Part shown: one piece after another, positions 1-64,000 of the stretch
Layout of the letters: every line of letters starts with the position of its first letter
How positions within the stretch are numbered: position 1 is the stretch's first letter
Source of the DNA: Escherichia coli
Lineage (GTDB): Bacteria; Pseudomonadota; Gammaproteobacteria; Enterobacterales; Enterobacteriaceae
Length of the DNA: 64,000 nucleotides
Assembly (NCBI RefSeq): GCF_003019035.1
Contig: NZ_CP027447.1
Direction: 5' to 3' (one strand)
Translations under genes and position numbers: made by a program
Notes under the pieces: model-generated
Told to the model about the DNA's origin: nothing
Seen by the model: the letters and a program-made list of their open reading frames with translations, nothing else
The model's database searches: none

Positions 1-564
1 GAACGAGCAAAGCAGGCACAAGTTCCAAAGCATGTTATTGATAAAGCAATTGATAAAGCCAAAGGCGGCGGAGATGAAACGTTCGTGCAGGGCCGTTATG
101 AAGGCTTTGGTCCTAATGGCTCAATGATTATCGCCGAGACCTTGACTTCAAATGTTAACCGTACGATTGCTAACGTTCGCACAATTTTCAATAAAAAAGG
201 CGGCAATATCGGAGCGGCAGGTTCTGTCAGCTATATGTTTGACAATACGGGTGTGATTGTATTTAAAGGAACAGACCCTGACCATATTTTTGAAATTTTA
301 CTTGAAGCTGAAGTTGATGTTCGTGATGTGACTGAAGAAGAAGGTAACATTGTTATTTATACCGAACCTACTGACCTTCATAAAGGAATCGCGGCTCTAA
401 AAGCAGCTGGAATCACTGAGTTCTCAACAACAGAATTAGAAATGATTGCTCAATCTGAAGTTGAGCTTTCCCCAGAAGATTTAGAAATCTTTGAAGGGCT
501 TGTTGATGCCCTTGAAGATGACGACGATGTACAAAAAGTTTATCATAACGTCGCAAATCTCTAA
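1..564 (+). CDS. yeeN: YebC/PmpR-family transcriptional regulator YeeN, 3' part (5' end lies before window start)
   Basis: Frame 1 is open from base 1 to the stop at 562-564; translation (…[33 protein letters not shown]…VYHNVANL) matches my memory of E. coli YeeN; conserved position upstream of asnW. Confidence 0.85.
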
Positions 565-576
565 TTATATTTTAAA

Positions 577-606
577 GAAATCTGTCTTTATGGCAGATTT
601 CTTTAA
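577..606 (+). terminator. Candidate rho-independent terminator after yeeN
   Basis: Inverted repeat gaaatctg…cagatttc followed by tttaatc just after the yeeN stop codon. Confidence 0.45.
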
Positions 607-910
607 TCTCATATGATTATTATAAAAATATAATGTTCAACTCGTCATATTGATTATAAAAAACCCCCATTCCCAGAGAAATAATATTTATTAAAATTCC
701 AGTTCTTCTTTTTCTGATTACAGAAGGAAAAGTGGCAATTACGCATAGTTTCCCGATAAAGACGCGATAGCGACATCCCGCATAAGGCATTTTTTCTTTA
801 TCTTTGTACGGTACTTCACGGAACGAAGTTTTTGACCCTGCGAATCGTGATGTCTGTTGGGGGGGCAATTTGCTCAATGAAGCATGAGACTCGATTAAGC
901 GCACGAAACA

Positions 911-953
911 CAGAAATCAAAAAACCCGGTCACTTTTTACAAGGTAACCGGGT
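911..953 (-). terminator. Candidate terminator downstream of asnW
   Basis: Stem acccggt…accgggt; on the minus strand it is followed by a T-tract (complement of aaaaa at 919-923). Confidence 0.4.
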
Positions 954-1014
954 AAAAATATTTTTTATTTTTTAACTGTCTTGAGACTCATAGAGATGTC
1001 TCAAGACTAAAATT

Positions 1015-1090
1015 TGGCTCCTCTGACTGGACTCGAACCAGTGACATACGGATTAACAGTCCGCCGTTCTACCGACTGAACTACAGAGGA
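1015..1090 (-). tRNA. asnW: tRNA-Asn (anticodon GUU)
   Basis: Reverse complement is tcctctgtagttcagtcggtagaacggcggactgttaatccgtatgtcactggttcgagtccagtcagaggagcca, identical to the two plus-strand copies; 76 nt with 3' CCA. Confidence 0.93.
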
Positions 1091-1190
1091 ATCGTGAGAA
1101 CGAGGCGAATATTAGCGACGCTCATCCACAATGTCAAAGCCTGTTTTTTAAATTTGAAATCGTTTGCTGAAATAATCTGCACTTTGTCGT

Positions 1191-2678
1191 TTATTCCGAC
1201 ACAACTGGCTTTTTTTCACACTTTTGCGGCTCAGGTCGAGGATATTTCCACAGCCAACGTCCAGTAACCATTCGCCAGTAAAACAGCACGGCCCGCACAG
1301 CCCAGTCGGCAAACATTCCCAACCAGACACCAACCACACCCCAGCCAAGCATGATTCCCAGCACATAACCGACTACAACCCGGCAACCCCACATGCTCAA
1401 CATAGAAACCCACATGGCGTAACGGGCATCACGAGCACCTTTAAATCCAGCGGGTAGCACCCATGAGGCGGACCAAATAGGCATAAATAAAGCATTTAGC
1501 CAAATCAGAATCACAACGACATGTTTAACCTGTGGATCCTGGGTGTAAAACGATGCCATAACCCCGGCAAAGGGAGCCGTTAGCCAGGCGATGGCCGTTA
1601 ATCCAAGAGTGGACAGCCAGAACACATGCCGCAACTGAATCTCTGCTTGCGCTATCTGCCCTACCCCCAACCTTCGGCCTGTAATGATCGTAGAAGCAGA
1701 GCCGAGCGCACTTCCGGGTAAGTTGATAAGAGCCGCAATTGAAAACGCGATAAAATTTCCGGCAATAACGCTGGTCCCCATCCCGGCAACGAACATTTGG
1801 GTTAATAACCGACCACTGGTAAATAACACTGATTCGACACTCGCTGGAATACCAATCCCCATGACTTCCCAGATAATGCTAAAATTCAGCGGTTTAAAAT
1901 AGCTCTTTAACGAAATCCTTAGCGCAGGATTAAAACCAATCGCCAGCACCCACAAAATTGCCACTGCGCCAATATAACGAGAAATGGTTAAACCCAACCC
2001 AGCCCCGACAAATCCCAGTCCCGGCCAGGAGAAAAGGCCGTAAATCAATATGCCGCTAATAATAATATTAAGAATATTCAGGCTACCGTTAATCAGTAGC
2101 GGTATTTTCGTATTCCCTGCACCACGAAGTGCCCCGCTACCAATCAAAGTGATGGCAGCTGCTGGATAACTGAGTACCGTCAGCTCCAGATAAGTCAACG
2201 CCAGTGCTTTAACTTCTGTCGTGGCATCACCCGCGACGAAATCAATAATTTGTTCGCCAAAATGATGAATAAGCGTTGCCAACAGTACGGCAAACAACGT
2301 CATGATCACCAATGACTGCCGCGTCGCCACCCTCGCTCGTCGTCGATCCCGCTTACCGAGACTAAATGCCACAACGACAGTAGTACCAAGATCGATAGCA
2401 GCAAAAAAAGCCATAATGACCATATTGAAGCTGTCCGCCAATCCCACGCCGGCCATCGCATCTTTTCCCAGCCAGCTGACCAGAAAAGTGCTCAGGACAC
2501 CCATCAACAGGACACAGGCGTTCTCCATGAAGATAGGAACAGCAAGCGGGGTTATCTCGCGCCAGAACAACACTTTGTAACTCTTGCGTTTGGCGTGCCA
2601 GCGAGTACCGTGAACAACCTGGCGTAAAGCAGAGGAGATATTCAAAGCCGACCTTAATTGCAGAAAGTGAAACCACAT
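1191..2678 (-). CDS. yeeO: MATE-family efflux transporter YeeO
   Basis: The 546-aa ORF (1191..2831) is multi-TM and MATE-like; the start is placed at the internal Met (MWFHFLQ…) to give the ~495-aa length I recall for K-12 YeeO. Start codon is uncertain. Confidence 0.8.
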   Translation of the reverse strand: MWFHFLQLRSALNISSALRQVVHGTRWHAKRKSYKVLFWREITPLAVPIFMENACVLLMGVLSTFLVSWLGKDAMAGVGLADSFNMVIMAFFAAIDLGTTVVVAFSLGKRDRRRARVATRQSLVIMTLFAVLLATLIHHFGEQIIDFVAGDATTEVKALALTYLELTVLSYPAAAITLIGSGALRGAGNTKIPLLINGSLNILNIIISGILIYGLFSWPGLGFVGAGLGLTISRYIGAVAILWVLAIGFNPALRISLKSYFKPLNFSIIWEVMGIGIPASVESVLFTSGRLLTQMFVAGMGTSVIAGNFIAFSIAALINLPGSALGSASTIITGRRLGVGQIAQAEIQLRHVFWLSTLGLTAIAWLTAPFAGVMASFYTQDPQVKHVVVILIWLNALFMPIWSASWVLPAGFKGARDARYAMWVSMLSMWGCRVVVGYVLGIMLGWGVVGVWLGMFADWAVRAVLFYWRMVTGRWLWKYPRPEPQKCEKKPVVSE

Positions 2679-2838
2679 TTCAAATGATGAGGGAGAATTA
2701 GCAAAGCTGCAAAGATTTTCGCCAACAAATTGTCTGCAAATGCAACAAACTGTTGATAGAAACGGCAAACAGTTGGTAAATTTAAAAATCGGGTTTGACA
2801 AAAGATTTTTCGCCGTTAAGATGTGCCTCAACAGCGAT

Positions 2839-2914
2839 TCCTCTGTAGTTCAGTCGGTAGAACGGCGGACTGTTAATCCGTATGTCACTGGTTCGAGTCC
2901 AGTCAGAGGAGCCA
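2839..2914 (+). tRNA. asnU: tRNA-Asn (GUU)
   Basis: 76-nt sequence tcctctgtagttcag…ccagtcagaggagcca read directly; K-12-like position between yeeO and cbl. Confidence 0.93.
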
Positions 2915-2922
2915 GATTTCTG

Positions 2923-2950
2923 AAAAGCCCGCTTTTATAGCGGGCTTTTT
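2923..2950. terminator. Bidirectional rho-independent terminator (asnU / cbl)
   Basis: Hairpin aaagcccgc-ttttat-agcgggcttt flanked by T-tracts on both strands. Confidence 0.6.
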
Positions 2951-2951
2951 G

Positions 2952-3902
2952 CTATATCTGATAATCAATTTCCTCTTCACTGTTCTCCATCACCTGGCGC
3001 TTGATATCCTCAACTGACAGTCCTGCATTACAAAGTTCCAGAAAGCGCCAGACATAGTTACGTTGAAGTTGCCCTCGCTTCAGTCCCATCCAGACAGTAT
3101 TAGCATCGAAAAGATGCCTCGTATCCAGACGGATTAAATTCTTTTCCTCTTGTTCACCACTGGATTGTTCGGCAACTAATCCGATCCCCAGCCCAAGAGC
3201 AACATAGGTTTTAATGACATCAGAATCCTGCGCACTTAATACAATATCTGCCAGCAAACCTTTGCGGACAAATGCGTCATCAATACGTGAGCGCCCCGTA
3301 ATCCCCTGTCGGTAAGTGATTAACGGCCACTTCGCTATTGATTCCAGCGTCAACGGTGTAATTTGCGTCAAGGGATGATCGAGTGGAACAAGCAAACTAT
3401 GGTGCCAGCGAAACCACGGGAAGGCGGCGAGCTGCGGGTCATTACTCAAACGCTCGCTGGCGATACCAATATCAGCTTCGCCATTTTGCAACAACGTCGC
3501 AATTTCCTGTGGTGTACCCTGGATTAGCTCCAGCCGAACCTCCGGGAAAAGTTCGCGAAAAGCTTTAATGACCTCAGGCAAGCTATAACGTGCCTGAGTA
3601 TGCGTCGTTGCAATAGTGAGAACGCCAGACGTATCGTTGGTAAACAGGTCTGCAAGCCGACGAACATTACTGGCTTCATTAAGAATGCGTTCTGCAATGA
3701 CCAGTAATGCTTTGCCCGGTTCAGTCATGCCCAGCAGTCGCTTACCTCGTCGAACAAATATTTCGATGCCAAGTTCATCCTCCAGTTCCCGAATATGACG
3801 GCTGACGCCTGACTGTGAGGTAAAAAGCATATTCGCAACCTCTGTCAGGTTGTAATCCTGACGTGCAGCCTCGCGGATTATCTTTAGTTGTTGGAAATTC
3901 AC
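2952..3902 (-). CDS. cbl: LysR-family regulator Cbl (sulfur-starvation / cysB-like)
   Basis: 316-aa ORF with N-terminal LysR helix-turn-helix (MNFQQLKIIREAARQDYNLTEVANMLFTSQSGVSRHIRELE…); immediately downstream of nac, as in E. coli. Confidence 0.88.
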   Translation of the reverse strand: MNFQQLKIIREAARQDYNLTEVANMLFTSQSGVSRHIRELEDELGIEIFVRRGKRLLGMTEPGKALLVIAERILNEASNVRRLADLFTNDTSGVLTIATTHTQARYSLPEVIKAFRELFPEVRLELIQGTPQEIATLLQNGEADIGIASERLSNDPQLAAFPWFRWHHSLLVPLDHPLTQITPLTLESIAKWPLITYRQGITGRSRIDDAFVRKGLLADIVLSAQDSDVIKTYVALGLGIGLVAEQSSGEQEEKNLIRLDTRHLFDANTVWMGLKRGQLQRNYVWRFLELCNAGLSVEDIKRQVMENSEEEIDYQI

Positions 3903-4003
3903 GGTAAACTCCGGGCAGTTCAGATTTCCCGTTATTGTTAAAGTCTAATGCCCGGCATAACAAATAATAAAAACCCGCATCTTATTCCATCCCGATATAA
4001 CGC

Positions 4004-4921
4004 TTAGCTCACCAATTGCCACTGCCTTTTTTCCATCACTGGAGAATTAATCACTGACATTAACAACTCTTTCACTGCCTGTGCCTGTGGCGATAAGTTC
4101 GCTCTGGCGGGTAAATTTAATGACAAAGAGAGACTCATGGAAGGAGTGGTAATGCGTGACATCCACCCATTTACTGCGCCACATAACGAACGCGCGGCCG
4201 ATTCGGGTAATACTGCAACGCCCATGCCGCTGGCAATCGCTGCGGTAAGCGTGGCAATAGACTCAATTTCACCAATGACTTTTGCCGTGAGCCGCCGTAG
4301 GGAAAAAGCCTCATCAACACGAAGTCTAACAGCACTGTAATCACTGGGGAGAAAGAGGTTCATTTGCGCAATAGCATTAACATCAACGCTTTGCCCCGGG
4401 CAATCTTGAGTTCCTACCAGGAAAAGATCTTCTTTCAGCAAAGCCTGGCTGGATACACCAGCCACAGGGGAATGCTCATAAATCACCGCCATATCGAGTT
4501 GATGATTTATCAGTTTTTCGTTAAGTACTGCACCGCTATTTTCATGAAGATAGATAACGACCTCCGGGAATTCAGCGCGAACCGCCTGTAATAAGGGCAT
4601 GGTGATGGATGACGCAGCGGTTCCTGGCGCAAAGCCAATCGAGACTTGCCCCGATAATGCCTGACCAACGTTATGCACCGCCAGTTGGGCCTGCTCACAC
4701 TGACGTAAAATGGCCCGCGCATGGGTATAGAGAATTTTTCCGGCGTCAGTTGGCGTAACACCCCGTTTTGTGCGAATCAAAAGTTGTTGATTTAACTCAC
4801 CTTCCAGTGTGGCAACCTGCTGACTGAGCGCTGGTTGTGCGATATGCAATACTTCAGCAGCCTGGGTCAGGCTACCAATATCTACAATTTTTACGAAGTA
4901 TTTCAGGCGTCTGAAGTTCAT
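4004..4921 (-). CDS. nac: Nitrogen assimilation control protein Nac (LysR family)
   Basis: ORF 4004..4951; start set at MNFRRLKYFVKIVDIGSLTQAAEVLHIAQPALSQQ… (LysR HTH); sigma-54 promoter-like element upstream. Confidence 0.88.
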   Translation of the reverse strand: MNFRRLKYFVKIVDIGSLTQAAEVLHIAQPALSQQVATLEGELNQQLLIRTKRGVTPTDAGKILYTHARAILRQCEQAQLAVHNVGQALSGQVSIGFAPGTAASSITMPLLQAVRAEFPEVVIYLHENSGAVLNEKLINHQLDMAVIYEHSPVAGVSSQALLKEDLFLVGTQDCPGQSVDVNAIAQMNLFLPSDYSAVRLRVDEAFSLRRLTAKVIGEIESIATLTAAIASGMGVAVLPESAARSLCGAVNGWMSRITTPSMSLSLSLNLPARANLSPQAQAVKELLMSVINSPVMEKRQWQLVS

Positions 4922-4976
4922 GTTGCCTCCGGTTTTTAAGAATCGGCCCAAGTGCCGCCATTACTTACAACCAGAT

Positions 4977-4992
4977 TGCAAGATGCTTGCCA
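4977..4992 (-). promoter_or_regulatory. Sigma-54 (-24/-12) promoter element for nac
   Basis: Minus-strand sequence TGGCAAGCATCTTGCA fits TGGCAC-N5-TTGCW; lies about 55 nt upstream of the nac start codon. Confidence 0.6.
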
Positions 4993-5246
4993 GTTTTATT
5001 GTGGCGTTGATGTACAAGCTAACCAACTGTCAAATAAGAGATTATGATAGATTCGTCATTGGTTCTTTTTATCAGCAGTCGCGTTCCCCTGCCCCATAAA
5101 AGGAGGGTATGCACCACGATGGTTCATTACCAATAAGATTGAAATCTCACCGCTTTGTTGAAATAGACAGCAAACAAACAAAAAAATGCATTTCACCCTT
5201 TGACATCACCATGTACTGCCATTAATATGCGCCCCGTTCACACGAT

Positions 5247-5322
5247 TCCTCTGTAGTTCAGTCGGTAGAACGGCGGACTGTTAATCCGTATGTCACTGGT
5301 TCGAGTCCAGTCAGAGGAGCCA
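5247..5322 (+). tRNA. asnV: tRNA-Asn (GUU)
   Basis: Third identical 76-nt tRNA-Asn copy read directly from the sequence. Confidence 0.93.
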
Positions 5323-5327
5323 GATTC

Positions 5328-5357
5328 AAAAAAGCCTGCTTTCTAGCAGGCTTTTTG
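5328..5357. terminator. Bidirectional terminator (asnV / ldtA)
   Basis: Hairpin aaaagcctgc-tttct-agcaggctttt with flanking T-tracts on both strands. Confidence 0.55.
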
Positions 5358-5377
5358 CTTTCTAATTACCAACGCTC

Positions 5378-6310
5378 TTAAAACATCTGTCTTGAACCAG
5401 AACTAATTTGCACAGGCATTCCCGATCGACGTTGCAACGCAGCATTTGCGCGATTCACATCAACTTCTTGCCCGTTGATAAACGCCCGCAAAGATGGGGT
5501 TACCGGCAATGGCACTTTTCGGTCAGACTCATATTCTGCACGATTGCGCGACAGCGGCTCATGAACTTCCAGCCACTTTGATCCATCCGGTTCCGTTGTG
5601 TATTTCACTGGCTGATCAATAATTTGTACACGAGTACCTACAGGAACATTATCAAACAGATATTTGATATCGTCATTGCGCAGACGAATACAGCCCTGAC
5701 TTACCCGGAGCCCAATACCAAAATTGGCATTGGTACCGTGGATGGCATATAGCCTGCCAATATAAATCGCATACAGCCCCATGGGATTATCAGGCCCCGC
5801 AGGAACAAATGCGGGCAAACTCTCCCCTCGTTTCGCATATTCGCGCCGAGTGTTCGGCGTTGGCGTCCAGGTTGGAGCTTCTTGTTTACGTTCAACGGTA
5901 GTCACCCAGTTACGCGGGGTTTCTCGCCCAGCCTGACCGATACCTATAGGAAAGACTTCCACAGTATTACTGTCTGGTGGGTAGTAATAAAGACGCATCT
6001 CAGCGACGTTAACCACAATCCCTTTACGAACAGTGGCGGGCAAAATCAGTTGCTGCGGAATGGTGAGTTGCGAACCTGACTTCGGCAAGAAAACATCAGC
6101 GCCCGGATTCGCTTCCAGCATGTTACTTAACCCTTGCCCGTATTGTGCGGCAAAAGTCTCCAGCGGCTGGGTATTGTGATCAGGAACAGTTACAGTAAGT
6201 GACTGCCCCACTAAACGGCTACCCTCTGGAGGTAATGGATAAGTTACCGCCAGGCTAGTATGGCTGGCAAAAAGCAGAGCAAATGAGCAAAGAATATTTA
6301 CACGACGCAT
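5378..6310 (-). CDS. ldtA: L,D-transpeptidase (ErfK/LdtA, YkuD domain)
   Basis: 310/311-aa ORF with signal peptide ([21 protein letters not shown]) and YkuD-type catalytic region (…HGT…GCIRLRNDD…). Confidence 0.85.
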
Positions 6311-6374
6311 CATGTCCCTTTCCTAAGTCGCGAAAGCTATCCGTTAAGTATAGCTTTTATCAGACTTTTCGTTT

Positions 6375-7454
6375 TTAACTGTTCAAATCAGAAGTCGTAT
6401 TCCCCGGTAGAACAATATTACTGGCAGCAAGTTCGCCCATGTTGTTATATATCGCACAGGCAGCTTCGATGATGGGCATCGCCAGAGCTGCGCCACTCCC
6501 CTCACCTAAACGCATCTCCATATTGAGATAAGGCTCCAGCCCCAAATGCGACAGCGCAATACGCGCCCCTTTTTCTGCCGACAGGTGAGAAGGAATGAGA
6601 TACGGTTTGATCGCAGGAGACATCTGGCAGGCTGCGAGCGCAGCAGCATAAGAAAGAAATCCATCCAGCAACACGGGTAAACCGCAGGAAGCAGCGCCTA
6701 ACATCACGCCAGCCATTCCGACCAAATCAAATCCACCCACTTTTGCCAGAACATTAACGCCATCCTGCGGATTTGGCTGATTCAACGTAATCGCCCGGCG
6801 CACAACATCAATTTTATTAGCCAGTTTATCTGTCGGCAGGTTTGCGCCAATCCCAACCACTTCTTCAGGATCCCGGCCAGTGATTGTGCTGACTATTGCT
6901 GCTGCCGGTGTCGTGTTTGCCATCCCCAGTTCACCTACACCAAACAGCGTGACACCGTTTTTTGCCAGCTCCCGCGTATAACATATGACGTCCAAAAGCA
7001 ACTTTTCAGCCTGACGGCGACTCATTGCCGGAGCTGAAGCAATATTGCCGCTACCTCGTGCGACACGCATGTTGATAAGCCCGGGGATAGGCTCAGCAGT
7101 ATCAATACCAACATCAATTACGTGGACGTTAGCGCCCGCTTGTGCTGCCAGCACACACACGCCGGTTGTTCCGCGGGTCATATTTTCAGCCTGTATGGCT
7201 GTCACTTCTTTTGGAGAAATAGCGACCCCTTCCTCCCAGACGCCGTGATCGGCACACATAACCAGTATCGCTTTTTTGCCCACATGCGGTATGCCATTCA
7301 ACCCCGGCATTCCCGCCAGTTGTACGCCAAGCGCCTCCAGCTTTCCCAGGCTACCAACAGGTTTGAGTAACCCGTCAATATGCCGTTGTGCACGCGACAT
7401 AGCGGCAGGATCGATGGCTGGGATCGTATTCAGTAAATTGGCAAGTGTTTGCAT
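6375..7454 (-). CDS. cobT: Nicotinate-nucleotide--dimethylbenzimidazole phosphoribosyltransferase
   Basis: 359-aa ORF ([40 protein letters not shown]…), canonical CobT; first gene of the cobTSU order. Confidence 0.92.
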
Positions 7455-7465
7455 GTCACGTCTCT

Positions 7466-8209
7466 TTATAGCAGTGCCAGCAGGAAGACCAGTTCACCAA
7501 GCTCTATGGCTGCTCCCAGCGTATCGCCGGTTTGCCCGCCCAGCGTACGTTTGAGAAGCTGACCGAGGATGAAAATCGCCACCATCGTCACCACCATAGC
7601 AGCCACACCATGCATACCCGGCAATAATACGGCAGCAAAAATAGCGGCTAAGCCGAGTGTGACGCAGGTTTGTCGCCCATCAATTTTGCCAATGAACACA
7701 TTGCCAAGCCCTTCTTCCCGCGCATAACGATGACGATACATCAATAATGCGGCAGTCCCGCGGCTGACCGCACATGCTGCCGCCAGCGATGCAAGGATCG
7801 GTTCGCCACGCAGAGCCAACTCGCTTAACACCAGAATCTTTGCCAGTACCACAAAAATCAATGCCAGACCGCCGTGGGTGCCTAAACGGCTATCACGCAT
7901 GATTTCCAACATGCGATCGCGGCTACGTGCAGAAAATACGCCATCACAGGTATCAGCGAGGCCATCCAGGTGGAATCCCCCGGTCATCAGCGCCAGCACA
8001 AGTACGCTAAACAGTGCCGCCAGTGGTACGCCACACCATGCCTGCAGCACCATGAAGACCAGCCCGCTAATCGCGCCAAGCAATAATCCAATCAAAGGAA
8101 AAGTAATAATACCGCGAGAATAATGCTCGAAATCCAGTCCCTGGGACCAGCGACGCGGTACAGGCAGACGCGTAATAAATGAGAGCATCGCCCAAAATAA
8201 TTTACTCAT
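7466..8209 (-). CDS. cobS: Adenosylcobinamide-GDP ribazoletransferase (cobalamin synthase)
   Basis: Multi-TM ORF; start set at [18 protein letters not shown]… giving a 4-nt overlap with the cobU stop (translational coupling). Confidence 0.9.
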
Positions 8210-8751
8210 TTGATTTTTACTCCAATACCCGAAACCACCAGCCATACTTCATTTGCCGCAGCGGCCAACTGCTGGTTTACCCGCCCGGCAATATCACGAA
8301 AATGTCGTGCCAGACGACTCTCCGGCACAATCCCCATTCCCACTTCGTTAGTCACTAATACAACCTTTGCGGGGCAACGTTGGCAGGCAGCAATCAACGA
8401 CTGAATCTCAGCATTAATCGCCTGTTCCATCGCCTGATAATCCCATTCATCAGGGTCTTTATCGCCGCCATAATCAAACAACAGATTAGTCACCATTGTG
8501 GTAACGCATTCCAGCAGCACAGCCTCATTCGGGTTAATGTCTGCATGAATTAATTCATCAAGATGTTGCCAGCGCTCCACTGTGCGCCAGTGCGCCGGGC
8601 GGCCTTGCCGATGATGTTCTATCCGTGCAGCCATCTCATCATCAAGGATTTGCGAGGTAGCGATATACAGAACCTGTGAAGAGTCCCCAATAAGCGCCTC
8701 TGCGTGGCGACTCTTCCCGCTCCGTGCGCCCCCCGTCACCAAAATCATCAT
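8206..8751 (-). CDS. cobU: Adenosylcobinamide kinase / adenosylcobinamide-phosphate guanylyltransferase
   Basis: 181-aa ORF with P-loop ([20 protein letters not shown]…). Confidence 0.92.
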
Positions 8752-8884
8752 ACCGACTCCTGATTCAAATGTATGATGGTATTCATTGAACAGAACAATG
8801 GATCCCCCACCGTTGCTGACCGCAAAACATTTACGCGATTAATACTGCGCGTAATATAATTAAAAATCCAGCATTCTCAATCCA

Positions 8885-9391
8885 TTACGAAAGAAGATGG
8901 CATTGCGGAATAGCCAGACTTCCTCGTGTTAACGTCCGACAAAATGCGTCATTGACAGCGGTTTCTCTGGCATGACAGATTTCATTAAGATAATGGATTA
9001 ATGCTACAGCCCCACCCGCCGGACCATTCAGCAAACGGGCATTGTGTTCTGTAATCAAAATTACCGTCGTTCCCTCAGAATGAGCGAGCCATTCTGGTAC
9101 GGATATCTCGCTTTCAGCTGCTATCAATAGCAGCACTGAATAATCGCTATACGCATCTGATAACGATTGCACAGGCCCACCGTCAAAAGGCTGGAAATCT
9201 TGCTGCCAGTCCTCACCAACAAAACAGGTTATTGGCAATATTTCCGCCAGATGTTTCGCCAGATCCACATCTCCAGATAAGAGGCAAAAAAGAGCTATCG
9301 ATTCGGGTTTTATCGTTTTCATGCCCCTCGCCCTCCACTTAATTTCCTGTAATGGCGGTCTGGTTGATAAGCCATGAAACAAGATTGCCAC
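8885..9391 (-). CDS. Hypothetical protein (145-168 aa) at the position of the missing cbi operon; function unknown
   Basis: Open frame between the riboswitch-like leader and cobU. GTG start at 9391, or ATG (MKTIKPESIALF…) with a GGAGG-like RBS at about 9322. I do not recognise a family; may be a remnant or fusion. Confidence 0.35.
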   Translation of the reverse strand: MAILFHGLSTRPPLQEIKWRARGMKTIKPESIALFCLLSGDVDLAKHLAEILPITCFVGEDWQQDFQPFDGGPVQSLSDAYSDYSVLLLIAAESEISVPEWLAHSEGTTVILITEHNARLLNGPAGGAVALIHYLNEICHARETAVNDAFCRTLTRGSLAIPQCHLLS

Positions 9392-9539
9392 ACCTTAAGT
9401 GCAGCCCTGGTGCCTGTCGGCACTGCGATGAAAGAACTAAATGATGCCGCCATACCCTGATCCTTTCAGGGTGGTAGGGGTATAAAGACGCGCCTGTACT
9501 CTACCGGACGCTTCCGGGCAACCCACTTCCCACCGAAGT

Positions 9540-9705
9540 TGTTGGTATTGACTGACTGGCTGGTCTTCTGGCTTAGCGTCATCCTCTCCCGACCTTCCCA
9601 ATCTCGCGATCAGTGGCATTTTCGGGTTTGTCAGCATTACAGCAGCGGGGGCTGCGAGGGATTTTCACCCTCTTCCCAGGCACAAATGTGCCACACCTGT
9701 CAGCG
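9540..9705 (-). ncRNA. Cobalamin (adenosylcobalamin) riboswitch, cob-operon leader type
   Basis: Minus-strand RNA contains GGGAAGAGGGUGAAAAUCCCUCGCAGCCCCCGCUGCUGUAA (fits the cobalamin core GGGAA…GGUG.AA..CC…GC.G.CCCGC…GU.A), then GCCACUG, then a B12-box AAGCCAGAAGACCAGCC (compare btuB AAGCCCGAAGACCUGCC). Confidence 0.7.
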
Positions 9706-9806
9706 TATGTTATGAGCTGATTTCACTTTTCCCATAACAGGGAAATAACGTTAATTATTCATTCCAGAGTTTATTTAAACCGTCCTCTTTTTTTGGGGCA
9801 TTTACT

Positions 9807-10721
9807 CTATACCGTTTCCATCGCCGCATTATCACTCACTTGCTGTCGATACACCTGCGGCGTAACCTGATAAGTCTGACGGAAAACTTTGCAAAAATAA
9901 CTTGTTTGCGAAAAACCTAAATTACGCGCAATGCTGGCGATGCTCCAGTCACTATGGCACAGTAACTCACGAGCGCTGGCCATCCGTTGTTGGTTTACCC
10001 ACGCATTAAACCCGATTCCATGGTATTTCTTAAATAACTTACTGAAATAATAAGGGCTTAGATAAACGTGCGAGGCGACATCTTCCAGACGCAAATCGTC
10101 TGATAAATGCGCATCAATATAACGTAAAGCTTTTTTCATTTTATTGTCGTGGGGACCAGGCGCACGAGTCTGGCGCAACGAATCTGACTGAGATTTGTTC
10201 TCTTTAATAACCACAAAATTGAGTTGTTTTTTTAGGCAATTTTCTACAATCAACTTCAACAAATCCGCAGAGGCCATAACTCTTGAGTAATCCATCTCAG
10301 GGACTTTGCGAAATTCATTAAGTAATTCGGGATCTGCCTGCCAGCAATCATCGACATTCAGAATATCGACCAAATCGACATCATCATTACGCAGACGAAC
10401 TTGCCCGCACAATACAAAACCAACTAAATGTCCGGCGATTACCAGTGGAATAGAGAAATCGGTTAATCCGGCATGACAGCGATAAATACAAGGCTGATCG
10501 GATTTAGAGGCTTCCAGGCCCCCACAACGATCGCTCATGCGACATCGAGTGCTTAGCTGAGGGTGTTGCCGCATCATCTGACAAAATGGAGTGAAGTTAA
10601 ACAGCTCGGAAATTTCATCGCCGTGAATATTGACCACGACAACCGCAAGGCTGGTCGCCTGCGCAAAATCCTGCGCGATTTTATTAATGAGTTCTGAATT
10701 AAGTGTCGCCGCAGAAATCAT
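9807..10721 (-). CDS. pocR: AraC-family regulator PocR (activator of pdu/cob in response to 1,2-propanediol)
   Basis: 304-aa ORF with C-terminal AraC HTH (…IASIARNLGFSQTSYFCKVFRQTYQVTPQVYRQ…); sits between the cob leader and pduF as in Salmonella. Confidence 0.88.
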   Translation of the reverse strand: MISAATLNSELINKIAQDFAQATSLAVVVVNIHGDEISELFNFTPFCQMMRQHPQLSTRCRMSDRCGGLEASKSDQPCIYRCHAGLTDFSIPLVIAGHLVGFVLCGQVRLRNDDVDLVDILNVDDCWQADPELLNEFRKVPEMDYSRVMASADLLKLIVENCLKKQLNFVVIKENKSQSDSLRQTRAPGPHDNKMKKALRYIDAHLSDDLRLEDVASHVYLSPYYFSKLFKKYHGIGFNAWVNQQRMASARELLCHSDWSIASIARNLGFSQTSYFCKVFRQTYQVTPQVYRQQVSDNAAMETV

Positions 10722-10923
10722 GATAAAACCTCCCAGTTAATTTATTGTTATAGCAAAACAATTGTTTTACATTTAATCTTCACATCATCCTTGATGATTT
10801 ACTGACGAGAAGCACAAAGGACAATAACAAAAGCCTCCGTGAAGCGGGAGACTTTTTAATAAGTTCGGAAAGCAGATCACAAACAGTAAAAAAATAAACG
10901 TTTATAACTGCCAGATTATTTCG

Positions 10924-11733
10924 TTATTCGCTGATTTCTTTAGGCGTTACACTATTGACAGGTAAATTCTTTGCAATGAGATAGCGATAAATCGCCGCAC
11001 CAACACATGCCCCAATGATCGGTGCAATAATGGGTACAATGAAATAAGGAATATTGCGTCCACCAGTCATCGCAATTTCCCCCCAACCCGCAAACCAGGT
11101 GAAAATTTTAGGTCCAAAATCACGCGCTGGATTCATGGCAAAACCGGTTAATGGTCCGGTAGAAGCACCAATAACAGCAACCAGAATACCAATGAGTAAA
11201 GGCGCAAGCGGTCCTTTGGGTACGCCATTACCGTCATCGGTCAACGCCATAATCAACCCCATTAACATGGACGTTATGACCACTTCGACCAACGCAGCTT
11301 GCCATACATTAATCGCCGCTGCTGGATAAGTACTGAAGATACTGGCGAGTTGTAAACTTTCTGCGCTACCACGCACTATATTGTGAGCCGATTCAAAATC
11401 GGTAAACAAACTGCTGTAGAGAGAATATGCCAGAACCGCACCACCAAAGGCACCCGCTAATTGCGCCACACAAAATGGCAGCACTTTACGGGCTGGGAAA
11501 GAGGCAAACAGCCACAGAGCAATGGTAACTGCCGGGTTGAGATGAGCGCCGGAAATACCTGCCGTAAGGTAAACAGCAAGCGAAATCCCTAACCCCCATA
11601 TGATACAAATTTCCCACAGTCCCAGACTTGCCCCGGCAACTTTCAGGGCGCACAAACAACCAATGCCAAAAAAGAGGAACAGTCCGGTGCCCAAAAACTC
11701 GGCAACGCATTGCGCCTTGAGTGAATCATTCAT
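10924..11733 (-). CDS. pduF: Propanediol diffusion facilitator (MIP/aquaglyceroporin family)
   Basis: MIP-family ORF with NPA motif (…GAHLNPAVT…); start set at MNDSLKAQ…; divergent from pduA. Confidence 0.88.
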   Translation of the reverse strand: MNDSLKAQCVAEFLGTGLFLFFGIGCLCALKVAGASLGLWEICIIWGLGISLAVYLTAGISGAHLNPAVTIALWLFASFPARKVLPFCVAQLAGAFGGAVLAYSLYSSLFTDFESAHNIVRGSAESLQLASIFSTYPAAAINVWQAALVEVVITSMLMGLIMALTDDGNGVPKGPLAPLLIGILVAVIGASTGPLTGFAMNPARDFGPKIFTWFAGWGEIAMTGGRNIPYFIVPIIAPIIGACVGAAIYRYLIAKNLPVNSVTPKEISE

Positions 11734-12244
11734 AGTGACACCTTCTTTACGGAGTTTTTCTTTATCAGCCAACTATGCGCTGATTGTTGTGTATACCGAG
11801 CGCAACTATAAAAAATTGCTCTGCAGAAAATATTGCCAACATGCATGACAGACTCGTGTAAAAATCGTGCTAACATAACAAATTATTGTCATTGCCGAAT
11901 CATGCAACACAGCGTTAATCAGTGTTGAAAGTAATAATTCCCACCAAACTTTTACAGTAAAAAATTGCCATCATGACATAATAAAATTGAAACAAATATC
12001 ACAGTTCCTTCCTCGAACCAAACTCAACGAAATATTACTCGCGATTAAACTCACTAGACAACGCAATTAATTCACATTGAAACATCCACAAAATAACCAA
12101 TAAATTAATAACATATAGTTCATAAAAGCAATTTTATAATATTTGTTCTCTATTAATTTTTCTCATTAGCCGATTAAGTCAGCCATTCTTTTTCCTCGCT
12201 TTTTTTTATAGTCATATCGTCAAAAAAATCCAGGCGAGGTCTTT
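11734..12244. promoter_or_regulatory. Divergent pduF / pduA control region
   Basis: About 510-bp AT-rich intergenic region between divergently oriented pduF and pduA; by analogy with Salmonella it should carry PocR-dependent promoters. Individual sites not identified. Confidence 0.5.
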
Positions 12245-12529
12245 ATGCAACAAGAAGCGTTAGGAATGGTAGAAACCAAAGGCTTAACTGCCGCCATAGA
12301 GGCCGCGGACGCCATGGTGAAGTCGGCAAATGTTTTGCTGGTCGGCTACGAAAAAATAGGTTCCGGGCTGGTGACCGTCATCGTTCGTGGTGATGTCGGG
12401 GCGGTAAAAGCGGCAACAGACGCAGGTGCCGCAGCTGCGCGTAACGTCGGCGAAGTAAAAGCCGTGCACATTATTCCCCGCCCACATACCGATGTCGAAA
12501 AAATCTTACCAAAGGGAATTAACCCATGA
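12245..12529 (+). CDS. pduA: Bacterial microcompartment shell protein PduA (BMC-H)
   Basis: 94-aa BMC-domain protein ([30 protein letters not shown]…). Confidence 0.93.
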
Positions 12530-13338
12530 GCAGCAATGAACTGGTCGAACAGATCATGGCGCAGGTCATCGCTCGCGTAGCGACGCCAGAGTATGAGGTT
12601 CTCCCGAAAACCACTCATCAAATACGAGAGACGGCTATGGCAGAAAAAAGCTGCACGTTAACAGAATTTGTTGGCACCGCTATTGGCGACACTGTAGGTC
12701 TGGTCATTGCGAACGTTGATAGCGCCCTGTTGGACGCAATGAAACTTGAAAAACGCTATCGTTCCATTGGCATTCTGGGTGCGCGTATTGGCGCAGGTCC
12801 ACACATTATGGCCGCTGATGAAGCGGTAAAAGCCACCAACACTGAAGTTATTAGCATTGAACTTCCTCGCGATACTAAAGGCGGTGCCGGACACGGCTCA
12901 TTGATCCTCTTAGGTGGCAACGATGTTTCCGACGTGAAACGCGGTATTGAAGTTGCCCTGAAAGAACTCGATCGAACCTTTGGCGATGTCTATGCCAACG
13001 AAGCCGGACATCTTGAGCTGCAATATACCGCCCGCGCCAGCTATGCACTGGAAAAAGCGTTTGGTGCACCATTGGGACGGGCTTGCGGCGTTATTGTCGG
13101 CGCTCCAGCCGCTGTGGGTGTTCTGATGGCCGACACCGCGCTGAAGTCCGCCAATGTGGATGTCGTGGCATACAGCTCCCCCGCTCAAGGCACCAGCTAC
13201 AGCAACGAAGTCATTCTGATTATCTCGGGTGACTCCGGCGCGGTCCGCCAGGCGGTCATCTCCGCACGCGAAATCGGTAAAACCGTGCTTTCGACTCTCG
13301 GCGATACACCGAAAAACGATCGCCCTTCCTACATCTGA
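12526..13338 (+). CDS. pduB: Microcompartment shell protein PduB (tandem BMC)
   Basis: 270-aa ORF overlapping the pduA stop; tandem-BMC-like sequence. Confidence 0.9.
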
Positions 13339-13356
13339 ATTCTCTGAGGCAGATTT

Positions 13357-15021
13357 ATGAGATCGAAAAGATTTGAAGCACTGGCAAAACGCCCGGTCAA
13401 CCAGGACGGTTTCGTTAAAGAGTGGATTGAAGAAGGCTTCATTGCGATGGAAAGCCCGAACGATCCTAAACCGTCAATCAAAATTGTTAACGGCGTCGTT
13501 ACCGAACTGGATGGAAAACCCGCCAGTCAGTTTGACCTGATCGACCACTTTATCGCCCGCTACGGCATCAATCTCGCGCGCGCAGAAGAAGTCATCGCGA
13601 TGGATTCGGTAAAACTTGCCAATATGTTGTGCGATCCAAATGTCAAACGTAGCGATATCGTTCCCCTTACCACAGCAATGACGCCTGCAAAAATCGTCGA
13701 AGTGGTTTCGCAGATGAACGTGGTAGAGATGATGATGGCGATGCAGAAAATGCGCGCCCGTCGAACACCATCACAACAGGCTCACGTCACCAACATCAAA
13801 GATAACCCGGTACAAATTGCCGCCGACGCAGCTGAAGGCGCATGGCGCGGGTTTGATGAACAGGAAACCACCGTTGCCGTTGCTCGCTATGCACCGTTCA
13901 ACGCCATCGCCCTGCTGGTCGGCTCACAGGTGGGACGTCCGGGCGTCTTGACCCAGTGTTCACTGGAAGAAGCCACCGAACTGAAACTCGGTATGTTAGG
14001 CCACACCTGTTACGCCGAAACAATTTCTGTCTATGGTACAGAACCTGTTTTCACCGATGGCGATGATACCCCGTGGTCAAAAGGATTTCTCGCGTCATCC
14101 TATGCGTCTCGCGGCTTAAAAATGCGCTTTACTTCCGGCTCCGGCTCTGAAGTACAGATGGGTTACGCGGAAGGCAAATCAATGCTTTATCTCGAGGCTC
14201 GATGCATTTACATCACCAAAGCCGCAGGCGTTCAGGGTCTGCAGAATGGTTCGGTAAGCTGCATCGGTGTTCCATCAGCTGTGCCATCAGGCATCCGCGC
14301 AGTATTAGCGGAAAACTTAATTTGCTCATCGCTGGATCTGGAATGCGCCTCCAGTAATGACCAGACCTTTACCCACTCGGATATGCGCCGTACCGCACGT
14401 TTCCTGATGCAATTTCTGCCAGGTACCGACTTTATCTCTTCCGGTTTTTCCGCTGTGCCGAACTACGACAACATGTTTGCTGGTTCAAACGAAGATGCTG
14501 AAGACTTCGATGATTACAACGTCATTCAGCGTGACCTGAAGGTTGATGGCGGGCTGCGACCAGTACGCGAAGAAGATGTTATCGCAATCCGCAATAAAGC
14601 CGCTCGCGCTTTACAGGCTGTCTTTGCCGGTATGGGACTACCGCCAATTACCGATGAAGAAGTCGAAGCGGCAACCTATGCCCACGGTTCGAAAGATATG
14701 CCTGAGCGCAATATTGTGGAAGACATCAAGTTCGCCCAGGAGATTATCAATAAAAACCGTAACAGCCTGGAAGTGGTGAAAGCCCTGGCGCAAGGCGGTT
14801 TTACCGATGTCGCCCAGGACATGCTCAACATGCAAAAAGCAAAACTGACCGGCGATTATCTCCATACCTCAGCCATCATCGTCGATGACGGACAAGTGCT
14901 CTCAGCGGTCAATGACATCAATGATTACGCAGGGCCAGCTACAGGTTACCGCCTGCAAGGGGAACGCTGGGAAGAGATCAAAAATATTCCCGGTGCACTT
15001 GATCCCAACGAAATTGACTAA
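13357..15021 (+). CDS. pduC: B12-dependent propanediol dehydratase, large subunit
   Basis: 554-aa ORF (MRSKRFEALAKRPVNQDGFVKEWIEEGFIAMESPNDPKPSIKIV…), canonical PduC. Confidence 0.94.
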   Translation: MRSKRFEALAKRPVNQDGFVKEWIEEGFIAMESPNDPKPSIKIVNGVVTELDGKPASQFDLIDHFIARYGINLARAEEVIAMDSVKLANMLCDPNVKRSDIVPLTTAMTPAKIVEVVSQMNVVEMMMAMQKMRARRTPSQQAHVTNIKDNPVQIAADAAEGAWRGFDEQETTVAVARYAPFNAIALLVGSQVGRPGVLTQCSLEEATELKLGMLGHTCYAETISVYGTEPVFTDGDDTPWSKGFLASSYASRGLKMRFTSGSGSEVQMGYAEGKSMLYLEARCIYITKAAGVQGLQNGSVSCIGVPSAVPSGIRAVLAENLICSSLDLECASSNDQTFTHSDMRRTARFLMQFLPGTDFISSGFSAVPNYDNMFAGSNEDAEDFDDYNVIQRDLKVDGGLRPVREEDVIAIRNKAARALQAVFAGMGLPPITDEEVEAATYAHGSKDMPERNIVEDIKFAQEIINKNRNSLEVVKALAQGGFTDVAQDMLNMQKAKLTGDYLHTSAIIVDDGQVLSAVNDINDYAGPATGYRLQGERWEEIKNIPGALDPNEID

Positions 15022-15030
15022 GGGTGAGAA

Positions 15031-15699
15031 ATGGAAATTAACGAAAAATTACTGCGTCAGATTATCGAAGGCGTGCTGGCAGAAATGCAAACCAGCGACA
15101 AGTCCGTTTCATTTCGTGCACCTGTCTCTGCAACTGTCTCTTCAGTGCCAGATACCGGAAATTTTCTGACCGAAATTGGCGAAGCCCAACAAGGCACTCA
15201 GCAAGATGAAGTCATTATTGCTGTAGGCCCGGCGTTCGGCCTGGCGCAAACCGTCAATATCATCGGTATTCCGCATAAAAACATTTTGCGCGAAGTGATT
15301 GCCGGTATCGAAGAAGAAGGCATTAAAGCCCGTGTGATTCGCTGCTTTAAATCGTCCGATGTCGCATTCGTAGCAGTCGAAGGAGATCGTCTTAGTGGTT
15401 CAGGTATTGCTATCGGTATTCAGTCGAAAGGCACAACGGTTATCCACCAGCAGGGACTTCCTCCCTTGTCTAACCTGGAACTTTTCCCACAAGCGCCTTT
15501 GTTGACGCTGGATACTTATCGTCAGATTGGCAAAAACGCCGCGCGTTATGCGAAGCGCGAGTCTCCACAACCGGTGCCGACCCTCAACGATCAAATGGCA
15601 CGACCGAAATACCAGGCCAAATCTGCCATTTTGCATATTAAAGAGACGAAGTACGTGGTCACTGGCAAAAAACCGCAAGAACTGCGCGTGACGTTTTAA
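15031..15699 (+). CDS. pduD: Propanediol dehydratase, medium subunit
   Basis: 222-aa ORF in the conserved pduCDE order. Confidence 0.92.
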
Positions 15700-15713
15700 C
15701 AAAGGAAACCTTC

Positions 15714-16232
15714 ATGAATACCGATGCAATTGAGTCGATGGTCAGGGACGTGTTGAACCGCATGAACAGTTTACAGGATGCAGCTCCTGTTTCTGCGGTC
15801 CCCAGCGCGTCAATACAGAGCGCCAAAGTGACGGATTACCCGCTGGCAAATAAACATCCGGAATGGGTTAAAACAGCAACCAATAAAACGCTCGACGATT
15901 TCACTCTGGAAAATGTGCTAAGCGATAACGTCACCGCCCAGGATATGCGCATTACCCCTGAAACATTGCGTATTCAGGCTGCGATTGCCAGAGATGCTGG
16001 TCGCGATCGCCTGGCGATGAATTTCGAACGCGCCGCTGAGCTTACCTCAGTACCGGATGATCGCATCCTCGAAATCTACAATGCGTTACGCCCTTATCGT
16101 TCGACTAAGCAAGAACTTATTGCCATTGCTGACGATCTTGAACGGCGTTATCAGGCCAAAATTTGTGCTGCATTTGTCCGTGAAGCTGCGGAACTTTATG
16201 TCGAGCGCAAAAAACTGAAAGGCGACGATTAA
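15714..16232 (+). CDS. pduE: Propanediol dehydratase, small subunit
   Basis: 172-aa ORF in the conserved pduCDE order. Confidence 0.92.
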   Translation: MNTDAIESMVRDVLNRMNSLQDAAPVSAVPSASIQSAKVTDYPLANKHPEWVKTATNKTLDDFTLENVLSDNVTAQDMRITPETLRIQAAIARDAGRDRLAMNFERAAELTSVPDDRILEIYNALRPYRSTKQELIAIADDLERRYQAKICAAFVREAAELYVERKKLKGDD

Positions 16233-16241
16233 GGACGAACT

Positions 16242-18074
16242 ATGCGATATATAGCAGGCATTGATATCGGCAACTCATCAACAGAGGTTGCGCTGGCAAC
16301 GCTCAGTGCAACTGGAGAGTTGTCGTTCGTGAGTAGCGCCCTGGCGGAAACCACCGGAATTAAAGGTACGTTGCGTAACGTCCATGGTATTCAGGAGGCG
16401 CTCGCACAGGCAACGAAAAAAGTCGGCATCAATGTTAGCGATATTTCGCTTATTCGTATCAACGAAGCAACTCCGGTCATTGGTGATGTGGCGATGGAAA
16501 CCATCACTGAAACTATCATCACCGAATCAACCATGATCGGTCACAACCCGAAAACGCCGGGCGGAGTGGGGCTGGGCGTAGGGCTCACCATCACTCCGCA
16601 AGAGTTATTAACATGCCCGGCGGACACACCCTACATTCTGGTGGTGTCATCGGCATTTGATTTTGCCGATATCGCAACAATGATAAACGCCTCCGTACGA
16701 GCCGGATATCAGCTGACTGGCGTTATTCTGCAACGCGACGATGGCGTGCTGGTCAGTAACCGACTGGAAATCCCTTTACCCATTGTTGATGAAGTCCTCT
16801 ACATCGATCGAATACCGCTCGGCATGCTGGCTGCAATTGAAGTTGCCGTTCCTGGGAAAGTTATCGAAACCCTGTCTAACCCGTATGGGATTGCCACCGT
16901 TTTCGCCCTCAATGCTGAAGAGACTAAAAATATTGTTCCTGTCGCGCGGGCGCTAATCGGCAACCGTTCAGCAGTGGTAGTGAAAACGCCTTCTGGCGAC
17001 GTTAAAGCCCGTTCGATACCCGCCGGAAATATCGAACTGCTTTCTGCCGGGCGCACAACGCGGGTTGATGTAGCTGCTGGTGCCGATGCCATTATGAAAG
17101 CGGTCGGTGAGTGCCCAAAACTGGAAAACGTGACGGGAGAACCTGGCTCCAACATCGGCGGAATGCTGGAACATGTTCGCCAGACCATGGCTGAGCTGAC
17201 CAACAAACCCAGCAACGAAATTTTTATTCAGGATTTGCTGGCGATAGATACCTCTGTCCCCGTCAACGTAACCGGTGGTCTGGCAGGTGAATTTTCACTG
17301 GAACAGGCTGTGGGTATTGCCTCTATGGTGAAATCCGACCGTCTGCAAATGGCGATGATCGCCAGTGAAATTAAGCAAAAACTACATGTTGATGTTCAGG
17401 TCGGAGGCGCAGAAGCAGAAGCCGCCATTCAGGGGGCCTTGACTACCCCTGGAACGACACGTCCACTGGCAATTCTGGACTTAGGTGCAGGCTCTACCGA
17501 TGCCTCCATCATCAATCAGAAAGGGGAAATAGTTGCCACTCACCTTGCGGGAGCGGGCGACATGGTAACGATGATTATCGCTCGTGAGCTGGGCTTAAAT
17601 GATCGTTATCTGGCAGAAGAAATCAAAAAGTACCCGTTGGCAAAAGTAGAAAGCCTGTTCCACTTACGCCATGAAGATGGCAGCGTTCAGTTCTTCCCTA
17701 CTCCCCTATCCCCTCATGTATTTGCCCGCGTTTGTGTGGTGAAACCTGACGAACTGGTGCCTATTCCCGGTGATTTGACGCTGGAAAAAGTACGCGCTGT
17801 CCGTCGTAGTGCGAAAGAGCGTGTCTTCGTAACTAATGCCCTGCGCGCGCTACGTCAGGTAAGCCCTGCAGGAAATATTCGCGACATTCCGTTCGTCGTT
17901 CTGGTGGGTGGTTCTTCGCTGGATTTCGAAGTACCGCAATTGGTCACCGACGCGCTGGCACATTATCGACTGGTCGCCGGGCGGGGGAATATCCGTGGTA
18001 GCGAAGGTCCGCGCAATGCGGTAGCTACTGGGCTCCTCATCGCCTGGCACAAGGAGTCGATTCATGGAAAGTAA
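16242..18074 (+). CDS. pduG: Diol dehydratase reactivase, large subunit
   Basis: 610-aa ORF with ATPase-like N-terminus (MRYIAGIDIGNSSTEVALA…). Confidence 0.92.
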   Translation: MRYIAGIDIGNSSTEVALATLSATGELSFVSSALAETTGIKGTLRNVHGIQEALAQATKKVGINVSDISLIRINEATPVIGDVAMETITETIITESTMIGHNPKTPGGVGLGVGLTITPQELLTCPADTPYILVVSSAFDFADIATMINASVRAGYQLTGVILQRDDGVLVSNRLEIPLPIVDEVLYIDRIPLGMLAAIEVAVPGKVIETLSNPYGIATVFALNAEETKNIVPVARALIGNRSAVVVKTPSGDVKARSIPAGNIELLSAGRTTRVDVAAGADAIMKAVGECPKLENVTGEPGSNIGGMLEHVRQTMAELTNKPSNEIFIQDLLAIDTSVPVNVTGGLAGEFSLEQAVGIASMVKSDRLQMAMIASEIKQKLHVDVQVGGAEAEAAIQGALTTPGTTRPLAILDLGAGSTDASIINQKGEIVATHLAGAGDMVTMIIARELGLNDRYLAEEIKKYPLAKVESLFHLRHEDGSVQFFPTPLSPHVFARVCVVKPDELVPIPGDLTLEKVRAVRRSAKERVFVTNALRALRQVSPAGNIRDIPFVVLVGGSSLDFEVPQLVTDALAHYRLVAGRGNIRGSEGPRNAVATGLLIAWHKESIHGK

Positions 18075-18414
18075 AGAGCGTGCACCAGCCATCGTTGTCA
18101 TGGAGATCGGTGACTGTATCACTACATGGGATGAAGTGCTTCTTGGCATTGAAGAGGAAGGTATTCCCTTTCGCATTCAACACATTCCGTCAGGTGAAGT
18201 TATCGATAGCGCCTGGCTGGCGGCTCGTCAATCTCCCCTGTTGGTTGGCATTGCCTGCGATCAGGAAAAACTGATTGTGCATTACAAAAACTTACCGGCA
18301 TCAGCGCCACTGTTTACGCTGATGTATCAACAAGATAACCATGACAGGCGCAGCATCGGCACTAACGCTGCCCGCCTGGTAAAAGGAATTCCCTTCCGGG
18401 AACTCCACTCATAA
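18064..18414 (+). CDS. pduH: Diol dehydratase reactivase, small subunit
   Basis: 116-aa ORF overlapping the pduG 3' end. Confidence 0.88.
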
Positions 18415-18433
18415 TCCACAGGAGAAACGCAGT

Positions 18434-18709
18434 ATGAACAACGCACTAGGACTGGTTGAAACAAAAGGGTTAGTTGGCGCAATTGAAGCTGCAGATGCCA
18501 TGGTTAAATCCGCCAACGTGCAGCTGGTTGGCTATGAAAAGATTGGTTCGGGTCTGATTACGGTGATGGTCCGTGGCGATGTTGGCGCAGTAAAAGCCGC
18601 CGTTGATGCAGGAAGCGCCGCCGCAAGCGCCGTTGGCGAAGTGAAATCCTGCCATGTCATCCCGCGCCCACACAGTGATGTTGAGGCTATTTTACCTAAA
18701 TCAGCATAA
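18434..18709 (+). CDS. pduJ: Microcompartment shell protein PduJ (BMC-H)
   Basis: 91-aa BMC-domain protein, paralogue of PduA ([29 protein letters not shown]…). Confidence 0.92.
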
Positions 18710-18732
18710 CCCCATTCGCTAAGGAGCACAGC

Positions 18733-19155
18733 GTGAAGCAATCACTGGGATTACTTGAAGTCAGTGGTCTGGCACTCGCCATCAGTTGCGCAGATGCTAT
18801 GGCAAAAGCCGCGTCCATCACGCTGGTTGGCCTTGAGAAGACCAATGGCTCAGGCTGGACGCTCATCAAAATCACCGGTGACGTCGCCTCGGTTAATGCG
18901 GCGATCGCGACGGGAGCCAGTTTCGCCGGACAGCGAAATGGCCTCGTCGCACACAAAGTGATTGCCCGTCCGGGAGACGGCATTCTGCCCCACACAACTG
19001 AAGCATTGACTGTGACGGTTGAAACAAGCGAAACACCAGCAACAACCGTCATCTCAGAGATTATCAGTTGTAATTTGTGTCTTAACCCGGCATGTCAGCG
19101 GCAAAAAGGTGAGCCCCGCTCACTTTGCCTGCACGCCAATAAGCGAGGGGAGTAA
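18733..19155 (+). CDS. pduK: Microcompartment shell protein PduK (BMC with C-terminal extension)
   Basis: 140-aa ORF, BMC domain plus Cys-containing tail (…CNLCLNPACQRQKG…). Confidence 0.85.
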   Translation: MKQSLGLLEVSGLALAISCADAMAKAASITLVGLEKTNGSGWTLIKITGDVASVNAAIATGASFAGQRNGLVAHKVIARPGDGILPHTTEALTVTVETSETPATTVISEIISCNLCLNPACQRQKGEPRSLCLHANKRGE

Positions 19156-19157
19156 CA

Positions 19158-19790
19158 GTGGATAAACAAACCTTGCAGGAAACAGTGAGCCAGATTCTGG
19201 ATGAGATGCGCGAGCGCCCTATCCCTCTGGGTGTTTCCAGTCGTCATATTCATCTTTCAACAGCGGATTATTTGCGTCTTTTTCCTGAACAACCGATTAG
19301 CGAGAAAACGCTGTTAATGCAACCTGGCCAATTCGCTGCTGAACAGGTTGTTACGCTGGAGGGACCAAAAGGTAAATTGCACAACGTTCGCTTGTTGGGG
19401 CCGCTACGCAATGCAAGCCAGGTGGAAATTTCCCGTACGGACGCCAGAACGTTAGGGATCACCGCTCCGCTACGCATGTCAGGCGATCTCAGCGGCACTC
19501 CAGGGATTCGTTTGATAAGCCCATTTGCGGAACTGGAGATCACATCTGGCGTCATTGTCGCGCAACGGCATATTCATATGTCTCCGCTGGATGCCCTGAT
19601 TTATGGCGTTACGCATGGCGATAAAGTGGCGGTTGCCATTAAAGGTGATGAGCGACGACTGATATTCGAAAACGTCGCTGTTCGCGTCTCTCCGGATATG
19701 CGTCTTGAAATGCATATTGATACCGATGAAGCCAACGCCGCAGGGGCTGATAGCCCTGACGTTTTTGCCACACTGGTGTCAGTGCCATGA
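19158..19790 (+). CDS. pduL: Phosphate propanoyltransferase
   Basis: 210-aa ORF at the conserved position. Confidence 0.88.
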   Translation: MDKQTLQETVSQILDEMRERPIPLGVSSRHIHLSTADYLRLFPEQPISEKTLLMQPGQFAAEQVVTLEGPKGKLHNVRLLGPLRNASQVEISRTDARTLGITAPLRMSGDLSGTPGIRLISPFAELEITSGVIVAQRHIHMSPLDALIYGVTHGDKVAVAIKGDERRLIFENVAVRVSPDMRLEMHIDTDEANAAGADSPDVFATLVSVP

Positions 19791-20278
19791 ATAACATGCT
19801 GATGCAACGTATTGTTGACGAAGTGGTTTTTCGCCTTAAACAACGTGCGGGAAAAACACTCGTGCTGACTGTTTTTCAACTGCGAGACGCCAGCGTTCAA
19901 GAGATAGTTCATCAGTATGCATCATTACAAATCCGATATGTCGATCTGCCGTTGTTACGACAACTTGCGGAGAACAAAACGTCAGATCGAGCAGCAATTC
20001 AGATACACGAAACGTTAGCCTGGGGATTGCACATTCAATTGTCGTTGCAGCGTCATTTCCTGAACGCCATTGAATTGAAGACTCTCGCCCGTCTACCGCT
20101 AAGCTGGTGCGACGAGCAAGGGCAACCGATCTACCTTCATCGTGATCGACTTTTAAATTATGCCGATATTGCACAGTTAAGCTCGGGAATACTGGTGTTA
20201 CAGCGAAAATGTTGTGTGACCGCACTGGCTCGTGAAGCGGCAATTACCCGAAATATTCAGTTAATCAGGCAGGAGTAA
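19787..20278 (+). CDS. pduM: Microcompartment structural protein PduM
   Basis: 163-aa ORF; length and position match PduM. Confidence 0.82.
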   Translation: MNNMLMQRIVDEVVFRLKQRAGKTLVLTVFQLRDASVQEIVHQYASLQIRYVDLPLLRQLAENKTSDRAAIQIHETLAWGLHIQLSLQRHFLNAIELKTLARLPLSWCDEQGQPIYLHRDRLLNYADIAQLSSGILVLQRKCCVTALAREAAITRNIQLIRQE

Positions 20279-20281
20279 CCT

Positions 20282-20557
20282 ATGCATCTGGCTCGAGTCA
20301 CTGGCGCGGTAGTATCCACGCAAAAATCACCTTCTCTGATCGGGAAAAAACTGCTGCTGGTTCGCCGGGTCAGTGCTGACGGCGAACTGCCTCTCACGCC
20401 ATTAACCGGCGACGAAGTTGCCGTTGATTCCGTCGGCGCAGGCGTTGGTGAGTTGGTACTCCTCAGCAGTGGTTCCAGCGCCAGACATGTGTTTTCCGGC
20501 CCTAACGAAGCCATCGACCTAGCAGTGGTCGGCATTGTCGATACGCTTTCGCGCTAA
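20282..20557 (+). CDS. pduN: Microcompartment vertex protein PduN (BMC-P / EutN-CcmL family)
   Basis: 91-aa ORF ([28 protein letters not shown]…) typical of pentameric vertex proteins. Confidence 0.88.
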
Positions 20558-20568
20558 GGAGCTGAAAG

Positions 20569-21576
20569 ATGGCAATTTATACCCGAACAGGTGATTCAGG
20601 AAGTACGTCTTTATTTACCGGACAGCGCGTCAGCAAAACTCATCTACGTGTCGAAACCTATGGCACGCTGGATGAACTGAACGCGACACTCAGTCTGTGT
20701 TATTGCGCCACCGCCATCGAAAGCCATCGCATCTTACTGGAAGCCATTCAACAACAGATATTTTGGTTTAGCGCCGAACTCGCCAGTGAAAGCGAACAGC
20801 CGTCAGCGCAGCAGCGTTACATCGGTACGGAAGAAATTGCCGCGCTGGAAAACGCGATCGATAGCGCAATGAACGCCGTCCCCCCGGTTCACAGCTTCAT
20901 TCTGCCTGGTCGATGTGAAGCTGCAAGCCGCATGCATTTCGCCCGCACGGTGGCTCGACGGGCTGAAAGACGTCTGGTTGAACTGACAACAGAAACCACC
21001 GTCCGGAATGTTTTGCTGCACTATATCAACCGACTTTCCGATTGCCTGTATGCCCTCGCCCGCGTGGAAGACAACGTTGCTCATCAAAACCTGATGATTC
21101 AGGAAATCACAAAACGTTATCACGAAGCCAACCACACACCAGCATTGAAGGAACGCACAATGCCGCTCACTTTTCAGGATCTTCACCAGCTCATTCGTAG
21201 TGCGGCAATGCGCGCAGATGAACTGCATATTCCCGTTGTCATCAGCATTGTTGATGCCAACGGAACAGAAAGTGTTACCTGGCGGATGCCTGATGCCCTG
21301 TTGGTCAGCAGTGAACTGGCACCGAAAAAAGCCTGGACCGCCGTGGCGATGAAAACGGCAACCCACAAACTTGCTGATACCGTGCAACCCGGCGCGCCGC
21401 TTTACGGGCTCGAAAGCCATATGCAAGGCAAAGTCGTCACTTTTGGTGGCGGCTTCCCCCTCTGGCGTGACGGAAAATTGCTTGGCGGGCTTGGCATCAG
21501 CGGCGGTAGCGTTGAACAAGACATGGATATTGCCCAAAGCGCAATGGCGGCAATTAACGTGGGAGTAAACCAATGA
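20569..21576 (+). CDS. pduO: ATP:cob(I)alamin adenosyltransferase PduO (with C-terminal DUF336-like domain)
   Basis: 335-aa ORF (MAIYTRTGDSGSTSLFTGQRVSKTHLRVETYGTLDELNA…), canonical PduO-type N-terminus. Confidence 0.92.
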   Translation: MAIYTRTGDSGSTSLFTGQRVSKTHLRVETYGTLDELNATLSLCYCATAIESHRILLEAIQQQIFWFSAELASESEQPSAQQRYIGTEEIAALENAIDSAMNAVPPVHSFILPGRCEAASRMHFARTVARRAERRLVELTTETTVRNVLLHYINRLSDCLYALARVEDNVAHQNLMIQEITKRYHEANHTPALKERTMPLTFQDLHQLIRSAAMRADELHIPVVISIVDANGTESVTWRMPDALLVSSELAPKKAWTAVAMKTATHKLADTVQPGAPLYGLESHMQGKVVTFGGGFPLWRDGKLLGGLGISGGSVEQDMDIAQSAMAAINVGVNQ

Positions 21577-22958
21577 ATAACTCTGAATTAGAAACACTGA
21601 TCCGCAATATTCTGCGTGAGCAGCTTGCCCCCGCTACGCAACGAGCGCAAAGAAACGCTATTTTCCAGACTGTTGATGAAGCGGTCTGCGCAGCACACCA
21701 GGCCTTTTTACGCTTTCAACAGTGCCCGCTTAAAACCCGTAGCGCCATTATCAGCGCCATTCGCGAAGAATTAATGCCCCGCCTTACCGAACTGGCAGAA
21801 GAAAGCGCCAGTGAAACAGGGATGGGAAATAAAGAGGATAAGTATCTAAAGAACAAAGCAGCACTCAATAATACGCCAGGAATTGAAGATTTAACCACCA
21901 CTGCACTAACCGGTGATGGTGGCATGGTTTTGTTTGAATACTCTCCGTTTGGGGTCATTGGCTCGGTCACGCCAAGCACCAACCCCACGGAAACCATCAT
22001 TAACAACAGCATCAGCATGCTGGCAGCAGGTAATAGCGTCTACTTCAGTCCACACCCGGGAGCCAAAAACGTTTCGTTAAAACTGATTACCATAATCGAA
22101 GACATCGCGTTTCGCTGTAGTGGCATTCATAACCTGATCGTTACCGTATCTGAACCGACCTTTGCTGCTACCGAACAGATGATGGCGCACCCTAAAATCA
22201 GCGTTCTGGCGATTACCGGTGGCCCGGGGATCGTCGCCATGGGAATGAAAAGTGGCAAGAAAGTGATTGGTGCCGGTGCGGGTAACCCACCCTGCATTGT
22301 CGATGAAACGGCGGATATTGTGAAAGCCGCCGAGGACATCATCAACGGCGCTTCATTTGATTACAACCTACCGTGTATCGCTGAAAAAAGCCTGATTGTC
22401 GTGGCGTCAGTGGCAGAGTATTTAATTCAACAGATGCAAAGCTTTGGCGCACTTCTTCTTAACCATGAACAAACGGAGAAATTGCGTGCAATTTGCCTGC
22501 CAGACGGTAGCGCCAACAAAAAACTGGTTGGGAAAAGCCCATCAGCCTTGCTGGAAGCGGCAGGCCTCCCTTTGCCCGCAAAAGCGCCGCGCCTACTGAT
22601 TGCTGTTGTCGACGCCAATGATAGTTGGGTTACTTGTGAACAACTGATGCCAATGCTGCCCATTGTGAAGGTCAACGATTTTGATAGCGCTCTCACCCTG
22701 GCGCTGAAAGTGGAAGACGGCTTGCACCACACGGCAATTATGCACTCGCAGAACGTCTCACGGCTCAACCTTGCCGCACGCGTTATGCAAACCTCAATCT
22801 TTGTCAAAAACGGCCCCTCCTGGGCGGGCATTGGCGTCGGCGGCGAAGGCTTTACCACCTTTACCATTGCAACACCGACCGGAGAAGGGACAACGTCAGC
22901 ACGGACTTTTGCCCGCTCACGACGCTGCGTGTTAACCAGCGGCTTTTCAATTCGCTAG
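21573..22958 (+). CDS. pduP: CoA-acylating propionaldehyde dehydrogenase
   Basis: 461-aa aldehyde-dehydrogenase-family ORF with an N-terminal encapsulation-like helix. Confidence 0.92.
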   Translation: MNNSELETLIRNILREQLAPATQRAQRNAIFQTVDEAVCAAHQAFLRFQQCPLKTRSAIISAIREELMPRLTELAEESASETGMGNKEDKYLKNKAALNNTPGIEDLTTTALTGDGGMVLFEYSPFGVIGSVTPSTNPTETIINNSISMLAAGNSVYFSPHPGAKNVSLKLITIIEDIAFRCSGIHNLIVTVSEPTFAATEQMMAHPKISVLAITGGPGIVAMGMKSGKKVIGAGAGNPPCIVDETADIVKAAEDIINGASFDYNLPCIAEKSLIVVASVAEYLIQQMQSFGALLLNHEQTEKLRAICLPDGSANKKLVGKSPSALLEAAGLPLPAKAPRLLIAVVDANDSWVTCEQLMPMLPIVKVNDFDSALTLALKVEDGLHHTAIMHSQNVSRLNLAARVMQTSIFVKNGPSWAGIGVGGEGFTTFTIATPTGEGTTSARTFARSRRCVLTSGFSIR

Positions 22959-22968
22959 AGAAACGGAA

Positions 22969-24081
22969 ATGAATACTTTTTCACTGCAGACGCGTTTATA
23001 CAGCGGACCAGGAAGTCTCAAGGTACTTAGCCGTTTCTCTCATAGACACATCTGGATTATTTGCGATGCCTTTCTGGCACACTCACCACTCATTGACACG
23101 TTGCATCAGGCGCTGCCCGACAGTAATCGTCTCAGTATTTTTAGCGAAATAACGCCCGACCCAACTATCCAGACCGTGGTGAAAGGCATTGCGCAAATGC
23201 AGACTTTACGCCCGGATGTGGTTATCGGTTTTGGCGGCGGTTCTGCCCTGGACGCCGCAAAAGCGATTGTCTGGTTTGGTCGCCAGTGTGGCATTGAAAT
23301 TGAAACCTGCGTAGCCATTCCTACCACCAGCGGTACCGGTTCCGAAGTGACCAGTGCTTGTGTCATCAGCGATTCTGAGAAAGGGATTAAATTTCCCCTT
23401 TTCGATAATGCACTTTATCCGGATATCGCGATCCTTGATCCATCTTTGGTCGTCAGCGTGCCACCGGCGATAACGGCCAATACCGGGATGGATGTTTTAA
23501 CCCATGCACTTGAAGCTTATGTTTCTCCCCGCGCCAGCGACTTCACGGATGCACTGGTCGAAAAAGCCGTGCAAATTGTTTTTCAATACCTGCCCACTGC
23601 AGTGAAGAAAGGCGATTGTCTTGCCACCCGTGGCAAAATGCATAATGCATCGACGCTTGCAGGAATAGCCTTTAGCCAGGCCGGACTCGGTTTAAACCAT
23701 GCAATTGCTCATCAACTCGGCGGACAGTTTCATCTGCCGCACGGCCTGGCGAATGCGCTCCTGCTCACGGCAGTTATCCGCTTTAATGCTGGCGATCCGC
23801 GCACAGCCAAACGCTATGCCCGGCTGGCGAAAACGTGCCATTTATGCCCGGACAACGCCAATGACACCGCCAGCCTGAATGCACTTATTCAACATATTGA
23901 GCAGCTTAAAACAACCTGTACGCTGCCGACTCTTACCAATGCGCTGAAAGAAAAAAAAGCAGAATGGTCAGTTCGCATACCAGATATGGTTCAGGCGGCA
24001 CTGGCGGATGCAACGTTGCGTACCAACCCGCGTGCGGCTGATGCTTCCGCGATTGCAGAACTGCTCGAGGAGTTGTTATGA
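22969..24081 (+). CDS. pduQ: 1-Propanol dehydrogenase (iron-containing ADH family)
   Basis: 370-aa Fe-ADH-like ORF (…GGGSALDAAKA…). Confidence 0.9.
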   Translation: MNTFSLQTRLYSGPGSLKVLSRFSHRHIWIICDAFLAHSPLIDTLHQALPDSNRLSIFSEITPDPTIQTVVKGIAQMQTLRPDVVIGFGGGSALDAAKAIVWFGRQCGIEIETCVAIPTTSGTGSEVTSACVISDSEKGIKFPLFDNALYPDIAILDPSLVVSVPPAITANTGMDVLTHALEAYVSPRASDFTDALVEKAVQIVFQYLPTAVKKGDCLATRGKMHNASTLAGIAFSQAGLGLNHAIAHQLGGQFHLPHGLANALLLTAVIRFNAGDPRTAKRYARLAKTCHLCPDNANDTASLNALIQHIEQLKTTCTLPTLTNALKEKKAEWSVRIPDMVQAALADATLRTNPRAADASAIAELLEELL

Positions 24082-25421
24082 ATGTCGGATTAACCTCCTG
24101 CGACGACCAGACCATCCGCGAGCGAGTACAAGCAGCAGGTGTCGTGGGTGCTGGCGGCGCAGGTTTTCCAACCCATATTAAGCTACAAGCGCGTGTTGAC
24201 ACGTTCCTGGTGAATGCGGCGGAATGCGAACCCATGTTGAAAGTGGATCAACAGTTAATGGCGCAGCAAGCCAGCCGCCTGCTTCGCGGTGTTCACTATG
24301 CGATGAAAGCCACCGGGGCCAGTAGCGGAATCATCGCGCTGAAAGAGAAATATCAACTGGCAATAAACGCACTCACCCCCCTATTACCACCGGATATCCG
24401 CCTGCATATTTTGCCCGACGTTTACCCCGCAGGAGACGAAGTGCTGACCATCTGGATGGCAACTGGTCGCCGCGTTCCACCCGCTGCATTACCCGTTAGC
24501 GTCGGTGTGGTGGTCAATAATGTTCAAACCGTACTTAATATTGCCAGAGCCGTCGAGCAACAGTATCCAGTGACGCGCCGCACACTCACTATTAATGGTG
24601 CAGTGGCGAAACCAATAACGGTAACCGTCCCCATCGGCATGTCTTTACGTGAAGTCCTGGCGCTGGCGGGCGGCGCAACAGTAGATGCTCCTGGTTTTAT
24701 CAATGGCGGGCCGATGATGGGAAGTTTGATCACATCGCTCGACACACCCGTCAGCAAAACCACTGGCGGCTTGCTGGTTTTACCCAACTCTCATTCACTG
24801 ATCCAACGTCGAATGCAGAATGACCGCAGCGTACTTACCGTCGCGAAAACTGTTTGTGAGCAATGCCGCTTGTGTACCGATCTCTGCCCACGTCATTTAG
24901 TCGGTCACGAACTGGCACCCCATTTATTAGTACGTGCGGTTAACTACCAACAGCTCGCTACGCCACAACTGTTACTGACGGCGCTCACCTGTTCGGAGTG
25001 CAACGTCTGCGCCAGCGTCGCCTGTCCGGTAGGAATTTCACCAATGCGCATAAACCGCCTGCTTAAGCAGGAATTACGCGCACAAAATCTCCGCTACGAA
25101 GGTGCTTTAAATCCTGCAGATCCCTTGGCAAATTATCGACTGATTCCCGTAAAACGGCTGGTAACCAGACTGGGCTTAACCCCGTGGTATCAGGATGCGC
25201 CATTGTCTGAACAGGTGCCTCAGCCCGAAAAAGTGACGTTATTGTTACGCCAGCACATCGGTGCCAGCGCAATTGCGTGTGTACAAAAAGGCGATCGCGT
25301 CGTTCATGGGCAATGTGTAGGTCAAATTCCACACGGCACATTAGGTGCCCCCATTCATGCCAGTATTGATGGCATGGTCAGCGATGTGACAGAAAACGCG
25401 ATTACGCTTGTGAGAGGTTAA
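24078..25421 (+). CDS. pduS: Cobalamin reductase PduS (Fe-S flavoprotein)
   Basis: 447-aa ORF with two Cys clusters ([12 protein letters not shown]… / [13 protein letters not shown]…). Confidence 0.9.
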
Positions 25422-25423
25422 CG

Positions 25424-25978
25424 ATGTCGAAAGCGGTAGGTATTTTAGAACTTAGCAGTATCGCGAAAGGGATGGAAACCGGCGACGCCATGCTGAAAAG
25501 CGCCAACGTTGAGTTACTGGTCAGCAAAACGCTATGCCCCGGAAAATTTCTGCTGATGCTCGGTGGCGATGTGAGCGCGGTGCAACAGGCCATCAACAGC
25601 GGTGCTTCCCTTGCTGGTGAAATGCTGGTCGACAGTCTTGTCCTGCCGAATATTCATCCCAGTCTCCTTTCTGCAATCAGCGGACTGAACCATGTTGAGC
25701 AGCACCGGGCTGTCGGCGTAGTCGAAACCTGGAGTGTCGCTGCCTGCATTGACGCTGCCGATTGTGCTGTCAAAGCTGCGAATGTCATTCTCGTTCGCGT
25801 GCATATGGCTTTTGGCATTGGCGGAAAATGCTACATGGTGGTTGCTGGCGATATTTCAGATGTTAATAACGCGGTCTCTGTCGCCAGCGAGCGTGCGGGA
25901 GAAAAAGGTTTGTTGGTCTATCGGTCGGTGATTGCCCGTCCACATGAAGCCATGTGGCGTCAGATGGTGGAGGGATAA
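25424..25978 (+). CDS. pduT: Microcompartment shell protein PduT (tandem BMC)
   Basis: 184-aa tandem-BMC ORF. Confidence 0.9.
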
Positions 25979-26328
25979 TGACAACTCAGCACACAACTGA
26001 ACGGATGATTCAGGAATATGTCCCTGGTAAGCAGGTCACGCTGGCACATGTCATCGCCAATCCTGGGAAGGATCTGTTTAAGAAATTGGGTTTACCAGAC
26101 ACCGTTTCTGCTATTGGCATTCTGACGATTACCCCCAGCGAAGCATCTATCATCGCATGCGATATCGCCACAAAATCAGGCGCTGTAGAGATCGGTTTTC
26201 TTGATCGTTTTACCGGTGCCGTAGTGCTGACTGGTGATGTTTCAGCCATTGAATATGCACTTAGCCAGGTTACCCGTACGCTGGGTGAAATGATGCGCTT
26301 TACCGCCTGCCCCATTACGCGGACCTGA
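25954..26328 (+). CDS. pduU: Microcompartment shell protein PduU (permuted BMC)
   Basis: 124-aa ORF overlapping the pduT 3' end. Confidence 0.88.
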
Positions 26329-26332
26329 CGTT

Positions 26333-26776
26333 ATGCAACGTATGATGCTTATCGGCCCCAGCCAGTGCGGAAAAACGTCACTCACGCAATGTCTGCGTGG
26401 CGAAAATATTCATTATCAGAAAACGCAGGCAATCGTCTGGTCCCCGACCACCATTGATACACCAGGCGAATACCTCGAAAACCGCAGCCTCTACAGTGCA
26501 TTGTTGGTCAGTGCCTGCGAAGCAGACATTATCGCGCTGGTACTTAATGCGGGCGCACCGTGGTCCCCTTTTTCGCCAGGCTTTACCTCGTCAATGAATC
26601 GTCCGGTCATTGGAGTAGTAACCAAAGCAGATTTAGCCAGCATGGAACAAATATCTTTGGTGAAATGTTGGTTACGGGAAGCTGGAGCGCACAACGTGTT
26701 AGTAACCAGTGCGGTTAATAACAATGGAGTTACAGAACTTTTTGCCTTGCTGCATACAGAAGATGTCTGTCGCTAA
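26333..26776 (+). CDS. pduV: Small GTPase-like protein PduV
   Basis: 147-aa ORF with P-loop ([21 protein letters not shown]…); last pdu gene present. Confidence 0.88.
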
Positions 26777-26834
26777 TTTCGATAGGTTATCAGATGGGAA
26801 TGATGACTTTGATACACAGAAAAGAATCAATGAG

Positions 26835-26863
26835 CAATGAGGGTTGCCGGGCAACCCTCATTG
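26835..26863. terminator. Strong hairpin between convergent pduV and yeeX (likely bidirectional terminator)
   Basis: Near-perfect palindrome caatgagggttgcc-g-ggcaaccctcattg; T-rich tract follows on the minus strand (yeeX side). Confidence 0.55.
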
Positions 26864-26876
26864 AATAAAACAGGAA

Positions 26877-27206
26877 TTACTTCGCTTCGCCGTTTTTCAT
26901 TTCGCCCATAGCTTTCAGCTTTTTGGAGATATCGCGGCGTTCTTTGGAGAGCTCGGCATTTTTGATGATGTAATCGTCAACGCGATCTTCATAGTCACCT
27001 TTCATGCTGGCGATGATGCCCTGGATTGCTTCAACGCTCATCCCTGGCTTGATGTAATCGCTCAGGTTGTCCAGCAACAGGACGCGCTTCTGGTTGTCAC
27101 GGATCTTTTTCTCAACGTCCTGAATTTCACGTTGCAGTTTGTTCTTACGACGGAACAGACGAACAAATTCCAGTACGTCCTGGAATGAAGGCTTGGTAGT
27201 TTCCAT
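26877..27206 (-). CDS. yeeX: DUF496-family protein YeeX
   Basis: Start set at [39 protein letters not shown]… (109 aa); matches my memory of E. coli YeeX. Confidence 0.88.
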
Positions 27207-27377
27207 TTTTATACCCCTGATAATGTGAGAGTCGGATTCGTTTAAGCAACCGCTATTCGTTAGGGCCAACATTACTCATAGCTGCCGCAGATGACAATGC
27301 TTTTATCCCTTTTCACTATCATACCCTTTATCCTTGCTGAATCGAAGCAGCAGCAAGATGATTCTGAAGTTCAGGAA

Positions 27378-28436
27378 TTATTTGCGCAAGGCCCGGCAAA
27401 TCAGACTCGATAGCAACTCAAGCTGATGTGCCGTTTCCATGTTCAGCCACACATAACCATAGATTGGTGTTTCCACAACCTTCAGGTCATGGTGGTTATT
27501 CAGCAACTGACGCAGCTCTTCCACAGCATCGTTCAATTTTTCCGTATTGGCAAAAACCGGCTGCGGATTACCTTCGTACAGCGCATGAACAAGGCTCAGC
27601 AGTATTTGCTGCATCATGTGCTGGGTATCACGAAGTTTTTGCGCGTTCAATAACACGAAATGGCTGGGGCGCGTGGCCCAGTATGCATTGATTTGCAACT
27701 CCAGCATACAAACCAGATTGCGATTAATGGTCTGGATACCTTCATATATCGATTTTGGAATACGGGTTTCTTTGCTGGCGGGCGCAATCAGCCCACGCAT
27801 TTTCACGGCATCGGTCAGCAGTTTTTGTAGATGGCTTTCCAGACGTGGGCGTTCGAGTAAGTTCGGTGAGAATGCCGATTGATAGACCCGATTATACTCG
27901 GTCAGACTTTTCGCCAGTTGAATGCGCCAGTGGATGAACGCGCGTTGTGGCCAGATACCGGTAAACAACATTGCCAGTAAAGAGCCGAGGATCACATCGC
28001 CGCTTCGCCATAACGCCGTATCAATTTCACCTGTCGGGGAACCCACAACAATTGCCAGCGTCACCCCAATCAATAATCCTTGATACGGTTTCTTGCCCAG
28101 CGCCAGCCAACCGCAAAGAAACATCGCCGCCGCGCACCAGACTAACATCAGCGGTAACGAGATTAATTCCAGTTGCAGAGCGATAAGACCTAAAATCGAA
28201 CCCAACACCGTACCGCCAATACGTTCGAAGGCACGAGGGACAACGTTACCCCAGAACGAGATTGGCCCCATAATCACCACCATGGTGACCAGCGGCCAGG
28301 TACTTTCCGGGATAGTAAACAGGCGGATAATGAGAAAAGTGAGCAGGAATGCCAGCGCGACCCGAGTACCATGCACAATGCGGTAATGGCGGTATACCCG
28401 GATTTCAAACGGGCTTAATGACTTATCGGCACGCAC
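27378..28436 (-). CDS. yeeA: Inner-membrane protein YeeA (FUSC / aromatic-acid exporter-like)
   Basis: 352-aa multi-TM ORF at the conserved position. Confidence 0.85.
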   Translation of the reverse strand: MRADKSLSPFEIRVYRHYRIVHGTRVALAFLLTFLIIRLFTIPESTWPLVTMVVIMGPISFWGNVVPRAFERIGGTVLGSILGLIALQLELISLPLMLVWCAAAMFLCGWLALGKKPYQGLLIGVTLAIVVGSPTGEIDTALWRSGDVILGSLLAMLFTGIWPQRAFIHWRIQLAKSLTEYNRVYQSAFSPNLLERPRLESHLQKLLTDAVKMRGLIAPASKETRIPKSIYEGIQTINRNLVCMLELQINAYWATRPSHFVLLNAQKLRDTQHMMQQILLSLVHALYEGNPQPVFANTEKLNDAVEELRQLLNNHHDLKVVETPIYGYVWLNMETAHQLELLSSLICRALRK

Positions 28437-28633
28437 GCAGAAACTCCGTAATGAAGATTAAAAGCGCTCATAACTCATCTGTCGGCCAGAAGGCGCGCCT
28501 CTGAATTATCCGACGGACATACCGGGAACAGTGTAATTTCCCGGCAGGAGCGAAAAATTTGAAAGGCGCATCTTACTCTTTTCGCTTCCAAAAAAAGAGT
28601 GGTCATCGCGTTAACACACCGCCCTGAGATGAA

Positions 28634-29107
28634 TTAGTGATGTTTTGGCTGCACCGCAACATACATTTCGATATCCCAGTACCCCTCTTCCGCGCCATTG
28701 TTCAAATAAACCTCAAAGCAGGGCTTTGGTAACATTTCATAAGCACTGTCCTGCAAGAGGCTATTAAAGAACTGATACCAGGGTTTAGCAAAATCATCAC
28801 CGACTACACGAGCCACCGCCACCGCATACTGACCACCTGAAATTTCTGTCAGAATGACGCCCTCACTGTTGTCGGGGAGCGTAAAGTTATTCGGCACCGT
28901 CACGACGGTGTCGCAGCGTAATTTTTCGGCGGGTGTTTCATCTGGATTGTCATAATAGACAGCAACCCACTCCTTCGGCACAATATTTTTGCTATCTACC
29001 CACATCATCAACTGCTCAAAGCCTTTCTTTACCGTCTGTTCCCACGGGCCAACGAGATGGAAACCTGCAACGGTACGTTTATCTTCCTGCTTAATCTCGT
29101 AGTTCAT
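28634..29107 (-). CDS. sbmC: DNA gyrase inhibitor SbmC (GyrI)
   Basis: 157-aa ORF ([37 protein letters not shown]…); LexA box immediately upstream. Confidence 0.9.
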
Positions 29108-29121
29108 GACGCCTCCATTAA

Positions 29122-29141
29122 TACTGTTTTTATATACAGTA
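29122..29141 (-). promoter_or_regulatory. LexA (SOS) box in the sbmC promoter
   Basis: TACTGTTTTTATATACAGTA (CTGT-N8-ACAG palindrome) overlapping the sbmC RBS region. Confidence 0.75.
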
Positions 29142-29225
29142 TAGTTGCAATATTAAAACCACAAGGAATGAGTGTTGATTATGCGAGCAGACTCGCACTC
29201 CTGCCAGTCTGCTGCAAAAGAAAGG

Positions 29226-30398
29226 TCAGGCCTTATGGTGGAAATAATCACTCAGGCGGGAAAACATGCTGCCTTCCCCGACAGATTCCAGGGTAACCAG
29301 CGGCCAGTGCGCCACCTGTTTATCACGGTCATAAAGTTCAATTTCCCCTACCCGCTGATGGGCGCTAATTGGCGCGGTGAGTTCTTTACCATCAAGGGTA
29401 TATTTGGCTTTGATATGTGGAATTTCGGCTTTCGGTAGCACCATCCAGAACTCTTGTTCCGTTCCCAGGGCGATATTTTCTTTATCGCCATACCAGATGC
29501 GTTCCGTTCCGACCTTTTTCCCACGGTGCAAAATTTGCACCGTAGTAAAGTTTTGTTGCCCCCAACGCAGTAATTTTCTTGCCTCTTCCTCACGACCTTT
29601 TGCACTGTCAGCCCCCATTACCACTGCAATGAGACGACGCTGCCCATCGACAGCCGAAGCAATGAGATTAAACCCGGCACCAGAAGTATGACCCGTTTTC
29701 AGGCCGTCAACATTCATGGTTTTATCCCACAATAACCCGTTACGGTTTTGCTGGGTGATACCGTTCCAGGTGAGGCTTTTCTCACTGTACATATGATAAA
29801 ACTCGGGCTCGCCGTGGATGATAGCGCGAGAAAGCACAGCTAAATCATAAGCCGAGCTATGCTGGCCAGGTGCATCCAGACCATGCACTGTTTCAAAATG
29901 CGTATCCTTGAGATGCAGCTTCTCGGCATAGTTGTTCATCATTTCAACAAACTGCCGTTGCCCACCGGCAATATAGTCAGCCAGTGCAACACAAGCGTCA
30001 TTTCCGGAATCCACAATTAAACCACGGCTTAAATCACGTACCGATACGCGATCGCCCTCTTTCAAAAACATCAGTGAAGAACCGACAAACACCGGATTAT
30101 CTTTCGCCCACGCATCACGCCCCACGGTGACAATATCGTCTGGCGTAATGCGATGACTATCGATAGCGCGATCCACAACATAGCCCGTCATCAGCTTTGT
30201 CAGGCTGGCGGGATTGCGCTGTTGATGCTCATTACCCGCGGTGAGAATCTGACCGGTGGTGTAATCCATCAATACCCAGGACCCGGCATGAATCTCTGGA
30301 GGCTGAGGTGAAAAAGGAATGTTTTCCGCCGCAAAACCAGACGATAAATTAAAAACGAACAAAGAAGCAGCAATAATAAGACGGCGTTTCAACAGCAA
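29226..30398 (-). CDS. dacD: D-alanyl-D-alanine carboxypeptidase DacD (PBP6b)
   Basis: 390-aa ORF with signal peptide and SxxK motif (…PASLTKLMT…). Confidence 0.9.
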   Translation of the reverse strand: MLLKRRLIIAASLFVFNLSSGFAAENIPFSPQPPEIHAGSWVLMDYTTGQILTAGNEHQQRNPASLTKLMTGYVVDRAIDSHRITPDDIVTVGRDAWAKDNPVFVGSSLMFLKEGDRVSVRDLSRGLIVDSGNDACVALADYIAGGQRQFVEMMNNYAEKLHLKDTHFETVHGLDAPGQHSSAYDLAVLSRAIIHGEPEFYHMYSEKSLTWNGITQQNRNGLLWDKTMNVDGLKTGHTSGAGFNLIASAVDGQRRLIAVVMGADSAKGREEEARKLLRWGQQNFTTVQILHRGKKVGTERIWYGDKENIALGTEQEFWMVLPKAEIPHIKAKYTLDGKELTAPISAHQRVGEIELYDRDKQVAHWPLVTLESVGEGSMFSRLSDYFHHKA

Positions 30399-30600
30399 AC
30401 CCTCAGGTGTTTCAAATAGCTGTTCTTTTTACGGAAATACTTATGAACTGGCTGGAATAAAGTGCAAGAAAATGTGACTACTACCTCATTTTTATCTGAC
30501 ATGATCTGTTGCCACTCGCTGCCAAATTGTCGCGCTAAAGCTGATTAGCACGGTGATATTTGATACTCTGGCAGACAGCAGAAATAACGGATTTAACCTA

Positions 30601-32028
30601 ATGATGAATGACGGTAAGCAACAATCTACCTTTTTGTTTCACGATTACGAAACCTTTGGAACGCACCCCGCGTTAGATCGCCCTGCACAGTTCGCAGCCA
30701 TTCGCACTGATAACGAATTCAATGTCATCGGCGAACCCGAAGTCTTTTACTGCAAGCCCGCGGATGACTATTTACCCCAGCCTGGAGCAGTATTAATTAC
30801 CGGTATTACCCCGCAGGAAGCACGGGCGAAAGGAGAAAACGAAGCCGCGTTTGCCGCCCGTATTCACTCGCTTTTTACCGTACCGAAGACCTGTATTCTG
30901 GGCTACAACAATGTGCGTTTCGACGATGAAGTCACACGCAACGTTTTTTATCGTAATTTCTACGATCCTTACGCCTGGAGCTGGCAGCATGATAACTCGC
31001 GCTGGGATTTACTGGATGTTATGCGTGCCTGTTATGCCCTGCGCCCGGAAGGAATAAACTGGCCTGAAAATGATGACGGTCTACCGAGCTTTCGCCTTGA
31101 GCATTTAACCAAAGCGAATGGTATTGAACATAGCAACGCCCACGATGCGATGGCTGATGTGTACGCCACTATTGCGATGGCGAAACTGGTAAAAACGCGT
31201 CAGCCACGCCTGTTTGATTATCTCTTTACCCATCGTAATAAACACAAACTGATGGCGTTGATTGATGTTCCGCAGATGAAACCCCTGGTTCACGTTTCCG
31301 GAATGTTTGGGGCATGGCGTGGCAATACCAGCTGGGTGGCACCGCTGGCGTGGCATCCTGAAAATCGCAATGCCGTAATTATGGTGGATTTGGCAGGAGA
31401 CATTTCGCCATTACTGGAACTGGATAGCGACACATTGCGCGAGCGTTTATATACCGCAAAAGCCGATCTTGGCGATAACGCCGCCGTTCCGGTTAAGCTG
31501 GTGCATATCAATAAATGTCCGGTACTGGCCCAGGCGAATACGCTACGCCCGGAAGATGCCGACCGACTGGGAATTAATCGTCAGCATTGCCTCGATAACC
31601 TAAAAATTCTGCGTGAAAATCCGCAAGTGCGTGAAAAAGTGGTGGCGATATTCGCGGAAGCCGAACCGTTTACGCCTTCAGATAACGTGGATGCACAGCT
31701 TTATAATGGCTTTTTCAGTGACGCCGATCGTGCAGCAATGAAAATTGTGCTGGAAACCGAGCCGCGTAATTTACCGGCACTGGATATCACTTTTGTTGAT
31801 AAACGAATTGAAAAACTGTTGTTCAATTATCGAGCGCGCAACTTCCCGGGGACGCTGGATTATGCCGAGCAGCAACGCTGGCTTGAGCACCGCCGCCAGG
31901 TCTTCACGCCAGAGTTTTTGCAGGGCTACGCTGATGAATTGCAGATGCTGGCACAACAGTATGCCGATGACAAAGAGAAAGTGGCGCTGTTAAAAGCGCT
32001 TTGGCAGTACGCGGAAGAGATCGTCTAA
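30601..32028 (+). CDS. sbcB: Exodeoxyribonuclease I
   Basis: ORF 30553..32028; start set at MMNDGKQQSTFLFHDYETFGTHPALDRPAQFAAIRTD… (475 aa). Confidence 0.92.
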   Translation: MMNDGKQQSTFLFHDYETFGTHPALDRPAQFAAIRTDNEFNVIGEPEVFYCKPADDYLPQPGAVLITGITPQEARAKGENEAAFAARIHSLFTVPKTCILGYNNVRFDDEVTRNVFYRNFYDPYAWSWQHDNSRWDLLDVMRACYALRPEGINWPENDDGLPSFRLEHLTKANGIEHSNAHDAMADVYATIAMAKLVKTRQPRLFDYLFTHRNKHKLMALIDVPQMKPLVHVSGMFGAWRGNTSWVAPLAWHPENRNAVIMVDLAGDISPLLELDSDTLRERLYTAKADLGDNAAVPVKLVHINKCPVLAQANTLRPEDADRLGINRQHCLDNLKILRENPQVREKVVAIFAEAEPFTPSDNVDAQLYNGFFSDADRAAMKIVLETEPRNLPALDITFVDKRIEKLLFNYRARNFPGTLDYAEQQRWLEHRRQVFTPEFLQGYADELQMLAQQYADDKEKVALLKALWQYAEEIV

Positions 32029-32070
32029 TTTGAAGCCTCCGCCGCTGGTACGGCGGAGGACAATGTTGAG

Positions 32071-32298
32071 TCAGGCTTTTTGAACGGTGATGCTCCACGC
32101 TGCATCGCCAATCTGCTGATAATCGGTGATGGCATGTCCTTCTTCTGCCGCCCACTGTGGGATTGCTTCAGTTGCCTGGGTGCAATCAAACTCAATTACC
32201 AACTCATCGCCGCTGGCCATTTCTGCCAGTGCTGCTTTTGCTTCTATGAGTGGAAACGGACAGACCTGCGTCACCACATCCAGCTTTTTAATCGCCAT
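32071..32298 (-). CDS. yeeD: TusA-like sulfurtransferase YeeD
   Basis: 75-aa ORF with CPxP motif (…VTQVCPFPLIEAK…). Confidence 0.88.
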   Translation of the reverse strand: MAIKKLDVVTQVCPFPLIEAKAALAEMASGDELVIEFDCTQATEAIPQWAAEEGHAITDYQQIGDAAWSITVQKA

Positions 32299-32311
32299 CT
32301 TTACACCTTAC

Positions 32312-33370
32312 TTAATTTGCCGCAGCAGTTGCCAGTCGCGCCTTACGCTGCGGTCGAACATACACAAGCCAGGACGCAGTCCAGACTCCGAGAATCATAA
32401 ATACAAGGCCAATCCAGCCCTGCCAGGTCATCATTGCAGTCATGACCAGTCCATTACCGATAGAGCAACCACCTGCAATGCTGGCACCGAAGCCCATCAG
32501 TACACCACCTAACCCGCTACGTAATGTTGTTTGTGCATCAGCAGCACGAACGCGGAACTCACGGCTCGCTTTGGCGGCAATAAATGACCCCACGAAGATC
32601 CCTAACACCAGGAAAACGCCCCAGTTAATGTATTTCACGTCACCCGCGACCAGAAATTGCAGAATATTGGCCGTTGGGGAAGTGATGCCTAACCCAAACA
32701 TACGTCCGGTTGCTTCACTCAGGGGCCAGGCTAAAAGCGCAATCAAACCGATGAGTACAGCTGTGACAAAGGGATGCCAGCGTTTTTCAAACAGAATATG
32801 AGCGATCCCGGTTCGGCGCGGCGGTAAGGTCGCGACTTTGAGTTTTGGCTTCTTCAACTCTTTCATCACCACCCAGAGCGTTATCACCAGCAAAACGGCA
32901 ACCAACGGCCACACAGACAAATTAAAAGTATCAGCAATAGAGTTATGTTCAGTAGTGTAGTGCTGCAAGGTTTGATTTAAACCACTGGCGTGTGGAGAAC
33001 GCATCACCGCACTCATCACCATATAAGTGAAAAGCGCGATCCAACTGCCGATCAATCCCTCACCCGCGCGATACCAGGTCCCGGTGGCACATCCACCCGC
33101 CAGAACAATTCCCAGCCCGAAAAGATACCCACCTATAACAGTACCAAGCCACGGGAACGCCCCGGCTTCGTAAGTCAGTAGGCCCGCCTGAATTAACGCA
33201 AAAACCCCCACGCTTTGTACCGAAATTGCAATCAGCAAGGCGTAAAACATGCGATTATTTTTCGCGATATACATATCGCGAAAACCACCTGTCAGGCAAA
33301 AACGCCCACGCTGCATGACAAATCCCAGCAGAGCACCACAAATTAGCCCGCTTAATATCATTGAAAACAT
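32312..33370 (-). CDS. yeeE: Thiosulfate transporter YeeE (TsuA family)
   Basis: 352-aa multi-TM ORF upstream of and adjacent to yeeD. Confidence 0.88.
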   Translation of the reverse strand: MFSMILSGLICGALLGFVMQRGRFCLTGGFRDMYIAKNNRMFYALLIAISVQSVGVFALIQAGLLTYEAGAFPWLGTVIGGYLFGLGIVLAGGCATGTWYRAGEGLIGSWIALFTYMVMSAVMRSPHASGLNQTLQHYTTEHNSIADTFNLSVWPLVAVLLVITLWVVMKELKKPKLKVATLPPRRTGIAHILFEKRWHPFVTAVLIGLIALLAWPLSEATGRMFGLGITSPTANILQFLVAGDVKYINWGVFLVLGIFVGSFIAAKASREFRVRAADAQTTLRSGLGGVLMGFGASIAGGCSIGNGLVMTAMMTWQGWIGLVFMILGVWTASWLVYVRPQRKARLATAAAN

Positions 33371-33499
33371 AAATTAATTAACCAGATGAATGTTAATAAG
33401 GAAATTATTCATGACTGGTGGAATGCAGACCAATAACCAAATTCTCTAAATTAGAACAAATGGTTATTAATGAGGATTTCGATAAAAAAGAATAAAAAA

Positions 33500-33535
33500 A
33501 CCGGAGCCAAATATTCATTCGACTCCGGTTGATTA
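33500..33535 (-). terminator. Candidate terminator after plaP
   Basis: Hairpin ccggag…ctccgg; T-tract on the minus strand (complement of aaaaaaa at 33503-33509). Confidence 0.45.
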
Positions 33536-33548
33536 TTAGAAAAGATGA

Positions 33549-34907
33549 TTATGCTACGTCTTCGTACTGCGGAACCGGGTTACGGAAGCTCTTGGTTACG
33601 CATGCCAGGTAAATCAGACCGATAGCAGCCCAGATCAGACCCAGAACCATTGAGCTTTCTTCCAGGTTAACCCACAGCGCACCAACGGTCAGCGCACCAC
33701 ACATCGGCAGGAACAGATACTGGAAGTGATCTTTCAGCGTCTTGTTACGCTTCTCACGGATCCAGAACTGCGAGATGACCGACAGGTTAACGAAGGTGAA
33801 CGCCACCAACGCACCAAAGTTAATCAGCGCCGTAGCCATTACCAGGTCGAAGTTGATTGCCAGCAGGGCAATCGCGCCAACCAGGATGATGTTCATCGCC
33901 GGAGTACGCCATTTCGGGTGTACATAACCGAAGAAGCTTTTCGGGAACACGCCGTCACGACCCATTACGTACATCAGACGCGCTACGCCTGCGTGCGCCG
34001 CCATACCGGACGCCAGTACGGTAATGGTGGAGAAGATCAGCGCGCCAACCTGGAACGCTTTACCCGCAACGTACAGCATGATTTCAGGCTGTGACGCATC
34101 CGGATCTTTAAAGCGAGAGATATCCGGGAAGTACAGCTGCAGGAAGTAAGTTGCAAAGATGAAGATCATGCCGCCAATCAGCGCGGTCAGGAAAATCGCA
34201 CGCGGGATCACGCGCTCTGCATCTTTGGTTTCTTCCGACAGATTGCTGATGCCGTCAAAGCCGGTAAAGGAGAAGCACAGGATTGTCGCCCCGGTAATCA
34301 TCGGGATAACATGCGCATCGCCAGACCAGAACGGACGAGTGCTCGCCAGCGTACCCGCGCCTTCACCTTCAAATACGCCATAAACAACCATGCCCAGAAT
34401 CACCGCGATCAGCACTACCTGCAACACGACGATTACAGTGTTGAAGTTCGCTACGGATTTCAGACTACGCAGGTTAAAGGCGGTCATAAAGGCCACCAGC
34501 GCCACCACAAACATCCACGATGGGATGGAAGGCACCAGAGCTTCAAAATAGATTTTCGCCAGCAGAATGTTGATCATCGGCGCGAACAGATAGTCGAGCA
34601 GAGAAGACCAACCCACCATAAAGCCGACAGTCGGGCTAATGGATTTCTGGGCGTAAGTGTATGCAGAGCCAGCAGAAGGATAGCGGCGAACCAGCTTCCC
34701 GTAGCTCAGAGCCGTAAACAGGATCGCAATCAATGCGAACGCATAGGCTGTCGGCACATGACCATCCGTGAGGCCTGAAACGATACCAAAAGTATCAAAC
34801 AGCGTCATCGGCTGCATATAGGCTAGACCCATCATTACAACCGGAACTAACGTAAGCGTTTTACGCAATTCCACGCGAGAGGTGTTTGGAGTAACGTTAT
34901 GCGACAT
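33549..34907 (-). CDS. plaP: Low-affinity putrescine importer PlaP (APC family)
   Basis: 452/454-aa 12-TM amino-acid/polyamine permease ORF ([23 protein letters not shown]…). Confidence 0.9.
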
Positions 34908-35059
34908 GGTCATTCTCCTTTACGATGATAACCGTCGCGTAAGCAAAAAATTGCCCCATTTTTTTGGATTCCTCAGCGACAACAACTGTCGATTTTTAGT
35001 AAATATCTATCCGGTACGAAGCCCGGCCTCTTGGTATGAATGATTGGTTTGAAGCAAAA

Positions 35060-35095
35060 AATAACCGACGCTGATGAAACGTCGGTTTTTAGTCA
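35060..35095 (-). terminator. Candidate terminator after yeeY
   Basis: Hairpin aaccgacg-ctgatgaaa-cgtcggtt; T-tract on the minus strand. Confidence 0.45.
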
Positions 35096-35173
35096 TTTTT
35101 TGACAGCGGCGCATTGTGCCTAAATGGGGGAGAAATGACAAGAGAATGAGAGGCTTGTCATAATAATTTTTCT

Positions 35174-36103
35174 TTAAATGGCTGATTTTCCGTCATCAGA
35201 TTTTGCATAAACACCGGCGATCGCACTATTTGCTAAAATTTCATCTCGCCACCAGCCGCTGGCAAGTCCTGCGGTCTGTTCATTCCAGCCAATCCAGACG
35301 GGTTCAAAGAGAGTTTGGGCGACCACTTTCTTCTCGATTAACGCGCCACTATCGAGAAAACGTTGCGCCAGATAACGGGGTAAATAGCCGCAGCCGAGGC
35401 CGCTAATTTGCAGCTCCAGCTTGGTTTTAAAATCGAAAACGGTAATGGCTTCTTGTTCGTCGAGAAGTTGCGAGGCCGTAGAAGCGCCGGCCTGCGCAGT
35501 ATCCCCTACCACAATCGCCCTATATTGCTTAATGATACGACGGTTTAACGGTTCTTCTTCCTGGGCTAACGGATGATGGGGCGCGACCGCAAAGACTTGT
35601 TCAAGATCGCCCAACCGCGAGAAACCAAACTCACTGGAAGATGGTGGCTCATGCATCGCGCCAACAATAATATCCGCTCGCCCCTGAGTCAGGGCATCCC
35701 AGGAACCACCGAGTACGCCATTGATAAACTTCAGGCGCGTCACGCTATGATGTTGATAAAAAGCTTCAATGAGTGGCGCGAGAAGAGAAAAAGGGAAGGT
35801 ATCGTCCACGCCAATCACCAGCTCGTTTTCCCAGCCTTCATGCAGTTTGATCGCCTGCTTTTCCAGTTCTCGCACGGTATGCAGAACTTCCCTCCCTTTC
35901 TCTAATAACATTTTTCCGGTGCGGGTGAATTTAGCGCGGTGTCCGCTACGATCAAGCAATTGAATATTAAGGTCGCTTTCCAGCTTGTGAACGGTGTAAC
36001 TCAGAGCGGACGGCGTCTTGTAGAGTTTGGCCGACGCCGCCGCAAAACTGCCCTCTTTTTCTAAGGCATCGAGGATCATCAACACATCCAGCAGTGGTTT
36101 CAT
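35174..36103 (-). CDS. yeeY: LysR-family transcriptional regulator YeeY
   Basis: ORF 35174..36124; start set at MKPLLDVLMILDALEKEGSFAAASAKLYKTPSALSYTVHKLE (LysR HTH). Confidence 0.85.
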   Translation of the reverse strand: MKPLLDVLMILDALEKEGSFAAASAKLYKTPSALSYTVHKLESDLNIQLLDRSGHRAKFTRTGKMLLEKGREVLHTVRELEKQAIKLHEGWENELVIGVDDTFPFSLLAPLIEAFYQHHSVTRLKFINGVLGGSWDALTQGRADIIVGAMHEPPSSSEFGFSRLGDLEQVFAVAPHHPLAQEEEPLNRRIIKQYRAIVVGDTAQAGASTASQLLDEQEAITVFDFKTKLELQISGLGCGYLPRYLAQRFLDSGALIEKKVVAQTLFEPVWIGWNEQTAGLASGWWRDEILANSAIAGVYAKSDDGKSAI

Positions 36104-36148
36104 ACACGCCCCCTTGCAGTGCATGCGGCGTCCTGCTGGCGTGATCGT

Positions 36149-36973
36149 TTACTCCAGCGGCATTACCAGCGGATCGGGATACTGGTATTCAAATCCCAGT
36201 TCATTACAAATCCGACTGCCATCAATAATCTTACCTTTTCCGCTGTCCAGACTATTTCTGAACTGCGGAGGTTCCAGTCCCAGTAAACGGGCCATCTGCG
36301 GATAGAAAACATTACGCGCAGGGTGAGCTGGCGCACATATATTATAGATGTGTCCGCCTTTAGGTGCCTGTAACAACAGAGTGATAGCGCCAATAACATC
36401 TTCTAAATGGACTAAATTAACACCATGTTCACCATCAGGGGCGGTTTTTCCGGCAAAGAAACGTCCGGGATGACGTCCCGGTCCGACCAGGCCCGCAAGA
36501 CGTAGAATATCGACCGAAGTTCCGGGTAAATTGTGCAGCCAGTCTTCGAGTTCTTCTAATACTCGTCCACTGTTGGTTACCGGATTACGCGGGGTGGTTT
36601 CTTTCACCGTGCCTTGCGCGTCGCCATAGACAGATGTTGAGCTGGTAAAAATAATGCGGGGAATACGATGGGCCAGCGCGCTATCTACTAACTCTTGTAC
36701 CGCTTGTAAATAAAACTCATCGCCGGGGCCGCTACGACGTGCCGGAAGCGTAATGACCAGCGCATCGGCATCCATCAGGGCATCCAGATCGTCAGAATCG
36801 CAAACTAACTCAGGCTCCATGCGAAGCAGATAGCTATCAATGCCACTCATTCGGGCCGCTTCGACACCATCTTGTGTGGTTTTACTCCCGGTAACTTGCC
36901 AGCCTCGCGCTGAAAGTGACATCGCCAGCGGCATGCCTAACCACCCTAACCCGACAATTGCGACCTTTTTCAT
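36149..36973 (-). CDS. yeeZ: NAD-dependent epimerase/dehydratase-family protein YeeZ
   Basis: 274-aa ORF with Rossmann motif (MKKVAIVGLGWLGMPLA…). Confidence 0.85.
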   Translation of the reverse strand: MKKVAIVGLGWLGMPLAMSLSARGWQVTGSKTTQDGVEAARMSGIDSYLLRMEPELVCDSDDLDALMDADALVITLPARRSGPGDEFYLQAVQELVDSALAHRIPRIIFTSSTSVYGDAQGTVKETTPRNPVTNSGRVLEELEDWLHNLPGTSVDILRLAGLVGPGRHPGRFFAGKTAPDGEHGVNLVHLEDVIGAITLLLQAPKGGHIYNICAPAHPARNVFYPQMARLLGLEPPQFRNSLDSGKGKIIDGSRICNELGFEYQYPDPLVMPLE

Positions 36974-37077
36974 CCGTTATCTCCTGATACACCTTAGATC
37001 TATAAGGCTACGCTAGCGTATCAAAACTGACAATTCATTCTATGAATGAAATCGAAACTGTTAGCAAATATACAATT

Positions 37078-37174
37078 GCCTGATGCGCTCCGCTTATCAG
37101 TCCTACAAAAACATCAATATATTGAATTTAGGCAACATTTGTAGACCAGATAAGGCATTCACGCCGCATCCGGC
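37078..37174. repeat. REP / BIME-type extragenic palindromes
   Basis: gcctgatgcgctccgcttatcagtcctac (37078-37106) and gtagaccagataaggcattcacgccgcatccggc (37141-37174) both resemble the E. coli REP consensus, in inverted orientation. Confidence 0.6.
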
Positions 37175-37399
37175 AGGAACAAAGCCCACTTTAGTTACAG
37201 AACACAATGTTCTTGAGGGTTTTAAAGACATATTTTCACGATTACTTTTTTAACGTAGCCACTCCTGGCCCCCTCCTTTCCCCGCTCATTCATTAAACAA
37301 ATCCATCGCCATAAAATATATAAAAAACCCCTTGCTTTCTAACGTGAAAGTGGTTTAGGTTAAAAGACATCAGTTGAATAAACATTCACAGAGACTTTT

Positions 37400-37450
37400 A
37401 TGACACGCGTTCAATTTAAACACCACCATCATCACCATCATCCTGACTAG
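37400..37450 (+). CDS. hisL: his operon leader peptide (7 consecutive His codons)
   Basis: atgacacgcgttcaatttaaacaccaccatcatcaccatcatcctgactag translates to MTRVQFKHHHHHHHPD*. Confidence 0.93.
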   Translation: MTRVQFKHHHHHHHPD

Positions 37451-37513
37451 TCTTTCAGGCGATGTGTGCTGGAAGACATTCAGATCTTCCAGTGGTGCAT
37501 GAACGCATGAGAA

Positions 37514-37549
37514 AGCCCCCGGAAGATCATCTTCCGGGGGCTTTTTTAT
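37514..37549 (+). terminator. his attenuator terminator
   Basis: agcccccggaaga-tcat-cttccgggggct followed by tttttatt, between hisL and hisG. Confidence 0.9.
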
Positions 37550-37595
37550 TGCGCGGTTGATAACGGTTCAGACAGGTTTAAAGAGGAATAAGAAA

Positions 37596-38495
37596 ATGAC
37601 AGACAACTCTCGTTTACGCATAGCTATGCAGAAATCAGGCCGTTTAAGTGATGACTCACGCGAATTACTGGCGCGCTGTGGCATTAAAATCAATCTTCAC
37701 ACCCAGCGCCTGATTGCGATGGCAGAAAACATGCCGATTGATATTCTGCGCGTGCGTGACGATGACATTCCCGGTCTGGTAATGGACGGCGTGGTAGACC
37801 TTGGGATTATCGGCGAAAACGTGCTGGAAGAAGAGCTGCTTAACCGCCGCGCCCAGGGTGAAGATCCGCGCTACTTTACCCTGCGTCGTCTGGATTTCGG
37901 CGGCTGCCGCCTTTCGCTGGCAACGCCGGTTGATGAAGCCTGGGACGGTCCGCTCTCCTTAAACGGTAAACGTATCGCCACCTCTTATCCTCACCTGCTC
38001 AAGCGTTATCTCGACCAGAAAGGTATCTCTTTTAAATCCTGCTTACTGAACGGTTCTGTCGAAGTTGCGCCGCGTGCCGGACTGGCGGATGCGATTTGCG
38101 ATCTGGTTTCCACCGGTGCCACGCTGGAAGCTAACGGCCTGCGCGAAGTCGAAGTTATCTACCGCTCGAAAGCCTGCCTAATCCAGCGCGATGGCGAAAT
38201 GGAAGAATCCAAACAGCAACTGATCGACAAACTGCTGACCCGTATTCAGGGTGTTATCCAGGCGCGCGAATCAAAATACATCATGATGCACGCACCGACC
38301 GAACGCCTGGATGAAGTCATCGCCCTGCTGCCAGGTGCCGAACGCCCAACTATTCTGCCGCTGGCAGGTGACCAACAGCGCGTAGCGATGCACATGGTCA
38401 GCAGCGAAACCCTGTTCTGGGAAACGATGGAAAAACTGAAAGCGCTGGGTGCCAGTTCAATTCTGGTCCTGCCGATTGAGAAGATGATGGAGTGA
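37596..38495 (+). CDS. hisG: ATP phosphoribosyltransferase
   Basis: Start at [18 protein letters not shown]… (299 aa); ORF track begins at an upstream TTG. Confidence 0.93.
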
Positions 38496-38500
38496 TCGCC

Positions 38501-40871
<2,371 letters not shown>

Positions 40872-40872
<1 letters not shown>

Positions 40873-41938
40873 TGAGTCAGAAGTATCTTTTTATCGATCG
40901 CGATGGAACCCTGATTAGCGAACCGCCGAGTGATTTTCAGGTGGACCGTTTTGACAAACTCGCCTTTGAACCTGGCGTGATCCCGGAGCTGCTGAGGCTG
41001 CAAAAAGCGGGCTACAAGCTGGTGATGATCACTAATCAGGATGGTCTTGGAACACAAAGTTTCCCGCAGGCGGATTTTGATGGCCCGCACAACCTGATGA
41101 TGCAGATCTTCACCTCGCAAGGCGTACAGTTTGATGAAGTGCTGATTTGTCCGCACCTGCCCGCCGATGAGTGCGACTGCCGTAAGCCGAAAGTAAAACT
41201 TGTGGAGCGTTATCTGGCTGAGCAAGCGATGGATCGTGCCAACAGTTATGTCATTGGCGATCGCACGACCGACATTCAACTGGCGGAAAACATGGGCATT
41301 AATGGTTTACGCTACGACCGCGAAACACTGAACTGGCCGATGATTGGCGAGCAACTCACTAAACGAGACCGTTACGCCCATGTAGTGCGTAACACCAAAG
41401 AGACGCAAATTGACGTCCAGGTGTGGCTGGATCGCGAAGGTGGCAGCAAGATTAACACCGGCGTGGGATTCTTTGATCACATGCTGGATCAGATCGCCAC
41501 CCACGGCGGTTTCCGCATGGAAATCAATGTCAAAGGCGACCTCTATATCGACGATCACCACACCGTCGAAGATACCGGCCTGGCGCTGGGGGAAGCGTTA
41601 AAAATTGCCCTCGGCGACAAACGCGGTATTTGCCGCTTTGGTTTTGTGCTGCCGATGGACGAATGCCTTGCCCGCTGCGCACTGGATATCTCTGGTCGCC
41701 CGCACCTGGAATATAAAGCCGAATTTACCTACCAGCGCGTGGGCGATCTCAGCACTGAAATGATCGAGCACTTCTTCCGTTCGCTCTCTTACACTATGGG
41801 CGTGACGCTACACCTGAAAACCAAAGGTAAAAACGATCATCACCGTGTAGAGAGCCTGTTCAAAGCTTTTGGTCGCACCCTGCGCCAGGCCATCCGCGTG
41901 GAAGGCGATACCCTGCCCTCGTCGAAAGGAGTGCTGTA

Positions 41939-41939
<1 letters not shown>
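40872..41939 (+). CDS. hisB: Bifunctional histidinol-phosphatase / imidazoleglycerol-phosphate dehydratase
   Basis: [25 protein letters not shown]… (355 aa). Confidence 0.93.
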
Positions 41940-44017
<2,078 letters not shown>

Positions 44018-44024
<7 letters not shown>

Positions 44025-44629
44025 CAGAACAACAACGTCGCGAACTGGACTGGGAAAAAACCGACGGACTGCTGCCGGTGATTGTGCAACATGCGGTATC
44101 CGGCGAAGTGTTAATGCTGGGCTATATGAATCCAGAAGCCTTAGACAAAACCCTAGAAAGCGGCAAAGTCACCTTCTTCTCGCGCACTAAACAGCGACTG
44201 TGGACCAAAGGCGAAACGTCGGGCAATTTCCTCAACGTAGTGAGTATTGCGCCGGACTGCGACAACGACACGTTACTGGTGCTGGCGAATCCCATCGGGC
44301 CAACCTGCCACAAAGGCACCAGTAGCTGCTTCGGCAACACCGCTCACCAGTGGCTGTTCCTGTATCAACTGGAACAACTGCTCGCCGAACGTAAATCTGC
44401 CGACCCGAAAACCTCTTACACAGCCAAACTGTATGCCAGCGGCACCAAGCGCATTGCGCAAAAAGTGGGCGAAGAAGGCGTAGAAACCGCACTGGCAGCA
44501 ACGGTACATGACCGCTTTGAGCTGACCAACGAGGCATCTGACTTGATGTATCACCTGCTGGTATTGTTGCAGGATCAGGATCTGGATTTAACGACGGTAA
44601 TTGAGAACCTGCGTAAACGGCATCAGTGA
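44018..44629 (+). CDS. hisI: Bifunctional phosphoribosyl-AMP cyclohydrolase / phosphoribosyl-ATP pyrophosphatase
   Basis: 203-aa ORF, last gene of the his operon. Confidence 0.93.
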
Positions 44630-44681
44630 GTTGCGGGGTAAGCGGATGCGATGTTGTTGTCGCATCCGGCAAAATAAATAT

Positions 44682-44706
44682 CCTCCGGCATAGCCGGAGG
44701 TTTTTC
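44682..44706 (+). terminator. his operon rho-independent terminator
   Basis: cctccggc-ata-gccggagg followed by ttttt. Confidence 0.8.
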
Positions 44707-44709
44707 AAA

Positions 44710-45383
44710 TGCGCCTATAAGGCTCTCTTACCAGCCGCGCCCTAACAGGCGCACACGATCTGACATTTGCATCCAACTTCGTTACTTACGGCCCGTAAAC
44801 GGGCTGCCCGGATAGGGAATCGATAACTGCTCTCCCATTTTATCCTCTTCAAGCTGGTGCTTTATGTAATCCTGTATCTTCGCCGTGTTCTTACCCACCG
44901 TATCGACGTAATACCCTCTGCACCAGAACTCCCTGTTCCTGTATTTGAATTTCAAATCAACAAACTGCTCGTAAAGCATTAGACTGCTTTTCCCTTTCAG
45001 ATATCCCATAAAGCCGGATACGCTCATTTTGGGCGGGATCTCCACAAGCATATGGATATGATCTGCACAGCATTCAGCTTCCAGAATCCGTACACTTTTC
45101 CACTCACACAGCTTTCTCAAAATACAGCCTATTGCTCTACGCTTCTCTCTGTAGAACACCTGTCTTCGGTATTTTGGCGCAAATACTATGTGATATTTAC
45201 AGTTCCATCGGGTGTGCGCTAAGCTCTTTTCGTTCCCCATTGGGACCCCCTTTTGATTTCTTGTTTGACACTTGCAGTTGCCAGACCGCAAGGTGTTTTA
45301 ACAAATCAAAAGGGGTTTTAATAACTGGCTCAAAGCTGAAAGCTTTCCGGAACCCCCAGCCTAGCTGGGGGTTTTCTGTGCAC
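44710..45383 (-). mobile_element. IS200-type insertion sequence (IS200/IS605 family); boundaries approximate (about +/-40 bp)
   Basis: Contains a tnpA almost identical to my memory of Salmonella IS200 TnpA, plus the characteristic upstream stem-loops (cccccagctaggctggggg; RBS-occluding hairpin). No terminal inverted repeats are expected for this family. Confidence 0.8.
44782..45237 (-). CDS. tnpA: IS200 transposase TnpA (HUH / Y1 family)
   Basis: MGNEKSLAHTRWNCKYHIVFAPKYRRQVFY…CCADHIHMLVEIPPKMSVSGFMGYLKGKSS…; HxH motif present; ORF track begins at an upstream in-frame Met. Confidence 0.9.
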   Translation of the reverse strand, partial: GNEKSLAHTRWNCKYHIVFAPKYRRQVFYREKRRAIGCILRKLCEWKSVRILEAECCADHIHMLVEIPPKMSVSGFMGYLKGKSSLMLYEQFVDLKFKYRNREFWCRGYYVDTVGKNTAKIQDYIKHQLEEDKMGEQLSIPYPGSPFTGRK

Positions 45384-45415
45384 AAAAAAACGGGCAAGGT
45401 GTCACCACCCTGCCC
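45383..45415 (-). terminator. Candidate wzzB terminator
   Basis: Minus-strand hairpin gggcagggtggtgacaccttgccc followed by gttttttt, just after the wzzB stop. Confidence 0.5.
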
Positions 45416-45437
45416 ATTTTCTTTAAAACCGAAAAGA

Positions 45438-46421
45438 TTACTTCACGTTGTAATTACGCAGAGCGTTACGCCCCAACACAATCCCCGCGCCCACCATACC
45501 GCCCAGCAGCACTGCCAGAATCAAGGTGATTGCTTTCTTCGGGCTATCGCGACGAATTGGCAGTGTGGGTTTCATAACGTAACGGTAGGCATGAATATCA
45601 AGATCATCAACCTTCAGACTTTCGATATCCAGCAGGTTTTGACGAGTCTGATAATAGTTTGGCGAGAACACAAGCGGACGAGTCGCTTCGTGCTTAATCA
45701 TCGACCCCAGTGCTTCGCTACCTAACAAAAGCAACGTGTCCTGAGTAATATTTTCACCAGTCTGCTGAATCTGCGGCTTTGTTACCTGCGCCTGATTCGC
45801 ATACTGCAACGCTTCCTGAATCTGGCGGATACGCAGCGTTTTTTGCTCCTGAGCCACCACTTCCTGAGTTTTCAGGGAATCCTGCAATGTTTTCATGCCC
45901 AACGCAATATTATCCTTCAGGTCCTTTTCCAGCTCTTCATTCACTCGGTCATCAACTTGTTGAATGTATTCAGCCAGCTTTTTCTGTGCATCCGCCGCCG
46001 TTTTCCCAACATAAGAAACAGCTAACGGTAACGGCTGGTTTTTAACAGCGGGCTCGATGGTCAGTTTTTCGCGTTCTTCCTGATTATCCAGCGTTTCCGC
46101 TAATGCAGAGAAAGCGGAACTGAAGCGACCAATCAACGCCTCCTGTAAATCAGCTACTTTTGGCGCAGCCTGGCCATAAATTACATTCATGGCGTTGTTA
46201 TAGCCGGCAATTTGCCCCACATCAGGTTGAGTGACAATGGCTGTTGATGTCCATTGCTCTTTCGCTACTGCCAGGTATCCAATAGCCAACACGATAGCCA
46301 CAATGACTGTGGCGATAATGGTCATCTTACCGCGCCACAGTTGTACCAGTAAATCAATTAAATCAATCTGTTCCGGGTCATTGTTGTGCCCAGAAATATT
46401 ATTATTTTCAACTTTCATCAT
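45438..46421 (-). CDS. wzzB: O-antigen chain-length determinant (polysaccharide co-polymerase)
   Basis: 327-aa ORF with two TM segments flanking a periplasmic coiled-coil region; very similar to my memory of E. coli WzzB (Cld). Confidence 0.9.
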   Translation of the reverse strand: MMKVENNNISGHNNDPEQIDLIDLLVQLWRGKMTIIATVIVAIVLAIGYLAVAKEQWTSTAIVTQPDVGQIAGYNNAMNVIYGQAAPKVADLQEALIGRFSSAFSALAETLDNQEEREKLTIEPAVKNQPLPLAVSYVGKTAADAQKKLAEYIQQVDDRVNEELEKDLKDNIALGMKTLQDSLKTQEVVAQEQKTLRIRQIQEALQYANQAQVTKPQIQQTGENITQDTLLLLGSEALGSMIKHEATRPLVFSPNYYQTRQNLLDIESLKVDDLDIHAYRYVMKPTLPIRRDSPKKAITLILAVLLGGMVGAGIVLGRNALRNYNVK

Positions 46422-46562
46422 TACCCTAACAGACGGAAAATTTCAGGTCGCCATAGTTTAGCGATAATCTGTATGAATGCCATAGGATAAACAATAAATA
46501 TAATGAATTGTTACATGAACATAGATACCAACTACCGCCAAAAATCATCTGATTACAGATAG

Positions 46563-47729
46563 TTAGTCGCTACCGAAAAGATCGCGGGTGTAGACCTTGT
46601 CTGCTGCATCTTTAAGCTCTTCTGACATTCGATTAGAGATAATGACATCAGCCTGTTGCTTAAAAGTCGCGAGATCACGTTCCAGACGTGAATTGAAAAA
46701 CATTTCTTCCTTCATTACCGGTTCATAGATAATCACTTCTACCCCCTTAGCTTTGATACGCTTCATGATCCCCTGAATGGAAGACGCACGAAAGTTATCT
46801 GAACCGCTCTTCATAATTAGGCGATATATCCCTACGACTTTTGGTTTACGCGACAAGATAGCATCGGCAATAAAGTCTTTGCGGGTACGGTTAGCTTCAA
46901 CGATGGCAGAAATGATGTTATTTGGCACAGACTGGTAATTTGCCAGAAGCTGCTTGGTATCTTTCGGCAAACAGTAACCACCGTAACCAAATGATGGATT
47001 GTTGTAATGGTTGCCGATACGAGGATCAAGACAAACACCTTCAATGATTTGACGGGTGTTCAATCCTAGGCTTTCTGCATAACTGTCCAGCTCGTTAAAG
47101 TACGCCACGCGCATTGCAAGGTAAGTATTGGCAAACAGTTTAATGGCCTCTGCTTCTGTTGAATCAGTAAACAGAGTCGGGATATTTTGCTTAATCGCCC
47201 CTTCCTGTAATAACGCGGCAAAACGCTGTGCACGTTCAGAACGTTCGCCGATCACAATACGGGAAGGATGAAGGTTATCGTAAAGGGCTTTGCCTTCTCG
47301 GAGGAATTCAGGGGAGAAAATGATGTTCTCAGTCTTGAATTTTTTTTGCATTGCGGCCGTAAAACCTACCGGAACCGTGGACTTAATAATCATTACGGCA
47401 CAAGGATTTATTTCTGTAACATCTTTAATTACTGATTCTACGCTAGATGTATTGAAATAATTGGTTTTCGGATCATAGTCGGTCGGGGTTGCGATGATTA
47501 CATAATCAGCATTCCGGTAGGCTTCTTTTTTATCTAATGTGGCCTTAAAACGTATTTTGTCTGATTGCAAAAATTGCTGAATTTCTTTATCAACAATAGG
47601 AGATATCCGATCATTTAGCATTGCAACGCGAGATGGCAAAATATCTAATGCTACAACGTTATGATTTTGTGCGATTAATAGCCCATTAGACAGGCCAACA
47701 TAACCGGTTCCGGAAATGGTGATTTTCAT
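46563..47729 (-). CDS. ugd: UDP-glucose 6-dehydrogenase
   Basis: 388-aa ORF with N-terminal Rossmann fold ([16 protein letters not shown]…). Confidence 0.92.
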
Positions 47730-47914
47730 TTCATGCTCTCAGAATTAACTTAACTATGAATCATGATGTTTTAGCACCCTGATAAGAGTTAAAAGTTTTA
47801 ACGCCACGATGATGTCTAGTCAACGAAACGAAAAACATTTCAGATTTTCTTTATAAGAATAGCTGCTATTTATTAAGTTAGTATTAAGCAATGAAATTAA
47901 ATCAATAAGATTGA

Positions 47915-47949
47915 TAGCAAAAAAAAGCCCGGCGATAAATGCCGGGCCT
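47915..47949 (-). terminator. Candidate gnd terminator
   Basis: Minus-strand hairpin gcccggcatttatcgccgggc followed by ttttttt. Confidence 0.55.
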
Positions 47950-47973
47950 TAGTTTATTACTGATTAAATCAGA

Positions 47974-49380
47974 TTAATCCAGCCATTCGGTGTGGAATAC
48001 ACCTTCTTTATCAATGCGCTTATAGGTATGTGCACCGAAATAGTCACGCTGCGCCTGGATCAAGTTTGCTGGCAGTACTGCGGCACGATAGCTGTCATAA
48101 TAAGCAACCGCTGCAGAGAAGGTAGGTACTGGAATGCCGTTCTGCACCGCATAAGCAAGAACATCACGCAGAGCTTGCTGGTAATCGTCGGCAATTTTCT
48201 TAAAGTACGGGGCTAACAGCAGGTTAGCGATCTTCGGATTTTCAGCGTAAGCATCAGTGATTTTCTGCAGGAACTGAGCGCGGATGATACAGCCAGCACG
48301 GAAGATCTTCGCGATTTCACCATAGTTCAGATCCCAGTTGTACTCTTCAGACGCGGCACGTAGCTGTGAGAAGCCCTGAGCGTAAGAAACAATCTTACCC
48401 AGATAAAGCGCACGACGAACTTTCTCAATGAACTCAGCTTTATCGCCTGCTGGTTGTGCTTGCGGACCGGACAGTACTTTAGACGCTGCAACACGCTGCT
48501 CTTTGAGAGAAGAGATGTAACGTGCAAACACTGATTCAGTGATCAGTGACAGAGGCTCACCGAGATCCAGTGCGCTCTGGCTAGTCCACTTACCAGTACC
48601 TTTGTTAGCTGCCTCATCCAGAATCACATCGACCAGGTAGTTACCGTCTTCATCTTTTTTGGTGAAGATATCTTTAGTGATGTCGATCAGGTAGCTGCTC
48701 AGTTCACCGTTGTTCCACTCGGTAAAGGTTTGTGCCAGTTCTTCGTTAGAGAGATTCAGACCACCTTTCAGCAGAGAATAGGCTTCAGCAATCAGTTGCA
48801 TATCACCGTATTCAATACCGTTGTGAACCATCTTCACATAGTGACCTGCGCCATCGGCACCAATATAGGTAACGCACGGTTCGCCATCTTCAGCCACGGC
48901 GGCGATTTTGGTCAGGATAGGTGCAACCAGTTCATAGGCTTCTTTCTGCCCACCAGGCATGATAGAAGGTCCTTTCAGCGCGCCCTCTTCACCACCGGAA
49001 ACACCCGTACCGATGAAGTTAAAGCCTTCTGCAGAAAGCTCCCGGTTACGACGAATAGTATCCTGGAAGAAGGTATTACCACCATCAATGATGATATCTC
49101 CTTTATCGAGATATGGTTTAAGGGAATCAATAGCAGCATCCGTGCCTGCACCTGCTTTCACCATTAACAGGATGCGACGAGGCGTTTCCAGAGATTCAAC
49201 GAACTCTTTCACCGTATAGTAAGGAACCAGTTTCTTGCCTGGATTTTCAGCAATCACTTCTTCCGTCTTTTCACGGGAACGGTTGAAAATAGAGACGGTA
49301 TAACCACGGCTTTCGATGTTGAGCGCGAGGTTGCGTCCCATCACTGCCATACCGACGACGCCGATCTGTTGCTTTGACAT
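47974..49380 (-). CDS. gnd: 6-phosphogluconate dehydrogenase (decarboxylating)
   Basis: 468-aa ORF ([42 protein letters not shown]…). Confidence 0.94.
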
Positions 49381-49573
49381 TGTTTACTCCTGTCAGGGGT
49401 GGTCACCGCGGGGTTGCGCGGCTTGAATATGAAACAGATGTTAACTCAAGTTACATGAATGTGTGTAGTGCTGAATTTCATTAATGCAACAAATACCGTT
49501 CATCTTCCTTTATACAGACATCCACTTGTAACCAAACCTACGCGCACATATAAGCGAAGATAAATCTATAACA

Positions 49574-50998
49574 TCAAGAAATTAAAGATATAATATTCCC
49601 AAGCACATTCGTAACATATTGCTTAGCCTGATTTTCATCACTGCCTTCAGCGTAACAACGGAGTTCAGGGGCATTTCCGGAAGGACGGAGATGTATAATA
49701 TCACCATTAGTTAAAATAAATCTTGCACCATCCGTTTCATCAATAGTGGAACAGGATAATGATTCATACCCTAATTTATTAAAGAAATTATTGGGTGATG
49801 AAATGGCATTTTTTATAATTTTCTGACTTGACTCTGAAGGAAAGTTTTTCACTCTATCTGACCAAGTGAATCGCTGTGGAAGATTATTAACCAGTTGAGA
49901 GATAGTACTATTGCGAGAAGCTATTAAGAGCATTAACGCTGGTAATACTGCATCTCGAGTAGGTAACGCATTTAATTCTTTGCCATTAATTTGTAAATCG
50001 GAGGCAAGCAGAAAACCGCCATTAGCTTCAAAACCAGCGACTGAATCAAATTGTTTAGCAAGTTCTGAAAACGCTGCAATCACATAAGGAGAGCCAATTT
50101 TAGTCCGTTGTATATTTGCAAATTTATGAGATTGTTCAATTGCTGTATTACAACTCACTGGAATAGCCAACGCCTTGATATTAAGTTCAATAGCCGTAAG
50201 TAATCCCAGAATATCGCCTCTTAGCCATTCACCATTTTCATCGGCAACTAAAGGGCGATCACCATCACCATCTGTTGAGAAAATTGCATCGAGATTGTAT
50301 TTTTTAGACCACTCTCTTGCAAGTAGACGATCTTCTTCGCTAACTGCTTCCGTATCAATAGGAACGAACTCATCACTTCTACCGAGGGAGATGACCTCAG
50401 CACCCAATTGATTAAAAAGTGGAGCATATAAATCTCGTCCTGCACTAGAATGTTCATAGATCCCAATTCTCTTCCCCTTTAAAATATCGGAATTAAAAAG
50501 AGAAACATAACGTTCCAGGTAGCAATCCGCACCTTGAGTACTTGTTTCAAGATGAGGTAATACATCTACAGGAGAAAAAACATATTCACTATTTACTATT
50601 GCTAACTCATCCTCTTTTGTGATTTCACCATCTGGACGGTAAAATTTCAAACCATTACGGTCAAAAGGTATGTGACTACCGGTAACCATTATGCAGGGGA
50701 TGTTTTTCTGTATGGAATAATGAGCTAATGCAGGGGTCGGAATTACACCATGATATTCAACAGCGAACCCATGTTGTTTGATAGCGAACGCGCATGCCTG
50801 AGCAATTTCATAACTACTCGGGCGGTTGTCAATGGCTAAAGCAACTTTATTAAAATTGTATTTGTCATCAATAACAGAAAGAAACGCATGACTGAAGGCT
50901 GCACAAACATCATGGGTAAAATCGATGACTAAACCACGAGCACCACTAGTGCCGAAAGCAATATTGCTATCGGTAATGATTTTGTTAGCATTTAACAT
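49574..50998 (-). CDS. manB: Phosphomannomutase
   Basis: 474-aa phosphohexomutase-family ORF (…CIMVTGSHIPFDRNGLKF…); first gene on the gnd side of the AT-rich O-antigen cluster. Confidence 0.85.
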   Translation of the reverse strand: MLNANKIITDSNIAFGTSGARGLVIDFTHDVCAAFSHAFLSVIDDKYNFNKVALAIDNRPSSYEIAQACAFAIKQHGFAVEYHGVIPTPALAHYSIQKNIPCIMVTGSHIPFDRNGLKFYRPDGEITKEDELAIVNSEYVFSPVDVLPHLETSTQGADCYLERYVSLFNSDILKGKRIGIYEHSSAGRDLYAPLFNQLGAEVISLGRSDEFVPIDTEAVSEEDRLLAREWSKKYNLDAIFSTDGDGDRPLVADENGEWLRGDILGLLTAIELNIKALAIPVSCNTAIEQSHKFANIQRTKIGSPYVIAAFSELAKQFDSVAGFEANGGFLLASDLQINGKELNALPTRDAVLPALMLLIASRNSTISQLVNNLPQRFTWSDRVKNFPSESSQKIIKNAISSPNNFFNKLGYESLSCSTIDETDGARFILTNGDIIHLRPSGNAPELRCYAEGSDENQAKQYVTNVLGNIISLIS

Positions 50999-51003
50999 GA
51001 TGA

Positions 51004-51750
51004 TTACTTCTTAATAAATTGAGGAAGTTTGGATAGATTTTTATACGCTAAAGCTATTGGCCAGATAATACCATTCTGTTTCATAGCGCGAATATCTTCC
51101 ATTGATTTATTGATCATGGAAGATACTGAGCGATTGCTAATTCCACCAACACGCATTTTCACTAATACTTTTGGTAAGTACGCTATTGAAATACGCTGTT
51201 TTAAAATATAACGTAATAATGAGTCATAATCAGCAGATATTCGGTAATCTAATGAAAAACAACCAAACTGACTATAACAATCGCGTTTCATATAAAATGA
51301 TGGGTGTGGCGGCATCCAACCTAGTTTCATCTTCAAACGGCTAAATGAGCCACTCTTCCATAATCTAATACGTTTAGTTGTATCATTTTTGGCAACATAC
51401 TCCAAATCACCATAAACAGCATCACACCCTGAACTTTCAAATGTTTTTACTATATCTGCAATAGCATCGTCATAAGCAAGTAAGTCATCAGAGTGCAAAA
51501 ATCCAATTATATCACCAGAAGCTGCTTGAATACCTTTATTCAGTGCATCATAAATGCCATTGTCGGGTTCGCAAATGATTGTTGAAACTCTTGTACATTT
51601 ACTCTTGATTAGCTCTATTGTATTATCTTTCGATGCCCCATCTACAACTATATATTCAATATCTGAATGTGTTTGTTTTTCCAGAGAGAGTAATGTATCA
51701 AGAAGCGTTTTTTCACTATTATAAGTTGCTGTGATAATTGAAATCCGCAT
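51004..51750 (-). CDS. Family-2 glycosyltransferase (GT-A fold)
   Basis: 248-aa ORF with MRISIITATYNSEKTL…VVDGASKDNT…DNGIYDALNKG…, a typical GT2 signature. Confidence 0.75.
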   Translation of the reverse strand: MRISIITATYNSEKTLLDTLLSLEKQTHSDIEYIVVDGASKDNTIELIKSKCTRVSTIICEPDNGIYDALNKGIQAASGDIIGFLHSDDLLAYDDAIADIVKTFESSGCDAVYGDLEYVAKNDTTKRIRLWKSGSFSRLKMKLGWMPPHPSFYMKRDCYSQFGCFSLDYRISADYDSLLRYILKQRISIAYLPKVLVKMRVGGISNRSVSSMINKSMEDIRAMKQNGIIWPIALAYKNLSKLPQFIKK

Positions 51751-53156
51751 TAGTATCCAACTCCAGAAGAAGAAACTCTTATAACATCATCCTCTTCCAA
51801 GTAGACTCCTGATCTAACCTCAATTATTTCAAGTGGGATCTTGCCAGGATTTTCAATGGCATGTGGAACACCAACAGGTATATATGTTGATTCATTTTCT
51901 GAAACAAGATAAGTTTTCTCCTCAAGATGAACTTTAGCTGTCCCCGAGACAACAATCCAATGTTCAGTACGATGGTAATGGATCTGCTTAGCGGTAATGT
52001 GACCCGGTAATACAATCACATGTTTAACCTGAAAGCGTTGCCCTTCAGCTATAGTGTCATGACTGCCCCAAGGACGAAAAATTTCCCGATGTTGTAAATA
52101 TTCTGTTCGATTATTCTTTTTAAGCTGAGCTACGATGTTTTTAACTTGCTGAACTTTATCTTTATGAGCAACTAATACTGCATCTTTCGTTTCAACGACA
52201 ACCAAATCCTTTACGCCCACGGCCCCAATAAGTCTATGCTGCGAATAAAGATAACTATCTGTAGCATCCTCAACCAAAACATCACCACGAATGGCATTGC
52301 CGCTTTGGTCTTTTGAACTTATTTCCCACAGCGCAGACCATGACCCAACATCACTCCATTGCGCATCCAATGGTACGACCACAGCTTCAGCTGTTTTTTC
52401 CATAACGGCATAGTCGATTGACTCTTCAGGGCAGCAAGAAAAAGAAGAGTTATCCAAGCGGATAAAATCTAAATCTTGAGTCGAGGAAGCTAAGGATTGC
52501 TGACAACTCTCTAGAATATCTGGACGGAATTTTTTTAGTTCATCGATGAATACAGATGCTCTGAACATAAACATTCCACTATTCCAAAGATAACCGCCAT
52601 CTGACAAATACCGCTGAGCTAATTCTAGCTCTGGCTTTTCAACAAAAGCTGCAACTTTATAACCTTGCCCACTAAGTGGATCACCTGACTTAATATAGCC
52701 ATACCCTGTCTCTGGAGCTGTTGGAACGATGCCAAATGTGACCAACTTACCTTGCTGCGCAAAGTCCTTCGCGGCCAAAACTGCTGTAATGAAACTATTC
52801 TCATCCTGAATTTCATGGTCAGCCGCAAGAACCAAAAGTATAGGATCCTCTCCACTTGCCGTTGCCTGAAGCGCTGCAAGGGCTACAGCAGGTGCCGTAT
52901 TGCGCCCAACAGGCTCAAGCAAAATCCCACTATGCTTTAAACCAACTTTACGTAATTGTTCAGCAACAATGAAACGATGTGATTCATTACAAATGATCAA
53001 AGCAGGATTGTGTTCAATCTTTTCTAGCCGTCGCAAAGTCTCTTGCAACATAGTTAAGCGGCTATTTAAAGACAGAAATTGTTTCGGATAAAGTGTACGT
53101 GAAAGAGGCCATAATCTGGTACCAGATCCACCGGCCATGACAACGGGAAGTAGCAT
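51750..53156 (-). CDS. manC: Mannose-1-phosphate guanylyltransferase (with C-terminal cupin domain)
   Basis: 468-aa ORF ([28 protein letters not shown]…). Confidence 0.88.
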   Translation of the reverse strand: MLLPVVMAGGSGTRLWPLSRTLYPKQFLSLNSRLTMLQETLRRLEKIEHNPALIICNESHRFIVAEQLRKVGLKHSGILLEPVGRNTAPAVALAALQATASGEDPILLVLAADHEIQDENSFITAVLAAKDFAQQGKLVTFGIVPTAPETGYGYIKSGDPLSGQGYKVAAFVEKPELELAQRYLSDGGYLWNSGMFMFRASVFIDELKKFRPDILESCQQSLASSTQDLDFIRLDNSSFSCCPEESIDYAVMEKTAEAVVVPLDAQWSDVGSWSALWEISSKDQSGNAIRGDVLVEDATDSYLYSQHRLIGAVGVKDLVVVETKDAVLVAHKDKVQQVKNIVAQLKKNNRTEYLQHREIFRPWGSHDTIAEGQRFQVKHVIVLPGHITAKQIHYHRTEHWIVVSGTAKVHLEEKTYLVSENESTYIPVGVPHAIENPGKIPLEIIEVRSGVYLEEDDVIRVSSSGVGY

Positions 53157-53161
53157 ATCTA

Positions 53162-53623
53162 TTACCTTGATATAAAATAATTTTTGGTATATTGATGAAC
53201 TGTAGTGCTATTAAGCAACGTTACTACATCAAACCACTTGTAGGAATTATGCTGAATCGTTGGTAGGCGAAGTTGCTGCGGATTAATTTGAATTTCATAT
53301 CCATGCACTACGTAGTGTGTAGAAAAATCTACTTCAGAAAAATTGTCATTGTAAAAGTGTTCATACACACCAAGAAATATGGCCTCACCAAGACTAGTTT
53401 GAACGCCTAACTCTTCAAATGTGATCCTTTTAAAAGCATCCTCGAATGACTCGTCCTTAAAAATTCGCCCTCCAGGCACAAACCAATAATTTTTTGCGGG
53501 GCGATTCAGGCGCTGCCCAAGCAGCGCCTCTCCTTTATCGTTTCTAATTACGAGGTCAATCGAGATTAGAGGAGTATGCTTGACTATTGTTTTAAATAAC
53601 TCATATTCTAATCTCTTTTTCAT
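53162..53623 (-). CDS. gmm: GDP-mannose mannosyl hydrolase (NUDIX)
   Basis: 153-aa NUDIX-family ORF adjacent to fcl and gmd. Confidence 0.75.
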   Translation of the reverse strand: MKKRLEYELFKTIVKHTPLISIDLVIRNDKGEALLGQRLNRPAKNYWFVPGGRIFKDESFEDAFKRITFEELGVQTSLGEAIFLGVYEHFYNDNFSEVDFSTHYVVHGYEIQINPQQLRLPTIQHNSYKWFDVVTLLNSTTVHQYTKNYFISR

Positions 53624-53625
53624 AA

Positions 53626-54591
53626 CTATCCCCGAAAAGAATCAATATTCTCAAGAAACCATTTATATGTTAATGATAGACCTTCATGTAAATTATAGCG
53701 ATGTTGCCAGCCCAAGTTTTTGAGTCGGGTAACGTCCATAAGTTTTCGCGGGGTGCCATCTGGTTTGGTCGCGTCAAAAACAATTTTTCCTTGATAACCC
53801 ACTACAGAAGCCATTGTTTCAGCCATTTCACGTATAGAACAATCCACCCCCGTACCTACATTAATATGAGATAACATTGGTTGTGTATTTTGTTGATAAA
53901 TTGCGTCCTCTAACTCCATCACATGAACCGAGGCAGCAGCCATATCATCAACATATAAAAACTCACGCATCGGCATTCCCGTGCCCCAGACAATAACTTC
54001 TTGTGCACCACTTTCTTTTGCCTCATGGAATCTACGCATAAGCGCCGGAATAACATGGGAGTTTTCAGGATGGAAGTTATCATTCGAACCATAAAGATTA
54101 GTAGGCATTACACTTCTATAATCGCGACCATATTGACGATTATAAGACTCACATAATTTTATGCCCGCAATCTTAGCAATTGCGTATGGCTCATTAGTTG
54201 GCTCAAGTATGCCCGTCAAAAGTGCAGACTCTTTCATCGGCTGCTCAGCAAATTTTGGATAAATACAGCTAGAGCCTAAAAAAAGTAATTTTTGAATTCC
54301 AACCTTGTGAGCTGAATGTATAATATTACTCTCAATCATGAGATTCTGATAAATGAATTCTGCTGGAAATGTATTATTGGCATAAATACCACCTACTTTT
54401 GCCGCAGCAAGATAAACCTGATCAACCCTCTCTCTCTCAAAAAATGCCTCAACATCCTTCTGCACGGTCAGATCGAGTTCTTTGTGTGTTTTAACCACTA
54501 ACTCGATATCATCACGCAGCGATAATTGTCGGCAAATAGCAGAGCCAACCATGCCCTGGTGCCCAGCAACATATACTCTTTTCTTTATCAT
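53626..54591 (-). CDS. fcl: GDP-L-fucose synthase (GDP-4-keto-6-deoxy-D-mannose 3,5-epimerase / 4-reductase)
   Basis: 321-aa SDR ORF ([23 protein letters not shown]…) directly downstream of gmd. Confidence 0.85.
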
Positions 54592-54594
54592 GTA

Positions 54595-55728
54595 TTAACG
54601 CTCCAGAGAAACCGAAACATCATAACCATGGCTTTTAAGAAGTGCATGTTGTTTCGCTTTTAACAAATCGCTAGCAACCATTTCTGCACACATCTCTTCA
54701 ACTGTAATCTCTGGTTCCCAGCCTAATAGATTTTTTGCTTTTGCAGGGTCACCTAAGAGTGTTTCAACTTCAGCAGGACGGAAATAACGAGGATCAACCC
54801 GAACTATAACGTCTCCAACATTTACACCAATAGCACAATCGGAAATTTTATTAACTACTGTGGCTATCTCATCTACACCCTCACCAGAGAATTCAAGTTC
54901 AAGTCCGACTTCTTTAGCAGCCATACGGACAAATTCACGCACAGATATCTGTTTACCTGTGGCAATGACAAAATCCTCTGGATGATCTTGCTGAAGCATC
55001 ATCCATTGCATGCGAACATAATCTTTAGCGTGTCCCCAGTCACGCAACGAATCCAGATTACCCAAATATAAGCATTGTTCGATCCCCTGAGAAATATTAG
55101 CTATTGCACGAGTAATTTTACGGGTAACAAAAGTTTCTCCACGGCGTGGCGATTCATGGTTAAAAAGAATACCATTACAAGCATATATACCATAAGATTC
55201 ACGGTAGTTAACTGTTATCCAGTAAGCATACATCTTAGCTACAGCATAAGGCGAACGCGGGTAGAATGGAGTTGTTTCACGCTGAGGAATCTCTTGCACT
55301 AAACCAAAAAGTTCTGAAGTAGATGCTTGATAGAAACGTGTTTTTTTCTCCAGCCCACAGATTCGTATTGCTTCTAATAAACGTAATGTCCCTATTGCAT
55401 CTACATCTGCTGTATATTCTGGTGACTCGAATGACACTGCGACATGGGATTGTGCACCAAGGTTATAAATTTCATCCGGTTGAATTTCTTGGATTAAACG
55501 GATCAGATTCGATGTATCTGTTAAATCCCCATAGTGTAAAATAAAATTAGGCTCATCAACGAATCGTGATTGATATATATGATCAATTCTATCAGTGTTA
55601 AATGACGATGCTCGGCGTTTTATACCATGTACTTCATAACCTTTTTCAATAAGAAATTCTGCAAGATATGAACCATCTTGTCCAGTTACGCCTGTGATAA
55701 ATGCAACTTTTTTATTCATTTTAATCAT
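54595..55728 (-). CDS. gmd: GDP-mannose 4,6-dehydratase
   Basis: 372-377 aa ORF (…[20 protein letters not shown]…[18 protein letters not shown]…); start is either MIKMNKK or MNKK. Confidence 0.9.
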
Positions 55729-55737
55729 GTTATGTTC

Positions 55738-56769
55738 CTAAATATTCAACTCATTATAAACTTTAATCGTTTCATTAACACATTTTGACCATGAAAATTT
55801 TTGCGCCTGCAGTAAACCTCTTTCGATCATAACATTTCTTTTTAAATTAACTAATTCTAAAGCTTCTTTTAACGTAAACTCATTAATATCATCAATATAA
55901 ATAGGCGCATTCCCCCCTACTTCCGGCAACGAGGATGTGTTTGCACAAATAACTGGACATCCGGCCTGCATAGCTTCTAGGACAGGTATTCCAAACCCCT
56001 CATAACTGGAAGGGTAAACAAGTGCATATGCAGTATTATACTGTATATTTAAATCTTCATTACTCAAAAATGTAAAATGTTCATATCTATTTTTTAAATA
56101 TTTTTCAAGGAGTTCTCTTTCATATTTTTTAAGCGAGCCTCCGCCTACAATTGTAAGCTTTAAGCCATGTAATTTCCCTACAGCTTTGACTGCAAGAACG
56201 AAATTTTTATAACCTTCTCTGGCACCGACAAACAAAACTGAATTATTTACTCTCATATCAGACATGTTAGAAATATGTTTATATGATGGGGATACACCAT
56301 TATAAATCACTCTAATTTTATCTTCGCTAATTGGACAGTACTTAAGTAAATCTCTAGCAGTGTTGTTTGAAATACAAATTACGATATCACTATTCTTGAT
56401 AGCATGATATTTTTGAAGAGAATGAATAAATTTTGACATTCCTCCCCTGTATTTTTCATAGGTGAAATCATGAACAGTTGTAACATTTTTCACATTCAAA
56501 TTAGGACTTTTATGAACTCGATAATAACTTGAGTGTAAAACCCTAGTTTTAATATCACTTACATTTCTATATCTTTCTAAAATTCTTGGCTTACGATATT
56601 GCAACTTTAAGTCGCTTGTATCAAACTCAAATTCTTTATTTTTATACAATAGAATTTCAGCTTGGTAATTTGATTTCACCATTCCTTGGATCAACTCATT
56701 AAAGTATACACTTATTCCACCAAATGATTGGAGATTATAAATAATCCCATCGATAGTTACCATTATCAT
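55738..56769 (-). CDS. Family-4 (GT-B, retaining) glycosyltransferase
   Basis: 343-aa ORF with C-terminal EX7E-type motif (…YPSSYEGFGIPVLEAMQAGCPVI…). Confidence 0.8.
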   Translation of the reverse strand: MIMVTIDGIIYNLQSFGGISVYFNELIQGMVKSNYQAEILLYKNKEFEFDTSDLKLQYRKPRILERYRNVSDIKTRVLHSSYYRVHKSPNLNVKNVTTVHDFTYEKYRGGMSKFIHSLQKYHAIKNSDIVICISNNTARDLLKYCPISEDKIRVIYNGVSPSYKHISNMSDMRVNNSVLFVGAREGYKNFVLAVKAVGKLHGLKLTIVGGGSLKKYERELLEKYLKNRYEHFTFLSNEDLNIQYNTAYALVYPSSYEGFGIPVLEAMQAGCPVICANTSSLPEVGGNAPIYIDDINEFTLKEALELVNLKRNVMIERGLLQAQKFSWSKCVNETIKVYNELNI

Positions 56770-58022
56770 CGCCCTCGCAAGGTAATACGTTCGATTAGAA
56801 CGAACAATATCAAAAAGAAGATCAGTAACAATACATATGCCGGCCCAGCAAAATAAGTTCCAAATGAAGGTGAAATGAGAATTATAGAAAGCAAAAAAAA
56901 GGATGCAGAGTTCGTAATTACTTTTGCATTAAACATTTTAAGCTTAGCAAAAATATAGCCATAAAAGATATTCATAGGTGAAAGAAAAGTTAAAATGATC
57001 AGTCCAACATATCCATAATCAACAAAATTATCCATCCCTTTTGAAAAAGCAGGTGTATGCCCCGACTCTGCAGCTCCTGGATAATAGATTTCATTTACAT
57101 GCAGAAATCCATATACAAAAGGTTTATCAGGAAACAAACCTCTCGGTATATAAGACCAAAATTGGCTGAAATAGACTGTGCCATTGAAAAACTTAACCAC
57201 ACCTTTATCAATATCTTGTAGCAAATAAATACTGTTTTGATACTGGTCAAAATAAGACAATACTACATCGACATTCATATTTCCAATAGCTAAAAATAAA
57301 TTATAGAGAATGGCACACGCTGCCAGGGGTGTAACTAAAATCAGGCCAAATTTTAGAAATCTAGATTTATTAAGACTTAACACTGCAAGATAAAAAATCG
57401 CAAATGAAAGAATAAAGGTTTTCGATCCAAGAAAAAAAACCAAGGTACAATAGAATATCGCGCATAAAAATAATTTTATTTCCGAGCGTAAAGCCAACGC
57501 CCTGGAAAAATAAGATACCGAAAGCATACTTAAAGAAAAGGCATATAAAACACCATTACCTTCTCGATAGTTTTGATAACCATCCCTGGGATTCGTCAAC
57601 CATCCAGAAATACCTATTTCTGACTTTGAAGAAAGAAGAACAAATAATGTAATAAACAGAACCAATGTAATATTTGATATTCTTTTTAATTTTGTATGCG
57701 AAATTAAGCAAGTTAAATAGATCTCTCTATTTTTGAATGCTATATTAAAAATAAAATAAAAGAAAATTATAGATAAAACACCCACAAAAGAGTATATGTT
57801 ATATATAAATAAAGCCTCATTATAATATTGATTTAAAGCAAAGTCTGAACCGTAGAAAAGAGGAGCCAAAATATTTTCCAATAGAAAAACCGGAAATAAA
57901 ATAATGGCGTAAATGGTAAAGGGATTGATAATTGTAAGTCTTAGCGTTTTCGTCGCTAATAAAGAAAAAGAATAATATAGTACTATAGCTAGTGTAACAT
58001 TTAAACAATATATTATTACCAC
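56766..58022 (-). CDS. wzy: O-antigen polymerase
   Basis: 418-aa, highly hydrophobic multi-TM ORF with a large loop, AT-rich, no recognisable enzyme motif; typical of Wzy inside an O-antigen cluster. Confidence 0.65.
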   Translation of the reverse strand: MVIIYCLNVTLAIVLYYSFSLLATKTLRLTIINPFTIYAIILFPVFLLENILAPLFYGSDFALNQYYNEALFIYNIYSFVGVLSIIFFYFIFNIAFKNREIYLTCLISHTKLKRISNITLVLFITLFVLLSSKSEIGISGWLTNPRDGYQNYREGNGVLYAFSLSMLSVSYFSRALALRSEIKLFLCAIFYCTLVFFLGSKTFILSFAIFYLAVLSLNKSRFLKFGLILVTPLAACAILYNLFLAIGNMNVDVVLSYFDQYQNSIYLLQDIDKGVVKFFNGTVYFSQFWSYIPRGLFPDKPFVYGFLHVNEIYYPGAAESGHTPAFSKGMDNFVDYGYVGLIILTFLSPMNIFYGYIFAKLKMFNAKVITNSASFFLLSIILISPSFGTYFAGPAYVLLLIFFLILFVLIERITLRGR

Positions 58023-58032
58023 ATCCTCCCCC

Positions 58033-58842
58033 CTATCTTAAACCGAATAATTTGCGCTTAATTGATTTTGTTTTTTGATATAATGCTTGAGGAACAATCA
58101 CTTTAAATAAAACTTGCAATGAATTATAGACAGCAAATTTTATTTTATATGATAAGGGCATATGAATATTATTTTTAGCTAGAATATAAGCAATTTCTTT
58201 CTTGACTAATTTTTTATTAGATTCATTTGAACTTACACCCGAAGCATCCATTATGGATACAGGAAAATTCACATAATGCATCGTAGATGGATCTATTGTT
58301 CTTATCATAAAATCACTATCAGCAGCAATTTTTAGTGTTGTATCAAAGCGATTAGCATTATCTTTAAAAAAGCTAGAATGCTGGAAAGTACCCTGATGAG
58401 GAGGAAGTGAAGGCCGACCACATTCCCACTTTTTCTTTATTTTTCCGTAAACTCCAACTATATTATCTTCATCACTAAAATATACATCACCATATATAGT
58501 TGTTGCACTCATATTTTCGTGAATGGCATTTGCTATTTTTGAAAGAGTATTATTTTCATAGAATGTATCGCCAGCTCCCATAAAAATAACCCAATCGCCA
58601 TTTATGTGAGGAAGAGCTTTATTCCAAGCGTCGTATATTCCTTGATCAGATTCGCATAAAAAATAATCTATAATATCAATATATCTATAAATATATTCTA
58701 GTGTTGATTTGTTAGAGTTGCCGTCTATAACAATCCATTGAATATTACAATAATTTTGATTTTTAATAGATTCCGCAGTCTTGCAGAAATCTTCCTCACA
58801 ATTATACGTCGATGTTATTATAGTAATCTGTAAGCCATTCAT
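58033..58842 (-). CDS. Family-2 glycosyltransferase (GT-A fold)
   Basis: 269-aa ORF with ITIITSTYNCEEDF…VIDGNSNKST…DQGIYDAWNKA…; paralogous to the 51004..51750 ORF. Confidence 0.75.
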   Translation of the reverse strand: MNGLQITIITSTYNCEEDFCKTAESIKNQNYCNIQWIVIDGNSNKSTLEYIYRYIDIIDYFLCESDQGIYDAWNKALPHINGDWVIFMGAGDTFYENNTLSKIANAIHENMSATTIYGDVYFSDEDNIVGVYGKIKKKWECGRPSLPPHQGTFQHSSFFKDNANRFDTTLKIAADSDFMIRTIDPSTMHYVNFPVSIMDASGVSSNESNKKLVKKEIAYILAKNNIHMPLSYKIKFAVYNSLQVLFKVIVPQALYQKTKSIKRKLFGLR

Positions 58843-58848
58843 CTTAAC

Positions 58849-59559
58849 TCACTTATTTTTCATGGCAATATATTTTAATCTTAATTCTTTAATTAAGGTC
58901 TTTACTTTACTATCAGTGGAATACTCAATATTAAACGTGCCAGAGACTCCTCTTATTTTGGGAATAGTTGTTCCAATAACTCCTTTTAATTTATTATTTT
59001 TAATTTGCTCAAAAAAAATGTGTTCTAAATAAACACCATCAAGGTCACGCACAGATTTATAAGAATTAGCAAAAAAGTCCCAATATATTTTTTTATTTAC
59101 AACATAAAACCTTGTATCAATCATATTTTCATTCAGAAAAGGAACTGGTATAAAAAAAGCTTTACCATTGAATGCTTTTATACATTGCTTATAATTATCG
59201 ACGTATAGTTTTGATGTTATTTTTGCGAAACTTTCAGCATTAGACAAATAGCGACTATTCATTAATGCATACTCAATTATTTCACCCTCTCCGTAACCTT
59301 TACCATAAGATTTAACACTTTCTGTATCATTTTTGAAATGTATTATCTCGATCGAATCTTTATTAAGTATTTGTTTATCATTATGAATATCTTTCGTCAA
59401 ATCATAATCACTACCATCACATATTACTATAGAATCAGCATTCTTAGACAATTCTCTTATCGCTTTCAATGTATGTAATAATCTTGAATTTTCATCAGAA
59501 AGATTTGTAAGAGGAGCATTAGGTGAGATACAAGAAGTCACTAATACTGGGATTTTCAT
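58849..59559 (-). CDS. Hypothetical protein within the O-antigen cluster (possible novel glycosyltransferase or modifying enzyme)
   Basis: About 236 aa from MKIPVLVTSCISPNAPLT… (ORF track starts at an upstream Met that would overlap wzx); no motif I can assign; soluble-looking. Confidence 0.5.
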   Translation of the reverse strand: MKIPVLVTSCISPNAPLTNLSDENSRLLHTLKAIRELSKNADSIVICDGSDYDLTKDIHNDKQILNKDSIEIIHFKNDTESVKSYGKGYGEGEIIEYALMNSRYLSNAESFAKITSKLYVDNYKQCIKAFNGKAFFIPVPFLNENMIDTRFYVVNKKIYWDFFANSYKSVRDLDGVYLEHIFFEQIKNNKLKGVIGTTIPKIRGVSGTFNIEYSTDSKVKTLIKELRLKYIAMKNK

Positions 59560-60800
59560 TTTTTCTTTTCCAGCCTCAACGAAATTAACATTAGTATAAA
59601 ATAATCGGCGGTGACTCTTGCGCTCCAGGCATAAGCCACACCTGCTACAGAAAAATACATAATTGAAAAATATAAAACTAGCAGATATGGAATACATTCA
59701 ACAAGATGAATGAGACCCGTAATTTTTGCATAACCTTTCGATTGGATTTGAGCAAATGGAACTTGAGCAAGAGAGTTGAATACAAAACCTACTAATAATA
59801 TTTGAAATATATAAGGACTCTCAGCGCTATATTGTTTTCCAAGCCATAAAGTTATAATATCACTAGCCTTCAAAGAAAACATAATAGATATAACTATACT
59901 AGTTACACTTATTAATAACGTAGCCTCTTTTATTATTTTTTTTCGCTCATTTTTTGTATTATTCTTGCATAGAGCAGGAAAAATTGTCCTTGCTATAGTT
60001 GTCGGTAATATAAGTAACTTTGAAATTGCATCCGCAGGAGCAATATATAACGAAGCTTTAGCAGGGCCAACTGCATTTGATAAGATAAATCGGTCAATAT
60101 TTGTAAGCAATGGGTTAATTATACTACTAATACTCGCCCATCCTCCAAAACTTAATAGTGCTTTTGTTTTACTTAGACTAAAATCCATTGTAAGCCTATT
60201 ATTTCTAAAAACAAAGAACACGCTTAAAAGAGCACCAGTTATTCTCGCAATCACCAATCCCAAAGTAGCATTAAGCAAACCAACATTTCCATGAATGAAA
60301 ATAACTGGTAGTAGCGCAGTTAACACACCTGTAATTGTTTTTTGTACATTTAATAATTTGAATTTTTCATATCCTTCTAATATCCCCCAACAAACCATAT
60401 TAAGAAGATAAAATGGCAGACAGTAGGATAAAACACTTATAGCATATGCAACACTTTCAGTTTGTTCCGGACCACTAATTAAGGATGCAATCTTATGGTT
60501 GCAGTAATAAAAAATTACGGATACAACAACACCAATAGATAATGTTAATAAAAATGATGTTGTAATTATTTGACTGATTGCCTTTTTGTCGTTTTTATTT
60601 AATGATATTTCACGTACAACGGCTCGCGAAAGTCCGAGATCAAATATACTTGCGTATCCAACTATTGTAAAAAACATTAAAAAAAAGCCAAAGTTAGTTA
60701 TTCCTAACTCCCTTGCCAAATACCCCATCGCAGGTATTGACAATAAAGTTGGGATTGCATACCCAGCCAAATTTATTAAACTATTTATTTTAATACTCAT
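59556..60800 (-). CDS. wzx: O-antigen flippase (MOP / polysaccharide-biosynthesis family)
   Basis: 414-aa ORF with about 12 predicted TM segments; position next to the rml genes is typical. Confidence 0.75.
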   Translation of the reverse strand: MSIKINSLINLAGYAIPTLLSIPAMGYLARELGITNFGFFLMFFTIVGYASIFDLGLSRAVVREISLNKNDKKAISQIITTSFLLTLSIGVVVSVIFYYCNHKIASLISGPEQTESVAYAISVLSYCLPFYLLNMVCWGILEGYEKFKLLNVQKTITGVLTALLPVIFIHGNVGLLNATLGLVIARITGALLSVFFVFRNNRLTMDFSLSKTKALLSFGGWASISSIINPLLTNIDRFILSNAVGPAKASLYIAPADAISKLLILPTTIARTIFPALCKNNTKNERKKIIKEATLLISVTSIVISIMFSLKASDIITLWLGKQYSAESPYIFQILLVGFVFNSLAQVPFAQIQSKGYAKITGLIHLVECIPYLLVLYFSIMYFSVAGVAYAWSARVTADYFILMLISLRLEKKK

Positions 60801-60816
60801 TTTTAATTATCTTTTG

Positions 60817-61359
60817 TCAATAATTATTTTGTATAAATGGAGTACCCAAACAATCTTTTTGTGATATAAGAGGTTCTTTGTATAATTGCCAATCTATGTT
60901 AAGTAAAGCATCATTCCAAATAATACATTTCTCATGTTCTTTTGAGTAAAAATTATTGGTCTTATACAATATTTCTGAACCTTCTTCTTTTACATAAAAA
61001 CCATGCGCAAACCCTTCCGGGATCCACAACTGGCGCTTATTCTCAGCAGACAAATTCACTCCAACCCATTTCCCAAATGTAGGTGACGATTTACGAATAT
61101 CAACCGCAACATCAAAAACTTCACCAACAACACAGCGCACCAGTTTTCCTTGAGCATAAGGTTCTAACTGATAATGCAACCCTCGTAAAACACCTTTTCT
61201 GGACTTAGAATGATTGTCCTGAACAAACTCAACCTTACGCCCTACAACCTCTTCGAAAACTTTCTGATTAAAGCTTTCCATAAAGAAGCCACGTTCATCC
61301 CCAAAAACTTTTGGTTCAAAAATCAGCACATCAGGAATTTCAGTTTTAATTACGTTCAT
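60817..61359 (-). CDS. rmlC: dTDP-4-dehydrorhamnose 3,5-epimerase
   Basis: 180-aa ORF (MNVIKTEIPDVLIFEPKVFGDERGFFMESFNQKVFEE…). Confidence 0.9.
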   Translation of the reverse strand: MNVIKTEIPDVLIFEPKVFGDERGFFMESFNQKVFEEVVGRKVEFVQDNHSKSRKGVLRGLHYQLEPYAQGKLVRCVVGEVFDVAVDIRKSSPTFGKWVGVNLSAENKRQLWIPEGFAHGFYVKEEGSEILYKTNNFYSKEHEKCIIWNDALLNIDWQLYKEPLISQKDCLGTPFIQNNY

Positions 61360-61363
61360 CTTA

Positions 61364-62242
61364 TTAATAACCTTTAATCATTTTGAGCAGATACTGACCA
61401 TAAGCATTTTTCTTCAACGGTTCGGCTAATACTTTTACCTGCTCAGCATCAATAAACCCTTTACGATAAGCAATTTCTTCCGGACAGGAAACCTTTAGTC
61501 CCTGGCGCTCTTCAATGGTGGCAATGAAGTTGCTTGCTTCAATAAGACTTTGATGCGTCCCTGTATCCAGCCATGCATAGCCACGCCCCATCATAGCGAC
61601 AGACAAACGTCCTTGTTCCATATAAATACGGTTAATATCGGTAATTTCCAGTTCACCTCGGGCAGAAGGCTTAAGGTTTTTCGCCATTTCCACAACGTCA
61701 TTGTCATAGAAATAAAGCCCAGTAACCGCATAGTTACTTTTTGGTTCCAGCGGTTTTTCTTCCAGGCTAATTGCAGTACCGTTATTATCAAACTCCACGA
61801 CACCATAGCGTTCAGGATCATTAACGTGATAAGCAAATACCGTTGCACCGATTTCTTTGTTAACAGCAGCTTCCATTAATTTTGGCAAGTCGTGTCCATA
61901 GAAGATATTATCACCAAGCACAAGTGCACAATCATCACCTCCAATAAAGTCTTCACCAATGATAAACGCTTGCGCCAGGCCATCCGGACTCGGTTGTACT
62001 TTATACTGTAGATTAAGCCCCCATTGGCTCCCGTCCCCCAACAAATGTTGGAAACGCGGTGTATCCTGTGGAGTACTGATAATAAGAATATCGCGAATAC
62101 CCGCTAACATAAGCGTTGAAAGCGGATAATAAATCATAGGTTTATCATAAATCGGCAACAGTTGTTTACTCACGGCCATAGTCACAGGATAAAGACGAGT
62201 GCCGGAACCACCAGCTAAAATAATACCTTTACGCGTTTTCAT
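61364..62242 (-). CDS. rmlA: Glucose-1-phosphate thymidylyltransferase
   Basis: 292-aa ORF ([60 protein letters not shown]…). Confidence 0.93.
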
Positions 62243-62300
62243 TTCACCATTCCTTTTAATTCATCCCGCTCTGGCATCATAAGCGAGATGCAAAAATTTG

Positions 62301-63200
62301 TTAAATTGCCGTAGTCGTAAATAATTCGTTGAGCATTCGTTTCACACCCACCTGCCAGTCAGGCAAGACAAGCGCAAAGTTCTGCTGAAACTTTTCTGTA
62401 TTGAGGCGAGAGTTATGGGGTCGACGGGCTGGTGTGGGATAGGCCGTTGTTGGCACGGCGTTAAGTTTGTTAAGAGCAAGGTTAATCCCTGCTTTGCGCG
62501 CTTCTTCAAATACCAGAGCGGCATAATCGTGCCAGGTTGTTGTACCGCCAGCAACCAGATGGTACAAACCAGCAACTTCTGGTTTGTCTACTGCTACGCG
62601 AATGGCATGAGCGGTGCAATCAGCCAGCAATTCGGCACCTGTTGGTGCGCCAAACTGATCGTTTATCACAGCCAGTTCTTCGCGCTCTTTTGCCAGACGC
62701 AACATTGTTTTGGCGAAGTTATTTCCTTTACCTGCATATACCCAGCTGGTACGGAAAATAATATGCTTCGCGCAATGTTTCTGTAACGCTTTTTCTCCGG
62801 CTAGTTTAGTTTCACCATAAACATTCAAAGGTGCTGTAGCATCCGTCTCCTGCCACGGTATTTCACCGGTTCCCGGAAATACGTAGTCAGTAGAGTAGTG
62901 AATAACCCAAGCGCCGACTTCATTAGCTGCTTTTGCAATCGCTTCGACACTTGTCGCGTTAAGTAATTGTGCAAATTCCGGTTCTGATTCCGCTTTGTCT
63001 ACTGCAGTGTGAGCAGCCGCATTAACAATAACATCAGGGCGAATTTTTTTGACAGTTTCAGCTACACCTTCGGGATTACTAAAATCACCACAATAATCAG
63101 TGGAGTGAACATCAAGAGCAATCAGATTACCCAGCGGTGCCAGAGCACGCTGCAGTTCCCAACCTACCTGCCCTGTTTTGCCGAATAGGAGGATATTCAT
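62301..63200 (-). CDS. rmlD: dTDP-4-dehydrorhamnose reductase
   Basis: 299-aa ORF ([33 protein letters not shown]…). Confidence 0.92.
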   Translation of the reverse strand: MNILLFGKTGQVGWELQRALAPLGNLIALDVHSTDYCGDFSNPEGVAETVKKIRPDVIVNAAAHTAVDKAESEPEFAQLLNATSVEAIAKAANEVGAWVIHYSTDYVFPGTGEIPWQETDATAPLNVYGETKLAGEKALQKHCAKHIIFRTSWVYAGKGNNFAKTMLRLAKEREELAVINDQFGAPTGAELLADCTAHAIRVAVDKPEVAGLYHLVAGGTTTWHDYAALVFEEARKAGINLALNKLNAVPTTAYPTPARRPHNSRLNTEKFQQNFALVLPDWQVGVKRMLNELFTTTAI

Positions 63201-64000
63201 TACTGGCGGCCCTCATAGTTCTGTTCAATCCACGACTGATAAGCACCGCTTTTCACATTCTCAACCCAATTTGTATTAGCCAGATACCATTCCACCGTTT
63301 TACGAATACCGCTCTCAAACGTTTCTTGCGGTTTCCAGCCCAATTCGCGGCTAATTTTATCGGCATCAATTGCATAACGGCGATCATGCCCTGGGCGATC
63401 AGCAACATAGGTAATTTGCTCACGATAAGATTTCTCTTTCGGGACTATCTCATCCAACAAATCACAAATAGTGAACACTACGTCGATGTTTTTCTTTTCG
63501 TTGTGTCCACCAATGTTATAAGTTTCGCCTGCTTTACCTTCGGTTACGACGGTATATAACGCTCGAGCATGATCCTCTACATACAACCAGTCGCGGATCT
63601 GATCTCCTTTGCCATAAATAGGTAATGCCTTACCTTCCAGTGCATTAAGAATAACCAGTGGAATAAGCTTTTCCGGGAAATGATAAGGACCATAGTTGTT
63701 CGAGCAATTAGTCACAATGGTCGGTAAACCATAAGTACGTTTCCATGCGCGAACCAAATGATCGCTGGAAGCTTTAGAAGCAGAATATGGACTACTTGGC
63801 GCGTATGCTGTCGTTTCCGTAAATAGCGGCAACGTTTCATTGCTATTTACTTCATCCGGATGGGGTAAGTCACCATACACCTCATCAGTAGAAATATGAT
63901 GAAAACGGAAGTTTTTTTTCTTTTCATCATCCAGACCAGACCAATAATTGCGCGCCGCTTCTAAAAGAACATAAGTACCCACAATATTGGTTTCAATAAA
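63200..64000 (-). CDS. rmlB: dTDP-glucose 4,6-dehydratase, C-terminal part (5' end beyond window)
   Basis: Reverse frame is open to the window edge; translation (…[28 protein letters not shown]…[33 protein letters not shown]…) is RmlB/RfbB-like; stop overlaps the rmlD start. Confidence 0.9.

Follow-up and report, generated by a model that had tools for sequence, protein, structure and literature searches.

A long perfect palindrome between pduV and tmaR of Escherichia coli is probably the 3'-terminal stem-loop of the tmaR mRNA

Palindrome and neighbouring genes

The palindrome that lies between the convergent genes pduV and tmaR (yeeX) of E. coli is probably the 3'-terminal protective stem-loop of the tmaR mRNA, of the Rho-dependent class described by Dar and Sorek (2018; PMC6061677). 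The Rho-dependent transcripts of that class have their steady-state ends immediately behind stable stem-loops without a U-tract; rut sites are located just downstream, and the ends arise from trimming by PNPase or RNase II (PMC6061677). We also consider it probable that the palindrome is ancestral in the Enterobacteriaceae, as a backbone feature of the tmaR gene, and belongs to the tmaR 3' UTR. The 3' end in question already stands in a published table, where it is not discussed individually, and the hairpin is an uncharacterised member of a well-known class.

The window, the whole stretch of 64 kb that was analysed, was 100% identical to E. coli strain SCU-301, and the annotation of that strain was used. 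pduV (EutP/PduV family, 147 aa), the final gene of the pdu operon in Escherichia, occupies positions 26333-26776 on the plus strand, and the tmaR coding sequence (DUF496, 109 aa) occupies 26877-27206 on the minus strand in the annotations of both SCU-301 and MG1655. TmaR is conserved and regulates the sugar phosphotransferase system (PTS). Since pduV ends at 26776 and the tmaR stop codon begins at 26877, the two convergent genes are separated by exactly 100 bp; these gene calls, their convergence and the size of the gap agree with the first-pass annotation of this DNA. Between yeeA and tmaR, the 16-aa small protein yoeJ is annotated in MG1655 (2079427-2079477; 3428-3478 of locus L084), and the homologous stretch of the window is the tmaR-yeeA intergenic region at about 27272-27322. 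A 24-codon open reading frame, MGMMTLIHRKESMSNEGCRATLIE (26794-26868, plus strand), runs through the hairpin but is probably no gene and is not conserved, as the K-12 haplotype of the spacer has an in-frame TAA after 9 codons.

The palindrome spans positions 26835-26863. Its arms, 26835-26848 (CAATGAGGGTTGCC) and 26850-26863 (GGCAACCCTCATTG), are 14 + 14 nt long, 100% complementary and separated by a single central G, so that the perfect-stem palindrome previously noticed in the pduV/yeeX gap is indeed there. As part of the tmaR transcript (minus strand) it is predicted to form a 13-bp stem with a 3-nt loop, and it also folds as plus-strand RNA, with energies of -21.0 and -21.8 kcal/mol, respectively. 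The fold z-score was about -5, and none of 200 shuffled sequences was equally stable. Among the perfect short-loop inverted repeats of the window the palindrome ranks second in length. It exceeds chance by far; simulated sequences of the same composition gave a chance expectation of about 0.07 repeats with arms of at least 12 nt per 64 kb. Toward tmaR, a U-rich linker of 13 nt (UUCCUGUUUUAUU, 26864-26876, minus strand; A-rich when read as plus strand) leads from the stop codon to the stem. On the other side, the 7-nt motif CAATGAG is directly repeated in tandem (26828-26841, plus strand), its second copy being the start of the 5' arm. Elsewhere in the window, a perfect 12 + 12 palindrome with a 2-nt centre was found at 33259-33284 (TTTTCGCGATATACATATCGCGAAAA); its sequence is AT-rich, and it does not resemble the terminator-type palindromes.

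The 29-mer is found at a single place in the window, and a 60-mer centred on the hairpin had a median of 1 and a maximum of 2 sites per E. coli genome. As a single-copy element it was ruled out as a REP/BIME element, a dispersed repeat or a MITE. It resembles REP/BIME elements in that it is extragenic, is palindromic and stands at an mRNA 3' end, where it would act, as we propose here, as an exonuclease barrier; unlike them it is present once per genome and has no REP consensus. An Rfam search of the hairpin returned only chance-level matches (E of at least 4, bit scores far under gathering).

The tmaR 3' end in K-12

All RNA data considered here are from K-12. The sequence from 26594 onward is common to K-12 and the window, and the K-12 data therefore bear directly on the site; by virtue of this shared sequence, the pdu-positive strain of the window would be expected to behave as K-12 does. 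In the Term-seq data for MG1655 (Adams et al. 2021, PMC7815308), a 'primary' 3' end of yeeX was reported at 2078989 on the minus strand, with read counts of 205,828 and 66,213 under two conditions. It appears in three rows of Supplementary file 1 and ranks with the abundant 3' ends under at least two conditions of growth. We checked the coordinate on NC_000913: 2078989 is the C directly 3' of the last stem base, homologous to position 26834 of the window (minus strand). The steady-state end of the tmaR mRNA is thus a precise one, 43 nt after the stop codon and 1 nt past a stable stem-loop that lacks a U-tract, as in the transcripts described by Dar and Sorek. The TERMITe supplements were also checked and had no entry for tmaR/yeeX.

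The same study lists a Rho termination region, determined by DirectRNA-seq with and without bicyclomycin, with its peak at 2078833 on the minus strand ('antisense yoeF'; Supplementary file 2 of PMC7815308). The peak corresponds to about position 26678 of the window, 156 nt beyond the tmaR 3' end and inside the remnant of pduV that K-12 retains. The Rho score was 14.16 (p 4.5e-50), and coverage upstream/downstream of the peak was 248/25 without bicyclomycin and 290/414 with it, values that are to be read with the 800-nt windows of the score in mind, as the downstream window takes in cryptic-prophage DNA in K-12, where bicyclomycin could switch on independent prophage transcripts. Rho would, in our reading, act specifically on tmaR read-through transcripts.

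The sequence just beyond the stem is rut-like in composition. In tmaR sense, the C/G ratio was 2.6 over the 50 nt that directly follow the stem and 1.9 in the first 78-nt window, the latter at about the 95th percentile of the background of the 64-kb stretch. The spacer between pduV and the stem (26777-26834), C-rich and G-poor when read on the minus strand, is a candidate rut region that would be trimmed off the mature RNA. An excess of C over G just downstream, together with read-through that is sensitive to bicyclomycin (over 800-nt windows that include prophage DNA), is again what the Dar and Sorek transcripts have.

In the mechanism that we propose, RNA polymerase coming from tmaR would run through the hairpin, because no U-tract follows the stem, and would go on into untranslated C-rich RNA antisense to the end of pduV, to be released by Rho within about 150 nt. 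The 3'-to-5' exonucleases PNPase and RNase II would then trim the tail to the base of the stable stem, and the outcome would be a precise, protected tmaR 3' end. Trimming back to the stem is suggested by analogy with the published class. The tmaR hairpin is like that class in its stem-loop before a precise 3' end, in having neither a U-tract nor an upstream A-tract, in the downstream C-over-G bias, in the bicyclomycin-sensitive read-through and in not being a REP element. It is unlike the class in that we only infer the trimming, in the unusual length of the perfect palindrome (14 + 14) and in its location between convergent genes, where it would be available to both transcripts if pdu is present. 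The perfect symmetry of the E. coli palindrome would allow it to cap transcripts of the pdu operon as well in pdu-positive strains, and it may do so.

Evaluation as an intrinsic terminator

The hairpin had first been described as a bidirectional terminator. A stable GC-containing stem-loop, one requirement of an intrinsic terminator, is present on both strands, and the hairpin does stand at a transcript 3' end. However, an intrinsic-terminator consensus scan found no site at the hairpin on either strand. A U-tract (about 5/8 U, beginning 0-2 nt past the stem) was missing on both strands, where the RNA past the stem reads CUCAUUGAUUCUUUUC in tmaR sense and AAUAAAACAGG in pdu sense. T-scores were 1.05 (tmaR sense) and 0.33 (pdu sense), compared to 4.8-5.0 for canonical terminators. 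By a d'Aubenton-Carafa-style d-score, in our own implementation with modern energy parameters, the hairpin scored -29 in tmaR sense and -43 in pdu sense, while the tmaR terminator of Enterobacter scored +47 and the hisL attenuator +56.

The polarity of the flanks of the stem is reversed relative to a bidirectional terminator, the 5' flank on the tmaR strand being U-rich (UGUUUUAUU) and the 3' flank on the pdu strand A-rich (AAUAAAAC), and there is no A-tract 5' of the stem to mirror a U-tract. The A/T-tract flanks of canonical terminators were found on four other long palindromes of the window, namely the hisL attenuator (37512-37544) and those at 5329-5356, 2923-2949 and 45351-45373, and are absent at 26835-26863. 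The published K-12 data likewise place the 3' end outside any U-tract, with a Rho termination region downstream of it. Canonical bidirectional terminators, which consist of an A-tract, a GC stem and a U-tract, are exemplified by the one that follows tmaR in Enterobacter and Lelliottia (GAAAAAGGCTCTCTGGTGACAGAGAGCCTTTTTTT) and by the window palindromes at 5329-5356 and 2923-2949. The hairpin shares with them its intergenic position, a stem of comparable stability and a distance of 10-20 nt from the tmaR stop codon, but it has no U-tract, its flank polarity is reversed, its 3' end is at +1 and the read-through downstream is Rho-dependent. What stands of the first description is therefore the hairpin at a transcript 3' end; the lack of a U-tract on either strand, the reversed flanks and the bicyclomycin-sensitive read-through speak against the rest.

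The strongest of the alternatives, which we still regard as unlikely, is that tmaR has here a weak intrinsic terminator of non-canonical form, perhaps with help from NusA or NusG. Transcription would then stop a few nucleotides past the stem in an interrupted U-stretch, the end would be nibbled back to the stem, and Rho would only mop up read-through. The stem is strong, 6 of the 12 nt after it in tmaR sense are U (CUCAUUGAUUCUUUUC), and mixed or transitional cases were discussed by Dar and Sorek (PMC6061677). Moreover, Enterobacter, Lelliottia and Leclercia, which have no pdu genes adjoining, carry a textbook A-tract/stem/U-tract terminator at the orthologous position after tmaR. Yet the d-score of -29 is far from the +47 of the Enterobacter version, the consensus scan found no terminator at the hairpin, the 3' end falls at +1 and not 7-9 nt inside a U-tract, and the effect of bicyclomycin downstream is strong. 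These observations argue for the protective stem-loop of a Rho-dependent transcript.

tmaR 3' hairpins in other genera

To follow the hairpin beyond E. coli, 80 tmaR loci from species representatives of the Enterobacteriaceae were fetched, of which 73 were parsed. Nearly all of these 73 had a stable hairpin no more than about 20 nt from the tmaR stop codon, whatever lay beyond. A hairpin without a U-tract and with the common core CAGTGAGGAT...ATCCTCACTG was found in Escherichia, Citrobacter amalonaticus, C. sedlakii, other Citrobacter and Salmonella. Kosakonia cowanii and Trabulsiella had related cores (GGTGAGAGC...), with no pdu gene detected within 4 kb. In Salmonella (L047/L051, 4336-4400) and Citrobacter (L015-L019, L037), the TGA stop codon of pduX is located inside the arm of the tmaR 3' hairpin (CAGTGAG), and the convergent genes pduX and tmaR therefore share the structure there.

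Covariation was evaluated on 15 distinct versions from Escherichia, Citrobacter and Salmonella, aligned over the 10 outer pairs of the stem. Standard pairs made up 98.7% of the cells, compensatory double changes were present at 4 of the 10 pairs (14 cells), and the covariation score was above those of all 500 shuffles and of all slid controls. The non-Watson-Crick cells were unevenly divided, with G.U on the tmaR-sense strand in 9 and on the pdu-sense strand in 1, an asymmetry that represents perhaps 6-7 independent events. On the evidence of these alignments, the G.U asymmetry suggests that the tmaR transcript, and not the DNA or a pdu transcript, has been under selection.

Relation to the pdu operon

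The hairpin had also been taken to mark the right-hand boundary of the pdu island, a view that the presence of the same hairpin after yeeX in pdu-negative strains was expected to contradict. We looked for it in such strains and found it. Among 5426 complete E. coli genomes, a 60-mer centred on the hairpin was present in 5270 (5268 at 95% identity or more) and a 1-kb query of tmaR with its downstream region had a match in 5417, whereas pduT-pduU-pduV was present in only 645. More than 4600 pdu-negative genomes, including K-12, have the hairpin downstream of tmaR. An alignment with the region downstream of yeeX in K-12 showed that the hairpin is identical there; in this strain the 29-mer is unaltered and is accompanied by the spacer and by a 3' remnant of pduV of 183 bp (yoeF), which lies next to where the cryptic prophage CP4-44 ends. 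The part of pduV kept as yoeF corresponds to 26594-26776, and its antisense (minus) strand bears the position homologous to the Rho peak. As the hairpin is found in nearly all E. coli regardless of pdu, it is not a marker of the island edge.

The positions at which pdu was lost lead to the same conclusion. Taking the leftmost point of homology to the window as the breakpoint, lineage by lineage (L002, L003, L005, L006, L087 and L092), we found at least six different right-hand breakpoints in Escherichia, all left of the hairpin and stopping 49-356 nt short of it. They are located at 26478 in strain 36C_1_fosA3 (L003), at 26498 in Escherichia sp. MOD1-EC7003 (L005), at 26594 in the K-12 type, whose left neighbours vary (CP4-44 end, IS100kyp or IS110), at 26600 in a cobU-side junction, at 26664 in Escherichia sp. 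E1V33 (L006) and at 26785 where IS1A abuts (L092). The breakpoints differ among lineages, indicating that the pdu operon was lost repeatedly by deletions that ended in pduV or the spacer; in the lineages compared, the hairpin was never the junction. The end of the pdu region in E. coli is thereby corrected, in that the variable part stops within pduV and the hairpin in the gap is that of tmaR. IS insertions between yeeW and yeeX have been reported in a GWAS preprint; they concern the CP4-44 end and not the hairpin.

pduW and pduX, which had been expected at this place, are both absent. Their absence is however not specific to the strain but a trait of the genus, since neither gene was present in the pdu operon at this locus in any pdu-bearing Escherichia examined (E. 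coli, E. albertii and E. whittamii). The gene order is pduU-pduV-tmaR in E. albertii and E. whittamii, and pduV-pduW-pduX-tmaR in Salmonella and Citrobacter. The 58-nt spacer was considered as a relic of pduW or pduX and rejected: when aligned locally with the stretch from pduV to tmaR at six loci of Salmonella, Citrobacter and Pseudocitrobacter, it scored no better than shuffled spacers, and the pduV-pduW junction of Salmonella, inspected for resemblance to the spacer, was unconvincing.

These data also bear on whether the hairpin terminates the pdu operon and tmaR alike, either by itself or through head-on collisions of convergent polymerases there, which we judge to be quite improbable. The perfect palindrome folds equally on both strands and the convergent genes leave a gap of 100 bp; collision-assisted bidirectional termination between convergent genes is described in E. 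coli in a preprint (bioRxiv 10.1101/2022.10.23.513370). On the other hand, the hairpin lacks the A-tract/U-tract pair and has reversed flank polarity, it is fully conserved in the more than 4600 genomes without the pdu operon, and its G.U wobbles fall 9:1 toward the tmaR strand. The K-12 Term-seq data list no plus-strand 3' end at the hairpin, in a strain that lacks the pdu operon and whose plus strand is probably barely transcribed there. A literature search on a pduX or pduV terminator gave nothing relevant.

An element acting at the DNA level (a protein-binding operator, a cruciform, an att or recombination site, or a mobile-element relic marking the insertion of the pdu/cob island) is highly improbable. 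In its favour, a dimeric protein could bind to a perfect palindrome of 29 bp, ISEc12, of the IS21 family, has inserted in it in one strain, and its central base is flipped or deleted in some strains. Against it, the palindrome is single-copy per genome and present irrespective of pdu, its sequence varies across genera while the pairing is kept (including G.U pairs, which are mismatches in DNA), other genera have hairpins of unrelated sequence at this place after tmaR, and the mapped 3' end of the RNA coincides exactly with the base of the palindrome.

Sequence variation and the pduV remnant

The hairpin is nearly invariant across E. coli, whereas the 60-mer adjoining it is strongly polymorphic. 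In a sample of 16 sequences, nucleotide diversity (pi) was 0.079 in the spacer, 0.031 in the pduV remnant, 0.013 in the hairpin and 0.010 in the tmaR coding sequence; the sample had been picked for spacer diversity, and searches of the whole collection gave the same contrast between hairpin and spacer. The segment 26756-26826, which covers the end of pduV and the spacer, is dimorphic, with a window type and a K-12 type that differ at about 5 linked sites in 40 nt and of which recombinants exist. It is far more diverse than the hairpin, tmaR and even the pduV remnant.

One further reading, speculative and on balance doubtful, is that in pdu-negative E. coli the yoeF/pduV remnant is not neutral and has been retained because its antisense strand, the spacer and the hairpin together make up a module for Rho-dependent termination and processing of tmaR. 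As hints in its favour, the six independent breakpoints consistently spare the hairpin and, in most cases, 110-360 nt beyond it, pi is lower in the remnant (0.031) than in the spacer (0.079) in the small sample chosen for spacer diversity, and the K-12 Rho peak falls inside the remnant. Against it, strain Br_178_kylling has lost the whole remnant to IS1. In a related reading, the tmaR terminator may have switched from a canonical intrinsic form, such as that of Enterobacter, to a Rho-dependent one without a U-tract in lineages where convergent pduX or pduV abutted or overlapped it; the hairpin lacks a U-tract wherever a convergent pdu gene adjoins tmaR.

The hairpin is an ordinary feature and the practical consequences are small. 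The locus offers a clean, evolutionarily supported example of a 3' stem-loop without a U-tract on a gene that has a canonical intrinsic terminator in neighbouring genera, and can be used for studying switches between Rho-dependent and intrinsic terminators. When pdu or yoeF is to be engineered or deleted, the hairpin and about 200 bp beyond it should be kept in order to spare tmaR expression.

A few strains depart from the common form of the hairpin. LH13-b (L086) has C in place of G at the centre and has lost one CAATGAG copy, and Br_178_kylling (L092) lacks the centre base; neither strain is altered in the stem. The divergent strain E69 has changes at the two outermost stem pairs. In E. coli TUM9812 (L085, 2400-5000), ISEc12 (istA/istB) is inserted in the 3' arm of the palindrome at a site homologous to about 26854-26858 of the window, with a short target duplication (AACCC or ACCC), and separates tmaR from half of its hairpin.

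Follow-up and report, generated by a model that had tools for sequence, protein, structure and literature searches.

The palindrome at positions 29122 to 29141 of the window (the whole 64,000-nucleotide stretch of DNA that was analysed) is real, strongly conserved and part of ordinary biology: it is the already known SOS box of sbmC. It very probably serves as the LexA operator of this gene, most likely acting by promoter occlusion that would be relieved by LexA cleavage after DNA damage.

The LexA box and the gene behind it

On the + strand, the 20-mer TACTGTTTTTATATACAGTA is present as a single copy in the 64 kb, exactly at the coordinates given in an initial annotation of this DNA, and it has no match in 100 dinucleotide-preserving shuffles. 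In gene orientation (TACTGTATATAAAAACAGTA), the box consists of perfect arms around an AT-only spacer, with CTG and CAG 10 bp apart, and fits TACTG(TA)5CAGTA. No other TACTG-N10-CAGTA and no other CTGT-N8-ACAG is found in the window.

A scan with a LexA position weight matrix (PWM), as suggested in the initial annotation, was run with a symmetrised matrix built from 17 E. coli sites (PMC3009722, Table 4), sbmC itself being excluded. The box is the top site by far. It scores 27.2 bits out of a maximum of 30.2, inside the range of the validated training sites (12.4-27.3 bits), and still 26.5 bits when the identical umuD site is also removed from the training set. With a uniform background, it exceeds 16 of the 17 training sites. 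The second-best position in the window reaches 9.6 bits, below the weakest training site, and the highest score over 30 shuffled 64-kb sequences is 18.4. By this matrix the window holds one LexA-grade site only, and the description of the palindrome as a canonical LexA box is borne out.

The gene behind the box is sbmC. Its product matches the NCBIfam SbmC equivalog model NF007451 with 300.6 bits (cutoff 179) over the full length (1-157 of 157) and is 96% identical to the SbmC of a record labelled DH5alpha. The sbmC annotation is carried by RefSeq E. coli genomes, including the identical strain SCU-301, and the gene order in these genomes is sbcB / dacD-sbmC-yeeA-tmaR. The window is assigned to this species because its 701-nt locus has a match in 5,418 of the 5,426 complete E. 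coli genomes; the exact 83-nt allele of the window is found in 695 of 5,112 matching genomes. Both lexA and recA lie outside the 64-kb window.

In gene orientation the elements are arranged as ...CCTTGTGGTTTTAATATTGCAACTA-TACTGTATATAAAAACAGTA-TTAAT-GGAGG-CGTC-ATG, with TTAAT at 29121-29117, GGAGG at 29116-29112 and the ATG at 29107-29105. The gap between box and ATG is 14 nt, in agreement with the "about 15 bp" first estimated. A start codon reassigned upstream, which would have moved the box into coding sequence, was looked for: going upstream from the ATG, a stop is reached before any in-frame start, and in 91 of 92 species the ATG lies exactly 150 nt before the YYDNP motif of the protein. 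The ATG is secure. The 118-bp region between dacD and sbmC contains the sbmC promoter together with the operator. Its features are listed in Table 1.

Table 1. Features of the dacD-sbmC region in window coordinates
Feature	Position	Strand	Basis or remark
sbmC (gyrI), DNA gyrase inhibitor, 157 aa	28634..29107	-	ORF, NCBIfam NF007451, RefSeq
Shine-Dalgarno GGAGG	29112..29116	-	5 nt 3' of the box, 4 nt before the ATG
LexA operator (SOS box) of sbmC	29122..29141	-	gene orientation TACTGTATATAAAAACAGTA
Half-sites of the box, gene orientation	CTG 29139-29137; CAG 29126-29124
UV-induced sbmC transcript 5' end, approximate	29126..29140 (~29133 +/- 7 nt)	-	K-12 tiling array
Candidate -10 TATACT (preceded by C at 29144, CTATACT)	29138..29143	-	predicted from the sequence
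5'-RACE end, -45 in uninduced K-12	29152	-	PMC2760140 Table S1, entry B2009_1
Candidate -35 TTGTGG	29159..29164	-	15 nt upstream of TATACT; predicted
CATAAT element	29178..29183	-	42 nt upstream of box start; scan, conservation
Stem-loop just 3' of the dacD stop	29182..29216	-	RNA fold -22.9 kcal/mol, z = -2.7
dacD (PBP6b)	29226..30392	-	upstream same-strand gene; ORF, RefSeq annotation mapped from SCU-301

The operator in K-12 and in other Enterobacteriaceae

Comparison with the K-12 sbmC promoter, also proposed beforehand, shows that the box of MG1655 is identical to that of the window at 20 of 20 bases. MG1655 also shares the 14-nt distance to the ATG, the Shine-Dalgarno sequence (SD) and the dacD-sbmC-yeeA context, and its published sbmC motif, TATACTGTATATAAAAACAGTATCA, contains the 20-mer of the window (PMC3009722). 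The flanks differ slightly: MG1655 has C for the T of the window 3 nt after the box, and T for A in the -35/-10 spacer. The DH5alpha-labelled record (NZ_CP026085.1) was rejected as a K-12 reference in favour of MG1655. Across sbcB-dacD-sbmC-yeeA the two disagree at 32 of 3,702 positions, more than expected for two K-12 derivatives, and the DH5alpha-labelled record either carries a non-K-12 segment or is mislabelled.

The same 20-mer, TACTGTATATAAAAACAGTA, is printed for umuD in the K-12 umuDC operator (PMC3009722). The two sites differ in their flanks (AC..TAA for umuD, TA..TTA for sbmC) and in gene and promoter context. Their heterology indices (HI), 2.1 for umuD and 2.8 for sbmC, are among the lowest, i.e., the tightest predicted LexA sites. 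Induction of sbmC by AZT is more modest (5.7-fold, compared to 56-fold for umuD), and sbmC, unlike umuD, shows a biphasic response that possibly involves an alternative sigma factor.

Within E. coli, a G at box position 20 is present in the DH5alpha-labelled record, strain 64.1, HS and SCPM-O-B-8794. In strain HS it is part of a symmetric C1/G20 pair (CACTG...CAGTG), which several Citrobacter and E. whittamii share. With these natural alleles, the PWM score drops from 28.0 to 25.7 (G20) and 23.4 bits (C1/G20).

For a wider comparison, a DNA-pattern scan was anchored on the coding motif YYDNP...PAEKL, invariant in SbmC of E. coli, Salmonella and Klebsiella, so that the box was not presupposed. 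The scan returned 97 loci, 92 of them usable (Enterobacteriaceae species), and a box was counted when it scored at least as high as the weakest training site (12.4 bits). In 81 of the 92 species such a box precedes the sbmC ATG by 13-25 nt; among control 200-nt windows from the same loci, 3 of 3,418 reach this score. The right half-site, CAG, is present in all 81 species. The left one varies: 35 species have CTG (among them Escherichia, Citrobacter, Kluyvera, Atlantibacter and Kosakonia), 33 have GTG (Enterobacter, Lelliottia, Leclercia and most Buttiauxella), 11 have ATG (for the most part the Klebsiella/Raoultella/Pluralibacter group) and two have TTG. The 46 species with a left half-site other than CTG (loci L019-L109) include Enterobacter hormaechei (L093), K. 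oxytoca (L033) and Buttiauxella agrestis (L035).

The sbmC gene of Salmonella enterica resembles that of E. coli: a single box overlaps TATACT in an sbmC-yeeA-tmaR context, and the gene is SOS-induced. The Salmonella box, TACTGTATATACATACAGCA, lies exactly 21 nt from the ATG (14 nt in E. coli), in agreement with the published distance of 21 for the single box of this gene; the published SOS induction is 3.55-fold. The Salmonella promoter elements are TTGTGA-17-TATACT, with a spacer of 17 nt instead of the 15 nt of E. coli. The heterology index is 6.32 in Salmonella and 2.8 in E. coli, the two values coming from different papers.

Some loci of the survey are unusual. In Escherichia sp. MOD1-EC7003, sbmC is truncated (83 aa) and lacks a box, and in L. 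adecarboxylata NCTC13032 the 5' end of sbmC is apparently disrupted, the box lying 119 nt before the first usable ATG. Two loci (L019 and L042) carry a further very strong LexA-like box in a flank (24.4 and 28.1 bits), which presumably belongs to other SOS genes. Three loci come from sequences deposited as plasmids: CP075030.1 (L010; Salmonella, 302 kb) and NZ_CP129873.1 (L011 and L013; Klebsiella, 727 kb). Both sequences show the chromosomal sbmC-yeeA-tmaR synteny, with sbcB and dacD also upstream in the Klebsiella one, and they probably represent pieces of a chromosome or chimeric assemblies; here they served as a source of orthologous sequence. GyrI-like genes carried by Klebsiella plasmids (29% identity) were rejected as orthologues; a LexA box is absent within 1 kb of them, 3.3 being the highest score.

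Operator, promoter and transcript 5' ends

The box lies in the intergenic region and overlaps both the -10-like TATACT and the approximate 5' end of the induced transcript, as expected of a LexA operator. The last four bases of TATACT are box positions 1-4. For the transcript, the position 100 nt upstream of the UV-induced start is given at AGGCCTGACC in Table 8 of PMC3009722, which corresponds to window 29233, and the intergenic resolution of that tiling array is about 7 nt. The 5' end mapped in this way falls within the box; with a start at 29131, the operator would span -10 to +10. A simple sigma-70 scan of the sbmC strand does not call TTGTGG-15-TATACT because of the 15-nt spacer. Its sole call on this strand is CTGGCA-18-CATAAT.

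The arrangement is found across genera, a -10-like hexamer overlapping or abutting the left edge of the box. In 53 of the 81 species, the 2 nt before the box and box positions 1-4 together form a hexamer of the type TAnnnT (TATACT in 17, TACACT in 11, TATAGT in 20). The Klebsiella group has instead an extended -10 (TGnTAnATT) directly upstream. In 50 of the 81 species, a TTGnnn precedes the hexamer at a distance of 14-18 nt. For the -35/-10 spacer, 15 nt were counted in E. coli, against 16 (E. albertii), 17 (Citrobacter, Salmonella) and 18 (Enterobacter) elsewhere. In the Enterobacter group, the C-to-G change in the left half-site turns the overlapping -10 from TATACT into the stronger TATAGT. 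Since the bases are shared, operator and -10 functions would trade off, and judging from the sequences the change may reflect a balance between promoter strength and LexA affinity.

A different 5' end was obtained by 5'-RACE in uninduced K-12, at -45 (window 29152), 11 nt upstream of the box. With this end as the start, the operator would lie in the leader at about +12 to +31, and bound LexA would block promoter escape or elongation as a roadblock. This alternative is considered unlikely. The conserved CATAAT with CTGGCA 18 nt upstream could drive such an upstream promoter, and the two were proposed as promoter elements by PATSER (PMC2760140); moreover, the group II intron described below, which two Klebsiella species carry between box positions 19 and 20 in the sense direction, is compatible with a transcribed point. 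However, no plausible -10 is present ahead of 29152, where TTGTGG occupies -12 to -7, and CATAAT ends 26 nt upstream of the RACE end. The RACE was performed on uninduced cells, 5'-triphosphate ends were not determined, and the poly-A tailing is ambiguous in homopolymer runs (PMC2760140), which concerns the local T-run. The UV-induced 5' end, on the contrary, maps within the box, at whose edge TAnnnT is conserved. The RACE end at -45 could have arisen by processing or could mark a minor, upstream start. Under either occlusion or roadblock, the site acts on transcription.

In 48 of the 81 species, CATA[AT]T precedes the box by 42-45 nt. In the window, CATAAT overlaps the 3' arm of the dacD stem-loop (29182-29216); this stem-loop has no U-tract, and the scan for intrinsic terminators made no call there. 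The conserved CATAAT may serve as a second promoter, as some other regulatory element or as part of a terminator; taken together with the stem-loop, it makes a second promoter or read-through conceivable.

An action of the palindrome on translation, by an RNA hairpin beside the ribosome-binding site or by overlap with the initiation region, is very improbable. The box does end only 5 nt before the SD, and a start at -45 would put the whole palindrome in the mRNA, where it could pair. The predicted hairpin (-8.4 kcal/mol, z = -1.24) is, however, not better than those of shuffled sequences and leaves the SD unpaired, and a leader starting in the box is essentially unstructured (-0.3 kcal/mol). 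No Rfam family matches, and the conservation follows the LexA half-sites, with their invariant CAG, and not stem covariation. The title of the initial annotation had the box overlapping the sbmC translation initiation region, and this wording has to be corrected: the box is 5 nt away from the SD and 14 nt from the ATG, and in none of the 81 species does it overlap the SD-like tetramer, the gap being 3-15 nt throughout. Only in a loose sense, with a ribosome footprint of about -20 to +15, are the final box bases inside the region; the SD and the ATG themselves are not physically overlapped.

Least credible of all is a chance AT-rich palindrome or a + strand promoter antisense to dacD: although AT-rich intergenic DNA yields -10-like strings and the scan gives TTAATA-16-TATAGT on the + strand at 29118-29145, a chance origin is refuted by the shuffles (no match, the best of them scoring about 9 bits below the box with the PWM), by the positional conservation relative to the control windows and by the published LexA-dependent induction of the downstream gene, and the + strand match, directed towards the 3' end of dacD, is the palindrome's own mirror image and most probably a side effect of it.

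Because the box overlaps the -10-like hexamer as well as the induced 5' end, repression is most likely transcriptional and exerted by promoter occlusion; this mechanism and the exact promoter elements are what we infer here. In the undamaged cell, a LexA dimer would bind CTG-N10-CAG of the operator; LexA is reported to bind the sbmC box. The promoter-distal end of the operator shares four bases with TATACT, and the site would extend from about -10 to +10 of the likely start, so that bound LexA would keep RNA polymerase from forming the open complex. After DNA damage, RecA-stimulated self-cleavage of LexA would free the promoter and sbmC would be transcribed. The CTATACT-type -10 is typical of sigma-S promoters. 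Together with the 15-nt spacer and the weak -35, it is consistent with the reported stationary-phase RpoS dependence of sbmC; regulation in stationary phase, by RpoS and by H-NS is stated in the titles of cited works.

SOS control and insertions into the operator

In K-12, sbmC tops the list of UV-induced genes carrying an SOS motif (PMC3009722). Its induction by AZT is 9.5-fold dependent on cleavable LexA, and its box has an HI of 2.8. In a reporter study the response was biphasic, and an alternative sigma factor was suspected. For the strain of the window, LexA-dependent induction is expected by analogy with K-12, which has the identical operator. The literature search returned no open paper with LexA-binding data (footprint, gel shift or ChIP) at sbmC. 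SOS induction of the gyrase inhibitor had been announced as expected biology, and it is: with the same operator, the K-12 gene is induced by UV and AZT in a manner dependent on LexA cleavage. The induction of SbmC/GyrI has been in the literature since 1995, and the site, identical to that of K-12, is already known.

Within the window itself nothing is novel. The value of the site lies in calibration, as a first-pass reading of the raw sequence recovered a textbook regulatory motif together with its target gene. Its intended use as a positive control is justified, the motif being genuine, at the right coordinates and in front of the right gene. What the analysis usefully adds is a more precise placement: the target of the operator is the promoter (-10 and transcription start) and not the ribosome-binding site.

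In other genomes, mobile elements were observed inside the operator. In E. coli E47 (L008; 171-184 and 1490-1516), the ISL3-family element ISKox3 is inserted in the sbmC LexA operator. Its target duplication is the 8-bp ATATAAAA, which is the AT-rich operator core; the insertion parts CTG from CAG and cuts sbmC off from its promoter. At a query coverage of at least 80%, 106 of the 5,426 complete E. coli genomes contain the ISKox3 junction. In the EcN/Nissle record NZ_CM187577.1 (L007; 1530-2180), the operator is cut at the same point as in E47 (...TACTGTATATAAAA/GGGTCTTCCCC..., the slash marking the cut). The cut is followed by a gene of the ClbS/DfsB family of four-helix-bundle proteins and by an ISEc53 (ISL3-like) transposase, and sbmC is not adjacent. 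This insert could be an ISL3 element that carries a colibactin-resistance-like gene as its passenger.

The other insertion is a group II intron (ltrA; Rfam RF02005, 186.6 bits), located between box positions 19 and 20 in sbmC orientation. One and the same intron is found in K. pneumoniae NZ_CP129873.1 (L013, ~550-2465, minus strand) and in K. michiganensis DSM 25444 (L067), with the junctions ...CATACAGT/GTGCGCC...CCGCGAC/A(A/T)TTTATC. This suggests site-specific homing into the edge of the sbmC leader and operator.

From the half-sites and insertions taken together, it is conceivable, if doubtful, that sbmC is partly free of LexA control in the GTG and ATG lineages and that the operator is a preferred target of mobile elements. 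If true, insertion of an ISL3 element or of the intron could rewire the SOS control of sbmC, a modulator of quinolone and microcin susceptibility.

Follow-up and report, generated by a model that had tools for sequence, protein, structure and literature searches.

A full-length, apparently functional IS200C element at the convergent his/wzzB terminator of Escherichia coli

The analysed stretch of DNA, referred to as the window, comprises 64,000 nucleotides of Escherichia coli contig NZ_CP027447.1 (assembly GCF_003019035.1). In the window, the stop codons of hisI(E) (44629) and wzzB (45438) delimit an interval of 808 bp; the same interval of K-12 is ~95 bp. The order at this locus is hisI, a REP-like palindrome, an insertion sequence lying right end to left end, the native terminator and wzzB (Table 1). 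Positions 44672-45384 very probably hold a single IS200C copy that is full-length and apparently functional; IS200C is a tnpA-only element of the IS200 group in the IS200/IS605 family. In a megablast search of 5426 complete E. coli genomes, the 808-bp interval was 100% identical in three, where the RefSeq label reads 'IS200/IS605-like element IS200C family transposase'; the name IS200C rests on this annotation. Related sequence was detected in 3929 of the 5426 genomes, at up to 35-36 places per genome. The first-pass annotation of the window had claimed a complete IS200-type element between hisI and wzzB, and the profile, Rfam and RefSeq matches confirmed it. The element and its location are already known: IS200C is annotated in RefSeq genomes and the site is a typical one.

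Table 1. Positions of the features determined in the hisI-wzzB interval of the window.
Feature	Position	Strand	Description
REP-like palindrome	44643-44670	.	Flank between the hisI stop and the right end of the element; found by folding; also in empty sites and K-12
Complete IS200C element	44672-45384	minus	713 bp, without target-site duplication
Terminal ATATTTATTT	44672-44681	minus	After the right-end hairpin
Right-end hairpin CCTCCGGC-TAT-GCCGGAGG	44682-44700	minus	IS nt 685-703
tnpA	44782-45240	minus	152-aa Y1/HUH transposase
Shine-Dalgarno (SD) AAGGGGGT	45245-45252	minus	IS nt 133-140, paired within the 5'UTR stem
tnpA 5'UTR	45250-45373	minus	Match to Rfam STnc490 (RF01405)
Left-end hairpin AACCCCCAGC-TAG-GCTGGGGGTT	45351-45373	minus	IS nt 12-34
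Native terminator T-tracts	45385-45390 (wzzB-sense); 45417-45424 (his-sense)		
Native convergent his/wzzB terminator hairpin CGGGCAAGGTG-TCAC-CACCCTGCCC	45391-45415	.	Flank, outside the element

The tnpA product matched Pfam PF01797 (Y1_Tnp) with 128 bits (cut-off 23, E=2.5e-37) over profile positions 2-121 of 121, and the equivalog model NCBIfam NF033573 (transpos_IS200) with 145 bits compared with a cut-off of 55. The solved homologues 2ec2, 2f4f, 2a6m and 2vjv were recovered at E 1e-22 to 1e-18, and the structure matches spanned the TnpA proteins of Sulfolobus, IS608 and ISDra2 (E 1e-22 to 1e-16). The motifs H61-I-H63, Y125 and Q129, the Gln being four residues past the Tyr, were found; the Y125F mutant of Salmonella IS200 is catalytically dead (PMC4513863). 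The gene had been described as intact and as encoding an HxH motif, and this held: the protein has 152 residues with HIH at 61-63, and no frameshift or truncation was found in tnpA. One family-matched ORF was present in the 713 bp, without tnpB, which is the tnpA-only organization of the IS200 group. The remaining listed ORFs that overlap it are either short or extend beyond its ends.

Several alternative frames were rejected. A TTG-started tnpA of 169 aa, extending to 45291, was discarded because the ATG at 45240 follows the Shine-Dalgarno sequence and all the RefSeq copies have 152 aa. The plus-strand ORFs 44857-44982 (41 aa) and 45052-45222 (56 aa) over the element, as well as 45132-45725 (197 aa, antisense into wzzB), come from a mechanical list and were unsupported.

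When the hisI-wzzB interval was compared across E. coli, both filled and empty sites were found and the ends of the element were placed at 44672 and 45384. The segment is common to the IS200C copies at yfeD-gltX, yidB-gyrB, yghA-exbD and sbcB-plaP, the flanks of which diverge in the alignment, and every aligned E. coli copy, the other hisI-wzzB copies included, is 713 bp between identical ends. The alignment identity started at 44672 and ended at 45384/45385. In the tnpA orientation, the terminus ...GGATATTTATTT of the right end is followed by T, G, A or C depending on the locus, and the right end is fixed at 44672 because this next base varies. The left end is known to within 1 nt since it is situated in a T-run. 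The empty sites (K-12, CFSAN061769, 504239) read REP-...CATCCGGC-A7-CGGGCAAGGTGTCACCACCCTGCCC, i.e. GGC-A7-CGGGC, and the filled site has 1 A left of the element and 6 A right of it. Thus, excising the 713 bp restores the empty site exactly, without a duplication. Insertion 3' to a short specific target without duplication is a trait of the IS200 group.

The window had earlier been read as carrying an element at 44710-45383, situated between a his terminator at 44682-44705 and wzzB. The left end of that span was off by 1 bp and essentially stands, whereas its right end was 38 bp short, the hairpin included. In favour of the earlier reading, the hairpin with T5 at 44682-44705 lies directly 3' of hisI, reads CCTCCGGC-ATA-GCCGGAGG plus TTTTT on the plus strand and is scored as terminator-like there; in the consensus scan, the right-end hairpin was terminator-like on both strands. 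However, the same 38 bp accompany the element at yfeD-gltX, yidB-gyrB, yghA-exbD and sbcB-plaP, and each copy at an unrelated locus has the hairpin. The empty hisI-wzzB sites lack these 38 bp; there, A7 and the hairpin of 45391-45415 come directly after hisI-REP. The earlier reading is almost certainly wrong with regard to the terminator: the hairpin at 44682-44705 belongs to the element, and the element lies between hisI with its REP and the native bidirectional terminator.

The native terminator directly follows REP-A7 in the empty sites. It was terminator-like on the minus strand, and its wzzB-sense fold was -28.2 kcal/mol. Carlomagno et al. are said to have reported in 1985 that the his operon ends in a convergent Rho-independent terminator common with the downstream gene. 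Base 45416, which connects the native stem to the his-sense T-tract, varies: the window has A, K-12 has T, and both CFSAN061769 and 504239 have G.

Other variation was observed around the site. Between hisI and the A-tract, one REP-like palindrome is present in the window and K-12, and three in 14EC020 and 2017-02-2CC; since the REP number differs among strains, the hisI-wzzB spacer is polymorphic independently of the element. In E. coli Z1323CEC0015, a frameshifted partial transposase of IS1397 (IS3 family), a second insertion sequence at this site, directly adjoins the right end of IS200C at hisI-wzzB and takes the spot of the REP/hisI flank of other strains. In CFSAN061769, which has an empty site, the annotation gives wzzB as a pseudogene that contains an internal stop. 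Across positions 52001-64000 of the window, where a series of minus-strand ORFs is found, the GC content drops to 0.30-0.41, with its minimum at 56-60 kb. This low-GC run lies downstream of genes aligned with ugd and gndA (RefSeq) and is consistent with an O-antigen gene cluster gained by horizontal transfer.

Both ends of the element carry subterminal hairpins in place of terminal inverted repeats, as in the IS200 group. The two hairpins have a common 8-bp stem, CCCCCAGC-TAG-GCTGGGGG in the left one, with two compensatory pair changes. Following the IS608 paradigm, the paired stems fit putative end hairpins recognised by TnpA. The left-end hairpin was found once in the window (chance expectation, 0 matches), and nt 1-50 folded with -19 kcal/mol. 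In Salmonella IS200, the left-end hairpin is a bidirectional terminator shielding tnpA (PMC4513863); by analogy, the hairpin of the window is also the predicted end hairpin bound by TnpA.

The tnpA 5'UTR matched Rfam STnc490 over model positions 1-124 of 124 with 146.4 bits (gathering score 56, E=2e-31), and the fold of nt 40-160 was -40.4 kcal/mol. The left-end hairpin and the 5'UTR stem correspond to the stem-loops that had been noticed upstream of tnpA. The Shine-Dalgarno sequence is identical to the one quoted for IS200 (PMC4513863). In Salmonella, the antisense sRNA art200 acts on the tnpA 5'UTR (PMC4513863, PMC5435999), and a counterpart in the window would by analogy come from the opposite (plus) strand. 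The Rfam STnc490 match is on the tnpA-sense strand, whereas PMC4513863 has STnc490/art200 antisense to the 5'UTR; art200 and the Rfam family may differ in strand. No sigma-70-like promoter was detected in 44400-45700 with a consensus scan, which agrees with the weak and undefined tnpA promoter of the literature and is otherwise uninformative. In Salmonella, tnpA is restrained by the weak promoter, the left-end terminator, sequestration of the Shine-Dalgarno sequence, and art200 together with Hfq (PMC4513863). On these grounds, the expression of tnpA should be minimal here. The Rfam candidates Ysr202 (30 bits, gathering score 315), psRNA14 (25 and 60) and mir-7578 (21 and 60) were far below the threshold and were rejected as generic hairpin matches; they overlie the REP, the hairpin of the right end or the native terminator.

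Compared with other E. coli IS200C, the element has the same 713 bp as 8 other extracted copies, differing at 0-11 of 713 positions; like published IS200C it is tnpA-only, with a T-rich target and no duplication, and such copies have been annotated as 707-714 bp within T-rich sites (PMC6963479). Two substitutions, one synonymous and G94V (GGT to GTT), are private to the window copy in the comparison with those 8 copies. The solved archaeal homologues have Q or P at residue 94, a variable position. It does not appear to be an obviously critical position, and an effect of G94V on activity may exist.

The founding member, IS200 of Salmonella enterica, is 707 bp, compared with 713 bp of the window element, which represents the E. 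coli lineage. The layouts are alike: when 45384 is taken as nt 1, the numbering of the features agrees with published Salmonella IS200, which has the terminator hairpin at nt 12-34, the SD stem at ~nt 69-138, the SD sequence AAGGGGGU, a 152-aa TnpA with Y125, and the art200/STnc490 region. IS1541 of Y. pestis and Y. pseudotuberculosis shares ~87% nucleotide identity over the full 713 bp (determined with Y. pestis copies) and has the same left- and right-end hairpins; its left end likewise follows a hairpin and a T-run. The left-end tip differs, being GTGCCCAG in IS1541 and GTGCACAG in the window IS200C, and in Y. pestis IS1541 reaches a high copy number and forms tandem dimers.

IS608 (H. pylori) and ISDra2 (D. 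radiodurans) encode homologous Y1/HUH TnpA proteins (2a6m, 2vjv, 2xm3; E 1e-18 to 1e-16) and resemble the window element in having subterminal hairpins without inverted repeats and in inserting 3' to a short target without duplication. In contrast to IS200C, they carry tnpB and a guide RNA, and their targets are TTAC and TTGAT instead of a T-run. The RAYT/TnpA-REP proteins have a distantly related Y1 fold, and the window element likewise adjoins a REP. Membership in this group was rejected, as the NCBIfam REP_Tyr_transpos score was 31.5 compared with a cut-off of 80; the gene has the hairpins of the element on its sides rather than inverted REPs, and the REP is found on one side only and also in the empty sites.

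In the tnpA orientation, the left flank reads GGGCAGGGTGGTGACACCTTGCCC-GTTTTTT, followed by TGTGCAC of the element. The left end was located directly after a terminator hairpin and T-tract in 9/9 E. coli copies (e.g. gltX, gyrB, exbD, plaP). A scan of representative genomes for the exact 21-nt left-end hairpin CCCCCAGCTAGGCTGGGGGTT resulted in at least 120 stretches. Among the matches listed, 97 of the 117 distinct left-end flanks, taken as the 40 nt before the element, contained a hairpin followed by a T-run, versus 0 of 117 controls taken 300 nt further upstream. The mean MFE of these 117 listed flanks was -18.7 kcal/mol, compared with -7.0 kcal/mol of the controls. The consensus of positions -6 to -1 among the matches listed was TTTTWT, with T in 113/117 at -1 and in 112/117 at -4. 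The terminator pattern is real, extends beyond this locus and is at least partly known. A 1998 paper in J Bacteriol on the insertion sites of IS1541 reportedly described terminator-like hairpins beside the insertions. The reviews checked in the literature search for target data of IS200 gave nothing specific, and the search yielded no paper mentioning IS200 together with wzzB. In a preprint, the excess of terminators just upstream was strongest for IS200/IS605 (10.1101/2025.07.22.666184).

The matches listed include assemblies of Yersinia, Vibrio, Brenneria, Dickeya, Edwardsiella, Pluralibacter, Oxalobacter and Mailhella/Desulfovibrio, and also of Bacillota, Peptococcaceae, Saccharibacteria and Elusimicrobiaceae. 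The presence of CCCCCAGCTAGGCTGGGGGTT in distant phyla could be due to a wide horizontal spread of the clade or to mis-binning of MAGs. In MAG contigs, the match was mostly less than ~100 nt from the contig ends. The left-end tips varied by lineage (GTGAAACG, GGTTAAAAG, GTATGAAG).

By analogy with IS608 and ISDra2, IS200C would move as single-stranded DNA. The Y1/HUH TnpA would bind the subterminal hairpins at both ends and then cut at the ends, after which the left end would be joined 3' to a T-rich target, leaving the target unduplicated. At this locus, the target was the A7/T7 tract between the REP 3' of hisI and the convergent his/wzzB terminator hairpin, and the left end now abuts the terminator T-tract in the wzzB sense, the usual address of the clade. 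In the model of replication-coupled, single-stranded transposition for the IS200/IS605 family, the top strand is expected on the lagging-strand template. The GC skew of the plus strand was negative in 13/16 blocks of the window, and in K-12 the locus maps to 2.097 Mb of the plus strand. Judged from the skew and this position, the top strand of the element appears to lie on the lagging-strand template, which agrees with the model and is a hint of strand-specific transposition.

The insertion left the native convergent terminator of his and wzzB intact and 713 bp farther from hisI. The wzzB transcript presumably still terminates at its own hairpin and 7 T, six of them native and one the first base of the element. 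Because this hairpin and the 7-T tract are kept, an effect on chain length is not expected, in accordance with the first-pass annotation, which had correctly placed the element 3' of wzzB. The his transcripts would now first meet the right-end hairpin with T5, a predicted terminator by the consensus scan. Any his read-through would be antisense to tnpA and would then encounter two further terminators, the bidirectional one of the left end and the native one. As a corollary of the terminator mimicry, the right-end hairpin may be where his transcripts of the window strain first terminate.

Among the 5426 complete E. coli genomes, the right-junction query detected the insertion in 26 and the left-junction query in 30, and ~3726 genomes had an uninterrupted hisI-wzzB site. 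Over 713 positions, the window copy had 11 differences from the his-site copies of 14EC020 and Z1323 and 6 from that of EE72d. Three differences were counted between the window copy and a yfeD-gltX copy, and one between the his-site copy of EE72d and a yghA-exbD copy. The haplotype table covers the copies with matched exact end anchors and thereby leaves out those of ST2747 and ATCC 25922. The flanks of the his-site copies also differ, with one versus three REPs, different wzzB alleles, and IS1397 beside the element in one strain. Compared at the sequence level, the hisI-wzzB T-tract has probably been hit repeatedly, or gene conversion has occurred between copies. The element had been proposed as a useful lineage marker next to the O-antigen region, and repeated insertion or gene conversion weakens this simple value: at least three haplotypes of the element occupy the exact site, each nearer to copies elsewhere. 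The proposed role as a recombination anchor cannot apply where the genome has a single copy, such as SCU-301; this genome has one IS200C place, and the two others that match the window fully over the 808 bp have three.

Two other histories of the copy were considered. All the hisI-wzzB copies could go back to a single ancient insertion that was passed on vertically or through recombination of the his/O-antigen region, which would make the element a clean marker. The identical position and orientation in all six his-site copies with junctions read, and the occurrence of the insertion in only about 26-30 of 5426 genomes, are in favour of it, as is the his/O-antigen region being a recombination hot spot. 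However, a single origin is rather unlikely, as the his-site copies differ mutually at 6-11 of 713 positions and are nearer to copies at other loci, their flank haplotypes differ in REP number and wzzB alleles, and a site-specific target in a terminator T-tract makes recurrence plausible. Still less probable is that the copy is structurally complete but an immobile fossil, owing to G94V or to the dormancy of IS200, and serves as a passive marker. It is true that G94V and the synonymous change are unique to the window lineage among 9 E. coli haplotypes, that the best-matching genome has a single copy, and that transposition of IS200 is notoriously rare (PMC4513863). On the other hand, the copy retains an intact reading frame, its catalytic residues and the hairpins of both ends, the residue affected by G94V is a variable one in the solved homologues, and the 35-36 IS200C places of some E. 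coli genomes indicate that the family is active in the species. The preferred reading remains a complete and apparently functional IS200C copy at a site that has probably been used more than once.

The pattern of the insertion sites could be the result of the survival of harmless insertions. It is also conceivable, though we regard it as the less probable case, that elements of the IS200 group actively pick intrinsic terminators, beyond mere survival there. A terminator, with its GC-rich hairpin and T-run, would mimic the element's own right end with its hairpin and ATATTTATTT, and once a terminator hairpin is extruded in single-stranded DNA, TnpA could dock there and attach the left end a few nucleotides past it. 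In Yersinia pestis NCTC5923, IS1541 occurs as head-to-tail tandem copies ~710 bp apart, one copy's left end coming directly after its neighbour's right end (junction ...CCGGAGGATATTTA-TTGTGCCCAG). These tandems suggest that the right end, a hairpin with a T-rich tail, resembles the preferred target.

For typing, IS200C at this site is rare (~0.5% of complete genomes) and probably recurrent, and its use as a marker of single origin needs a phylogeny. For annotation, the ends of IS200-group elements are easily mis-called, as the right-end hairpin mimics the terminator of the upstream operon. Active targeting of terminators, if true, would explain the 97 of 117 flanks among the matches listed, the dimers of IS1541 and the reuse of the hisI-wzzB site.

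Follow-up and report, generated by a model that had tools for sequence, protein, structure and literature searches.

Perepelov et al. (Carbohydr Res 2014;390:46-49) described the O36 O antigen of Escherichia coli (genotype Og36) together with its genes; the repeat unit is a branched pentasaccharide, the side branch consisting of two residues. The glycosyltransferase gene located between manC and manB in serogroups O36, O41, O156, O159 and O168 has been named wfeY, and its product was assigned the linkage alpha-L-Fuc-(1->3)-D-GlcNAc by structure-gene correlation (PMC10606467). WrtF from Rhizobium tropici, a fucosyltransferase of solved structure (PDB 9omh), was grouped with WbdO, WcaE, Bf4306 and GtfD as GT2 fucosyltransferases of the GT-A fold, and Asp66, His142, Asn143, Asp167 and Phe/Tyr191 were described as active-site residues conserved in all five known enzymes (PMC12595478). 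A further related system is the colanic-acid cluster, which is a separate locus in the same genome; its GDP-L-fucose genes are arranged as gmd-fcl-gmm-wcaI-manC(cpsB)-manB(cpsG), and its GT2 WcaE is a suggested fucosyltransferase.

The window analysed here is a stretch of 64,000 nucleotides of E. coli DNA, in which the block at 49574-64000 is almost certainly the E. coli O36 O-antigen biosynthesis cluster, of the Wzx/Wzy-dependent type and at the usual galF-gnd locus. In the open reading frame (ORF) list of the window all genes of the block are on the minus strand and adjoin gnd, in the order rmlB(cut)-rmlD-rmlA-rmlC-wzx-ORF-GT2-wzy-GT4-gmd-fcl-gmm-manC-GT2-manB (Table 1); galF is located just past the window edge, and the promoter/JUMPstart region is also outside the window. 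GC content was 0.369 for 49574-64000 and 0.308 for the core (55738-60800), compared with 0.501 for window positions 1-45000, in keeping with the AT-rich block described in the first-pass annotation of this DNA. The gene inventory given there was found in full, and RefSeq/PGAP gives the same gene identities in a genome with 100% identity over 49400-64000, where rmlB is present at full length (1086 nt). A Wzx/Wzy-dependent heteropolymer had also been read correctly, the ORFs of wzx, wzy and wzzB (chain-length regulator) being intact in the window, and the predicted repeat unit of four to five sugars with L-fucose agrees with an O36 pentasaccharide that contains alpha-L-Fuc-(1->3)-D-GlcNAc.

Table 1. 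Features of the O36 cluster and its conserved flank (window coordinates).
Feature	Coordinates	Strand	Basis
rmlB (rfbB), dTDP-glucose 4,6-dehydratase, first gene of operon	63200-64000	-	ORF + PGAP; 801 of 1086 nt, cut by window edge
rmlD (rfbD), dTDP-4-dehydrorhamnose reductase	62301-63200	-	ORF + PGAP
rmlA (rfbA), glucose-1-phosphate thymidylyltransferase	61364-62242	-	ORF + PGAP
rmlC (rfbC), dTDP-4-dehydrorhamnose 3,5-epimerase	60817-61359	-	ORF + PGAP
wzx, O36 O-unit flippase, 414 aa	59556-60800	-	exact named match; 97.9% DNA identity to 06-00048
'unknown ORF', 236 aa, predicted GT-A fold	58849-59559	-	predicted structure
GT2 glycosyltransferase, 269 aa, WfeY paralogue in WcaE/WrtF-like group	58033-58842	-	sequence similarity
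wzy, O36 O-antigen polymerase, 418 aa, GTG start	56766-58022	-	exact named match; intact
GT4, retaining, GT-B glycosyltransferase	55738-56763	-	PGAP 'glycosyltransferase family 4 protein'
gmd	54595-55719	-	ORF + PGAP
fcl, GDP-L-fucose synthase	53626-54591	-	ORF + PGAP
gmm, GDP-mannose mannosyl hydrolase, Nudix family	53162-53623	-	NCBIfam NF011963 + PGAP
manC, mannose-1-phosphate guanylyltransferase	51750-53156	-	ORF + PGAP
wfeY, GT2, assigned alpha-L-fucosyltransferase	51004-51750	-	literature assignment + WrtF homology
manB, phosphomannomutase, last cluster gene, adjoins gnd	49574-50998	-	ORF + PGAP
Conserved flank (gnd 47974-49380, ugd 46563-47729, wzzB 45438-46421)	45438-49380	-	ORFs + annotation of related genomes

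For assignment of the serogroup, the products of wzx and wzy were compared with public proteins. Exact copies of Wzx occur on 197 public contigs under the name 'O36 family O-antigen flippase', and exact copies of Wzy on 187 as 'O36 family O-antigen polymerase'; the organism field of one O36-named exact-match record reads 'Escherichia coli O36'. Of 5426 complete E. coli genomes, eight contained the 14.6-kb block in full (100% coverage, 96.5-100% identity), and in all eight wzx and wzy are annotated as 'O36 family'. Strain 06-00048, which is one of the eight, is reported to be O36:H14 (PMC6768210); at the DNA level the cluster is 96.6% identical to that strain overall (wzx 97.9%, wzy 97.8%), and gene content and order are identical in the gene tables of the two. 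The core wzy-GT2-ORF-wzx was confined to the same eight genomes and was at least 98.1% identical across all complete O36 genomes, while the next-best matches to it elsewhere in the 5426 genomes reached at most 7% query coverage at 67-68% identity. Compared with the O36 cluster as represented by the O36-named proteins and by strain 06-00048, the wzx/wzy products, gene order, gene content and gnd-adjacent position are the same and nothing of substance is different. The first-pass annotation had considered the serogroup not assignable from sequence alone, which is refuted by the exact Wzx and Wzy matches and by the identity to 06-00048. It had left novelty open and named a full match to a known cluster as the result that would remove it; the full match to the O36 cluster was found, and novelty is therefore gone. 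The cluster is a known and ordinary feature with a serogroup readable from sequence, and in silico typing can place the window in O36, with little relevance past correct annotation. From the sequence we infer that the strain expresses the O36 antigen.

The 3' part of the cluster is shared more widely. O41, O156, O159, O168 and strain SD2019180 likewise have gmd-fcl-gmm-manC-wfeY-manB in this order up to gnd, and the module is approximately 88% identical at the DNA level in several other E. coli clusters; the central wzx, wzy and other glycosyltransferase genes of O41, O156, O159, O168 and SD2019180 are unrelated to those of O36, and rmlBDAC is present in not all of them. The likeness to the colanic-acid sub-cluster pointed out in the first-pass annotation holds for the GDP-L-fucose genes and their relative order, but the embedded transferase differs, WcaI lying between gmm and manC and WfeY between manC and manB. 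The GT2 gene seen there as an insertion departing from the colanic-acid order is no oddity, as it is the named wfeY, common to five serogroups (PMC10606467). Full synteny (galF-rmlBDAC-wzx-ORF-GT2-wzy-GT4-gmd-fcl-gmm-manC-GT2-manB-gnd) was found in a Buttiauxella noackiae-like contig, with identities to O36 of 61% for Wzy, 51% for the 236-aa protein and 64-76% for DNA.

All four enzymes of the dTDP-L-rhamnose pathway are encoded (rmlD, rmlA and rmlC complete, rmlB cut by the edge), and on the presence of the rml genes L-rhamnose is expected in the O36 unit. The GDP-L-fucose pathway is likewise encoded by manB, manC, gmd and fcl, and gmm scored above the NCBIfam NF011963 cut-off (201.9 bits vs 146). 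RmlB, RmlD, RmlA and RmlC would yield dTDP-L-rhamnose, ManB and ManC GDP-mannose, and Gmd and Fcl GDP-L-fucose; Gmm, a GDP-mannose hydrolase, is thought to balance that pool. Genes for WecA, WaaL and ManA were absent from the 64-kb window; wecA (initiating transferase) and waaL (ligase) sit elsewhere in E. coli genomes. In the proposed assembly the unit would be built on undecaprenyl phosphate with GlcNAc-1-P supplied by WecA, WfeY would add alpha-L-Fuc onto O3 of GlcNAc, and the branched pentasaccharide would be finished by the WcaE/WrtF-like GT2, the GT4 and the 236-aa protein of predicted GT-A fold; here we infer both the order of sugar addition after fucose and the enzyme that would use dTDP-rhamnose. 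Wzx would then flip the unit, Wzy polymerise it, WzzB set the chain length and WaaL ligate the product to lipid A-core. The four transferase-like genes and WecA account for five residues, as in the pentasaccharide.

WfeY was aligned with WrtF by phmmer over residues 3-215 (E 8.8e-23), and with WcaE by BLASTP over the N-terminal 100 residues only (E 4e-18). In the HMMER alignment three of the five active-site equivalents are kept (Asp66, His142 and the general base Asp167), Asn143 is replaced by Pro and Phe191 by Met, and the DD of the WrtF DxD site is also kept. WfeY shares with WrtF the Asp that binds guanine, as well as the DD, His142 and the general base. The linkage assigned to it is different, (1->3) to GlcNAc vs (1->4) to Glc, and its C-terminal acceptor domain does not align with that of WrtF. 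This homology supports the assignment of WfeY as a putative alpha-1,3-fucosyltransferase, which would use GDP-Fuc as donor and GlcNAc-PP-lipid as acceptor, and provides the manC-manB-embedded enzyme with a homologue of solved structure. WcaE is homologous to both O36 GT2s: the 269-aa GT2 was 26% identical to it over 231 residues, with an NCBIfam WcaE match below threshold, and it matched WfeY along the full length with 28% identity (E 5e-26) and WrtF in a PDB sequence comparison (E 8e-10). The GT4 had many below-threshold NCBIfam matches of GT4 type.

The ORF following wzx had been listed as unknown in the first-pass annotation; it is present, but not as the longest ORF of 282 aa, the start being the ATG at 59559, which overlaps the wzx stop codon (ATGA) and gives 236 aa. 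Structure prediction yielded a confident GT-A (nucleotide-diphospho-sugar transferase) fold, and close structural neighbours in the AFDB are annotated as GT2. In a search for known glycosyltransferase sequence families (Pfam PF00535 or similar), Pfam GT2 reached only E = 0.17, the members of the family alignment were without a match, NCBIfam gave none, and hhalign with WfeY gave E 0.07. Invariant motifs of the family are C-D-G-S, K-G-Y-G-E-G-E-I, D-T-x-F and a Glu in (L/I)-E. When the family alignment was read in the secondary-structure register, no DxD motif was found after strand 4, where K113, T115, K117 and N122 are conserved and there is no conserved acidic pair. In Enterobacteriaceae, Vibrio, Shewanella and many metagenomic bacteria, family members occur among glycosyltransferase genes in loci for O antigen, capsule or lipooligosaccharide, often directly 3' of a flippase or ABC-transporter gene.

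On the predicted structure, the 236-aa protein is most likely the fourth glycosyltransferase needed by the five-sugar unit and would be catalytically active as such. It could instead be a sugar nucleotidyltransferase or other nucleotide-binding enzyme, in which case one of the three recognised glycosyltransferases would have to be bifunctional. This is unlikely, since the family alignment shows no N-terminal G-x-G-x-R/K, the signature of sugar nucleotidyltransferases, the nucleotide-sugar pathways of the cluster are already complete, and the pentasaccharide needs four glycosyltransferases besides WecA, of which three others are present; the AFDB neighbours and the genomic setting of the homologues also argue against it, and there are metal-independent GT-A enzymes that lack DxD, e.g. 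WrtF. The protein may represent a widespread, undescribed GT-A-fold family without DxD and without a Pfam or NCBIfam model, a proposal that we make tentatively and with less than even confidence; it would then make one of the three remaining O36 linkages. The 'hypothetical protein' of the cluster can now be annotated as a probable glycosyltransferase.

Among the membrane proteins, Wzx showed MOP-flippase similarity below the NCBIfam threshold (E 8e-22) and Wzy a weak family-level NCBIfam match to repeat-unit polymerases (E 5e-4). PGAP calls wzy 'frameshifted' in 8/8 complete O36 genomes, two of them 100% identical to the window, and other public assemblies contain annotated Wzy fragments (181 and 232 aa), so that the strain could be O36 by genotype but defective, with a wzy pseudogene and a semi-rough phenotype of one O unit per core. 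In three of the eight the frame is indeed broken, by two deletions of a single T in homopolymer runs. In the window, however, neither the T5 run at 57506-57510 nor the T8 run at 57432-57439 interrupts the 418-aa ORF. Its product aligns gaplessly with an Escherichia homologue of 418 aa (88% identity), it is 61% identical to a 426-aa Buttiauxella homologue over 96% of the length, and on the 187 contigs mentioned above the same protein is given as intact. A defective wzy is thus very improbable here, and the RefSeq 'frameshifted' flag looks wrong for alleles like that of the window.

Least credible, to the point of having almost no weight, is a novel or hybrid cluster without a named serogroup, which could draw on the modular make-up (several other E. 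coli clusters with different central regions have the rml and gmd-fcl-gmm-manC-wfeY-manB blocks at approximately 88% identity) and on rml genes that are another allele than in 06-00048 (88-92% identity), but is already refuted in practice by the core search and the exact Wzx/Wzy matches, the gene order being identical to that of 06-00048, a reported O36 strain, and rml allele divergence inside one serogroup reflecting flank recombination, not a new serogroup. O36 is rare, with 8 of the 5426 complete E. coli genomes. Some O36 strains produce Shiga toxin, and several of the genomes with a match are of poultry origin.

The DNA of window 49400-64000 was searched by megablast against 5426 complete E. 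coli genomes and gave eight full-length matches at 96.5–100% identity, and in all eight of these genomes wzx and wzy are annotated as 'O36 family O-antigen flippase/polymerase'. By exact-sequence look-up, the Wzy (418 aa) and Wzx (414 aa) of the window were identical to public proteins carrying O36 names on 187 and 197 contigs, respectively; the organism of one record with an exact-match protein is 'Escherichia coli O36'. Strain 06-00048, one of the eight genomes, is reported to be O36:H14 (PMC6768210); compared with this strain, wzx is 97.9%, wzy 97.8% and the remaining non-rml genes are 98.6–99.4% identical. In a sensitive blastn search the wzy-GT2-ORF-wzx core was matched in the same eight genomes only, all other matches covering at most 7% of the query at 67–68% identity. 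Because of the eight genome matches, the exact Wzx and Wzy, the reported serotype of 06-00048 and a core matched in none of the other complete E. coli genomes searched, the cluster is, as judged from sequence, the known O36 O-antigen cluster. NCBIfam HMMs hold no O36 name for Wzx or Wzy and gave weak generic flippase and polymerase matches only, so the label was taken from the exact-sequence look-up and the genome annotation. The first-pass annotation had regarded the serogroup as not assignable from sequence alone, which no longer applies, and the novelty it had left open is removed by this full match to a known cluster. The only mildly novel part is the GT-A family of the 236-aa ORF, for which neither Pfam nor NCBIfam has a model.

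The cluster (window 49574-64000) comprises fifteen genes, all co-directional on the minus strand; transcription runs from rmlB to manB, and gnd, ugd and wzzB come after manB. GC content is 36.9% in the cluster and 30.8% in the wzx-to-GT4 core; the window's first 45 kb have 50.1%. The gene inventory and AT-richness described earlier were reproduced, with one change: the unassigned ORF does not start where the longest ORF begins, at an ATG further upstream, but at a later one sharing bases with the stop codon of wzx (ATGA). An IS200C-type tnpA lies between hisIE and wzzB and is found beside wzzB in related O36 genomes as well. The wzzB gene is intact in the window and is interrupted by ISVsa5 (IS4-like) in the two genomes whose clusters match that of the window at 100% identity; the window genome is thus related to, yet distinct from, these two.

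Genes of the O36 cluster and neighbouring features (window coordinates)
Feature	Position	Strand	Remark
rmlB	63200 to window edge	minus	cut at window edge
rmlD	62301-63200	minus	
rmlA	61364-62242	minus	
rmlC	60817-61359	minus	
wzx	59556-60800	minus	414 aa
ORF without family match	58849-59559	minus	236 aa
Second GT2 (wfeY paralogue)	58033-58842	minus	
wzy	56766-58022	minus	418 aa, GTG start
GT4	55738-56763	minus	
gmd	54595-55719	minus	
fcl	53626-54591	minus	
gmm	53162-53623	minus	NCBIfam 201.9 bits (cut-off 146)
manC	51750-53156	minus	
wfeY (GT2)	51004-51750	minus	248 aa
manB	49574-50998	minus	
wzzB	45438-46421		intact
tnpA (IS200C-type)	44782-45240	minus	
hisIE	44018-44629		

The architecture is a typical mosaic: both the rml block and gmd-fcl-gmm-manC-wfeY-manB are found again, with an identity of about 88%, flanking different central regions elsewhere in E. 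coli. Within O36, the rml genes (rmlC-rmlB, window 60817-64000) are 87.8–92.4% identical to those of 06-00048, compared with 97.8–99.4% for all remaining cluster genes; relative to the L003 lineage, rmlC is 100% and rmlA, rmlD and rmlB are 94.5–97.2% identical. At the sequence level, this far greater divergence of rml indicates recombination of the flank, with putative junctions at the cluster's 5′ end. Similarity to the colanic-acid sub-cluster, noted in the first-pass annotation, is confined to the shared pathway genes; the embedded transferase differs, being WcaI, between gmm and manC, in colanic acid. A fully syntenic O36-like cluster (rmlBDAC-wzx-ORF-GT2-wzy-GT4-gmd-fcl-gmm-manC-GT2-manB, 64–76% DNA identity to the window) was found between galF and gnd at 3961-20720 of L010, a metagenome scaffold with proteins named Buttiauxella noackiae, which suggests that the two genera have the same O-antigen or similar ones. 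A Wzy of 88% identity occurs in other Escherichia (P0001), and a fragment comes from E. marmotae (P0004).

In each of the eight complete O36 genomes, among them the two with 100% identity to the window, PGAP flags wzy as 'frameshifted'. A pseudogene in the window was rejected after all-frame translation, which gave an uninterrupted ORF of 418 codons, and alignment to full-length homologues, gapless at 88% identity with a 418-aa Escherichia protein and at 61% identity across 96% of the length with a 426-aa Buttiauxella protein. Because the ORF is intact and aligns without gaps to a full-length homologue, wzy of the window is concluded to be functional, as predicted from its sequence. Three complete O36 genomes (L003-type) carry single-T deletions at window positions 57506-57510 (T5 to T4) and 57432-57439 (T8 to T7), which break the frame, and Wzy fragments of 181 aa and 232 aa are annotated in other public assemblies; these deletions and fragments could reflect an O36 lineage with defective wzy, or else slippage or sequencing error in the homopolymer runs.

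The cluster is of the standard Wzx/Wzy-dependent type. Synthesis of the unit would be started with GlcNAc-1-P by WecA (encoded elsewhere), as is established for unit initiation, and α-L-Fuc would then be added by WfeY; GDP-L-Fuc would be supplied by ManB, ManC, Gmd and Fcl, with GDP-Man as intermediate, and dTDP-L-Rha by RmlBDAC. The O36 repeat is described as a pentasaccharide (synthesis paper), and the literature counts it among the few O units whose side branch has two residues. An α-L-Fuc-(1→3)-D-GlcNAc linkage is common to O36, O41, O156, O159 and O168, which also share wfeY between manC and manB, the gene assigned to this linkage (PMC10606467). The L-Fuc predicted earlier for the repeat unit is thereby confirmed, and the GT2 previously noted as inserted between manC and manB turns out to be a known, named gene. 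Full-text searches of literature other than the primary structure paper (Perepelov et al. 2014; PMID 24699003) gave nothing on O36 sugar composition past the Fuc-GlcNAc linkage; rhamnose is predicted from the rml genes (rmlD, rmlA and rmlC complete, rmlB cut by the window edge).

With phmmer, residues 3-215 of WfeY matched the GT2 fucosyltransferase WrtF, of recently solved structure (PDB 9omh; E 8.8e-23). In the alignment, read against the WrtF paper, the guanine-binding Asp (WrtF Asp66), His142 and the general base Asp167 are conserved, and the G-A-D-D site of WrtF is H-S-D-D in WfeY with both Asp kept; Asn143 is replaced by Pro and Phe191 by Met, so that, of five residues described as invariant, WfeY retains three, catalytic base included. 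On the phmmer match and these residues, WfeY is a predicted member of the GT2 fucosyltransferase group that includes WrtF, WbdO and WcaE. The second GT2 is a WfeY paralogue (28% identity over full length, E 5e-26) and aligns to WcaE across 231 residues; its donor is possibly L-Rha or another sugar. Both GT2s contain P-P-H and (S/A)-A-D motifs equivalent to WrtF His142 and Asp167, and with these shared motifs the second GT2 may also use a β-linked 6-deoxy-L-hexose donor (GDP-Fuc or dTDP-Rha).

Single-sequence and profile searches with the 236-aa ORF gave no significant Pfam, NCBIfam, PHROGs or PDB sequence match; a casein-kinase-II-beta match (E 0.0027) was dismissed as chance. At E ≤ 1e-3 the protein has 243 homologues, and among the best 120 of these every source-given name is 'hypothetical protein'. 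An alignment of 36 sequences contained the invariant motifs C47-D48-G-S50, G86-K-G-Y-G-E-G-E-I94, D148-T149-x-F151 and E179. The predicted structure of the protein is a GT-A fold, and structure comparison gave scores of 13.2 for chondroitin polymerase K4CP, 12.9 for WrtF, 12.5 for hyaluronan synthase, 13.2 for GlmU and about 12 for IspD-type nucleotidyltransferases; in AFDB50 a GT2 label is attached to the nearly identical entry from E. coli and to many of the structures closest to it. The homologue gene lies in a surface-polysaccharide locus on seven of the eight contigs looked up, often straight after wzx or an ABC-transporter gene. Assembly of a pentasaccharide would take four transferases in addition to WecA, and apart from this ORF the cluster has three; the ORF is therefore probably the fourth glycosyltransferase. 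The position where DxD is expected after strand 4 is occupied by conserved Lys, Thr and Asn, with no acidic residues, which suggests a metal-independent GT-A variant as judged from the secondary-structure register only. Co-occurrence with rml genes, which would suggest a rhamnosyltransferase, is seen in only 4/9 loci of the family, and GDP-Fuc pathway or GT10/GT11 fucosyltransferase genes are present in 5/9, so that the neighbourhoods point to no particular donor. Among the window locus and those on contigs L008 and L010-L015, the gene is immediately downstream of the flippase gene (wzx) in four loci and of an ABC-transporter gene in two more.

Follow-up and report, generated by a model that had tools for sequence, protein, structure and literature searches.

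The region considered here is the already published O-antigen cluster of Escherichia coli O36, which is of the Wzx/Wzy type and lies on the minus strand. It is contained in a window of 64,000 nucleotides, the whole stretch of DNA that was analysed. The window DNA is a 100% match to O36 genomes, and both wzx and wzy carry the annotation 'O36 family'. The genes are listed below, the GDP-L-fucose cassette and the dTDP-L-rhamnose pathway following the annotation of an identical genome.

49574..55728, minus strand: GDP-L-fucose cassette (manB, wfeY, manC, gmm, fcl, gmd)
49574-50998, minus strand: manB, part of the cassette
51004..51750, minus strand: ORF A (GT2-A, wfeY), 248 aa, PF00535
51750-53156, minus strand: manC, part of the cassette
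53162-53623, minus strand: gmm, part of the cassette
53626-54591, minus strand: fcl, part of the cassette
54595-55728, minus strand: gmd, part of the cassette
55738..56769, minus strand: GT4 glycosyltransferase (retaining, GT-B type), Pfam Glycos_transf_1 and Glyco_transf_4
56766..58022, minus strand: wzy, intact ORF of 418 aa, annotated 'O36 family O-antigen polymerase'
58033..58842, minus strand: ORF B (GT2-B), 269 aa, O36-specific GT2 of the WrtF/WbdO/WcaE-like clade
58849..59559, minus strand: 'hypothetical protein' of 236 aa, probable fourth glycosyltransferase of GT-A fold, with no Pfam family
59556..60800, minus strand: wzx, Pfam Polysacc_synt, annotated 'O36 family O-antigen flippase'
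60817..64000, minus strand: rmlC, rmlA, rmlD and rmlB (dTDP-L-rhamnose pathway)

The rmlB gene is incomplete, as it extends beyond the window end. The PGAP flag of wzy as 'frameshifted' is probably an annotation artefact, since the ORF has no interruption and aligns colinearly with the wzy of Buttiauxella (60% identity over 400 aa); a broken wzy was rejected on these grounds. Also rejected as spurious was a CK_II_beta Pfam match in a 282-aa version of the hypothetical ORF (E 0.0023, under the gathering score).

ORFs A and B are both GT2 genes of a single operon-like cluster, 6.3 kb apart, as a preliminary description of this DNA had recognized. It had also noted that one copy stands apart, and indeed wzy, the GT4 gene, gmd, fcl, gmm and manC separate the two. 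ORF A is flanked by manC and manB, and its start overlaps the manC stop (TAATG). The cluster is a mosaic when set beside that of another serogroup. The two are 88.9% identical in DNA over window positions 47920-55721, and the similarity ends at the start of gmd, which puts the module boundary at 55721. The cassette proteins are 88-94% identical, and the rml module is 88% identical in DNA. The central block from wzx to the GT4 gene is unique to O36 in this comparison and has a GC content of 28-32%. Homologues of ORF B, of the 236-aa protein and of the O36-type GT4 were not found in the other serogroup's wfeY-bearing cluster.

The likeness of the two ORFs is considerable. Both have the GT-A fold of GT2 as represented by PF00535 (98.7 bits for ORF A and 69.0 bits for ORF B, with a gathering score of 23.3), and in the identical genome RefSeq labels both 'glycosyltransferase family 2 protein'. 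BLASTP aligns them end to end, the C-terminal half included: over 246 aa they are 28% identical (89.7 bits, E 5e-26). Of 500 shuffles of ORF B the best scored 37 bits, so the likeness is well above chance and reaches past the N-terminal motifs. The signatures are ISIITATYNS, YIVVDGASKD and CEPDNGIYDALNKG in ORF A, and ITIITSTYNC, WIVIDGNSNK and CESDQGIYDAWNKA in ORF B. The motifs quoted in the preliminary description thus occur in both translations, but the last of them reads D[NQ]GIYDA, an invariant D being followed by N or Q. These signatures belong to the nucleotide-binding half at the N-terminus, a region common to GT2, and the resemblance might be nothing more than generic motif similarity. 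The chance of this is negligible in our judgement: the alignment spans both halves of the proteins, whereas generic GT2 controls (WcaA, WbdN and three other cluster GT2s) reach no more than 18-50 bits, on stretches of about 40-200 aa, and WbdN has no DxGIYDAxNK motif. Judged by their sequences, ORFs A and B are true homologues within one GT2 sub-clade, and they plausibly share the type of donor and differ in the acceptor.

The sub-clade includes WrtF of Rhizobium tropici CIAT 899, a GT2 α-1,4-fucosyltransferase of GT-A fold (PDB 9OMH; PMC12595478). Its characterized members are WrtF, WbdO, WcaE, GtfD and Bf4306 (PMC12595478). In WrtF, guanine is bound by Asp66, Gly68 and Ile69, while the contacts to the fucose ring and to its methyl group at C6 come from Ile69, Tyr70 and Ile73 (PMC12595478). 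The residues D66-x-G68-I69-Y70, together with D167 and H142 (WrtF numbering), are kept in ORFs A and B, their orthologues, WcaE and WbdO; the UDP-Glc enzyme WbdN lacks them. Asn143 and Phe/Tyr191 are described as conserved in all five characterized members (PMC12595478). Position 143 is P in ORF A and Q in ORF B, and position 191 (F in WrtF) is M in both. As Q stands at 143 in WbdO and WcaE too in the present alignment, the Asn143 feature may be alignment-dependent. In the degenerate DxD region ORF A reads HSDD, its relatives NADD, and ORF B GAGD, a blend of the known forms GADD and N-A/S-G-D that does not vary among 22 family members. Of the NCBIfam models, WcaE (TIGR04009) comes first for both ORFs, at 67.5 bits for ORF A and 61.5 for ORF B. 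These scores are far under the equivalog cut-off of 369.2 bits, which makes the two proteins relatives of WcaE rather than WcaE itself.

How two members of one sub-clade came to stand in one cluster can be explained in more than one way. The preliminary description proposed that a GT2 gene duplicated within the cluster and that the copies then diverged in acceptor specificity; the same model can be set in the immediate ancestor of the O36 cluster. Full-length homology, common sub-clade motifs and a distance of 6.3 kb speak for such an event, but other evidence makes it very improbable. Each gene is closer to many proteins of other taxa than to its cluster partner. More than 120 protein clusters (at 90% identity) from other taxa match ORF B at 148 bits or higher, and the 150th-best representative (at 50% identity) still scores 120 bits, so at least 150 are closer to ORF B than ORF A is. 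Proteins closer to ORF A than ORF B is number in the thousands. Between unrelated organisms, the median scores are 94.7 bits for ORF A against the B family and 94.2 bits for ORF B against the A family, and the O36 pair itself falls below both. ORFs A and B match WrtF, WbdO and WcaE at 57-98 bits, about the same as they match each other. In the five clusters that have both types, pairs from the same cluster score 81-113 bits vs. 79-108 bits for pairs from different clusters. In a neighbor-joining (NJ) tree, A and B were sisters in 0/100 bootstraps. Rooting on WcaA put the root within the A family, which is a long-branch artefact; the tree is therefore read only for whether the two are sisters and for the bipartitions of the families. 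A blastn comparison of the two genes gave no colinear DNA similarity; gene conversion between them was rejected for the same reason. ORF A, moreover, belongs to a cassette common to a serogroup without ORF B, and the two lineages are already distinct in Buttiauxella and four further clusters (one from Methylophaga and three metagenomic). In-place duplication is thus not supported by the sequences. By the refuting condition that the preliminary description set, the identity is above that of random GT2 proteins, but not above the background inside the sub-clade. Of its proposal that duplication was followed by acceptor divergence, a shared donor with different acceptors stays plausible, and the duplication in place does not.

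The pairing itself is not peculiar to O36. A-type and B-type genes occur together in six clusters (O36, L004, L006, L007, L008 and L092), and in all five of the others they are accompanied by homologues of the O36 GT4 at 31-57% identity. The Buttiauxella cluster is fully syntenic, with identities of 55% for wzx, 51% for the hypothetical protein, 52% for B, 60% for wzy and 57% for GT4; in the cassette, they are 84% for gmd, 71% for fcl, 64% for manC and 68% for A. The recurrence of A-type and B-type genes with GT4 and gmd/fcl in distant Gammaproteobacteria shows the pairing to be old and probably functional. It could go back to a tandem duplication in an ancestral cluster for a fucose-containing polysaccharide, after which the pair travelled together, reaching O36 via a Buttiauxella-like ancestor cluster. 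Besides the six joint occurrences, this account draws on Methylophaga, where the B gene (10001-10810) directly adjoins an A-like gene (10815-11567), and on the many homologues of 536-705 aa with two matched stretches, which point to tandem fusions in the clade. A-B scores (about 80-113 bits) also tend to lie slightly above those of B against WcaE, WbdO and WrtF (57-72 bits) within the compared sample. Yet the A and B families formed a clade without WcaE in only 5/100 NJ bootstraps, and ORF A matches WrtF (98 bits) as well as it matches ORF B. In other serogroups, E. coli wfeY occurs without a B-type gene, so the pairing is not obligatory, and the same pattern would arise if two clade members had been recruited independently to fucose-rich glycans. 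We therefore consider an ancient tandem duplication possible but rather unlikely. What we hold to be very likely is that ORFs A and B diverged anciently within one fucosyltransferase-like GT2 sub-clade and were united in O36 by mosaic assembly of cassettes.

ORF A is the gene named wfeY, which has been tied to α-L-Fuc-(1→3)-D-GlcNAc in O36, O41, O156, O159 and O168 (PMC10606467). WfeY is most likely a putative GDP-L-Fuc:GlcNAc-PP-Und α-1,3-fucosyltransferase, an assignment made in the literature by correlation rather than biochemically. The WfeY group is recognized by position between manC and manB and by an identity of at least about 90%. ORF A has that position and shows 92% identity to the GT2 that manC and manB flank in another serogroup, whereas ORF B is elsewhere and is 28-29% identical to the group. 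Among PDB entries, ORF A is matched best by WrtF, a fucosyltransferase (84 bits, residues 3-215). The O36 unit is described in the literature as a pentasaccharide that has a side branch of two residues and contains α-L-Fuc-(1→3)-GlcNAc.

ORF B is probably a second GDP-fucose transferase, although our confidence in this is about evenly balanced. The suggestion comes from gene neighborhoods: the closest relatives of ORF B are directly downstream of gmd and fcl. These two genes stand beside B-type genes in L004, L006, L007, L092 and L093, and in L007, L092 and L093 the reading frames of fcl and B overlap or abut. We also surveyed 85 loci from a B-family profile search of genome contigs. They are mostly distant relatives (24-41% identity), and many matches score equally to A and B and so belong to other clade members; the search is useful for gmd/fcl vs. 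rml association, not for finding further true B-type loci. Either or both of gmd and fcl lay within 10 kb in 27 of the 85, and rmlA or rmlC in five.

dTDP-β-L-Rha, like GDP-β-L-Fuc, is a β-L-6-deoxyhexose donor, and ORF B might instead be an L-rhamnosyltransferase using it, or else a β-hexosyltransferase, its likeness to ORF A being one of fold and sub-clade only. The rmlBDAC genes in the cluster call for a rhamnosyltransferase, distant members of the B family occur in clusters without gmd or fcl, and at WrtF positions 89 and 191 ORF B is unlike the verified fucosyltransferases. However, the B-type relatives at 43-49% identity have gmd and fcl but no rml (L006, L007, L092 and L093) and are often translationally coupled to fcl, and rml genes are rare near B relatives in the survey at large. 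Asp66 is invariant across the B family, and the Pfam-less GT-A protein next to wzx and rmlC is available as the rhamnosyltransferase. On balance we find this alternative doubtful. B-type proteins may even constitute an undescribed subfamily of GT2 fucosyltransferases (marked by an invariant GAGD where DxD would stand, by P-x-H-Q and by a basic C-terminal helix) that is typically coupled to fcl in translation and forms, with A-type and GT4 genes, a horizontally mobile module for a conserved fucose-containing oligosaccharide core. The module would range over Buttiauxella, Methylophaga, E. coli O36 and bacteria known from metagenomic contigs as uncultured. We offer this proposal tentatively, at somewhat less than an even chance.

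In the scheme that we favor, mosaic cassette assembly would have placed ORFs A and B in one cluster, neither being copied from the other in place. WfeY belongs to a portable GDP-L-fucose cassette of several serogroups, in which its translation is coupled to that of manC. It most likely transfers L-fucose with inversion from GDP-β-L-fucose to GlcNAc-PP-undecaprenol, the product, most likely α-L-Fuc-(1→3)-GlcNAc, providing the second sugar in the unit. ORF B belongs to the serogroup-specific low-GC block with wzx, wzy, the GT4 gene and the Pfam-less GT-A protein, and retains the donor-pocket residues. Its most likely role is the addition of another GDP-derived 6-deoxyhexose, probably L-fucose, to a second acceptor. 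The signatures TxTYN, VDGxS and DxGIYDAxNK form the donor pocket of the clade, being its nucleotide-sugar-binding strands and helix.

The finding is largely ordinary, that of a known cluster shaped by the usual cassette shuffling, and its practical value is modest. It does show that transferases which resemble each other within a single O-antigen cluster do not necessarily imply local duplication. ORF A gains a published name and linkage, and for serotyping and glyco-engineering the wfeY cassette is portable between serogroups and ORF B is O36-specific. That ORF B depends on GDP-fucose is a testable prediction, its motifs being explained via the 2025 WrtF structure. If B-type enzymes are confirmed, GAGD would inform how GT-A enzymes use equatorially linked GDP-β-L-fucose without a DxD-metal site.

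Among known systems, WrtF differs from the O36 proteins in several respects. Its DxD-region motif is GADD, in place of HSDD in ORF A and GAGD in ORF B. It serves an ABC-transporter-type O-polysaccharide pathway and fucosylates glucose. The C-terminal α-domain has diverged from that of WrtF, and in ORF B there is an additional basic helix at the C-terminus, which ends in K-R-x-x-F-G-x-R. WbdO (the GT2 α-1,4-fucosyltransferase of E. coli O157) and WcaE (a putative fucosyltransferase of colanic acid) have the same architecture of about 250 aa with DxGIYDAxNKG, and ORF B shares the x-A/S-G-D and H-Q motifs with them. However, they are only 25-40% identical to the O36 ORFs (64-69 bits), and their acceptors and clusters differ. 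The WfeY proteins of E. coli O41, O156, O159 and O168, isolate SD2019180 and Shigella dysenteriae type 4 represent the same gene as ORF A, at the same site between manC and manB and with no substantive difference. Finally, the locus follows the plan of mosaic O-antigen clusters in Enterobacteriaceae, where shared sugar-pathway cassettes surround a serogroup-specific centre, and from this textbook arrangement it does not differ.

The minus strand carries every gene from about 45.4 kb to the end of the window. Along it, in the order of transcription, lie two GT2 genes, A and B:

rmlB (running off the window end), rmlD, rmlA and rmlC; minus strand; the first four genes
59556-60800; minus strand; wzx, after rmlC
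58849-59559; minus strand; hypothetical gene (236 aa), between wzx and B
58033-58842; minus strand; GT2 gene B (269 aa), between the 236-aa gene and wzy
56766-58022; minus strand; wzy, between B and the GT4 gene
55738-56769; minus strand; GT4 gene, between wzy and gmd
gmd, fcl and gmm; minus strand; in that order between the GT4 gene and manC
51750-53156; minus strand; manC, between gmm and A
51004-51750; minus strand; GT2 gene A (248 aa), between manC and manB
manB, gnd, ugd and wzz; minus strand; the last four genes, after A
his operon; plus strand; beyond wzz

Two E. coli chromosomes match positions 50900-59800 at 100% identity and six others at 98.9% or more, and in these matching genomes wzx and wzy carry the RefSeq label 'O36 family', which identifies the locus as the O-antigen cluster of E. 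coli O36. The O36 structure and gene cluster are credited to Perepelov et al. (2014), as cited in PMC7685785. The wzy gene is an intact 418-aa ORF with a GTG start, colinear with a wzy of Buttiauxella (60% over 400 aa). RefSeq flags it as a 'frameshifted' pseudogene in all three O36 genomes inspected (one of them 98.9% identical over the 8.9-kb query); the label probably arises from the reference protein, as a systematic error of annotation. For strain SCU-301 an internal stop is flagged as well, and this one may be real. The wzzB gene is intact in the window (45438-46421, minus strand); in strain GPEC60-12-649, otherwise identical, an ISVsa5 (IS4-like) insertion interrupts the gene (locus L001, 201-2519), so the window is from another O36 strain than that one.

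The resemblance of A and B noticed in the preliminary description is real. Both ORFs are present with the motifs quoted there, and both match Pfam PF00535. By BLASTP they are 28% identical over 246 residues (89.7 bits, E 5e-26); the best of 500 shuffles reached 37 bits. Generic GT2 proteins (WcaA, WbdN of O157 and three GT2s of other polysaccharide loci) score 18-50 bits against A or B, mostly over the N-terminal part only, and the two are thus closer to each other than random GT2 pairs are.

The description went on to explain the shared signatures by duplication within the cluster, followed by divergence of acceptor specificity, and here its central claim proved wrong. In the database search, more than 120 protein clusters (built at 90% identity) match B with at least 148 bits, the best match outside E. 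coli, among those listed, being from Buttiauxella noackiae (52%). An exhaustive search of 50%-identity representatives returned 14,812 at E 1e-10 or better, and even the 150th best scores 120 bits to B, exceeding the A-B score. The search with A gave 7,988 matches, the best 120 of which are all at least 64% identical. When A was compared with 120 members of the B family, the median was 94.7 bits and 85 outscored the co-resident B; when B was compared with 120 members of the A family, the median was 94.2 bits and 105 outscored the co-resident A. The O36 copies are sisters in none of 100 bootstraps of a neighbor-joining tree, and no colinear DNA similarity was found between the two genes. With closer relatives of each elsewhere, and a split older than the clusters themselves (see below), we reject duplication inside the O36 cluster. 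What survives is that A and B are paralogues of one sub-clade, likely with different acceptors.

What, then, are the shared signatures? Against NCBIfam, both proteins score best with WcaE, though far under its cut-off. Among solved structures, both match 9OMH best; it is that of WrtF, the first GT2/GT-A fucosyltransferase to be characterised structurally (PMC12595478). In WrtF, Phe13 stacks on the guanine, which is hydrogen-bonded by the Val39 carbonyl and Asp66; Gly68 and Ile69 pack against guanine and diphosphate; Ile69 also contacts the fucose, as do Tyr70 and Ile73, at the ring and the C6 methyl group; and Asp167 binds fucose O3 (PMC12595478). In the alignment, these contact positions map onto the three signatures, TxT(Y/F)N, VDGxS and DxGIYDAxNK. 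Residues D66, G68, I69, Y70, D92, H142 and D167 (WrtF numbering) are kept in A, B, their orthologues, WcaE and WbdO of O157, a biochemically verified fucosyltransferase, but the set is not conserved in the aligned WbdN, a GT2 that uses UDP-glucose. The signatures thus mark a donor-binding pocket shared across the clade rather than a recent common origin. The A-B score (90 bits) is about equal to that of each against WrtF, WbdO or WcaE (57-98 bits).

The two genes also belong to different parts of the locus. Gene A is wfeY, a glycosyltransferase gene between manC and manB common to serogroups O36, O41, O156, O159, O168 and a new one; alpha-L-Fuc-(1->3)-D-GlcNAc is the one disaccharide present in all of them, and the linkage has been assigned to WfeY (PMC10606467). 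The manC stop overlaps the start of A (TAATG). Positions 47920-55721 (gnd through gmd, A included) share 88.9% DNA identity with the cluster of strain MDR_56, which is of a different serogroup; the similarity stops at the gmd start. That cluster has a WfeY 92% identical to A, and no homologue of B, the 236-aa protein, or the O36 GT4, wzx or wzy. Gene A is therefore part of a portable GDP-fucose cassette. B lies in the central block specific to O36 (55722-60995), whose genes have a GC content of 28-32%.

A Buttiauxella contig shows full gene-by-gene synteny with the O36 cluster. At the protein level, wzx, B, wzy, GT4 and the hypothetical gene are 51-60% identical to their O36 counterparts; the figure is 64-84% for gmd, fcl and manC, 68% for A and 52% for gmm. 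The cluster ancestral to both therefore already had the two GT2s, as different as they are now (35%, 112 bits). Farther afield, Methylophaga sulfidovorans (L006) and the four metagenomic contigs L007, L008, L092 and L093 have B-type genes (43-49% identity). An A-type gene (38-42% to WfeY) and a GT4 homologue are also in L006, L007, L008 and L092, and gmd (74-78%) and fcl (50-68%) in L006, L007, L092 and L093; the B-type gene of Methylophaga lies next to the A-type one. Across these loci, A/B pairs from the same cluster score 81-113 bits, against 79-108 bits for pairs from different clusters. The split of the two lineages is older than all the clusters compared. The two lineages may have arisen by an ancient duplication and then been inherited together, though we consider this less likely than not. 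Among the B homologues, many are 536-705 aa long and a few are longer than 1000 aa, with matches in two or three stretches (e.g., P0241, P0245, P0248 and P0251). They resemble natural tandem fusions of two GT2 domains of the WcaE/WrtF type, and bear on whether pairs in this clade come from tandem duplication.

In the distant clusters with both B-type and A-type genes there is, in addition, a protein of about 319 aa, 39-40% identical to Gmd, its gene adjoining a GT4 gene in each case (L006 7920-8879, L007 4091-5053, L008 4057-5013); O36 and Buttiauxella have rmlBDAC in its place. This protein could be a GDP-4-keto-6-deoxymannose reductase of the Rmd type; if so, a second GDP-6-deoxyhexose (D-Rha or 6dTal) would go into those glycans.

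As to a possible function of B as a second fucosyltransferase, gmd and fcl are absent nearby in more distant members of the B family, and B differs at two residues reported to be conserved in fucosyltransferases. Since the O36 unit is a pentasaccharide according to the literature, four cluster-encoded transferases are needed besides WecA, the candidates being WfeY, B, GT4 and the 236-aa protein. Neither Pfam nor NCBIfam gives a match to the 236-aa protein, but its confident predicted model (pLDDT 96) has a GT-A fold. It is the obvious candidate for the rhamnosyltransferase. In the alignment, the C-terminus of B-type proteins is extended by a helical stretch of about 25 aa that ends in a conserved basic K-R-x-x-F-G-x-R tail. 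The stretch is missing from A-type proteins, WcaE and WbdO, and may serve at the membrane interface or in binding a partner.

In sum, the O36 cluster and gene A have already been described, and B is newly placed in a known enzyme clade. The sole mildly novel lead is the recurrent module of A-type, B-type, GT4 and gmd/fcl genes, along with the GAGD motif variant.

What the first reader, a model, noticed from the sequence alone, without database searches (positions are those of the whole stretch)
58849..59559. Uncharacterised ~236-aa ORF between wzx and a GT2 gene
All other ORFs in the O-antigen cluster can be placed in a family by eye; this one cannot. It has no obvious GT-A motif context, EX7E motif, acyltransferase hexapeptide repeats or TM helices. 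Given the count of sugars versus transferases, it is the best candidate for an additional (possibly fucosyl or rhamnosyl) transferase or an O-unit modifying enzyme of an undescribed family.
Basis: inference. Interest (0 to 1): 0.5.

Follow-up and report, generated by a model that had tools for sequence, protein, structure and literature searches.

The report
Orphan GT-A-like transferase in O36 cluster
The unplaced 236-residue gene in this E. coli O36 O-antigen cluster is real and most likely encodes the cluster's fourth sugar-adding enzyme, from a large, uncatalogued branch of a well-known enzyme fold that lacks the usual metal-binding motif; the sugar it adds is still unknown.

Summary
The ORF is confirmed at 58849-59559 on the minus strand (236 aa). 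Its ATG overlaps the wzx stop as ATGA. The window is the E. coli O36 O-antigen locus, and RefSeq calls this gene "hypothetical protein".

No Pfam or NCBIfam model matches it or 83 relatives. It nevertheless belongs to a large family (2,326 clusters at 50% identity) found in glycan-synthesis loci of five phyla.

An AlphaFold model (pLDDT 95.8) has the GT-A / nucleotide-diphospho-sugar-transferase fold. It is about equally distant from GT2 glycosyltransferases and cytidylyltransferases. The only sequence-level signal points to GT2: the helix1-strand2-"CDGS" region.

The canonical DXD position carries K113-x-T115-x-K/R117. The signature motif is an invariant GKGYGEGE.

Family members sit next to, or are fused with, fucosyl-type transferases (WcaE-like GT2, GT11, GT10), Wzx, and Wzy/GT-C-like membrane domains.

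The published O36 topology implies five sugars and four transferases. Only three recognisable transferases are present, so this gene is the missing one by elimination.

Best reading: a cytoplasmic, probably inverting and DXD-independent glycosyltransferase (about 0.68). Donor and linkage are unresolved. The two neighbouring WcaE-like GT2s are better candidates for Fuc and Rha transfer.

It is a new variant of a known kind, of moderate interest.

The parts
58849..59559 (-). ORF-X, 236 aa, GT-A-like protein of an uncatalogued family (RefSeq WP_032084600.1, 'hypothetical protein')
59556..59559 (-). ATGA overlap of the wzx stop and the ORF-X start, consistent with translational coupling; the same 4-nt overlap occurs in Buttiauxella L002
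59410..59421 (-). C47-D48-G49-S50 after strand 2, the counterpart of the GT2 'D-D/G-x-S' nucleotide-binding motif. In the 81-sequence alignment C is present in 78 sequences, D/E in all 81, and S/T in all 81.
59281..59304 (-). G86-K-G-Y-G-E-G-E93, the signature motif of the family (G86, K87, G88, G90, E91, G92 invariant in 81 sequences), lying at the start of helix 87-101
59209..59223 (-). K113-I-T115-S-K117 in and just after strand 4, where GT-A enzymes carry DXD. K113 is invariant, T115 is present in 80/81, and position 117 is K or R in 81/81.
   Evidence: positional equivalence to SpsA T97-D98-D99 is inferred from secondary-structure order
59104..59118 (-). D148-T-R-F-Y152 in strand 6 (D in 76/81, T in 80/81); inferred to correspond to SpsA D158-H159
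59020..59028 (-). L178-E179-H180 at the start of helix 178-188. E179 is invariant and is the candidate catalytic base (compare SpsA D191 'DARFFW' with 'EHIFFE').
   Evidence: inference
58939..58950 (-). G204-V-S-G207 (G204 and G207 invariant)
59556..60800 (-). wzx, the O36 O-unit flippase, immediately upstream of ORF-X
58033..58842 (-). 269-aa WcaE-like GT2 directly downstream of ORF-X. The ORF-X/WcaE-like-GT2 gene pair recurs in three phyla.
56766..58022 (-). wzy, the O36 polymerase (418-aa ORF, GTG start)
55738..56769 (-). GT4 (retaining GT-B) glycosyltransferase
51004..51750 (-). 248-aa WcaE-like GT2 between manC and manB. By position and by the statement in PMC10606467 it is WfeY, the alpha-L-Fuc-(1->3)-GlcNAc transferase.

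Best explanation
ORF-X is most likely the fourth glycosyltransferase of the E. coli O36 O-unit. It would be a soluble or peripherally membrane-bound cytoplasmic enzyme with a GT-A (nucleotide-diphospho-sugar transferase) fold. It would add one residue to the undecaprenyl-diphosphate-linked intermediate before Wzx flips the finished pentasaccharide.

Shown here:
- The gene is real, conserved and specific to O36 within E. coli.
- The predicted fold is GT-A-like.
- The only sequence-level affinity is to GT2.
- The family occurs in glycan-assembly loci of many phyla.
- Family members are adjacent to or fused with other glycosyltransferases and with Wzx or Wzy/GT-C-like membrane proteins.

Inferred mechanism:
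- D48 of the C-D-G-S motif binds the nucleotide.
- The canonical DXD/metal site is replaced by K113-x-T115-x-K/R117. The diphosphate would then be neutralised by basic side chains, possibly with E91/E93 of GKGYGEGE, rather than by a DXD-bound Mn2+/Mg2+.
- The invariant E179 at the start of helix 6 acts as the general base of an inverting transfer.
- The basic C-terminal amphipathic helix (residues 218-235) would hold the enzyme at the membrane.

The GT genes appear in the order ORF-X, GT2, GT4, WfeY. WfeY makes the first linkage, Fuc-alpha1,3-GlcNAc. The common reverse-order rule therefore suggests that ORF-X adds the last residue, probably on a side branch. The donor is unresolved. An inverting enzyme would give a beta-D-hexose from a UDP-sugar, or an alpha-L-Rha/Fuc from dTDP-Rha or GDP-Fuc. 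Family members are adjacent to or fused with GT11, GT10 and WcaE-like fucosyl-type transferases. I therefore lean towards ORF-X making, or extending from, the residue that carries the 6-deoxy-L-hexose, rather than being the fucosyl- or rhamnosyltransferase itself.
For: Gene reality and specificity:
- The gene is real.
- Within 5,426 complete E. coli genomes it occurs only in 8 O36 genomes.

Fold and sequence affinity:
- The AF2 model has pLDDT 95.8 and pTM 0.93.
- AFDB50 neighbours with TM 0.8-0.9 include proteins named 'Glycosyltransferase 2-like domain-containing'.
- hhalign of the 81-sequence family profile against a 70-sequence GT2 profile gives E 1.3e-3 over helix1-strand2-DGS. Against an RmlA/ManC/GalF profile it gives E 0.56, and against IspD 0.21.
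- Pfam gives a weak Glycos_transf_2 match to the same region.

Conserved residues:
- The conserved polar set R26, D48, E71, K87, E91, E93, K113, T115, K/R117, N122, D148, E179 argues for catalysis.

Genomic context in 88 loci:
- The loci are O-antigen, capsule/EPS and LPS-core-like.
- A WcaE-like GT2 lies directly downstream in 8 loci from 3 phyla.
- GT11 or GT10 is adjacent in 4 loci, and fucose-pathway or FucT markers occur within 8 kb in 29 of 88.

Fusions:
- ORF-X fused to GT11 (P0306, PF01531).
- A GT1 domain fused to ORF-X (A0A5J4SRD7).
- Wzx fused to ORF-X (P0152).
- A GT-C/Wzy-like membrane domain fused to ORF-X.

GT count for O36:
- O36 has two side-branch residues. It is not among the two-residue backbones and not among the clusters with an unexplained GT deficit (PMC7685785). 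That implies five sugars and four GTs, but only three are recognisable.

Precedent:
- A GT-A transferase without a functional DXD already exists: WrtF (PMC12595478).
Against: - No biochemical or genetic data exist for any family member.
- No Pfam, NCBIfam or PDB sequence model matches.
- The profile-profile signal to GT2 is weak (hhalign probability 18%) and covers only 39 columns.
- I had no model coordinates. The residue roles (K113/K117 at the DXD site, E179 as base) rest on secondary-structure order, not on a superposition.
- The O36 repeat-unit structure (Perepelov 2014, PMID 24699003) was not readable here. The sugar count is deduced from review statements.
- The review's GT count may itself rest on an automatic 'GT2' label.
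- The association with fucose genes has no background control, and the loci are not phylogenetically independent.
Confidence: 0.68

Rival explanations
1. ORF-X is a nucleotidyltransferase of the IspD/TarI/HddC type. It would activate a phosphorylated sugar or alditol (for example to a CDP- or GDP-linked precursor) for the O-antigen, rather than transferring a sugar to the growing unit.
For: - Foldseek against the PDB ranks TarI, TarI-like, HddC, IspD and GMPPA/B first (E 1e-6 to 5e-5).
- There is no DXD. The conserved Lys/Arg residues (R26, K87, K113, K/R117) and a Gly-rich motif would suit NTP binding.
Against: - TM-scores are only 0.38-0.48.
- The defining Gly-x-Gly-Thr/Ser-Arg loop after strand 1 is absent; the family has T8-S9 there and no Gly.
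- hhalign to RmlA/ManC/GalF gives E 0.56, and to IspD 0.21 with a misplaced alignment.
- Both nucleotide-sugar pathways of the cluster are already complete with their own transferases, RmlA and ManC. No orphan reductase, kinase or phosphotransferase partner is present.
- This reading would leave O36 one GT short.
- Fusions are to GT11, GT1, Wzx and Wzy/GT-C-like domains, not to precursor-synthesis enzymes.
Confidence: 0.07
2. ORF-X is a polyprenyl-phosphate glycosyltransferase with a GtrB/DPMS-like function. It would load a sugar onto undecaprenyl phosphate, and a membrane GT-C enzyme would then add that sugar to the O-unit on the periplasmic side.
For: - Some family members are fused to polytopic membrane domains. 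P0278 has an N-terminal domain with weak Alg6_Alg8 (E 6e-4) and GT87 (E 1.6e-3) matches.
- The 613-aa Lachnospiraceae proteins carry an unclassified N-terminal domain of about 10 TM helices.
- Butyrivibrio L089 has a GT-C-like 'XrtG-associated glycosyltransferase' directly downstream.
- There is a Wzx fusion (P0152) and frequent adjacency to flippase or ABC-exporter genes.
- The basic residues could bind the acceptor phosphate.
Against: - Known enzymes of this class are strong PF00535 matches with DXD, and usually have C-terminal TM helices. ORF-X has none of these.
- The O36, Buttiauxella, Vibrio and Shewanella loci contain only Wzx and one Wzy-like membrane protein. No GT-C partner is present.
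- The fusions to cytoplasmic GT11 and GT1 domains fit a conventional cytoplasmic pathway better.
Confidence: 0.08
3. ORF-X is not itself catalytic. It would be a degenerate GT-A-like accessory subunit that scaffolds or regulates the adjacent WcaE-like GT2 or Wzx.
For: - The canonical DXD is lost.
- There is a conserved adjacency with a WcaE-like GT2 in three phyla and tight coupling or fusion to Wzx.
- WrtF-type GT2 fucosyltransferases bind their donor non-productively and need a rearrangement (PMC12595478). A partner could in principle assist this.
Against: - Twelve invariant and several near-invariant residues, mostly charged or polar or Gly, are kept across five phyla at 20-40% overall identity. 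This pattern is typical of an active site, not of a scaffold.
- Many family members occur without a WcaE-like GT2 or Wzx nearby, for example about 25 betaproteobacterial loci where ORF-X pairs with a DUF6492-like gene.
- O36 would be one GT short.
Confidence: 0.05

Closest known systems
GT2-type GT-A glycosyltransferases (Pfam PF00535; structural archetype SpsA, PDB 1QG8/1H7L; K4CP 2Z86)
   Same: - Same alpha/beta/alpha fold and strand order.
- Acidic residue in a D-G-S context after strand 2.
- An invariant acid at the start of the helix where inverting GT2 enzymes carry their base (E179 versus SpsA D191; inference).
- Similar size of about 240 aa, a cytoplasmic location, and residence in an O-antigen cluster.
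   Different: - No significant PF00535 match for any of 83 members.
- DXD is replaced by K-x-T-x-K/R.
- A unique invariant GKGYGEGE motif is present.
- The loop between strand 1 and helix 1 is long (13 residues).
WrtF / WcaE / WbdO clade of GT2 fucosyltransferases (PDB 9OMH; PMC12595478)
   Same: - Role in O-antigen synthesis.
- Departure from the canonical metal-binding DXD.
- Use of beta-linked 6-deoxy-L-hexose donors would suit an O36 unit that contains Fuc and Rha.
   Different: - ORF-X has no detectable sequence similarity to this clade: it has no TIGR04009 hit, whereas both neighbouring GT2s hit it at E 1e-17 to 1e-18.
- WrtF uses neither metal nor basic residues, whereas ORF-X conserves basic residues at the DXD position.
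- ORF-X lacks WrtF's C-terminal helical bundle.
Metal-independent GT-A enzymes that replace the metal with basic side chains, e.g. GT14 core-2 GlcNAc-transferase C2GnT-L (from my own knowledge, not tested here)
   Same: No DXD. Lys/Arg residues are proposed to neutralise the nucleotide diphosphate. The proposed mechanism is inverting.
   Different: C2GnT-L is a eukaryotic Golgi enzyme of an unrelated sequence family. The equivalence of residues is conjecture, because no superposition was possible.
IspD/TarI/HddC-type nucleotidyltransferases
   Same: Same superfold. They are the best Foldseek matches in the PDB (E about 1e-6). Size is similar, at about 230 aa.
   Different: The N-terminal Gly-rich NTP-binding loop is missing. 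There is no profile similarity. TM-scores are only about 0.45. The genomic context gives no need for another activating enzyme.

Membership tests
GT-A fold glycosyltransferases, GT2-like (Pfam PF00535 / CAZy GT2) | Rossmann-like alpha/beta/alpha GT-A fold with a central mixed sheet | tested here: met
   [not shown]
GT-A fold glycosyltransferases, GT2-like (Pfam PF00535 / CAZy GT2) | Significant match to the family profile (PF00535) | tested here: not met
   E 0.17 for the query, and no member of 53 + 30 relatives matches at E<=0.1. hhalign to a local 70-sequence GT2 profile gives E 1.3e-3, probability 18%, over only 39 columns.
GT-A fold glycosyltransferases, GT2-like (Pfam PF00535 / CAZy GT2) | Acidic residue after strand 2 (the 'DDGS'/'DGxS' nucleotide-binding motif) | tested here: met
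   C47-D48-G49-S50; D/E in 81/81 sequences; aligned to SpsA D38 and the GT2 'DG.S' motif by hhalign
GT-A fold glycosyltransferases, GT2-like (Pfam PF00535 / CAZy GT2) | DXD (or variant) at the end of strand 4 that binds the divalent cation | tested here: not met
   This position carries K113-x-T115-x-K/R117. The two literal DxD triplets of the O36 protein (51-53 and 172-174) are not conserved as DxD.
GT-A fold glycosyltransferases, GT2-like (Pfam PF00535 / CAZy GT2) | Catalytic-base Asp/Glu at the start of the helix following the C-terminal strands (inverting GT2) | tested here: inconclusive
   E179 is invariant and lies at residue 2 of helix 178-188. Its equivalence to SpsA D191 rests on secondary-structure order only, because no coordinates were available.
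GT-A fold glycosyltransferases, GT2-like (Pfam PF00535 / CAZy GT2) | Glycosyl transfer from a nucleotide sugar | not testable with these tools
   Needs enzymology or genetics
WcaE/WrtF-type GT2 fucosyltransferases | Sequence membership (TIGR04009-like; conserved Asp66/His142-Asn143/Asp167/Phe191 set of PMC12595478) | tested here: not met
   ORF-X has no NCBIfam hit, whereas both neighbouring GT2s hit TIGR04009 at E 7e-17 and 1e-18
Sugar-phosphate nucleotidyltransferases (IspD/TarI/RmlA/GlmU type) | Gly-rich G-x-G-(T/S)-R loop after strand 1 that binds the NTP | tested here: not met
   The family consensus after strand 1 is L-L-T-S-x-(V/I)-x-x-S-A, with no conserved Gly or Arg in the loop
Sugar-phosphate nucleotidyltransferases (IspD/TarI/RmlA/GlmU type) | Structural similarity | tested here: met
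   [not shown]
Sugar-phosphate nucleotidyltransferases (IspD/TarI/RmlA/GlmU type) | Profile similarity to the family | tested here: not met
   hhalign E 0.56 against RmlA/ManC/GalF and 0.21 against IspD
Polyprenyl-phosphate glycosyltransferases (GtrB/ArnC/DPMS) | Strong PF00535 domain with DXD, usually C-terminal TM helices, and a GT-C partner in the system | tested here: not met
   No PF00535 match, no DXD and no TM helix. There is no GT-C gene in the O36 cluster. A GT-C-like partner or fusion is seen only in some Firmicutes relatives.

The most novel reading that the evidence does not exclude
ORF-X would be the first recognisable member of a large, uncatalogued GT-A glycosyltransferase family (at least about 2,300 clusters at 50% identity, in five phyla). 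In this family the DXD-metal site has been replaced by a K-x-T-x-K/R strand plus a GKGYGEGE loop, giving a metal-independent inverting transferase. The family would work as a module with 6-deoxy-L-hexose (fucose/rhamnose) transferases. It would, for example, build the beta-linked hexose that GT10, GT11 or WcaE-like enzymes then fucosylate, producing Lewis/H-like epitopes in bacterial surface glycans, including O36 with its Fuc-alpha1,3-GlcNAc element.
Probability: 0.25. Interest if true: 0.55.

Novelty: new variant of a known kind. Interest (0 to 1): 0.38.

Why it matters
Assigning each O-antigen linkage to an enzyme is still mostly guesswork. Transferases that escape every profile library are the ones that break automated predictions from glycan gene clusters to glycan structures.

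This gene shows that a family with thousands of members has no Pfam or NCBIfam model and carries inconsistent labels: 'hypothetical' in RefSeq and 'GT2 family' in UniProt. The family occurs in pathogens, gut Lachnospiraceae, Bacteroidetes and freshwater bacteria.

If it proves to be a DXD-less, basic-residue-dependent GT-A enzyme, it would add a mechanistic variant alongside WrtF and GT14. It would also give a new family for CAZy and Pfam. If its coupling to fucosyltransferases is real, it could be a useful part for making fucosylated glycans enzymatically.

For O36 itself, it completes the gene-to-linkage map and is a serogroup-specific marker.

Tried and rejected
1. Spurious sequence hits, dismissed:
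- Pfam CK_II_beta (E 2.7e-3).
- PDB flavoprotein 1FVP (E 0.04).
- Duffy-binding protein and LpxC 'DGSG' matches (E 0.26-0.6).
- PADLOC PDC-S70 (E 0.02, 12.9 bits).
All are short, low-scoring and without supporting context.

2. 'Exporter-coupled function'. In the first 8 contexts ORF-X lay directly after wzx or an ABC exporter in 6, and one Wzx-ORF-X fusion exists. In the 88-locus sample an exporter is adjacent in only about 18. In about 25 betaproteobacterial loci the upstream partner is instead a DUF6492-like gene. I therefore treat exporter adjacency as ordinary cluster architecture plus membrane tethering, not as a defining feature.

3. First hhalign against a 6-sequence GT2 alignment. It aligned GEGEII with SpsA's strand 4, which contradicts the predicted secondary structure, so that part of the alignment was rejected.

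4. Reading the O36 structure paper (PMID 24699003) failed, and four literature searches found no open copy of the structure. The donor and linkage could therefore not be deduced.

5. A second homology search with the broader alignment was dominated by Lachnospiraceae. It did not reach PF00535-bearing distant relatives, so the continuity with GT2 suggested by AFDB names could not be confirmed at sequence level.

6. A literature search for DUF6492 found nothing.

7. No diverged homologue exists in other E. coli serogroups at the DNA level. A protein search of plasmids found only one Haematobacter plasmid copy.
Full report
**What the window is.** Bases 49.5-64 kb carry an O-antigen gene cluster on the minus strand. 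The gene order is rmlB-rmlD-rmlA-rmlC, wzx, ORF-X, a GT2, wzy, a GT4, gmd, fcl, gmm, manC, a second GT2, and manB, followed by gnd. The 2.9 kb around the finding is 100% identical to E. coli SCU-301 and two other genomes. RefSeq names their wzx and wzy 'O36 family'. The remaining 49 kb of the window differs from SCU-301 by one base. Within 5,426 complete E. coli genomes the ORF occurs only in the eight O36 genomes, even with a sensitive blastn search.

**Check of the observation.**
- The start at 59559 gives 236 aa. RefSeq uses the same start, and all aligned homologues begin there.
- The ATG overlaps the wzx stop as ATGA. The Buttiauxella orthologue shows the same overlap.
- In DNA of 29% GC, 236 stop-free codons have a chance probability of about 2e-9.
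- Two O36 lineages differ by 7 synonymous and 3 non-synonymous codons, all at unconserved positions.
There is no TM segment, no EX7E, no hexapeptide repeats and no conserved DXD.
- No library places the protein. NCBIfam gives nothing. Pfam gives only Glycos_transf_2 at E 0.17 and a spurious CK_II_beta hit. PDB sequences give nothing, with either the single protein or a family profile.

**The family.**
- A word-indexed search found 243 relatives. All are hypothetical and carry no Pfam domain. Examples are Buttiauxella (51% identity) and Vibrio, Shewanella and Polynucleobacter (about 40%).
- An exhaustive profile search of 1.84 billion cluster representatives found 2,326 proteins at E<=1e-3 and 1,554 at E<=1e-10.
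- A scan of species-representative genomes returned members from Beta-, Gamma- and Alphaproteobacteria, Chlorobiaceae, Bacteroidetes, Lachnospiraceae and other Firmicutes, and Synechococcus.
- None of 53 + 30 members scanned individually matches any Pfam family. Six further members have no match to the ORF-X domain in NCBIfam.
- In an 81-sequence alignment the invariant residues are R26, G86, K87, G88, G90, E91, G92, K113, N122, E179, G204 and G207.
- Nearly invariant are C47, D48 (D or E), S50, E93, T115, K/R117, D148 and T149.

**Fold.** AlphaFold2 with the 53-sequence alignment gives a confident model (pLDDT 95.8, pTM 0.93) with alternating strands and helices.
- Foldseek against the PDB instead puts TarI, IspD and HddC first, but with TM-scores of only 0.4-0.5.
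- Structure therefore places the protein in the superfold without deciding between the two enzyme classes. No solved structure is close (at most 17% identity).
- Against AFDB50 the close neighbours (TM 0.8-0.99) are family members. UniProt variously labels them 'Uncharacterized protein', 'Glycosyltransferase family 2 protein' or 'Glycosyltransferase 2-like domain-containing protein'. They include the E. coli protein itself and a 45%-identical E. albertii protein.
- Cluster look-up shows the same split for the O36 protein: 'hypothetical' at NCBI and 'GT family 2' in UniRef.

**Glycosyltransferase or nucleotidyltransferase?** Four lines favour a glycosyltransferase.
1. The only sequence-level signal is to GT2. 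hhalign of the family profile against a 70-sequence GT2 profile built from the fetched loci gives E 1.3e-3 over helix 1, strand 2 and C-D-G-S. That region aligns with the GT2 'D-G-x-S-x-D-x-T' segment. An RmlA/ManC/GalF profile gives E 0.56, and E. coli IspD gives 0.21 with a nonsensical register (the SpsA and IspD sequences were verified). The weak Pfam hit covers the same region.
2. The Gly-x-Gly-Thr/Ser-Arg loop that defines the nucleotidyltransferases is absent after strand 1.
3. The cluster has no unmet need for an activating enzyme, because RmlA and ManC are present and both pathways are complete. It does have an unmet need for a transferase (see the O36 count below).
4. The fusion partners are glycan-assembly proteins:
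   - ORF-X joined to GT11 (an alpha1,2-fucosyltransferase family), in P0306 (PF01531);
   - a GT1 domain joined to ORF-X (AFDB A0A5J4SRD7);
   - Wzx joined to ORF-X (P0152);
   - a GT-C-like membrane domain joined to ORF-X (P0278, with weak Alg6_Alg8 and GT87 matches);
   - an unclassified domain of about 10 TM helices joined to ORF-X in Lachnospiraceae.
   These fusions come from metagenomic or MAG gene calls and were not independently verified.

**Active-site reading (inference).** The order of secondary-structure elements matches SpsA element for element. On that basis:
- D48 corresponds to the nucleotide-binding Asp after strand 2 (supported by hhalign).
- Strand 4 (residues 110-115, F-A-K-I-T-S) followed by K117 occupies the place of SpsA Y-A-T-D98-D99. 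The DXD is therefore replaced by K113-x-T115-x-K/R117.
- D148-T149 in strand 6 corresponds to SpsA D158-H159.
- E179-H-I-F-F-E at the start of helix 6 resembles SpsA D191-A-R-F-F-W, the proposed base region.
- I had no coordinates, so these equivalences are unverified.
- They suggest an inverting transferase that does not use a DXD-bound metal. Basic side chains may neutralise the diphosphate, as in GT14 enzymes (my own knowledge). Alternatively E91/E93 of the GKGYGEGE loop may provide another metal site.
- There is a recent precedent for a DXD-independent GT-A enzyme in O-antigen synthesis. WrtF is a GT2 fucosyltransferase that uses neither metal nor basic residues. The authors of that work argue that beta-linked donors such as GDP-Fuc fit poorly with the canonical DXD geometry (PMC12595478).

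**Genomic context.** I examined 88 loci: the window, 7 from exact-protein look-ups and 80 from the genome scan. I used ORF calling, phmmer against 77 reference proteins labelled from precomputed Pfam hits, and hydropathy.
- Almost all are glycan loci. They include Wzx/Wzy O-antigen or capsule clusters, Wzm/Wzt clusters and, in about 25 Comamonadaceae/Polynucleobacter/Gallionella genomes, an LPS-core-like region. In that region an MsbA-like ABC gene lies 1.6 kb upstream and a DUF6492-like gene lies immediately upstream, often overlapping by 4 nt.
- Fucose markers (gmd/fcl, GT10 or GT11) lie within 8 kb in 29 of 88 loci, and rml genes in 9.
- A WcaE-like GT2 of 238-269 aa lies directly downstream of ORF-X in E. 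coli O36, Buttiauxella, two Chitinophagaceae, Mariniphaga and three Lachnospiraceae.
- GT11 is adjacent in three Lachnospiraceae, and GT10 in one Chlorobiaceae MAG.
- These counts lack a background control, and the loci are not independent. Together with the ORF-X-GT11 fusion, they nevertheless suggest that the family acts next to a 6-deoxy-L-hexose transfer step.
- An early impression that ORF-X always follows the exporter gene did not survive the larger sample. An exporter is adjacent in only about 18 of 88 loci.

**The O36 count.** The O36 structure paper was not available. The E. coli O-antigen review (PMC7685785) states four relevant things:
- O36 is one of the few units with two side-branch residues.
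- All two-residue backbones belong to seven other serogroups.
- The clusters with unexplained deficits are O5, O108, O111, O120, O147, O153 and O178, not O36.

It follows that the O36 unit has five residues and that four GTs were counted. Only three are recognisable here: the 269-aa GT2, the GT4 and the 248-aa GT2. ORF-X must therefore have been counted as the fourth.

A second paper assigns the GT2 between manC and manB (WfeY) to the alpha-L-Fuc-(1->3)-D-GlcNAc linkage that O36 shares with O41, O156, O159 and O168 (PMC10606467).

Both GT2s best-match WcaE (TIGR04009). WcaE belongs to the GT2 fucosyltransferase clade discussed in the WrtF paper. These two are therefore the natural candidates for the Fuc transfer and the Rha (or second Fuc) transfer, and the GT4 for an alpha-D-hexose. 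ORF-X would take the remaining linkage.

The GT gene order (ORF-X, GT2, GT4, WfeY) is the reverse of the only known step, since WfeY acts first. This reverse order holds in 39% of clusters according to the review. It would make ORF-X the last enzyme to act.

**Verdict.** ORF-X is the best candidate for the extra transferase and has no curated family. However, it does have a GT-A context, it is already auto-labelled GT2 in UniProt, and a fucosyl or rhamnosyl specificity is not favoured over other donors.

My estimates are:
- 0.68 that it is a glycosyltransferase acting on the Und-PP-linked unit;
- 0.08 for a polyprenyl-phosphate sugar synthase;
- 0.07 for a nucleotidyltransferase;
- 0.05 for a non-catalytic partner;
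- the remainder unknown.

It is a new variant of a known kind and of moderate interest. It is not surprising to a specialist that an O-antigen cluster holds a divergent GT. The size of the uncatalogued family, its replaced DXD site and its recurrent pairing with fucosyl-type transferases still make it a worthwhile target for a family definition and a simple deletion and in-vitro test.

Noticed in passing
window 56766-58022 (-): RefSeq marks wzy as a pseudogene in two O36 lineages ('frameshifted; internal stop' in SCU-301 and 'frameshifted' in strain 06-00048). In both, however, a single uninterrupted frame of 423 codons (418 aa from a GTG start) is present, with no internal indel between them. 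The pseudogene flag looks like an annotation artefact caused by the reference model or the GTG start.
   Followed up: partly
window 58033-58842 (-) and 51004-51750 (-): Both GT2 genes of the cluster best-match WcaE (TIGR04009; E 7e-17 and 1e-18). This places them in the GT2 fucosyltransferase clade of WrtF, WbdO and WcaE. At the DXD position they carry G-A-G-D (269-aa protein) and H-S-D-D (248-aa protein), which are non-canonical variants like those discussed for that clade.
   Followed up: partly
L021, L022, L027, L028, L030, L034, L038, L040, L043, L046-L048, L050, L053, L056, L057, L061, L066, L071, L075, L077 (just upstream of the ORF-X homologue at about 8000): In about 25 betaproteobacterial genomes the ORF-X homologue is preceded by a gene of about 295 aa related to the weak DUF6492 hit of L010, often with a 4-nt overlap. 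An MsbA-like ABC gene lies about 1.6 kb upstream. This is a conserved pair of two uncharacterised proteins in an LPS-core-like region. No paper mentions DUF6492.
   Followed up: partly
L006/L013/L014/L029 8976-9986 and 10809-11570; L016, L017: In Chlorobiaceae-type loci the ORF-X homologue is flanked by two further proteins with no Pfam hit, of about 335 aa and about 253 aa. They lie downstream of the GT10 fucosyltransferase, fcl and gmd genes. The result is a block of three unannotated genes in a fucose-related LPS locus.
   Followed up: no
L004 10832-11674; L035 749-1660; L091 10394-11305: A 280-303-aa protein with no Pfam hit recurs in ORF-X loci of Vibrio, Butyrivibrio and Lachnospiraceae (phmmer E 5e-36 and 2e-28). 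It is another uncatalogued family of glycan loci.
   Followed up: no
window 59556-59559, 56766-56769, 51750: Several genes of the cluster overlap by start/stop codons. wzx/ORF-X overlap as ATGA, wzy/GT4 as ATGA, and the manC stop abuts the GT2 start as TAATG. This suggests translational coupling along the operon.
   Followed up: partly
window about 1-49000 (by identity to NZ_CP051751.1 1967000-2016800): The rest of the window is the usual gnd-ugd-wzzB-his region, with an IS200C transposase gene between wzzB and hisIE. Beyond that lie a complete pdu (propanediol utilisation microcompartment) operon with pocR, a cobalamin riboswitch and cobUST, and three tRNA-Asn genes. GC content drops from about 0.45-0.54 in the flanks to 0.27-0.34 across wzx-ORF-X-GT2-wzy-GT4.
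   Followed up: no
NZ_CP035506.1 80495-81172 (Haematobacter massiliensis plasmid, 119 kb): The only plasmid-borne homologue in PLSDB (37% identity, annotated as hypothetical) lies on a non-mobilisable Haematobacter plasmid. The Haematobacter loci L015, L018 and L020 carry gmd/fcl nearby.
   Followed up: no
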